Shown here piece by piece: positions 1-39,688 of a stretch of 39,688 nucleotides of DNA. How positions within the stretch are numbered: the first letter of the stretch is position 1; each line of letters begins with the position of its first letter. The stretch is from positions 1 to 39,688 of the forward strand of contig JAUCBJ010005193.1 of assembly GCA_032718475.1 (NCBI GenBank), read 5' to 3'. The notes under the pieces were generated by a model. It was given only the letters and a program-made list of their open reading frames with translations. It did no database searches and was not told the origin of the DNA. The stretch is from Nemertoderma westbladi (taxonomy: Eukaryota > Animalia > Xenacoelomorpha). The translations under genes and the position numbers were made by a program.

Positions 1-2097
1 CTAAACTTTGTGTGTGAGACTAAACTATGTGTGTTAGACTAAACTTTGTGTGTGAGACTAAACTTTGTGTGTGAGACTAAACTATGTTTGTGAGACTAAA
101 CTTTGTGTGTGAGACTAAACTTTGTGTGTGAGACTAAACTATGTGTGTGAGACTAAACTTTGTGTGTGAGACTAAACTTTGTGTGTGAGACTAAACTTTG
201 ATGTCTGTCTATTTGTGTGAGACTAAACTTTGTGTGTGAGACTAAACTTGGTGTGTGAGACTAAACTTTGTGTGTGAGACTAAACTTTGTGTGTGAGACT
301 AAACTATGTGTGTGCGACTAAACTTTGTGTGTGAGACTAAACTTTATGTGTGAGACTAAACTATGTGTGTGAGACTAAACTTTGTGTGTGAGACTAAACT
401 ATGTTTGTGAGACTAAACTTGGTGTGTGAGACTAAACTATGTTTGTGAGACTAAACTTGGTGTGTGAGACTAAACTATGTTTGTGAGACTAAACTTTGTG
501 TGTGAGACTAAACTTTGTGTGTGAGACTAAACTATGTGTGTGAGACTAAACTTTGTGTGTGAGACTAAACTTTGTGTGTGAGACTAAACTTTGATGTCTG
601 TCTATTTGTGTGAGACTAAACTTTGTGTGTGAGACTAAACTTGGTGTGTGAGACTAAACTTTGTGTGTGAGACTAAACTTTGTGTGTGAGACTAAACTTT
701 GTGTGTGAGACTAAACTTTGTGTGTGAGACTAAACTTTGTGTGTGAGACTAAACTATGTTTGTGAGACTAAACTTTGTGTGTGAGACTAAACTTTGTGTG
801 TGAGACTAAACTCTGTTTGTGAGACTAAACTTTGTGTGTGAGACTAAACTTTGCTGTCTGTCTATTTGTGTGAGACTAAATTTGGTGTGTGAGACTAAAC
901 TTTGTGTGTGAGACTAAATTTTGTGTGTGAGACTAAACTTTGCTGTCTGAGACTAAACTTTGTGTGTGAGACTAAACTTTTCTGTCTGTCTATTTGTGTG
1001 AGACTAAATTTGGTGTGTGAGACTAAACTTTGCTGTATGTCTATTTGTGTGAGACTAAACTTGGTGTATGAGACTAAACTTTGTGTGTGAGACTAAACTT
1101 TGTGTGTGAGACTAAACTTTGTGTGTGAGACTAAACTTTGTGTGTGAGACTAAACTTTGCTGTCTGTCTATTTGTGTGAGACTAAACTTGGTGTATGAGA
1201 CTAAACTTTGCTGTCTGAGACTAAACTTTGTGTGTGAGACTAAACTTTGCTGTCTGTCTATTTGTGTGAGACTAAACTTGGTGTGTGAGACTAAACTTTG
1301 TGTGTGAGACTAAACTTTGCTGTCTGTCTATTTGTGTGAGACTAAACTAACTTGGTGTGTGAGACTAAACTTTGTGTGTGAGACTAAACTTTGTGTGTGA
1401 GACTAAACTTTGTGTGTGAGACTAAACTTGCTGTCTGTCTCTTTGTGTGAGACTAAACTTTGTGTGTGAGACTAAACTTTGTGTGTGAGACTAAACTTTG
1501 TGTGTGAGACTAAACTTTGTGTGTGAGACTAAACTCTGTGTGTCAGACTAAACTTTGTGTGTGAGACTAAACTCTGTGTGTGAGACTAAACTTTGTGTGT
1601 GAGACTAAACTTTGTGTGTGAGACTAAACTTTGTTTGTGTGACTAAACTTTGTGTGTGAGACTAAACTCTGTGTGTGAGACTAAACTTTGTGTGTGAGAC
1701 TAAACTTTGTGTGTGAGACTAAACTTTGTGTGTGAGACTAAACTTTGTGTGTGAGACTAAACTTTGTGTGTGAGACTAAACTTTGTGTGTGAGACTAAAC
1801 TTTGTGTGTGAGACAAAACTTTGTGTGTGAGACTAAACTTTGTGTGTGAGACTAAACTTTGTGTGTGAGACTAAACTCTGTGTGTGAGACTAAACTTTGT
1901 GTGTGAGACTAAACTTTGTGTGTGAGACTAAACTTTGTGTGTGAGACAGACTAAACTTTGTGTGTGAGACAGACTAAACTTTGTGTGTGAGACTAAACTT
2001 TGTGGGTGAGACTAAACTTTGTGTGTGAGACTAAACTTTGCTGTCTGTCCATTTGTGTGAGACTAAACTTTGCTGTCTGTCCATTTCTGTGAGACTA
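1..2097. repeat. Tandem satellite, 19-bp unit GAGACTAAACTTTGTGTGT, with interspersed 32-bp variant units; runs off the window start
   Basis: CTAAAC recurs every 19 bp. Variant GAGACTAAACTTTG(C/A)TGTCTGTCTATTTGTGT occurs at about 190, 580, 840-1340 and 2030-2090. Confidence 0.97.
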
Positions 2098-3153
2098 TTC
2101 TTTACAGTCCCTTCTTTGAATATACATTTTTTGTGCTAATTTATTGTTGTTACACAGCGAAATTACTATAACATTATATAATGCCGTCTGATAACGTATT
2201 TTCCTTTCTTAATGTAACTTTAATACTTTGCATTGCTGCTACAATCTGTACTTGACATCTCCTAAAGCTAAATATCAAAGTTACATAGTTTCCCATGGGT
2301 CCATTCTTATTTATTATTGTTCCTTTGCCTTAGAAAGTTCGTAGTTTACTTTATGGAATTTCTTCTGATATTTTAAATGCTGGCTTGGGTAGTGGTATGT
2401 TTAGTAATTTTTGTGCTTATTCATGTAACTTTCTACGTTTCCGTTGAATCACAATTTTCAGGCTACAAAAATTGTGATTAATCATTGATATTTCAGTTAT
2501 GTTAATCTAAATTGTCTTTCGATAAATAATTATATTATTGTAATAAAGTAATGAATTATATTTAATAATAAGACCAATGTAATAAACTTATTGAGGGACA
2601 GTATGGTACAATTTTTTCCTAAAAATTGCTGCATAACGTGATTATTTATATAACACTTCTACTTAGAGGTACCGCTACTAAAGCTCAGCCACTAAAGCAA
2701 CGAGACAGGGGTGAACTTAACGCAAATACCATCTCGGTGAATTAATATAGCGCCACAATGTTAAATTATAGTAGTAGGTTACATTGGCACGGCATTCTAA
2801 CCAAAACAATAATAACTAAAATCAATATAACAGTAAACACCTGTTACAGATTTATTTCTGGGAGTAATCAGCTGTTACTTGAGTACATTTTCCTCTGGAG
2901 AGAGGAAAATCACATTTCATTCCTCGCTGTAGGAATCCTAGCAATTTATATTGCATTTGCATATTACCTGACGGTATTAATATTTTAAATACATCAATTA
3001 TGATCAAACGGCTATTTTAATTTTGAAAATCTGGTTTTGAGCTTTGAGGTGTATCATTAATTAGAATGAAATGTTTTTTTAATTAGAGTGAATGTTGTGA
3101 TAGGGACATTACCATCCTACCCATGGCTCGTTCACGGAATGACGAGAACTCAT

Positions 3154-3175
3154 CCCCCCCCCCCCCCCCCCCCCC
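3154..3175. repeat. Poly-C homopolymer tract
   Basis: 22 consecutive C. Confidence 0.9.
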
Positions 3176-4789
3176 GCCCCTCTCCCTCTTAAAATCCACT
3201 GCGTTATTTTGACCTCTCTGCGTTTTTAGTTTGTTGTACACCGGTTGGAGCCCTGCTTCGGATCTTATTGTTTATGCACAGCAACTACGGAGCTGAAATT
3301 TACTCCTACAGTAAAAATAACTAACAATAATCTATATCAGCAATCAACAATTGCGAATTAATTAAAACCAACTTACAACAGATGAAAACGTTGGCCGGCC
3401 ACTGCGTAATAAGTTATAAAACCGTTGGTTCTACTGTAATACCATGTACGTGTATTGCAAATCTCAATTAAAGAGTAAAAAAAAGAATAATTATCTTTCA
3501 ATTGGAAGAAGAAGATGATGTTGAAAATAATTTGTGACAAAGTAATGAATATAATTCTAGACTATTGCATTCTGGCTTGCAGGAAAAATGTTTAGGAAGT
3601 ATTTTTGACAAACCTATCTCTAAACAAAGTGTCTATGCCCAAAATTAGTAAAGAAAAATATTAAAAAAAAGCACAATTTTTGGCTTCCCACAATCGAAAT
3701 ATAAAATTTCAAGGGTGATTACACTACACAACCTTATTTATTAGTAAATATTATAAACATCTTATTATAGGCCTACATTAAATAATTAATTGATACTAGT
3801 TAATATTTCTTATGTACTGTAGGACCCCTTAGGCTATTATTATTAATTATTATTATAGAAAAATGAGTATACGTGTGATTATAATGATAAATACATAACT
3901 AACAATCTATAAATAAATATAAAAGACAATAAATATGATTATTGTCAATATTCTCAAGAGACTCCATCTTATGGAAATTAAATATAATATTTAAAAAGTA
4001 AAGTAAGATTTAAACTTTTTAAATTAATTTCCGTAACATAATTAACTAACTCAACAGCAGCTACAACTGTACTGTATACGTAACAACAATGGATAGAACG
4101 GTGTCGGATTGTACTGAAACGCGGAGAGTTTGTAAAGTAGGAAAATACAAGTAAAACAAACAAAGGAAACTCTTGGAAAAGAGTGAAAATATTCACCTGT
4201 ATAAATTAACAATGTAGGCCCTACAGTACATAATGCACAAAAGCAGTAATCCTAAATGTTCCAGATAATAAAATTGTAATACATAAGAAAACACACTTTA
4301 AAAAAAGCAACCTAACCATACTTAAACATAACCATATTGAGGAGGGATGAGGGGGGGGGGGGGTACCCCCTCCCCCCCTTAATTTTGTTCTTAATTGGTA
4401 TATGTTTCCAATGTGGTTGAACAATTCTTAGAAAACGATTTACTGTAGGTCGTATCATAGAAAATAAAATTATAAAAGTAAATAAAAATTTGAAAAATTT
4501 TACTAAAATGACTACTCCTCCGACATTTTTAATTTTCTAACACCATATTTTTTGGCACCAGCATGTTGATTTTCATCATTTCGGTCCCTTTTTCTATTTT
4601 CATTTTCTATTTTCGATAATAGACCTCGACATATGTATAAATTATTAAGAAAATACTAGACGAATTATTTTATTATTGGCAGTGGTGAAGAATTAATTAG
4701 CAGTGTAAATCTTTGTAACGTCCTTTGCCCAAGAACGTAGCGTATTTGGTGCTTTGTAAGTATTATTATTATTATTATCACTAGACCAA

Positions 4790-5060
4790 GCAGCAGCTTG
4801 GTCTAGTGGTGACATTACTGTGCTTCCGATTAGGGAGCCCGGGTTCGATCCCTAGATGGGGCAGCACTGTTTGGGCACAGTGCTTTAAATGCTGCAGCCT
4901 AGCCCAACCCCGGCTTTCATCCTTCAGTGGTCGATAAATGGGAACCAAGGCAACTTGGGAAACAGAGTGGAAGGGTTTACTGCGGAAGATCACCCATGGT
5001 GGTGAACAGGCATTCCTTGGCTTAACGAGCCTAAAAGATTCTCCCATTCATTATTATTAA
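4790..5060 (+). mobile_element. tRNA-derived SINE (tRNA-Gly-like head, conserved central core, (ATT)n tail)
   Basis: Pol III A box TGGTCTAGTGG 4799-4809 and B box GGTTCGATCCC 4842-4852. The core GGCTTTCATCCTTCAGTGGTCGATAAATG near 4912-4940 resembles, from memory, the Meta/MESC-type SINE domain. Ends in CATTATTATTA and sits beside an (ATT)n tract. Confidence 0.8.
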
Positions 5061-5251
5061 TAGGCAATTTGGAAAGAAAACATTCAAAATTAAAAAAATA
5101 AAACAACCATGTTTTTTTTAATTTTCCATTTTAAAAAAGGGGAAAATATGAAGTCAAGAAAACCGCTCTAAATTTATTGAAACTTATGAAATTACCTTTC
5201 ATATAAGGCAAACATTTCTAGTATTAGTGTCTGATTAGGAAGGAGGCACAC

Positions 5252-6230
5252 TTAGAGTTGGAACGGGATCGGGATCCCGATTTTCGGGATCAGGATTTTT
5301 AATTTCCTTTTATTTATTTTTTTATTTAATTTAAACTTTCAAGAAATCTCCTGTTGTAAAAAATGCCTGGATGTCAAAATGTCCACTGATTTTTTTCTAT
5401 TTTTACTCTACTTCTACGTATTTTATTTCACACGTAGGCCTAAGTATTTCATTTCACTTACGTTTTTAATATAATTTATGTAACATATATAATATACAGT
5501 ATCTAACTGCAGTCTGACTGAATCGTTGCCTCATGAAAATGTTTATCATATTCAATAAAAAGCAACAAGTGTTTCTATTATTTATAATGTAGACATTCAT
5601 GTATATATTTAATGTATTTAATGAATGAATTTCAGATATAAATTCAGATTCAGAAATCAGCTATAAATCATGTATGTAAATTAATCCATCATTCATCAAT
5701 CATTAGGGGTGTGAGTTTTCCGGAAATATGTTTTTCAAGGAAAGTTCCGAAAATTTCCGGGAAAGTATACTTCACCCGTAGTTACCAGTTACGACCTCAA
5801 GAGCCAAGACAACGAACCACCACAACACAGCTAAGCATGAATTACTTGTTTCTAATGTTTACTCTACTTATGTATAAACGGCAAAATAACAGGATGTATT
5901 AAATTGTAAAAAACTTAAAAAATTGATTAATTTTGTTAAAATGTATTAATTTCCGAATTTGCGTTCAATAAAGATCTAGTTACTGTAATAAGGAAATTTA
6001 CAAAACACAAAGTCACAATCTCAATTTTAGTTCAAATCGTATTACTATTTTATGCAATTTATATGAGGATATATTTCAGTAAATATTTACTATTAAAAGT
6101 AAACTTTTTTATATCAAATTAAAATAAAATAGGAAGTTTTCGAATGTCTAGGATAATCTCTCGCATCCCTATCAATAATCTTATCAATCATCCAATGAAA
6201 ATCCTCCATCGGGATCCCGTTGCAAAAATA
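5252..6230. mobile_element. Degenerate hAT-type MITE (outer element)
   Basis: Imperfect TIRs TAGAGTTGGAACGGGATC and GATCCCGTTGCAAAAATA. Flanks AGGCACAC (5244-5251) and AGGTACAC (6231-6238) fit an 8-bp TSD with one mismatch. Confidence 0.55.
5704..6171. mobile_element. hAT-type MITE nested in the previous element
   Basis: TIRs TAGGGGTGTGAG and CTCGCATCCCTA (10/12 match). Flanks TCAATCAT (5696-5703) and TCAATAAT (6172-6179) fit an 8-bp TSD with one mismatch. Confidence 0.6.
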
Positions 6231-6483
6231 AGGTACACCAGGGAATCTTGGTGGAGGAATCTTTCAGTTTTCCGTGTTTCTTTCATTTTGACAGACAGAT
6301 TGGCAGACAGATATTCCACGATAACTCGAGAAGAGATCTCTCTAAGCCGTTTTCAAATTTGAAACCACCCTATCAAATTTCTGAAATCTTCATCCAGGGG
6401 GGGGGGGTCCCTTTAATGGTTAATAAGGTAAAATATAGTACCTTAATTATTTATTGGAGTGTGTCTCTAAGTGATTTAAAACT

Positions 6484-7186
6484 ACCCTAATAAACTAAAG
6501 TCAACCCAATAAAATTATTCAAACACCAAATTACATTTTTCAACACCAAAAACAATAAATTATTCAACACCAAAATAAATACATCCCCCAAAATAAATAC
6601 ACAATCCCACAAAAATAAATACGTATTCCCCCAAAATAATAAAATATTCTACCATATTAAACATAGTCTTAGGTAAAGACTCTTAGGTAAAGACTCACAG
6701 TTGAAGACTATTGTTACGAGGATCGTCGGGTGAGTACAAAACAACGACCAAAGACTCAAGGCTTTACTGTACAAAACAAAGAGGTAAAGTCGCATTGCAA
6801 TTAAAAGGAGCAGGTTAGAGAGGCGTATTGGTGGAACCAGAACAATAAACGAAAGGTTACACATGTTACAAGATTATGCAGGTCTATATAATTGGGCCTT
6901 TGTTTTGTAATCATCCAAGGATAATAATATGATTAAACATTTTGTTTGATTTATGGAAATAAATAATTAATAAATTTGTATAATATAAATAAATTTTCCA
7001 TAAAATTTTTGGTGCTGTAAGAATTGTTTTTGGTTGAAAAGTAATTATTTTAGGGAGATTGAATAATTGTTTTTGGGGGAAAGAATAATTGTTTTTGGGG
7101 GAATGAATAATAATTGTTTTTGGGGATGAGTTATTGTTTTTTGAATAATTGTTTTTGGTGAGAGAGATATTCAAAATTAGGGTATG
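6484..7186. repeat. Degenerate foldback-like inverted repeat built of short subrepeats
   Basis: CCCCAAAATAAAT-type subrepeats at about 6520-6645 are mirrored by ATTGTTTTTGGGG-type subrepeats at about 7000-7160; TACCCTAA and TTAGGGTA lie near the edges. Confidence 0.45.
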
Positions 7187-7317
7187 TAAATTGGCGCTAC
7201 AAAAAAATATATTTTGTGCTTAATAATTTTTTTGGTGTGAAATCATCCGAGAACCTGAATGCGAGAAATCATTGAAGATTGTTGAATATTTCACAAACGG
7301 GAATACCAAGGTGTGGT

Positions 7318-7400
7318 ACAACTCCCATAACTTTTGGCGTAAAACCTTATCATACGCCGTGGTGAAGTCAATGAAAATAAGGAATAACTTACCAGCCTGT
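7318..7400 (-). pseudogene. Non-LTR retrotransposon reverse transcriptase fragment
   Basis: Translates GKLFLIFIDFTTAYDKVLRQKLWEL, matching the LINE RT motif FIDFxKA(Y/F)DxV. Confidence 0.7.
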
Positions 7401-7497
7401 TCAATATCGGGAGATGCCCACATGGCCAGACGCTTTGATAAAATTAATATATTTTTATTGCTAATGAACTGAGGATTGATTCTATGCAGTAAAATTA

Positions 7498-8400
7498 CGA
7501 GGTGGTGAACATTGTGGCAACCATCGCGCCCTGGCTCCGTGACCGAGGTGGCACACTTTGTGGCAGACGTCGATCCATGCTCCGTGACGGAGGTGGCGCA
7601 CATTGTGACAGTCGCCGAGCCCAGACTCCCTGACCGAGGTGGCGCACATTGTGGCAGTCTCCGGGCCCTGGCTCCATGACCAAGGTGGCGCACATTGTGG
7701 CAGTCTCCCGTGACCAAGGTGGCGCACATTATGGCAGCCGTCGAGCTCTGACCGAGGTGGCTCACACTTGTGGCAATCGCCAAGCTCAGACTCCCTGGCC
7801 GAGGTGGCGTACATTATGGAAGTCTCCTAGCCCTGGCTCCGTGACCAAGTTGGCGCACATTGTGGCAGCCGTCGAGCTCTGACCGAGGTGGCTCACACTT
7901 GTGGCAGTCGCCAAGCTCAGACTCCCTGGCCGAGGTGGCGTACATTGTGGAAGTCTCCTAGCCCTGGCTCCGTGACCAAGTTGGCGCACATTGTGGCAGC
8001 CGTCGAGCTCTGATCGAGGTGGCTCACACTTGTGGCAGTCGCCGAGCCCAGACTCCCTGACCGAGGTGGCGCACATTGTGGCAGTCTCCTAGCCCTGGCT
8101 CCGTGACCAAGTTGGCGCACATTGTGGCAGCCGTCAAGCTCTGACCGAGGTGGCTCACACTTGTGGCAGTCGCCGAGCCCAGACTCCCTGGCCGAGGTGG
8201 CGTACATTGTGGAAGTCTCCTAGCCCTGGCTCCGTGACCAAGGTGGCGCACATTGTGGCAGCCGTCGAGCTCTGACCGAGGTGGCTCACACTTGTGGCAG
8301 TCGCCAAGCTCAGACTCCCTGGCCGAGGTGGCGTTCATTGAGGCAGTCTACAGGCCCGGGCTCCGTGATCGAGGTGGCGCACATTGTGGCAGCCGTCGAG
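7498..8400. repeat. GC-rich minisatellite; roughly 47+46+38-bp monomers forming a 131-bp higher-order repeat
   Basis: The core CCGAGGTGGCGCACATTGTGGCAG recurs about 20 times. Repeated ORF translations are offset by 131 bp (8076, 8207, 8338). Confidence 0.95.
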
Positions 8401-8736
8401 GCACTAACAGGTGAGATCTTACTACTCATCAGACAAGCAGGGTAAACTTAATCGGTTAGTGAGTAGATTATTTTTAAAGGCTGTTTAATTTTTTAAAATA
8501 TAAGAAACTTCGAAGGATTAAAAAAAATCTATAAACATTATTGTATTTAATACAACTGATACAAACACCACTACCGCGGATACCTATTGAATGCCTATTA
8601 TCAGAACTAGTGAGGTAATGAAAAACGAAAATGAAACAAAATTGATGAAAATGAAATTAAAATTATTTCGTTTCGTTGAGCCATCCCTGGTTAGATCTGC
8701 CAGTAGTATAGGCTACAGCCACAGCTGATGCACAGA

Positions 8737-10035
8737 CTATGTTGGAGGCCCCCTAGCGGACTCATCGTGGCCGCTTTGGTTGGCCATGGACTCCCCTATG
8801 GGAACCACCACATTAGATTTTATTTTAAATATATTGACATTAACAGCATATCGGAAACTTACTACAAATATATACATGAGATAAAAGTTTAAACTGAAGA
8901 CAATACCAAACATATTAGATATCTGTGCAGCAATATTATTGATAACTAACATTTTTTCATAAGCAGAAATTTGCTCTAATTTAGATAAAGGGTGTAGATT
9001 TCCTCCCATATTGTCGAAAATTGTTCTTATAATGTGAAAGATTATACGAGCACAATCTTTTGCGCACATTAGAGTTCCAGTAACGAGCATCATATTTACC
9101 GCAGCGGACATTTTATTATTGGTTGATGGTATAGATTGCCTCATTAGCTTTCTTAACTTATAAATCATTAGACCGTTTATAGCAAACACTCCTACAATTT
9201 GAATGGTTTTTCTTATGGGAAAGAAATAATCCAGAAACTGATGTGCCCTAATCCAGTGAACGTTATATGATCTCAAATAATAAAGTAAAGCCCAATATTG
9301 CTTTTCACCATTAACGTATCGAATTTCCCCCTTATACATAACTAAATAAGGCCAGTACAGACACGCTGTGTATATAAATAAAACTACTATAATCCCATAT
9401 ATCATGTTATTATTCTTTAATTTTGTATCCTTATACCATACCGGGAAATAAAGGGCTGCAATACGCTCTGCGCCCATAATTAAGGTGAGTGTTGAATCTC
9501 CATATTGTACACACCAAGCAAATATCGGCCAATAACACTGGCATAACCATGAAACAACGTTATAACAGTGAAAGTGCCAAATTTTGTTGTTGTTTTCTAT
9601 CACTGGCTCATATTCAAAATAGTACCACTTAGAATTCTGACCATGTTTTAGTAGTTGGCCAAACGATATAAGAATATCGAAAATTGACTTTAACACCAAC
9701 ATTCTATAAAATAAAGTATTGAATGATTTTTCCTTCACAATTGTTACAATAATTAATATATTGCCAATCAGACCAAATAAATTATATGTTGATATATAAG
9801 GTGTGAGAATAAAATCGTCGACATATTTCCTAGCATTGTGATAAATCTCAAATCCTTTCATCATATCATCATAATCCGATTTAGGAACAGTTTCAAAGTA
9901 TTCGTGGTACAAATTTGTTTCGGTTGTATTCCCTTTAACCATCGGATTGATTCCATTATTGGTAGCTTCAGATATAAATATAAGAATACAACAAAAACAC
10001 AATAACCATTGAATGTGAAAGTTTCTTGCAAACAT
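8737..10035 (-). CDS. Intronless class A (rhodopsin-like) 7TM GPCR, orphan peptide-/chemoreceptor-like
   Basis: About 432 aa from the ATG at 10035. TM1 FGLIGNILII, TM2 LKSIFD, TM3 end MGAERIAALYFP (DRY-like), TM7 SLNFYLMY followed by helix 8 SFR. The N-terminus is hydrophobic and signal-peptide-like. Confidence 0.88.
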   Translation of the reverse strand: MFARNFHIQWLLCFCCILIFISEATNNGINPMVKGNTTETNLYHEYFETVPKSDYDDMMKGFEIYHNARKYVDDFILTPYISTYNLFGLIGNILIIVTIVKEKSFNTLFYRMLVLKSIFDILISFGQLLKHGQNSKWYYFEYEPVIENNNKIWHFHCYNVVSWLCQCYWPIFAWCVQYGDSTLTLIMGAERIAALYFPVWYKDTKLKNNNMIYGIIVVLFIYTACLYWPYLVMYKGEIRYVNGEKQYWALLYYLRSYNVHWIRAHQFLDYFFPIRKTIQIVGVFAINGLMIYKLRKLMRQSIPSTNNKMSAAVNMMLVTGTLMCAKDCARIIFHIIRTIFDNMGGNLHPLSKLEQISAYEKMLVINNIAAQISNMFGIVFSLNFYLMYIFVVSFRYAVNVNIFKIKSNVVVPIGESMANQSGHDESARGPPT

Positions 10036-10187
10036 GTTTATTTCTGCCACATCATATGAGGCTGAAATTAAGGAATTTAAATTTCCCCTATATTTTTTTC
10101 AATAATACAAGTCTTAAGGATTATAAATATGTTTTTTTTGGCATCTGATATATAAGCATTGAACATTCTCTGTAGTTCTACAGTTGA

Positions 10188-11589
10188 TACAATACTGTAC
10201 ATTATTGATACTGTATTGGTACAATACTGTACAGTATTGATACTGTATTGGTACAATACTGTACAGTATTGATACTGTATTGGTAGGCCTACAATACTGT
10301 ACAGTATTGATACTGTATTTGTACAATACTGTACAGTATTGATACTGTATTGGTAGGCCTACAGTACTGTACAGTATTGATACTGTATTGGTACAATACT
10401 GTACAGTATTGATACTGTATTGGTACAATACTGTACAGTATTGATACTGTATTGGTACAATACTGTACAGTATTGGTACAATACTGTACAGTATTGATAC
10501 TGTATTGGTACAATACTGTACAGTATTGATACTGTATTGGTACAATACTGTACAGTATTGATACTGTATTGGTACAATACTGTACAGTATTGATACTGTA
10601 TTGGTAGGCCTACAATACTGTACAGTATTGATACTGTATTTGTACAATACTGTACAGTATTGATACTGTATTGGTAGGCCTACAGTACTGTACAGTATTG
10701 ATACTGTATTGGTACAATACTGTACAGTATTGATACTGTATTGGTACAATACTGTACAGTATTGATACTGTATTGGTACAATACTGTACAGTATTGATAC
10801 TGTATTGGTAGGCCTACAATACTGTACAGTATTGATACTGTATTTGTACAATACTGTACAGTATTGATACTGTATTGGTAGGCCTACAGTACTGTACAGT
10901 ATTGATACTGTATTGGTACAATACTGTACAGTATTGATACTGTATTGGTACAATACTGTACAGTATTGATACTGTATTGGTACAATACTGTACAGTATTG
11001 GTACAATACTGTACAGTATTGATACTGTATTGGTACAATACTGTACAGTATTGATACTGTATTGGTACAATACTGTACAGTATTGATACTGTATTGGTAC
11101 AATACTGTACAGTATTGATACTGTATTGGTAGGCCTACAATACTGTACAGTATTGATACTGTATTTGTACAATACTGTACAGTATTGATACTGTATTGGT
11201 AGGCCTACAGTACTGTACAGTATTGATACTGTATTGGTACAATACTGTACAGTATTGATACTGTATTGGTACAATACTGTACAGTATTGATACTGTATTG
11301 GTACAATACTGTACAGTATTGGTACAATACTGTACAGTATTGATACTGTATTGGTACAATACTGTACAGTATTGATACTGTATTGGTACAATACTGTACA
11401 GTATTGATACTGTATTGGTACAATACTGTACAGTATTGATACTGTATTGGTACAATACTGTACAGTATTGATACTGTATTGGTACAATACTGTACATTAT
11501 TGATACTGTATTGGTACAATACTGTACAGTATTGATACTGTATTGGTACAATACTGTACAGTATTGATACTGTATTGGTACAATACTGT
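10188..11589. repeat. Tandem satellite, 32-bp unit GTACAATACTGTACAGTATTGATACTGTATTG containing an 18-bp perfect palindrome
   Basis: CAATACTGTACAGTATTG is self-complementary. Variant units with GTAGGCCTAC mark a 525-bp higher-order duplication (10289 vs 10814, 10359 vs 10884). Confidence 0.97.
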
Positions 11590-11605
11590 GTATGACATTA
11601 TGATA

Positions 11606-11674
11606 TTGACTGGGGCTGAACCTACAACCACTAGATTGCAGACTCAGCGCTCAACCAACTGATCTACCGGTATG
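11606..11674 (-). mobile_element. Degenerate tRNA-like sequence (SINE head or tRNA pseudogene)
   Basis: Minus strand reads CCGGTAGATCAGTTGGTTGAGCGC...GTAGGTTCAGCCCCAGTC, with A-box-like and B-box-like motifs at tRNA spacing; stems are imperfect. Confidence 0.55.
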
Positions 11675-12519
11675 TGCCTCTATGTGAATGTTTGAATCTG
11701 TTAAATTTCCAAATGAATAGGAATATTAAGGAGCAAACCTGGGTTTAGTTAAGTTTATAAAGGATTGTTGGAGAAGTTAATTTTAGGGAGTGGCTGGGAA
11801 TTATTATAATAACCAAGAAGGGTGTGCCGAGCTTATACATAAAACAGAGATTCAACCCATTCCTTTATTGCTCAGTATTACTCTTTATTGTGAAACAAAG
11901 TATGATTAAGTATACCGTCTTCAGTACACCATTGCTTTGGAATGCACATCATGTTTTTGGGCACTGAGGCGAAACAGGGATTTCTTGATGCCAGTAATGT
12001 TCTCGAATTATTGTAAGCTGGACAAGTCATCTACTTGACTGGAATCTTTCCCGTTTCATTTTCAGAAGAAGCCCCTGCTACAGTATAATTTCATCTACAA
12101 CAAAGCAAACGTATATCAATAATTAATCTAAATAAACGAAAATAGTATCTTAATTCATCTATGTCAAGTCAATCATTTATGGGATTTCTTAACATAACTC
12201 ATTATAAGTGTGAAATCCATCCTCACACTTATACAGTACATAACAACTCTTTGATCTGAATCTCTATTGCTGCAAAGAAATACAATATAAGGGGCGGACT
12301 GGCTTTCAAATTTTTTTCCCATTTTTTTTCTATTTCATCTAGATCAGCTTCGTAGTAACGTAACAAAGTTAAGGATAGTTCTTTTTACAGAACACAAGCG
12401 AACACATAACAACACACCCGAACACACTCCAAAAACTGCCGAACACAATCGAACACAGTCGAAAATATGAAAAAAATTGAGCTTATTCTCATATGATCAG
12501 ACATTTCTTGAGGACTGTT

Positions 12520-12600
12520 GAAGTTAACTGTCAGAATTTTGGTCTTATTGGGGTTAACTAAAAGACCAACACTTGAATCAGCCTGTTCTAATAAGCTGGG
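12520..12600 (-). pseudogene. Non-LTR RT C-terminal fragment
   Basis: Translates LLEQADSSVGLLVNPNKTKILTVN, matching the LINE RT motif GLxINxxKTK. Confidence 0.6.
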
Positions 12601-13669
12601 GAGCCGTCTCCCTCTAGTGATTCTTAGAGTACTGCTCCAGGGATCGTACGGTAGTAAATTTTTGCGGTAGCGGTAACGGTATGGCGTTGCGGTAGCGGCA
12701 TTTACCGCGGCAGCTAAAAATTTCGCTGGATTAATGAAGTTTAGGTACTCACTTTTTGAGGACATTTTTTTTAAATTGTGGCGTTTATTTTTGGTAAATT
12801 GTTTTCTTGAATTAATAAATTTTAATTTTCTTTTGTTTTTGTTGACAGAAAATACGCTAGAATGCGAATCAATTTTTCATATATAATATGTAACTGCTGT
12901 AATGATGGATGAACGTTATTTTGCATATGCTGATTTTTGAAGGTATAAAAAAGGAAACAATGTGATATTAATGTGATTTTAAGAAAATGCGATATGATAC
13001 GAAAATGTTTTGTAATTTTTTCGTATCATATTATATCATTAATTATTTTCATATCATATCGAACACATAACAACACACCCGAACACACTCCAAAAACTGC
13101 CGAACACAATCGAACACAGTCGAAAATAGAAAGAGCACAAGAAAATAACACCGGGTACCAACTTTTAGATAAAATTAGCCACGCGTTGCTTTTCTATTAA
13201 GAAAATCACCGAAATTATTGAATAAAATTGTCGCAAAATTAAATATTAATTTCTTATCAGGTTGGCCTATCATTTGTTGTGTACTGCTGTACTGTATAAC
13301 AAACTATGTAGGGAAGCCTACCGGGTACCGTACCTGTCGCTGTCACATTTATAGTAATAGCGGGTTAGCTAATACGCCTGTTTGCCTGTGGACTGGAATA
13401 GCTTGGGCTGAGCTGGGACTGATTGCTGAGGATATGAATTAGGAAGTTAGGCCCGTTACAGTACGTACTGTACATGACGTACGGCACAACACGTCGGTAC
13501 AACATAGGTACCGGTACCTACCTGCCTACTGCTGCACTGGAATATAAAGAGCTGGGTCACGCTTAGGTACCTGGCAGGTACCGGTAGGGATCTCTGCCCC
13601 GGTGGTAACCACACTTAACTTAGGTCTACTACTATGTTAGAATATTAGTTGTAGGCTTAGGGTAGGCCT

Positions 13670-14831
13670 TGTTCGCGCTTTTAGACCTTTGGCAGTTTAA
13701 CCTGCCAAATTTAGGTGTCTTCTAGGTTATAAATCGACTTTAGCCTATGACAAGTATTTGATACACTACATTAGCCGAAGCCAGCCTATGCGCGACCATT
13801 CACCCGCTGGATTTACCCGGGAGACTGGATTCGGAAGCTCTAACCTTATTGCTGTGTAGGCCTACTGTATTATTCGATTGATCGTTAATATATAATCTCT
13901 GACAAATATTATTCACTTTCGGGAAATATCAACAGTTCCTTTTTGACGCGGCGCTCTAAGTATGTAAACAGAGTTATGACTTACACTAAACACAACAGGA
14001 TGGCTATTGATTCACGTATAAAGCGCATTCTTTAGGAGATGCTTTGTTATCTATCAAACTCATGCACACTACCGCACAATGCTGCACACCGATCTGCCGA
14101 CCTTCACTAATTTTAGTCACATATAAAGAGAACAGCAACCGACACATGTAGGGCCTATGAAATAGCATTAAATTCACTCCAAAACCAATATAATGTAAGT
14201 CGCAATTGCTATATGTAACCGGTCTCTCACCTTCAGTATATCAAGAAGATTGGGGTTTTACGATTATTTATTGATATTCTCCAAATATAACAATATTCCA
14301 TCAACTGATACAATTAATAACCGACAGTAAATAGCAGTAAAATAATGCGGTGCAAGGTATGTATATGTACTGAGTTGGTTTGATATGGTTTGATAACAGT
14401 TATACGTTTCTATGATCAAAGCCGTTCTAATGTTTGGCTAAAGTCTGAAACACAGAATAATTCCACAGCCGGTGTTCTAGGCTTAGGAAAAATACACACT
14501 GACTGAATTGCGTGAGTTTCTATATGCACTGTCCAACGCAAAGAAAATTGCTCTGATTGGTCGAGTGAGCCGAACAAAGAAAGCCAAAAGCTCCACGTGG
14601 ACATATCAGCTGATAGATGTCGTCATCTGAACTATACTGTATCAAGAGTATTTTGGCGTATTGCGGCATAAAATCGCTAGTTATGTCCGCTAAAGTACAC
14701 ATACAGAAAAATGGCTTTTTATGTCCACTAAAACACCTACACAGTAAGAAAACGGCTTTTTATGTCCACTAAAACACCTACAGAGTACTTTGCGGGAAAA
14801 ATGACTAGCTAGATCCACAAAAGCCTTTACA
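13670..14831 (-). repeat. 3' LTR of the BEL/Pao element (1162 bp)
   Basis: Direct repeat of 28169-29330 at offset 14499; I counted about 8 substitutions by eye. Confidence 0.97.
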
Positions 14832-14840
14832 CCGCTCCCA
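14832..14840 (-). promoter_or_regulatory. Polypurine tract
   Basis: Minus strand TGGGAGCGG immediately precedes the TGTAAAGG start of the 3' LTR. Confidence 0.7.
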
Positions 14841-14909
14841 GAAAATGGGATTTAATTCTATAAAATATAAAAAATCACAGTTTCTAAAATATAAAAATAC
14901 TCTAAACAG

Positions 14910-16461
14910 TTAGTCTTTCTTGCGCAGATGGCGTTTACGCAGTTTTTTGAGGCTAGCAAGAGTCCCTTTCTCTTTGGGGCGAGCCACTTTACTAGGAGGG
15001 CTATAACTCCTGGGTGAAGGGTGCAATACAATTGCATCGGAAGGTTTAGGATTACGGTCGGTGTATCCGCCGGTCGAGGTACCTGGTTGATCGATATCAA
15101 CCTCAGTGGAGCGAGGTCGAACAACCTTGAGAGCGCGTTTTAAGACAGAAGCTCTTACTGGTCCCTGATGGGTCGTTTGCACGAGAGCGGTAGATGGACC
15201 CTGTGTAGTGAGAAACTTCCTTCGGTTTGATGATTCTTTTCATCTCGCGTTCTCGGGCTCTATCGGAATCGATATGCTTCTCCTCGAGCTGATTTTCCTC
15301 CGCTTGTCATTGAAAGCATTTGTCCAAAACTCTTGCAGAAAGTAGAGTCGTCCAAGTTCGATATCTACTTAGAGATTCCGGATTTCCTGATCGAACTGAG
15401 ATAAAGCTAATTCGTTTACCGCTTGGACTTGCTGCTGCAATTTACATTTCTCTAAACAATTATAGGTTCCTTTTCCGATCTTTTGACGAATAGTGTCCAA
15501 CGCGTTTCGTGCAACTCTCTCCTCCGCCTCGGTGACAGGTTGTATCGGGTTAAACTGGGACGATGATACGGTTGAATGGCGATATTAGATGTCCGCGTCC
15601 CAATCCGGCTAGGTAAGATGGGCGAATATTTAGGGAGCACACAACCAGAGTGCCACCGACTAATTGTTCGGTTAACACTAGATTTTTGAACAGTGAGTAC
15701 AGTTCGGGAGGATCCGTGATACTATTAGGATCAAGAGTCTGAGGTCTAACTAGGGAATGAGGAGGTCTGACCGAGTATTCCGGAACTCTGATCATAGGTT
15801 TATTTAAGGATCGTTTGAATCGAACGAGCGTAGGTGATACATCGAACAAGTTTCACTCGAAACTCCCGTAAATATAGCGAGTAAAACCGTGTTTAAAGCA
15901 ACGTCTCCGCGGATGTTTATGTCTTTCGTTTGTTGGTTGGGTCTTGGGCATTCATCGCAATAATACCAAAGACGCACGTCTTGTAGGGGAAATGCGGGTG
16001 ATATTTATTCGGTTTTACAATGTTTCTCTCAAGAATTCCAAATATACGTTGGAGTTACCGCGTTTATCCGGTTCTTTAACGTCTTCTCTTTTGAGTCGAT
16101 TTCGAATAGAAATTTTGCATTCGATTTTCAGTTTATCGTTCCGACTCCGCTGGGTGGGATATTTAAATAGTACCATTTCCCTTTCGGTGTCGACATAGTC
16201 CGTATCGTGTAAATCGATAGGATGGCCAATAGTTAAGAAGTCCATATACGTACCATTACGATGCGTATAGCGAGCGGTGAATTTTCTATAGTCCAATTCA
16301 CGCGTAAGTTGCTCCTGGGACATCGGCGGTTCGATATAACGACCATCGTCCTCCGTAGTAGTTGGACTAACGTCGCCGCGTATCAAGCTATCAACAAACG
16401 CTCGTAAAGGTAGAGTATATCGCTCCCTAATACCAAGATCATCTTCTATCAACTCAGTCAT
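14910..16461 (-). pseudogene. Disrupted accessory ORF of the BEL element in the env position, unknown product
   Basis: ORF pieces 16015-16461 and 15550-15849 share a frame. A further helical-looking segment (PVTEAEERVARNALDTIRQKIG...) and 14910-15182 follow after frameshifts. GC content is coding-like compared with the AT-rich flanks. Confidence 0.6.
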
Positions 16462-18163
16462 AGCTGCTATATGAGTTTATCAATATTATAATGAGTTTAT
16501 AATCAGGCTAGCGGGCGTCGCTGCCTACCCCTCTTGGCCCCCGGACAGTGCAAGATCCTCAGCGCCGATGTACCGTCGTCGCTGTGTTTTTCGCCAACGT
16601 AGTAGCTACACAACGACAACGATAACCGGCACAAGTCACTCCACTGTCCGTCCCAAAGGCTTAGATTTACTTCAGGTTCTTACGGCAGAGTTAGGGCTAC
16701 TTTCACAATTGCGACTCGCTACTGTAAACACACTTTAGTAGTAACATTCACCTATAAACGCACAAATTCCACACAACTGTCACAAATTGTACACATTCGG
16801 GCCATTTGTCCGTTAGTCAGTGCCTTCCAGAATGCCACGTTATTATTATGTATCCTTGGATACTAGCAGTGTACTATTTATTCCCTATGCTATTCAATGG
16901 GGCAAGCTTTCTATTATTCTTTTAACTCACTTCTAATTCTAGCGTGGTTGTTGCTATGGTGACATTATGGAAAGCTAGCGGTAGAATTAGGGTAATTCTC
17001 ATGCATACAGATCTGGGATGCTATTTAATAGTAATTCTTTAATTGTCAATATCCCCTTTATACATGATTTTATGAATTTTATCGGCTATTGACTATATAT
17101 TGGAGATTCTCGCACACTAATACACTTAATAGGGTGAGTCTCCGCTCCCATGATCTATTAATTAATGGAATTTTGGGAATGTTATAAATTGTATAAAAAT
17201 GACAATTTATCAAATTCATTAAAATATGAATTTAAATTTATTCCCGTAAATTTTATTATTTAATATTAAATAGACACAATTTTATTCCAGAGCATGTCTG
17301 GGGACTAGGATCTTGAATTCTAGGAAATTTGTCCTTTTAAGAGTATCGGTAAGTGCTACGATATCTTAATAGACTAGAATTTTAAAGGATCTAAAATTTT
17401 ACAGATTTTAATTTATAGAATTTCTAGAGTTAACTTGTAAGTATTTACTCTATTGTATTTGTTTGACAGATTTTATAAATATTAATAGTTAATATTTAAG
17501 ATGGGCACCGGTTTATTCCAGAACTTGTCTGGGGACGTTAACCACTGATTCTAGAATTTTGTCTTTCAAGTATATCGGTGGGTGCCTCGATATCTTAATC
17601 GACTAGAATTACAGATGGTCAAAGGGTTTAACAGATTTATTTGCGTTGTACGCTACTGTTAGAGGGACATCACGCTACTATATGTATTATTTAATATATG
17701 GTATGAGAGCAATATCGCAAGAAGCAATGTCAGTGAGAAGAGGCAAGTCGTTTCCAAGGTCTACCCAGAGCTTGGTTTAGCCGAGACACGGGGATCTGAA
17801 TTTTGCATTCCTAATACTCTACTTACCAATAATACTTGAATATAGTAGGAGCTTTATTGTACTTTAATAAGTACGGATATTTCATCTTACTGTAGTTACG
17901 TATTTATAATATAATACGGACAGTAAGGAAAGAGAAAAAGAAATTATTTCTCGCCGTCGCACTAAATATATAATATAGGAGTAATTAAGTAATAAACGCG
18001 AATATATATGGCACTAATCTACTAAATAATCGCTAAAATAACATTCTACTAAATAAAATTAAAGAAAACGATTATAATAAAATTATATAATAATACATAC
18101 CTAAATATAAAATAATAAAGACAGATATAAAATAATATTGTCACACACCCACTCCAGACGCTG

Positions 18164-21100
18164 TCACTTTGGGGAGTCCCTAGATGTTTGTTGGATTAGG
18201 GAGGTGGTCGTGGGAAGAGTATCTTGCCTTCCATAGTTTCCGGAGAGTTCTCTGTCTCTTTCCAGTAAACATAAACGACCAACTGGGCGATTGAGTTGCT
18301 GTGTCTCGAAGACAATTCCCGGTTTCTTAAAGTTACGTCGCATGACGACGAGTTCTACCGATCGCACCAAACCATCATCCGAGATATGAGTCTCGATGAT
18401 ACGACCTGTCTGCCACCGCTTACGTGGAAGATCTGAATCCACAATAAGGACCATGTCTCCAGAGCTGACGTTTTCTTGCTGCGCAAACCACTTAGTTCGA
18501 AGTTGTAGCGTGGGCAGATAATGTTTTTCGAAATGGTCAGCGAAACGACGGGATAACAACTGCATAAGTTGCCAAGTTTGCCGGCAGTATTCGTCTCCGT
18601 CCGTGATTTCCGATCGTGGGAGCATGGCTACAGGTTTCTTCAGTAGGAAGTGCGCGGGTGTTAGCGCTTCCAGGGCATCGGGACTCGATGAGACTGGCAT
18701 AAGCGGTCTCTCATTGAGATAGGCGGCGATTTCCTCCATTAACGTCCGCAAAAGTTCGTCGGTGAGATACGCGCGGCACGGCACTATAAAGTGAAATGCG
18801 GTCTTCACGCTTCTGATTAATCTCTCCCAACTTCCTCCCCACCAAGGGGCGTCGGCGGCGTTGAAGGTCCAGCTAGACGCTGTTACCCTTAGCTGATCGT
18901 CCACCTGTCTTTGGTTCCAATCCTTGACGTAAGCCTTGATTTCATTGTTGGCACCAATGAAGTTCGTTCCCTTATCAGATCTCATCATGTTACTAGTTCC
19001 AAAGCGAGCGATCTGTCGGCGTAAGCTCAATAGGAAGCTGTTAGTAGATAAATCGTTCACCATATCGAGATGGATAGCTCTACAAGTCATACAAACAAAG
19101 ATGACACACCATCTCTTGACTATAGTCCTAGCACGATAAACTTCAATAGGGCCAAATAAATCCACACCGGTATTAGTAAAGGGTGGTTCATAGAAGCTTA
19201 CTCGTTCCCTAGGTAATTCTGCCTCTCGCTGTGTTAAAGGCCTACTGAATGCTTTCCTACAGGGTATGCAGTTCCTAAGAACTTGGTTCAGAGCTCTACG
19301 GGGTTTATAAAAATAATAGCGAGTTCGAATTTCGCTAAGAACTCGTTCTCTACCAGCATGATAAAGCTTACTGTGAACATCTACAATCATCTTGATTTGT
19401 ATTTCAAGATTTCTAATGAGTATGGGAAACTTAGTGTCAAAGGATAATGGAGCATTAGTTAGTCTTCCTCCAACACGTATTAACCCATCTATCATTGTAC
19501 TAGAGAAACGATCCCTTAAGCGCATCTGTGGATTTCTCAACAACAGGAAATACTTATCGGAATCCTCATAGCATTGCAGGAGTCTCAGTATCTGCTTATT
19601 GGTTTCTTCATGCTCCTGGTAACTGATCTTCTCCTTCAGAAACCTGTCGGATATCTTGTATTTGGGAAGATCTTTAACAACATGGACCTGCGCAGATGTC
19701 AGTGGAGCGGTATCACTAGTGGTCTTCGTCCTGGAGTAGTGATGATGAAAACATCGCTTTAAATATGTAACGGCCTTACAGAGCCGATTCCAGGAACTAT
19801 AATGATGTATCGCTCTCTGCAGGAGAGGTGAGAGTCCTTGCGAGACATCTGGTATTCCAGATTTCCAATCCCTCTCTCTGATTTCCACAACAGACTTATT
19901 TGTGGCTGTGGGTTTCGGATCCAAAGCGTCATCTCCAGAAGTGTGTAGTACAGACATATCTATCACAGGTTTAAATAACTTCGATTTACTCGCCCGGGTT
20001 TTAGGTTTGACTTTCTCCGCTCCCTTGGCCTGTCTAATCTCCGCCGTAGTAAGATGAGGAGGCCATTCATCCTCTTTTTTGCTTAGGAAGTCGGGTCCAC
20101 CTAACCAGTCTGGAGTATTTATCAGTTCTTGTGGAGTTGCTCCCCTGGAGGCCATGTCGGCTGGATTAATTGTTCCGGGGCAATGTCTCCATTGATCTAT
20201 CTTCGTGCGACTAAGTGTAATGGCTACTCTGTTGGTAACGAAGACGCTGAACTGACAGACTTCATTGGTTATATACTCCAACACGAGCAACGCATCTGTC
20301 CAATAGACAGTTTTCTCCAGTGGATAGTCTATCTGTTGCGTTACATTCCAGCCGATGGCTGTAGCGTATAGAGCAGCCTTTAACTCCGCTCGAGGAACTT
20401 TCAACTTGTTGTTTATCAATGCCTTAGAGGTAACCAAGGCGACTTTGATTCCATCCGGAGTTTCAACTCTCAGGTAGGCTACTATACCTATTCCCATATC
20501 GCTGGCGTCTCCAAACACATGGAGTTGATAGGAATACGTAGGGAGAACATGACAAAAATATGAACGGGAAATTATAAAGTTCTCGATGGCTGGTAGAGAA
20601 TCTTCCCATTTCATCCACTTCTTTAATAGTTCTCCCTTAAGTGGATCATCCCATGAGTGGTTTTCAAGCCACATTTGTTGTACTAAACTCCGAGCAATCA
20701 ATATAACTGGGCTAATAAATCCCAATGGATCGAAATAAGTGCTCAGGATACTTAGACAAATCCATTTAGTCCGAACTGGATTATCTCGCTGTTTTAGCTG
20801 GAAAAACAGGATATCTCTCTCTGTGTCCCATTTCAAACCAAGTGTCTTGGTTTCTGGAAGATCGTCCTTGATTAGGTCTAGATCTTTAACTCCTCGATCT
20901 TCTACCGGGATCGATTCCAGAAACTCATGGGAGTTGCTGGTGAATTTAGTTAATCGAAATCCACCTCTTTTCAAGCACTCTACCGTTCCTTTGGCGACAT
21001 CAATGGCTTCTTCAACCGATGGGAGGGACTTTAAATTGTCGTCCATGTATATATCCCGTTTGATGTTGTCGATAACCTCTTTAGAGAAGGCGTCCCGGTT

Positions 21101-21274
21101 GTCATCAGCAGTGGGGCGCACCACTGAGCAGGCGTTTGAAGGGCTTGAGATGATCCCAAAAGCCTGGATGGTCATCCAATACTCCACTGGTTTCTGGTTG
21201 AGGTCTCCTTCAGGCCACCACAGAAATCGTAGGCTGTCTCGATCCCTATCCAGCGCCTTGACTTGTAAGAACAT
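18164..21274 (-). CDS. pol: BEL/Pao pol: RT C-terminal half, RNase H and integrase (open part of a disrupted polyprotein)
   Basis: RT YMDD; RNase H LHVFGDAS; integrase HSKLYHAG...CIPC zinc finger, GVDLFGP, RSDKGTNF and GGSWERL (DDE); Pao-type C-terminal domain YLPTLQLRTKW. Confidence 0.95.
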   Translation of the reverse strand: MFLQVKALDRDRDSLRFLWWPEGDLNQKPVEYWMTIQAFGIISSPSNACSVVRPTADDNRDAFSKEVIDNIKRDIYMDDNLKSLPSVEEAIDVAKGTVECLKRGGFRLTKFTSNSHEFLESIPVEDRGVKDLDLIKDDLPETKTLGLKWDTERDILFFQLKQRDNPVRTKWICLSILSTYFDPLGFISPVILIARSLVQQMWLENHSWDDPLKGELLKKWMKWEDSLPAIENFIISRSYFCHVLPTYSYQLHVFGDASDMGIGIVAYLRVETPDGIKVALVTSKALINNKLKVPRAELKAALYATAIGWNVTQQIDYPLEKTVYWTDALLVLEYITNEVCQFSVFVTNRVAITLSRTKIDQWRHCPGTINPADMASRGATPQELINTPDWLGGPDFLSKKEDEWPPHLTTAEIRQAKGAEKVKPKTRASKSKLFKPVIDMSVLHTSGDDALDPKPTATNKSVVEIRERDWKSGIPDVSQGLSPLLQRAIHHYSSWNRLCKAVTYLKRCFHHHYSRTKTTSDTAPLTSAQVHVVKDLPKYKISDRFLKEKISYQEHEETNKQILRLLQCYEDSDKYFLLLRNPQMRLRDRFSSTMIDGLIRVGGRLTNAPLSFDTKFPILIRNLEIQIKMIVDVHSKLYHAGRERVLSEIRTRYYFYKPRRALNQVLRNCIPCRKAFSRPLTQREAELPRERVSFYEPPFTNTGVDLFGPIEVYRARTIVKRWCVIFVCMTCRAIHLDMVNDLSTNSFLLSLRRQIARFGTSNMMRSDKGTNFIGANNEIKAYVKDWNQRQVDDQLRVTASSWTFNAADAPWWGGSWERLIRSVKTAFHFIVPCRAYLTDELLRTLMEEIAAYLNERPLMPVSSSPDALEALTPAHFLLKKPVAMLPRSEITDGDEYCRQTWQLMQLLSRRFADHFEKHYLPTLQLRTKWFAQQENVSSGDMVLIVDSDLPRKRWQTGRIIETHISDDGLVRSVELVVMRRNFKKPGIVFETQQLNRPVGRLCLLERDRELSGNYGRQDTLPTTTSLIQQTSRDSPK

Positions 21275-22890
21275 GCCTTCTATATCGGAGGCGAAAGCGA
21301 TTGAATATTAATCATATTGAATCTTAAGAGTATTCCCAACAAGGATTGGAGTAAGTTGGGTCCTGGTAACAACTCGGAATTAAGGGATTGGCCCATGTAG
21401 AGGGCGGAGCCGTCAAATACTACCCGAACTTCATTGGGTTTACCGGGTTAGGGAACGTAATGATGTGTTAGATAGTACGTTCTCTCAGTTATGGGTGTTT
21501 CTTCCGGTACTCGCTCCGCATATCCCTTGTTAATAAATTTCTTCAACTGAGTCTTGTACATTTCCTTAGCTGAAGCATTTGCCGTAAGGCGTCGATGTAG
21601 TTGCGCAATTCTTTTCTCCGCCAAGGGTCGGTTGTTTATAAATTTAGGTTCTCACTTTCGAAATGGTAGACCGATTTCATATCTACCTTGATCTTTAAGA
21701 AAACGTGTAGTTGTCTCCTGGATCTGCTTGGCTCTTTCTTCTTCTACCGATAGGGCCTTATCGTAGGAATTGGGCTCTACAGCCTCTTGAGTAAAGAATC
21801 GTACGGCGTGTTCATCTCGAGTCTTCGCGTTGTAGCAGTCTATCACTTCATTCAGTTCGTCGTTGTACTCAACTTGTTCTGCTGGATGAATGAGGTGACA
21901 TAGGTTCACTTGGTTTTGCCAAGTTTCGTTTTCTGTAAGGAGGTCGATGGTCTTCTCCTCGTCGAAGAGTTGGTGGATGTCATCATTATCTGAGGAGTAT
22001 GGTGTTCCCTCAGTTATGTCGTCTACCTCACTGAACTCCTCTTCCCATTCACTTACCTGGTATACCCGTTCTTTGGGTAACCTTTCCATGAGAATTCTAC
22101 GGGAAGGGCCAGTAAAGTACCAACCTACTCTAGTTCTTCCCGCATAGGCTTGTAGTGGTTGCGGTTGAGCAGGCCGTCTCTCCAATGTCTCAAGCGCCTC
22201 ATGCGCATTTTGGCCGATGAGTATTTGCACTCCAGGGTAGTCTGTGTTGAATCTAGGTATCTTAAGCTGCTGGGTCAAATCGTCCTCATCCCAGTTATAA
22301 GGTTCCACTTGGCTGGTAGCGAAGTTCTTTATCGCCACCATTTTTACTGACCTTATACTGTGTTCTCCTAGTTCATCCTGGGGGGTGGACAATGCACCTA
22401 CATAGTAATCTGCAATTACTGTAGATTTCCAAACCTGCATAATTCCTGACATGTTTAACTTAGTTCGGAACTTGGGTTGTCCAGCAAAGATGTCTTCGGC
22501 TAGTTCTTTGTCGATGAATGTTCCTGTGCTGCCGGAGTCAAGGAGGGCGTTCACTATATAACTTTTGTCAGGACCGTGGACTCTCAACTGCACTACGGGA
22601 AATTCTCGGATTCCTACGTTGGAAGTTGGGGCTTTCCAAGATGGTTGTCGGTCAGGAGTAGTTAGGGGGGGCTCACTGTCGGTGTCCTTTTCATAAGTAA
22701 GTGCTCGATACACTGTGGTATTTATTAGGTAACAGGATTCGTTTTCATCGGAGAATTCGTCCGTATAGAATCCTTCCATCTCAGAACTTTGGTCAGTGTC
22801 GTTCACATCACTGAATTGGACATGTAGTTCGGACTCACTTACCTGACTCGAGCTGTTTCGTTCGAATTCAGTGTGCAACAAGATATGATG
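21275..22890 (-). pseudogene. pol: BEL/Pao aspartic protease and RT N-terminus, disrupted
   Basis: Protease ALLDSGST; RT motifs YYLTHH, VRVVFDGS and SLNSELLPGPNLL. TGA at 21652-21654, TAA at 21448-21450 and a frameshift near 21310. Confidence 0.92.
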
Positions 22891-25800
22891 CACTTTGCAC
22901 ACCTTGCGTCGGAATAACAGGTTCGCTGTTGGTGTCCTTGTCTGAGGCAATTATAACACAACCGCTTATCCCACATGACTTCACGTCTATCTTTTAATGA
23001 TTTCTTTAGGAATTCATCACACACAACACTCAAACGGTGGGGCCCGTCACACAGCGCACATTTCGGTTTGATGTTAATTACCTTACTTTGAGTAACGTTG
23101 TGCACACTCGTTCTTTCTTCGGGCTTTCTTACATGAATTCTCTTAGGAGACGTAGGAGGAGTTTTTCTTACCTGTTCTCTCCTGTCATTGGTTCGGGACT
23201 TGAATTTACTTACGTCTTTAGGCGCTTTGTTGACGTAGTAAGATCTTTCAGTATCTTTCCCGCGGTCTTCTTCTTGAGAAGCCTGGCTTTCGCCGTCGTC
23301 GGTATAACACACTGGTGTTACCTTTCTCCTAGAAACGGGTTTCTCACTTACCTTATTTTCCGGTGTCTTCTCTCTGGACTGTTTTAGGAGCTGTAATTTT
23401 ACTTCTCCATCTAAGAATGACATGAGATCAGCCATGGTTGGGTCTCGTCGTTGTTGTTCCATCATATATAACACTTTCTTATCCCAGCGTGTACCTACTC
23501 CACCCTTTGGTAAAGTAGAGGCCACGGCTCCAATAACCATAGAACTCTGATATTCATGAGACTTACCTAGCCAATCTAATTGTCTACAGATCTCCTGAAT
23601 CTCATCGGAAAACTCTATAATCCCGCTGCTAATGAACTTTCGGGGCGCTACCAATTTTGCATACAAATACCTAGCTATGTTATTCCTATTACCATACCTG
23701 ATGTTTAGTGTATCCCAAACTTGTCTTAATCCATCTGGATGTCCAATAAACTTTAACGCCATTAACTTGGGAGATCCTTCCAAGCACTCGATGAGGAATC
23801 TAAGTTTCTCTCCGTTAGATAGCACAGAGTTCTGTATGTTATCTTTGTAATATTCATTAAAAGGTAACCATTTCATCTCATCTCCATTGAACTTGACGAT
23901 CTCTCCCACCTTTACCGCTTGACGGGCTTCGGTTCTAGCCATTTAACGCGTAAAACTTTCTTGGGCCATCATATTATTTAATATCGAGTTATCGGTATAT
24001 AAATTTCTCGGATTATTATCAGGTCTATATGGAATATCATTGTCAACAGGTTTATAATTACCCTTAATAGGGTTTACTATAGGAGTTTCTACTTCACTAG
24101 CAGTATAGATGCGTGTAGGCTCCACACCTTGCGCATGAAATACTTCAGACCTAACAGGTTGACACATTGTTACCGGGGTTGGTGGTATACCCCTTTGGGT
24201 ATTTACTAATTTATCGCGTTCTAACGCGATACTCTGCTGCACTTCTTGCAACTCTAACCTACTTTCCCTTACTGTGCCCTTGAACTGTTGAACAGTCTCC
24301 TGCATCTGCCCGAGCAGGAGATCCATCCCCCGCCGTCTCTCATCCACCCACTCGACCGCCGAAGCGGGAGCCGCCAACATAGTAGCGGGTGGATGGGGGA
24401 CAACGGGCGACAAATCATTGATATTTCGCTCGGAGTCCAGGACAGGAACTGTCTCATGGGCTGTTCTGCTGGGCACAGGTAGTTTAGTGCTATGCAAAGG
24501 GAATTTAGAGGTAGGTTCTGGGAGTACAGGTGTCTCTATCACCGAAGGCGTGGCTTCGAGAACAGGCCTAATTATTTCAGGCTCATCTACTATAGTAGGG
24601 AGTCTTGCTGCCCTAATAATTTGGTCTGTGGGTTCTCTACTACCTAAGTCTGTACTAGCTAGTTGCCTTCTAACAGCTGGGGGCAAATCAGGCAAGTTCT
24701 GACGGTGGGGCATTCTTCTACGCCTGCTTAGACGAGATCTATTTCCTCCGCCTTCAGGATCGGTGGTATCGCCTTCATCAGATGATGTAAATCCCTGCCT
24801 TTTGGGAGTAGATCGACTTATCATCTGCATTTGACTAGCTGTTAACTGTTTATTTATGCAGTCTTGCTTCTCTTGAAGATTTTCCAACTCTAGTTGGGTG
24901 GTCTCTTCAGACGCTCTCCGTTCTGCTTCTGCCACTGCCTCTGCCGCTTTTCTTTCCGCTTCTGCCGCTGCTACCTTTCTTTCCGCCTCTGCCTCTGCCG
25001 CTGCCGCTGCCACCTTTCTTTCAGCCTCTGCCGCTGCCGCTGCCGCTTTTCTTTCAACTTCTGCCGCTGCCGCTGCTGCTGTTTTTCTGTCTTCTATACG
25101 TTTTTTCTTTACTTGTTCTTCTTGGACTCTAGCGATGCGGAGGCGTTCATCAAATTTAGCTTGGTTCGCAGCTAACATTTCCACATCTATTGCGTCCAAC
25201 ACAAGCTTGGCTCCTTCACTATTAGGGCGAAGTCCAGCCAGCCGTCTCCTCAACTCTTCATCACCTAGAAATTGTTGATAGTCTGACAGATAGATGTCAA
25301 TAGCGTCCCTCGTCTGCGGTTTCTCTGCTGTCGCTTCGCTTTCCACTTGAGAAAAGGTAGCGTCTGTTGATTCTCCATGGGTTGAGTGCTCAGCCAGCTG
25401 AGATTTCCACTGGGCCGTTCCTTGAACCTTGAGACCCACCCGCTGGAACCAAGTCTTTACGGCAACTTGCAACGACGTGTCTTGTCTTCTTTTCGAAGCT
25501 TCCTCAAAGGCCGATAAGATTAGTCTGATTCTTAGAATTCTTTCTCGAACTTGATAAAGCAGCTCTCCCTGCTCTTGAGGTCCTTGGGGTTGTTGAAACA
25601 GTTGTTCCTCTAATCGCTCCAAAGAGCTGAAGAATCCCTGTACATATCCTGCTGCTGACCTCTTCCACACAGCTGGATCACTAGTGTCTTTTGTCACTCC
25701 CATCCTGTGTATGTCTTCCCAGGCAGCTTCCGATAAGTCAAACGGGAGTCCGGGTCTGGGGAAGTTCCATTGCGACTCGACAATAGACTTCAGTTCCTCC

Positions 25801-26261
25801 CTTGTGTATCCCGCATAACTATCCTTGGTCGATCGCTTACTTCTCGCCCAATCAATTTGGTGTTCCTCCACCGCAATCAATACCCTAGTGAGTACGGCTG
25901 CAGGAAGGATGAGAAGGGGATCCGAATAAACCGCATCTGCCATCTTTGCTCCACGCTCGGGTGTCAGCTCTACAGTATCCGAACTACTGGAGCTGTCGGG
26001 CCGCTGAGGAATAAGTTCTCGGCTAGGGTGTTGCTGCTGTTTGACAGCTGCTTCTTGATCCCGCTTGACCTGAGCCCGAGTGCCTATGATAGACCTACGG
26101 TGTTGGACTAGCCTAGGGTCTGATACTACTACTGGAGGGATGATCTTTCTTACAGTAGGAGGTGAGTTGAACTTTGGTCTCACACGTTCTACACTCCTGT
26201 CTGGGTCACAGATGGTTGTATCTAGGAGACTGTCTGACAGGTTTTGCTTTGTGTCAGACAT
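22839..26261 (-). pseudogene. gag: BEL/Pao gag with an in-frame stop and a frameshift
   Basis: A 772-aa N-terminal ORF, TAA at 23943-23945, then in-frame capsid-like KFNGDEMKWLPF and knuckles CALCDGPHRLSVVC and CYNCLRQGHQQRTC. The third knuckle CAK/CKVHHILLH is split by a frameshift near 22885. Confidence 0.92.
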
Positions 26262-26397
26262 GTTTGTTTATACAGTTGAATGCCTACTGCTATAATTATA
26301 GTTAAAGCAAGTCTAGTAATTCAGTATCACTGTTAGCCTAGTAATTAATTACCGATATCGTTACTCTATGTAACGCGATATATATACACAATATATT

Positions 26398-26651
26398 AGA
26401 ATACCGGTATACACTTATAGTATATATATAAGTATTATTACAGACTAGGTTTGTCACAGAATACCGGTATATAATTTCAGCTCAAATATATAGAAATATA
26501 TAATAAGCCTATCGTGAATACCGGTATACAGCTTGCACTTATAGTATATATAAGTATTATTACAGACTAGATTTGTCACAGAATACCGGTATATAATTTC
26601 AGCTTAAATTTATATAAATAAATATAATAAGCCTATTGTAAATACCGGTAT
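26398..26651. repeat. About 120-bp tandem duplication in the retroelement leader
   Basis: AATACCGGTAT occurs five times; the block CACTTATAGTATATA...CAGACTAG...TTTGTCACAGAATACCGGTATATAATTTCAGCT occurs twice. Confidence 0.85.
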
Positions 26652-28168
26652 GTCAATTATTTTAGAATAATTGAATTTCTGAATTTTTAGGGGTTACTTT
26701 ACTTTACTTTATTACCGTTATTTAAGCAGTAGTCCAACTGATATTAAGACCTAATTGATGTATGACAGGCCTACTGTTTTATAAATCGGTTTGAGTTGAT
26801 TTATAATATATATATATATACCCTGTAATGGGTTTTGTCAATATTTGAAATAAATGTTATTATTTCTGGGAAGGAGTCACTACACAGAAGCTGTACACTC
26901 TCAGTGAAGTGCTACTTGTTGGACACTAAAACAAATAATTCTAATTTACTAAGTTACTTATTACTACAAATTATGTACAATTCGGGGTGAGATTACAATC
27001 TCTAAATAAACACAAAAATTACACGTACGAATTTTTAGGGTTAATTTTACAAGAAATCTACAAACCAGCCTAACAAAGGGTTAGAATATCTGGTTATTAC
27101 AAACGGACAGGATAATACGGTATTTGAAAGTAATAAAGCTGTAGTAAATATACTGCGTTGTCCAGATAGGAAAAATACCACCGTCTGACGACTTATAGCC
27201 GTAGCGCTATAAGTACTACGTTATGTTTCACGGAGTGTTCCTACCTAGAAGTTAATTACCGCGGCCTACCAGAGCCAACGTGCCTATTAACCACTTTACA
27301 ACACAAATATACTGCCTACACACTAATCACCTTCGGAAAGCACTGTACACTAAACCCTAAATTAGGTACAAGTACTTATACAACAAATAACCAGCAGTTA
27401 AAAATACTTGTACAGCTAAAAGAACCACGGTATCTGCCGGAGTGACCAAAGCATAAAATCTCCAGTCTTTACCTACGCCAAACAGCCCTGATGTAGTACC
27501 GGGGTTAATTTAACTATAACGGTATGTATAACAAGCACTATTACTGTAGGAATAAACTTGGGGTTTGTGAATGTTGCGAATAATCGCATAAACTCTGAAT
27601 AATAAATATTATGCTACCCGTACAGACTACACAAACAAAATACAGACCAAACGCTGGCAGACTACTATCAAGCCTAAATAAACTACAGTATATGCAGACT
27701 CCGAAATGGTTAGTTAGTATGAGTTCTAACCGAGTAGTACGACTTATTCTTTCGGGGGGATTTACCTTACAGCACTGGATGCCCACCACGTTCCTAACTA
27801 GTACTTTATCGGACATACACTCTACACACACTGCAATCTCTGCAGACTTAACAACAGTCAGACAACAGTCCAGCCTACAAATTACCTGTACAATCTGAGC
27901 AGGCTTACACGCCTTCTGCTCAATATTAACTTACAAATAAATAAAACTGACAGAAATAAGTAAAATCCCAATAAAAAACCAGGGCGGGCCCTCCCTGATT
28001 AAATATCAAGACCTACCGGTATATAATTATCAAAATCGAATAATACTGATGTACCTGTACTGCTATAAGTACCGGTTCGGGTGGTTAGGTAGTCAGGCCT
28101 ACTGGTTACCGGTCGACTGGTACTTCAGCTTTATTGCCTACACTGCAATCAGAAGAAATAACTGTTAT

Positions 28169-29330
28169 TGTTCGCGCTTTTAGACCTTTGGCAGTTTAAC
28201 CTGCCAAATTTAGGTGTCTTCTAGGTTATAAATCGACTTTAGCCTATGACAAGTATTTGATACACTACATTAGCCGTAGCCAGCCTATGCGCGACCATTC
28301 ACCCGCTGGATTTACCCGGGAGACTGGATTCGGAAGCTCGGACCTTATTGCTGTGTAGGCCTACTGTATCATTCGATTGATCGTTAATATATAATCTCTG
28401 ACAAATATTATTCACTTTCGGGAAATATCAACAGTTCCTTTTTGACGCGGCGCTCTAAGTATGTAAACAGAGTTATGACTTACACTAAACACAACAGGAT
28501 GGCTATTGATTCACGTATAAAGCGCATTCTTTAGGAGATGCTTTGTTATCTATCAAACTCATGCACACTACCGCACAATGCTGCACACCGATCTGCCGAC
28601 CTTCACTAATTTTAGTCACATATAAAGAGAACAGCAACCGACACATGTAGGGCCTATGAAATAGCATTAAATTCACTCCAAAACCAATATAATGTAAGTC
28701 GCAATTGCTATATGTAACCGGTCTCTCACCTTCAGTATATCAAGAAGATTGGGGTTTTACGATTATTTATTGATATTCTCCAAATATAACAATATTCCAT
28801 CAACTGATACAATTAATAACCGACAGTAAATAGCAGTAAAATAATGCGGTGCAAGGTATGTATATGTACTGAGTTGGTTTGATATGGTTTGATAACAGTT
28901 ATACGTTTCTATGATCAAAGCCGTTCTAATGTTTGGCTAAAGTCTGAAACACAGAATAATTCCACAGCCGGTGTTCTAGGCTTAGGAAAAATACACACTG
29001 ACTGAATTGCGTGAGTTTCTATATGCACTGTCCAACGCAAAGAAAATTGCTCTGATTGGTCGAGTGAGCCGAACAAAGAAAGCCAAAAGCTCCACGTGGA
29101 CATATCAGCGGATAGATGTCGTCATCTGAACTATACTGTATCAAGAGTATTTTGGCGTATTGCGGCATAAAATCGCTAGTTATGTCCGCTAAAGTACACA
29201 TACAGAAAAATGGCTTTTTATGTCCATTAAAACACCTACACAGTAAGAAAACGGCTTTTTATGTCCGCTAAAACACCTACAGAGTACTTTGCGGGAAAAA
29301 TGACTAGCTAGATCCGCAAAAGCCTTTACA
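28169..29330 (-). repeat. 5' LTR of the BEL/Pao element (1162 bp)
   Basis: Minus strand TGTAAAGG...GCGCGAACA; direct repeat of 13670-14831. Confidence 0.97.
28997..29098 (-). promoter_or_regulatory. Candidate LTR promoter (E-box, CCAAT, TATA-like, Inr-like)
   Basis: In minus-strand order: CACGTG 29093-29098, CCAAT 29055-29059, TATAGAAA 29016-29023, TCAGTCAGT 28997-29005; AATAAA lies downstream at 28766-28771. Motif matches only. Confidence 0.45.
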
Positions 29331-29734
29331 GGCCTGATCTGATAAGAAATGAATATTTAATTTCGCGACAATTTTATTCAATAATTTCGGGGATTTTCTT
29401 ATAGAAAAGCAACGCGTGGCTAATTTTATCTAAAAGTTGGTACCCCGTGTTATTTTTTTGCGCTCTTTCTATTTTCGACTGTGTTCGATTGTGTTCGGCA
29501 GTTTTTGGAGTGTGTTCGGTTGTGTTCTACTGTGTTCGCTTGTGTTCTGTAAAAAGATATATTCCAATTAACCTTCATACGTACCTTATTCTAATTTGTA
29601 TTGGTGTCCCTTGGGGTCGTTTGCGACCCCAGTATATTTTACTATTAAAATAGGTACAAGTTCCATAATATTTTTAAATATTAGAATACTCCTACATTAA
29701 TTGACATTTTTAAAACATATCAACAATCTTGGAA

Positions 29735-30120
29735 ACTTCGCGCAGCACGTGAAGTATATTTCGTACTACATAAATAAAAGCATTTTATAGTTTATTAAAA
29801 TTCTTCAAGTAATTGGTGGATCACCCAAAAGGATATTTTAATGATGATAGTGTAATTTAAATATTATTTGCCTATAAACAAACTGGATACCCTCTCATTT
29901 TGTCTCAATCTAGCATGTAAATATGACAAACCCTACCAACCCACCCTCCCACCCCATTGCCCAATTTACCCATTGTTCAAGTAAGCATTTAAATTTGGCT
30001 ACTATTGAAACATAATATTCAATATTATTCAATGTAATTCGTAGTGTGCTGTATATTACAGCAGAGATCCTATGCAGTTCGTACACGTTCGTGGGGCCTT
30101 CGCGCAGCACGAGGCCCAGT
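29735..30120 (+). mobile_element. Possible non-autonomous Helitron-like insertion inside the piggyBac
   Basis: CTTCGCGCAGCACG at both ends; the 3' copy sits in a GC hairpin GGGCCT...AGGCCC. Confidence 0.35.
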
Positions 30121-31235
30121 TATTAGATACAAATTAAAATTGAGCGACTGTACACAAAATCAGGTTTTGAGAAATTTACCCACACCACCAATCAATCCAA
30201 GAAAGGGGGACAGTACGTGTTCACCCCTTTTAATCTCTCCACCCCCCCACCCTTCCCAACCACCAATACATAACCGCGACATCTACCACCCACGGAAGGG
30301 TAGAACGAACTTATTTCCAATCGCACGTTCAATATGCAAAGCCAGGTGGTGTATAGGAATATAATCAACGCCGTACTCGTCTTAATTATTATAAGCGTCG
30401 TTGCGCTCGTCCTGTTTTGTATTTAAATATATTTCCTAAACGCAGACTGGCAATCTTTATAACTATGGATACGTGCTATATGCGAAACCAGGAATGGTTT
30501 ATAGGAATATAATCAATGCAGAACGCAGTACTAAATTCAGTCGATGCCGTAATGATATTCAAATAATTAATTTAATACCAGTACCCTCTGTTAATGCCTC
30601 AGTGTAAAAACAAGACAATTCAACTACAAAGAAATCCCATCAAAAAATAATAAGCCCAATATTTATGAGGAAAAAACAAGTATGGATATAAATAAGTCTT
30701 CTGCAGTGGTAAAATGTTATTGACTGACATTTATTAAACGAGATCTGTCTAACACGGCAATAACACAATAATAGACTGAATAGTAGGGAATTCAGATTTC
30801 CATCTCGTTAGCTAGCTATGGCCAATCTGTCTACCGGCCTGTACACATGTGGTTACTTACATTCGCATTCCCATTGAAGAGCAACTGGCTGTTCTACACA
30901 CACCAAACATCCTTCCTATCTTATGTACCAGCACCGAGCCAACTTGGATGTTAACCAATAAATGAGCAGTATTTAATGAGAATCAATTTTTTATACCGTT
31001 TTAATTACTTTAGATCAATTAAAGACACAATTATTAAAGCAAATCACTTGAACTAATTAAAAACTATAATAGAAAGGAGTATGTGGATTACATCTGTATA
31101 ATTTTTAAGTATAATTATTTAAATCTTATACTGTAAAACAATTAATTTCCTTTAAAAGGCAGGTTGAAAATGGTGTTTTCACCGTAATCAACTTAATTAA
31201 CTAATTAACTGCTATTATCTTAGCTTCTCGAAGGC

Positions 31236-31425
31236 CACACGGAAATTCTACTTGGAAAATTTCAAAACTTTTGCCAAACAACATGTGTACCAAGTTTGGA
31301 TAGATTTCATCAAAGATTGGCCGAGTTATTAACGTTTAAAATTGAACACGACAGAACGACAGAACGACAGGTTGATTAATGGTACCACTACGCTAAGGCT
31401 CACTCACTTCGTGGCTCGCCCCACA
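31236..31425 (+). mobile_element. 3' part of an interspersed repeat (DINE/HINE Helitron-like), copy 1
   Basis: TGTACCAAGTTTGGATA...GAGTTATTAACGTTTAAAATTG, a short ACGACAGA repeat and terminal CGCCCCACA; clearly homologous to 36400-36613. Confidence 0.65.
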
Positions 31426-33234
31426 TAGCAACTGCGTGGGCTTGACAGGCAAAGTTCTTACATTTCGTGCATACTAGTACAGTTTTTACATCACTGGCTC
31501 GGTCATGTAATGAGCAACGACGGCGCTTGTGGTCGTGGTTGCATTCAGAAATGGAGGAGTATGACGTTGAATTTCCGGAAGTTCTCTCATCTTCTTGGGT
31601 ATGGGCGACGTTAATGATATCAATAGCGGCTTGTGACCGTGGCATAGTGGATCTGGCCATCATAAATGGCCTAATAAGTTCGCGGCTAAGGCGTTCTAGA
31701 AATAATCGTCGTCTGTAAAGCTTTCCTTTCTTCCAATCAGGGAATAGCTCAACCAATATAATGTAAGCATTATAGGCTGGAATATCTACCATGTTGCTGA
31801 ATACAGCCACTGGCCATCGGCGTGTCTTCCTCTTTACAGTATAAGTAGACAAACACTTGTCAGCCGAATCTACACCTCCTTTATATTTATTGTAGAAAAG
31901 TATTATATCTGGTTTCTTGTCAGCACGATTACTATTGACAGATGCACGCGGTACTCATCATCGTCACAACCTTATCTTTTTGCGACAATATGATAGAATG
32001 GTTGTATCATCTCTATGTCCAAATATTGAGCTGCACAGAACTCGGTTCTTGGGATCAACAAACTCCTTCGGTAATTCGGGCTTATTCTATCTGACTGTGC
32101 CAACTAATGTTTGATTGCGTTTCTTTAGTAACTGTCCCAAATTATACGATGTATAAAAATTATCAGTAGTAATATTTCTCCCAGACAAACCTTCAGTTAG
32201 CTGCAAAACAACCCTCTGGCCCTGGTTGCTGGTTCACTTCACGTTTATCCTGCCGTCCTATATAAGGTTGTAAATTCCATATATAACTCAGCATGCCTGT
32301 GACAGCAACCCAAAACTTGATGCCATATTTAGCTGGTTTATTAGGCATGTATTGTCTGAAAGAACACCTTCCTCTAAATTTCAGTAACTGTTCATCAACA
32401 CGCAGATTTTCATTGGGAACGTAAGCAAATGGCAGTTGTTTTACAAATTTATCCCATATGGTTCTAATAGCAGCAAACTTATCTAAGTCTCGGCGACGCC
32501 CTTTCTTATCATCAAATCTCAAAAATCTACATATTTCTCTAAAACGTTTTATTGGCATGGTCACTGGAAATATTGCGTTACCCGACTCCGCTGACCATAA
32601 TTGGTCAACAGCTTCTCCAGCTGAACGGAAAACTCCAGCTAAAATATGTAACCCCGGGTATGCATTAAACTCATCATAGGTTAGCAGTTTCCAGTTATCC
32701 CCCAACTTACTTGTAGCCTCCGTATTAGTCATCTCAATAACCATACTTGTTGTAATGCTCAAAGTTATAAAGATATAAAATGTGTTCAAAATATCAGTAC
32801 AATTGGTAATGGCATATCTGGTTGGACCGGGTTTATTCCAAATAATATTTCTTTGCTGAGACTTGTTATTATAAATCGTTTTTTTGCTCCATATGATACG
32901 TTTATCTATATTCTTTTTCGAGTGTCGAGAATAATAAAATTCCTCTGAATCATCGTTAGATCGAGTAGATCTTGAAGAACTGGAAGAATCGCTATCCTCA
33001 TCCTCGCTATCCCTTCCAGAATCGTCGCTGCCATCTGCCTCATCGATAGGGATTTCTCCATCCGATTCTTCAGCACTGGAATTGCTGAAATCATGATCGT
33101 CCTCATCTCCTGATGTTTCTGCTCCATGTGATATACAAGGAGAACTCTTCCGAAACCAGTGGGCGTGTAACCGCGCAAATTCCAATGAAATCCACACGTG
33201 CAGATCTTATTCGTTTAGGGTATTGCTTACTCAT
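31424..33234 (-). pseudogene. piggyBac transposase pseudogene (PGBD-like)
   Basis: Acidic N-terminus; VDEQLLKFRGRCSFRQYMPNKPAKYGIKFW; ITTDNFYTS near 32150-32175; YNKYKGGVDSADK near 31860-31895; KRKTRRWP; C-terminal Cys-rich domain. Several frameshifts. Confidence 0.93.
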
Positions 33235-33852
33235 AGCTGATTACTACAATTGAGGATAATTATATTGATAATAGGATATAAATATTTTAATATGATTGTT
33301 TTTGGCCTACTTTATGTTGTGATACTGTGATAGCTATGTTGGCAATTCAGCTCTCGTCTGCTTGTAGAACAGAAACAGTACAACTACTGCACTGAAATAG
33401 AAAACTGGTTTCAAATTTCCCTCGTTTTTAAAGGAAATTATATAGTATTTTAATAAGACTTTCATTGGGGTCGAAAATGACCCCAAGGACAATTACCGTA
33501 ATTTATCGATTTACTCCATTACATGTTTTTCTATTGAAATTAAATTTATATCGCAATGAAGTAGTTGTGTGGGTATGGCATTCCTGAAATTTTAGCCTAG
33601 TAGCACAAATCAATCTTGAGATATAGCAAATACAATACTGCTTTGGGGTCGTTTTCGACCCCAGGGACGTATGAAGGTTTTTTCCCATGACATACTATAG
33701 ATACGACCCGCCAAGCTGCTGCAAAGCCCCTAAATTTAGTGGGCCAGTTATTTCTCTTAGATAGAACCCCTGAAACAATACGTCTAGTGCGTCAAAAGAA
33801 CTTGTCCCTAACTAAAATGTTGCCCTCTTTCAGATGAGACAAATACTGTACA

Positions 33853-34140
33853 AATAAATAATAATAATAAATGATATTTGTATTTGGTGTTGCAGGCGCC
33901 CTTAGGGAGTATTTACACTCTTATCAGGGCGCCTACAGCTGCCGCACTAATCTAATTTACAATTACCGGTAAACAAAAGGGTTTTCAGTTCGCGCCTAAA
34001 TGAGTCATAGGTCATCATGGATTCAGTTGATCGGGTCGATGGCGGTAGTTTATTCCACAAACGAGGGGCAAACGAGTAGAAGCTCTTCGATGCTAGGGTG
34101 TTTATCACAAGTGGGACAGAAGGCTTTGAGAGATTGCTGG
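33853..34140 (-). mobile_element. 5'-truncated L2/CR1-type LINE 3' end nested in the P-like element
   Basis: Translates KSFYSFAPRLWNKLP...SFRRELKTLLF, typical of the ORF2 C-terminus. 3' UTR stem AGGCGCCCT/AGGGCGCCT and an (ATT)n tail on the minus strand. Confidence 0.8.
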
Positions 34141-34569
34141 AATAAATAATAAAAATTGAATAACTCCAGTAGTTTTCGAGATATGAGGAGTTCTTGGCTC
34201 CCATACCATATCAACACCTTTCGGAATTGATAATTACACAAAATACATCACCCTTCAAAGACTTGGGTATAACCATGAAACCATACTATGCTTTTTTGAT
34301 TTGTTGAATTCATTATTTTGTAATTGAAAGCACGATTAGAAGCAAAATTTTCATTTTTTTATCAATATAATATTCTAAAAGAGCACCAAAAGTGCAAGTA
34401 GCACTTTTTTCAAAAGTGGTAATTCGCCGTACAGTTTTGCTACTGAGGTTTTAGAATGTGCTGATTTCATTGGGGAGATTTATTAATCTACATCAAACAT
34501 ATCGAAGAGTTGTGTAATATAACAACATAGACAGACATTGATATATTAGTTACTGTATTAGTCAGTTAT

Positions 34570-34850
34570 GAGCACGAAAAAAACAAGTTGTGGAAATATG
34601 ATAATGAAAAATCACCCGAAAACAAATTGATTATATGACCATATAGGTGTTTTGGGATGCTGATCACGAATATGACACTGAAAAATATCATACCTTGTTG
34701 ATCACGGCTTTTTTCGATTCTTTGTCAATGTGCGGCACGAAAAATAAAAGTGTAGCACAAATTTGATAATCAAAAATCATTACCGAATCAACCTGATTTT
34801 ATGCCATTATGGGTTTTCAGGGACGCTGATCACGAATATGACATTCATAA
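34570..34850. repeat. Imperfect direct repeat of about 165 bp inside the P-like element
   Basis: GCTGATCACGAATATGACA at about 34659 and 34825; GCACGAAAAA at about 34572 and 34735. Confidence 0.7.
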
Positions 34851-36399
34851 ATATCGTTTTATCCAACCAAATTTTATTTTTGCCGTTTGAAATTTTATGC
34901 TACTTGTATTTTTCGAATCAAAATTGAGTGAGGAGGAGAGGCGATCGTCTAAAATAGAGACGCCAGATATCTTGGTACAACTTAGCTCGCAGATGTACCA
35001 AGGGTGGGTAGTGACAGCAGGCCCAGAGGTGCCAGTCTGGAAAACTGGTCCCAGAAAAAATATAACACCCCACATTCAATATTAGATTGGATTCCAGCGG
35101 AATGGATCGCACTATGAGGTTGAGAGATTCTGTGAGGTCCTATCTAAGATAAATAACTGGCCAACTAAATTAAGGAGCTTTGCAGCAGCTTGGTGGGTCG
35201 TATCTATAGTAGGTCATGTTTTTCCTTTTCCTTTCTCAAAATTTGCCCAAGCATAAAAAAAAGGGCGCAAAAAACATGCTCTGCCACCACTGGCAATGTA
35301 CGAACACCCACAAATGGAGTAGAAAAACAAATAGAGGCCAACAAAATAGTGCATATTTACTGTAAGTAAAACAGAAGAGTAGGCACGACGATAGCAAATT
35401 TGTTTGCATCATTTGTTTGTAGTCTCAGCCCTAGTACAGCTTGGCTCCTACTTGCTGTATTATTACCTACAGGCAGTTCAATATTATTTTAGGCTTACTG
35501 TATGTAAAATTACCATTTAAGTGCGCTGTAGGCCTAATGTAATAGATTAGATAGAGTGATTAGACCTGGAACTGTAGTGCACCCAAAAAACCGTTACTAA
35601 ATAGTAGCGTACCATAGGCCTACTGTCTAGGCAGTGGCGCGAATGGGAGATTGTAGTACGCTCCAGTCAGGAAGGGGTTAATGGCAGGCCTACAAATATT
35701 ACTCAGAGTATGAAAAAACTAATAAAAATAGGAATTAAAATTTTGAGTATATGTACTGAAATAATATGTGATCGTCGTGCATTTTCTCATAGTTTCTTAA
35801 TATCAGATATTGCTATGAAGTTATTAAATGTCTGTTATGATTATTCCAGTTGAAGTTCTTCCATCTATGTAAGTATACGCTTACTCTACTTCCTTTGATA
35901 TTTCTACTTTTTGTCCCGCACTTTATTTAAAGTGCAGGACACCTGTTTACCACAACACAAAACACCACAAACAAACTAAGTACTCCAGATTACAAATACA
36001 ATTATTTGTGCTTTCCATACGACATAACATCATTCTATTATAATATGTATATCCTGTACAAACAAAAAATGGTGTTCAGCGTAAAGTGCGAGCAATTTTG
36101 TTGTGGTTTTTTGTATTAAATTCGTAAACCGCATCATATATTGGTTCTGAAAATTGATATGAGAAGCAATAATTCACTTTTTTCAAAATTGGCACTGCTG
36201 TTGACATTAGCGTGGAATGAGTCAGTACTGTACAGTTTGTTGTCATTGGATGGGACCCTTTAGCCTTGCTTTGCCTAGCCTATATATCCTAGCCTTGGCA
36301 ACCTAGGTCTCCTAGCAACCAGCTGATGCCAAGCCTAATAATTTTTGGATAGATAAATTTATTATAACTGCAAGACAGTTACACAGATGCTGCACGAAG

Positions 36400-36613
36400 A
36401 CCCCACGCAAATTCAACTTGGAACATTTCTAAACTTTTGCCAGACTACATAATATGTACCAAGTTTGGATATATTTTATCAAGATTTGGCTGAGTTATTA
36501 ACGTTTAAAATTGGACACAACAGATCAACAGAGCAACAGACACCGATTGAGTTAGTCAGTTAGTGGTACTGTACCTGTATGCTAAGCTTGCTTACTTTCG
36601 TCGCCCGCCCCAC
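36400..36613 (+). mobile_element. Interspersed repeat (DINE/HINE Helitron-like), copy 2
   Basis: Homologous to 31236-31425. Confidence 0.65.
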
Positions 36614-37236
36614 AATGCTAATAAATACTGTAGCCAACCCTACCCCTACATAGCTAGAGCTACATACACAGATCAGCAGATATTATGTAGCTGTAGGGTA
36701 CCACCTGTGGTATAGAGTTAGACTAGACAGTTTTGCCGCTTCTGATTCTACTGCTGTTGTGCTGTTCTGTACTGCTGTACTGTCTGACTGCAGACTGGGG
36801 CACACTGACTGGACAGTGACAGTGCACACTTCGTTCACAAAAATTGTAAAAATCCTAAAAAAGTCTGTGGTCTGAGACTACATCTCTAATCTGCTAATGG
36901 AAGCTTTTGTCTGGGTCAGGTCAGGTTGCTGGGTTGTGTTTACTGTTTATCTGTTTATACACCTGTCAGCCTGTACACCAATACTGCTTTCTGGTGAACC
37001 GGTACAATAAATAAAATAGACCTAATACTGCTGTACTGTGTACTGTAATAGTTGAAAGTAATATAATATAGTAGTAGGCCTACTACTGTACTACAGTTGT
37101 TAATAATTCAGTGCCCCTGAAACCGGAAAGAGCCGCAGACTGAGACTGTCAACTGTGTGCAGTGTCAGAGTGTCACTCAGTGCACAGTGCACTGGTGCAG
37201 CAGTGCTGTCTGTAGTGACTGGTGTAGCAAAGAAAC

Positions 37237-38192
37237 ATGTTGATTTATTATTTTACCGCTGTTTCGCTTCTGGTGTTCACCGCTGCGGGTAACTCATCTG
37301 TTACCGTTTCCGTGGATTCCATCCTCATCCATCAACTCCCGTCTCCACATTCCGACCCGTACGACCTAACTCTTGTACAGGAAGGTTTTCCCGGAGCTCC
37401 AAACTGGCTGAAGTCGACGAGGTCCGACAATAACACCGTGATCGTCTACGGTAAACCGACACCCGACACTCAGTTGGGAAAGTTCTCATTAATAATTGTG
37501 TTCAGTAATAAACGAACTCGGGATAAGGATTTCTTTCCGTTGACAATTGATATCGTAAAACCAATAGAATTTCAAACAGAAATAAAGCTGCGTTTACAAT
37601 TGAATTTTTTCGAAGCGTTAAAATCATCGAATTTGTTACTAAAATATTTGGACTCTGTGTGGAATGTAGATGGGAACACTAAGTTCCAACTAATGAACGT
37701 AGTTGAAGGAAGTCGGGGTTCTGTGGTGAGCGTTCGGTGTTCCACACTGCCGATACCGGAAGCCGAGAAACTGATGAGTATTATAGGAGAGGAGGGGGAG
37801 TGTAGCGAAGAAGAAGTTGCCGAGAAACTCCGGGAATCCGTTCCCGGGTTCCTCGAGCAGTTCCACTCGTTGGATATCGAATGGTGCGGCTGCTACTTCG
37901 GCAGTCTCGCTACTGAGCCGGTGGTACGCGTTCCGTTCGTTCCCTACGTTCCGTACGCGGCTCCACCGTTCCCCACGTCGCATCGCGACCTCAGCTTGGA
38001 GTTTCTCGTTTCGGTCGGGATCCCCGCGGGCCTCGCCGTGCTCCTCTTCGTCGCGATCAGTTGTATTTCCTTCGGTGGCTGCGGCGAACGGGACCGCGGG
38101 TTTACCGGACGCCGACGTCTCGCCGGCGATTCCGATGATTTATCGCGACACAGTTCGATAACCCGGGCCAGTCGTGATATACGGGGGATGAG
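37237..38192 (+). CDS. Alpha/epsilon-sarcoglycan-like protein, coding exon 1
   Basis: Signal peptide; cadherin-like domain motifs GFPGAPNWL, VYGKPT and NKRT; four extracellular Cys; TM FLVSVGIPAGLAVLLFVAISCI; cytoplasmic RHSSITRASRDIRGM resembling the SGCA/SGCE motif. Donor AG|GTCCGT at 38193 (phase 2). Confidence 0.85.
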
Positions 38193-39009
38193 GTCCGTTT
38201 GTTATTATATTATTTATTTAGTTATTATTTCATTTATGTTTAGGGCCTATTAACAAACAATATAATGATTCTTCGATTAACCGAGATTATTAAGTAGAGA
38301 GATATTAAATTAAATCAAATTAAGGGTTGATTTGCATTACTAACATTTTAAAAATTAAGTCTTAAATCTTAAAGTTATACCGATCTTCATGACACAATGT
38401 TCAGAACAAGACTAAAGTGCTGAATTCAGGATTCATTGCCTAATTGTTTGAGATTTTAAACCGAGATAATATTTGTATAAATTTATGAAAGAAAGCAGCG
38501 CGCACCGCAGTTTTACTTTTATAGACCCTAGTTACAGTTTTGGTAATGTTCTATATCGTAACGGTACAGATTGAAAGGAGGAGTCGTACAAATCTAAAAT
38601 TAATTTATAAATTATTTGCTGATAATTTTGCCTTTTTATAAGTGCCGGTATTTTCATCCACTCGAGAATCACAAAATATTCAAGAACTCCAAATGAACTA
38701 AATAGAACTAGCGATACGACGTCCCTGGAGATTTTGTGAATAAATAAATAAATAAATACCCTTCCAACTTTCGAAACCGCACTGAATCTTGCAATTGCAA
38801 CAACGGCGGTGTAACTGATGCAATATCGACGGAGACACCTTTTTTTAAACGTTATCACGAGTTGTACTACAGTACTTTATTCTACTATAGTACCTTATCA
38901 TACTTCATTGTATTACAGTACTTTTCCGTACTTTATTTTACTACAAGCAATACTTTACCGTACCGGTACTTATCTTATTTCTAACTTCCGCTGTTTCCTT
39001 CCCTTCCAG

Positions 39010-39331
39010 GACCAGCAGTCAGTCCTCCATGGTGGAACTCGGAACAACCCCCCGTATAGTTCCGCGTTCCACCTCCTACCCCCAACGCTTCGACCCGTAC
39101 CATCACGGGGAGACGTTCCACCCGCTAGACAGTCCGCCGTACACCCGTCGCAGACCGGCCAGTGCCAGCGGTCACCGCCCCTCGCGGGTACACGAGACAA
39201 GCTTCACTCAGCCAATGGGAGGCGGGGAACGGGTGGCGGGGGGTTTAAATCAACGTCCCCATAATATTGCGGGTACGCGTTCTGTTGAAGAAGTCCGACC
39301 TTTGTTCCCAATGCGACAAATAGACGTGTAA
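39010..39331 (+). CDS. Alpha/epsilon-sarcoglycan-like protein, coding exon 2 (cytoplasmic tail)
   Basis: Branch-like TTCTAAC, a pyrimidine tract and CAG at 39007-39009. Splicing from 38192 gives in-frame R-TSSQSS-MVELG...DSPPY...RQIDV-stop, 425 aa in total. Confidence 0.8.
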
Positions 39332-39688
39332 ATTATTAACAATAATTAACTTATGGCCGTATATGTTTATGTTATATAGGATAGGTAGGATTCCATTCCC
39401 AACTTAATTTATTGTAAATAGATAATTTAATGACGTCTCTACTTAGTTACATCAACTTTTTCAGTTCTATAAAAAACATTTCCCGATGTTCAATAACTGA
39501 GACGTTTTGCATCTCAGAATAGAATTTAATCTAATCTAGAAGCTTTCTATCTGTTGGCATGATAGATGGGCTTAGCTGACGAATTCTTTGTGTTACTTAA
39601 ATAATAGACTACAGATTTAAAAATATCTATAGTCCGGAAAGGTAAAAAAACAGACCGCGTGGTAAATTAAAATTAAACAAGCGGGAAA

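Follow-up and report, generated by a model that had tools for sequence, protein, structure and literature searches.

A BEL/Pao retrotransposon of Nemertoderma westbladi with a predicted self-primer in its long terminal repeat

The element and its surroundings

The window, that is, the whole stretch of 39,688 nt that was analysed (Nemertoderma westbladi, contig JAUCBJ010005193.1), contains a single BEL/Pao LTR retrotransposon of 15.66 kb in minus orientation (29330 to 13670). It is bounded by two LTRs of 1162 bp with TG...CA ends, the 5′ LTR at 28169–29330 and the 3′ LTR at 13670–14831, which show 8 differences from each other, and by a 5-bp target-site duplication (TSD) (29331–29335, second copy at 13665–13669). 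A purine-rich tract resembling a polypurine tract (PPT) (14832–14839) adjoins the 3′ LTR on its 5′ side. The gag-pol region (minus strand, 18164–26267) is disrupted by in-frame stops at 23945 and 21654 and by frame changes near 22900 and 21340; the element is young yet broken.

The assignment to BEL/Pao was made because the frames carry the domains PF03564, PF05380, PF17921 and PF18701. In fact, the Gag-Pol presents the PR-RT-RH-IN order together with BEL/Pao-specific domains, its best homologues all have the same domains, and the LTR length within 0.2–1.2 kb, the TSD and the PPT are as described for the group. The 18-nt primer-binding site (PBS) for tRNA-Arg or tRNA-Gly is lacking, so the described primer trait fails and the phylogenetic membership stands. 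Conversely, the BEL/Pao domains and the lack of any chromodomain match in Pfam place the element outside the Tf1/sushi group. The YMDD motif of the reverse transcriptase (at 21049) is present, and so are the acidic columns of RNase H and integrase that are invariant in the alignment used here (A1) and that we take to be catalytic residues. The proteins nearest to the element are only 37–40% identical to it.

The non-coding parts are unusually long, with 3.3 kb before the 3′ LTR (14832–18163) and a leader of 1.9 kb (26268–28168). A 153-aa ORF in the 3′ region (16015–16476) found no match in Pfam or Atlas, and neither did the 774-aa N-terminal frame (23943–26267) placed ahead of the recognisable gag region, inside which a low-complexity charged repeat was found (24888–25103).

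The retrotransposon is flanked by 201-bp inverted repeats (13060–13260 and 29339–29538, 94.5% identical). These probably represent the termini of a non-autonomous DNA transposon, ~0.8 kb long, that was the target of the insertion. Elsewhere in the window, a broken transposase with a PF13843 (DDE_Tnp_1_7) match, presumably piggyBac-like, was found on the minus strand at 31400–33206, and a 453-aa frame at 8737–10098 presented a weak match to the 7TM GPCR Srsx family (E 2.5e-5) and no match in a homologue search. Minisatellite arrays were observed at 1–1200 (19-bp period), 7498–8531 (131-bp) and 10145–11600 (32-bp).

The sequence after the 5′ LTR and its complement

On the sense strand, the 5′ LTR (29330–28169) ends in ...GCGCGAACA and is directly followed by ATAACAGTTAT at 28168–28158. 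This putative 11-nt PBS has no TGG, and the first TGG occurs 188 nt past the LTR end, in keeping with the original prediction of none for about 190 nt. As had also been noted, its exact complement is found in the LTR, at 28902–28892 in the 5′ copy, the predicted self-primer, and at 14403–14393 in the 3′ copy, with no third site in the window. The polarity is that of a primer, since in the duplex the 3′ end of the 11-mer falls on the base that directly follows the LTR, and its extension would copy U5 and R.

The rough estimate of 1 in 1000 for a chance match held when it was recalculated: shuffling the LTR 20,000 times with its dinucleotides preserved produced an 11-nt match at offset 0 in 21 cases and at offsets 0–3 in 61, and among the 13,326 internal 11-mers there are 3, counting that of the PBS, whose complement occurs in the LTR. 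The 11-mer is AT-rich and, as had been noted, quasi-palindromic (5+1+5), and the isolated duplex of primer and PBS is weak (–10.1 kcal/mol). In another reading, the element is primed by a host RNA without a CCA end, such as a tRNA half or another small RNA, and the LTR match arose by chance with the help of the AT-rich quasi-palindrome. Priming by half-tRNAs exists in copia groups, according to the accessible part of PMC6317226, and a genome scan examines many elements, so that events of 1 in 1000 do happen. No tRNA gene was found in the window, and the Rfam search of 13000–30000 gave no match of note (one at E 0.029, far under the gathering score).

Three extensions of the self-primer model were considered, of which the first two were rejected. 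Pairing past the 11-mer looked plausible by eye and was not significant, since 127 of 200 shuffles were equally good. A splice-built primer in the N. westbladi element was discarded, the best junction giving 10 nt with a poor donor. Finally, an intron in U5 that would shorten the distance between primer and PBS was not supported: sister copies are variable at both donor-like sites, 28729 and 28483 (variants at 28727 and 28483).

Predicted RNA structure around the PBS

The local fold, which covers 28375–28120, has a z-score of –3.04, and 2 of 200 shuffles were as stable. Two predicted stems flank the PBS. The first joins a U5 arm (28347–28360) to a leader arm placed 8 nt after the PBS (28136–28149) through 13 of 14 possible pairs (28360–28347 with 28149–28136; probability 0.96–1.0), and 1 of 100 shuffles was as good. 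The second joins an upstream arm (28282–28294) to an LTR-end arm (28172–28186) that stops 3 nt before the PBS, through 6+6 pairs (probability 0.76–0.95). The 8-bp hairpin at the U5 end that had been described from the sequence (28187–28208, arms 28208–28201 and 28194–28187, 6-nt loop) was recovered with a mean pair probability of 0.94 and stacks inside the LTR-end stem in the predicted fold. The PBS bases, 35–91% unpaired, would thus be displayed in the loop between the two stems.

Similar stems flank the tRNA-type PBSs of retroviruses, so that such stems mark a displayed PBS and not the kind of primer. Moreover, a near-perfect U5-leader helix (at most 4 of 100 shuffles as good, in a simple helix test) was found in 2 of the 17 self-complementary relatives described below and in 1 of 6 controls. 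Folds of the whole region from four candidate starts did not form the pairing of primer and PBS, and forcing this duplex costs 2.9 kcal/mol under nested-only folding. Like the weakness of the isolated duplex, its absence from these folds counts against the pairing, although it would be a pseudoknot to the U5-leader stem, which a nested folding program cannot draw.

Promoter-like motifs and the probable position of the primer in the transcript

The promoter-like motifs from which a start near 29000 had been proposed are present at 28999–29098 of the minus strand, as consensus matches only: an E-box (CACGTG, 29098), CCAAT (29059), a TATA-like (29024) and an Inr-like motif (29005). These sequences would place the start of transcription at about 29003, with ~100 nt ahead of the primer. 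A TATA-like motif was found in 10 of the 18 elements compared below, 31–184 nt before the primer, and the primers of the spliced type described there have only 3–8 nt in the first exon. Because of these two traits, the primer probably lies within the transcript, unlike that of Tf1, which forms the 5′ end. The AATAAA at 28766–28771, which had served as a marker of the R region, was confirmed in this copy; it is private to it, and more than 99% of the sister depth in both runs reads GATAAA, so the signal at 28771 cannot serve to define where R ends in the family.

The internal position bears on a variant of self-priming in which a primer of the element's own sequence acts in trans, supplied by a second packaged genome or by short RNAs of solo LTRs and cut by a host nuclease, not by RNase H in cis. 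The distance of 723 nt between primer and PBS, compared with 44–216 nt in the 17 relatives, speaks against the main reading and would be accommodated by such a route, and a start ~100 nt upstream is unexplained by a single cleavage of the Tf1 type. The family is also abundant, and the sequencing depth over the LTR end far exceeds that of the leader. On the other hand, the flanking stems suit the design of Tf1, and the Tf1 precedent, according to the accessible part of PMC7175516, is cleavage in cis by RNase H. Priming in trans was judged unlikely, and the cis-acting self-primer is retained as the preferred reading.

Sister copies within the family

Parts of the stretch were contained in 6 of 7 sequencing runs, none of them recorded as RNA, and the shares of variants were taken from two DNA runs, X1 and X3, of two studies, in both of which the element family is abundant. 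The sisters retain a non-TGG site after the LTR, and therefore the loss in this copy of a normal TGG PBS still kept by its sisters, the outcome named beforehand as adverse to the prediction, is not the explanation.

The variants considered are the 40 listed out of 73 that reach at least 12% over 28105–28960. At PBS base 8 (28161), another letter is carried by 48% of the sister depth in X1 and by 66% in X3. A change at the partner base, 28899, is absent from these 40 of 73 variants, so that many sister copies may carry a mismatch here. The lowest share among the 40 is ~35%, and a compensating change outside them, if any, is probably rarer than that, assuming the ranking inferred for the variants. 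This variation of about half of the sister depth at a PBS base with no partner change among the variants listed is a point in favour of a host-RNA primer. Nevertheless, the shares at the PBS and at its LTR partner need not match, since the depth of the LTR includes solo LTRs. A parent with a mismatched PBS could also give rise to the two variants, as one of the strands is templated by the primer. Immediately behind the PBS, a variant at 28157 (26% and 42% of the depth) would add a twelfth pair with 28903.

Nine of the listed variants fall between 28136 and 28360, none of them in the hairpin. Pairing in the stems is kept by the changes at 28181 (U-A to U-G) and 28284 (G-U to A-U), and the variant at 28352 coincides with the lone mismatch in the U5-leader stem; the sister variants listed are thus compatible with both flanking duplexes. 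Like the AATAAA, the donor-like sites in U5 (28729 and 28483) are not traits of the family. The depth of sister contigs falls ~30- to 50-fold at 28859–28887, just 3′ of the primer, and most sisters differ from this copy there, as indicated by the drop in depth between shared flanks.

Self-complementary sites in related elements

Scans with alignment A1 yielded 112 related loci, 80 from metagenomes and 32 from a genome collection. The latter (L081–L112) are BEL/Pao Pol loci in a prokaryote collection, likely animal DNA in MAGs and in one Wolbachia assembly. Neither Pol relatives in viral contigs nor matches to the LTR-end patterns in metagenome or viral contigs were found. A direct repeat around Pol was present in 43 of the 112 loci and no flanking repeat in 69, and the 5′ LTR end was fixed by the direct repeat in 20 loci, one of which, L008, belongs to the family of L006 and was discarded because its end proved false. 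L064, which duplicates L026, and the satellite repeats L083 and L107 were set aside, and no confident LTR end was obtained for L039, L055, L046, L061, L063, L082, L085, L091 and L012.

In nine loci of four families, a TGG occurs within 7 nt of the LTR end and the match to the own LTR reaches only 4–5 nt; L103 has the same short match and no TGG, and was grouped with the tRNA-type sites on the basis of a presumed resemblance. Among the nine non-TGG loci with an independently fixed LTR end, seven match their own LTR over 11–12 nt, three of them contiguously and the other four with a match that bridges a GT..AG junction; L033 (7 nt) and L092 (8–9 nt) fail. Ten further self-complementary ends were found by scanning, a procedure that itself selects for matches. 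Where the LTR start of a scanned locus is known (seven loci), the end selected is located 22–143 nt ahead of the gag ATG; of the other ACA sites in these loci, 3 of 195 reach 10 nt. The scanned locus L049 is of the TGG type, with a 9-nt match.

In all, 17 non-TGG relatives match their own LTR over 10–13 nt with differing letters, 5 contiguously and 12 across a GT..AG junction (L026, L042, L011, L088, L006, L015, L016, L017, L020, L028, L035 and L084). The junction-type donors are mostly GTAAGT, and a palindrome often spans the junction. Counting the N. westbladi element, the match lengths of the 18 elements are 10 nt in one, 11 nt in eleven, 12 nt in four and 13 nt in two, with a mode of 11, and the match begins 0–3 nt after the LTR end in every case. 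Matches of at least 10 nt between the PBS of one element and the LTR of another occur in 3 of 306 pairs, two of them within the close pair L026/L017. The covariation of the two 11-mers that had been called for is therefore observed across the 17 relatives; within the family, the variant at 28161 stands without a partner among the 40 of 73 variants listed.

That each of 17 relatives, whose PBS letters differ, is complementary to its own LTR and not to those of others argues against a host RNA and a chance match, and the N. westbladi element, with its length of 11, its offset of 0 and a PBS that starts with purine-T as in the relatives, fits their pattern. These relatives form one side of a branch with support 96/89 (32 rows, LG+G4), recovered with 85 in a 42-row mixture tree in which 13 of the 17 were labelled. 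The element itself is a long branch, placed weakly as sister to the 17-member clade (61/80), because of which the evidence from the relatives carries over loosely; that it is not firmly inside the self-complementary clade leaves the host-RNA primer some footing, and this alternative is considered improbable, to about the same degree as priming in trans.

A perfect palindrome of at least 6 nt occurs in 10 of the 18 sites, compared with 2.7 expected (0 of 5000 shuffles, kinship uncorrected), and the site of the element is itself a 5+1+5 palindrome. Palindromes are a trait of dimer-initiation sites. The match of LTR and leader could accordingly be real and serve a structural role, in dimerization, packaging or as an RNA switch, with priming by another route. 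Such a role would leave unaccounted for the constant position 0–3 nt after the LTR end, the primer polarity and the length centred on 11, and no other primer site is present; of the alternatives raised, it was held to be marginally the least probable.

A proposed model of self-priming

Taken together, these results make it probable that the element family uses a fragment of its own RNA to begin reverse transcription. Transcription would begin at ~29003, as judged from the motifs, and the 11-mer at 28902–28892 would pair with the PBS in the loop kept open by the two predicted stems. A cut after 28892, probably by the RNase H of the element, would provide a 3′ OH, by analogy with Tf1, and the reverse transcriptase would extend this primer, copying U5 and R. 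The acidic columns of RNase H are present. That primer and PBS pair in vivo, that the RNA is cut behind 28892 and, by analogy with Tf1, that RNase H makes this cut are proposals. A start near 29003 would leave ~100 nt 5′ of the primer unless a second cut trims it. Since gag-pol is broken in this copy, the enzymes would have acted at insertion or would come from sister copies. The original prediction of tRNA-free priming in an animal BEL lineage is thus supported by the 17 relatives, the non-TGG sisters and the predicted flanking stems, with a mechanism that we infer.

A broader scenario may be advanced tentatively, at somewhat less than even confidence: in a widespread animal BEL/Pao clade, the tRNA primer would have been replaced by an internal 11-nt self-primer, splice-built in most members, and the N. 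westbladi element, with its ready-made primer and a full Tf1-like pretzel, would be an early-branching sister in the pre-intron state, of an origin independent of Tf1/sushi and plant copia. If true, self-priming in BEL/Pao would add another convergent origin of tRNA-free priming and, we infer, would escape control by tRNA fragments; a large self-priming branch would change the reference profile of Belpaoviridae as host-tRNA-primed and would explain BEL/Pao elements missed by PBS-based annotation. An internal or splice-built primer also raises the question of how the 5′ end and the constant length of 11 nt are set.

Comparison with known priming systems

No report of self-priming in BEL/Pao was found in the literature searched, in which subscription journals, Repbase notes and supplements are thinly represented, so that a prior mention is possible. 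The main texts of PMC554778, PMC3118150 and PMC6238403 make no mention of PBS, tRNA or priming, and the accessible parts of PMC3601003, PMC5443660 and PMC8220671 hold nothing on BEL priming. Self-priming has been shown for Tf1; in the portions available of the respective sources, it is proposed for Tj1 (PMC4600332) and Tf2 (PMC5341516), and predicted for Tcn1 and for the copia TAR group, Houba and Osr-1 (PMC6317226), by a test that asks for an LTR complement of at least 10 nt starting 0–5 nt after the LTR. Self-priming, cited in the original prediction as described for the Tf1/sushi group, is thus also predicted outside it. The Tcn1 clade and the copia TAR group share with the present element a prediction by the same test, and belong to other superfamilies with plant and fungal hosts.

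Belpaoviridae are described by the ICTV as having an 18-nt PBS for tRNA-Arg or tRNA-Gly, a length of 4.2–10 kb and LTRs of 0.2–1.2 kb (PMC8742986). The element shares with Belpaoviridae (Semotivirus) the domain set and order, the TG...CA LTRs, the short TSD and the purine tract, and differs in the lack of a tRNA-type PBS, in its 15.66 kb, and in the 1.9-kb leader and 3.3-kb 3′ region.

The closest functional parallel is found in Tf1 of Schizosaccharomyces pombe, in which RNase H cuts after base 11, according to the accessible part of PMC7175516, and in which a pretzel of three duplexes is required, two further duplexes joining the neighbourhood of the PBS to parts of the LTR downstream of the primer, as stated in the part available of 10.1101/2022.12.06.519325. 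Both further duplexes are predicted in the N. westbladi element too, and a PBS directly after the LTR and complementary to 11 LTR nucleotides is common to it and to Tf1/Tf2, Tj1, Tosmo1-3 and the Tf1/sushi group (Ty3/gypsy chromoviruses). In contrast to these, the element has BEL/Pao proteins and not those of a chromovirus, its primer lies 723 nt from the PBS, and in 12 of its 17 relatives the primer would arise only through splicing; whereas the primer of Tf1 is the 5′ end of the transcript, that of the element is predicted ~100 nt inside it.
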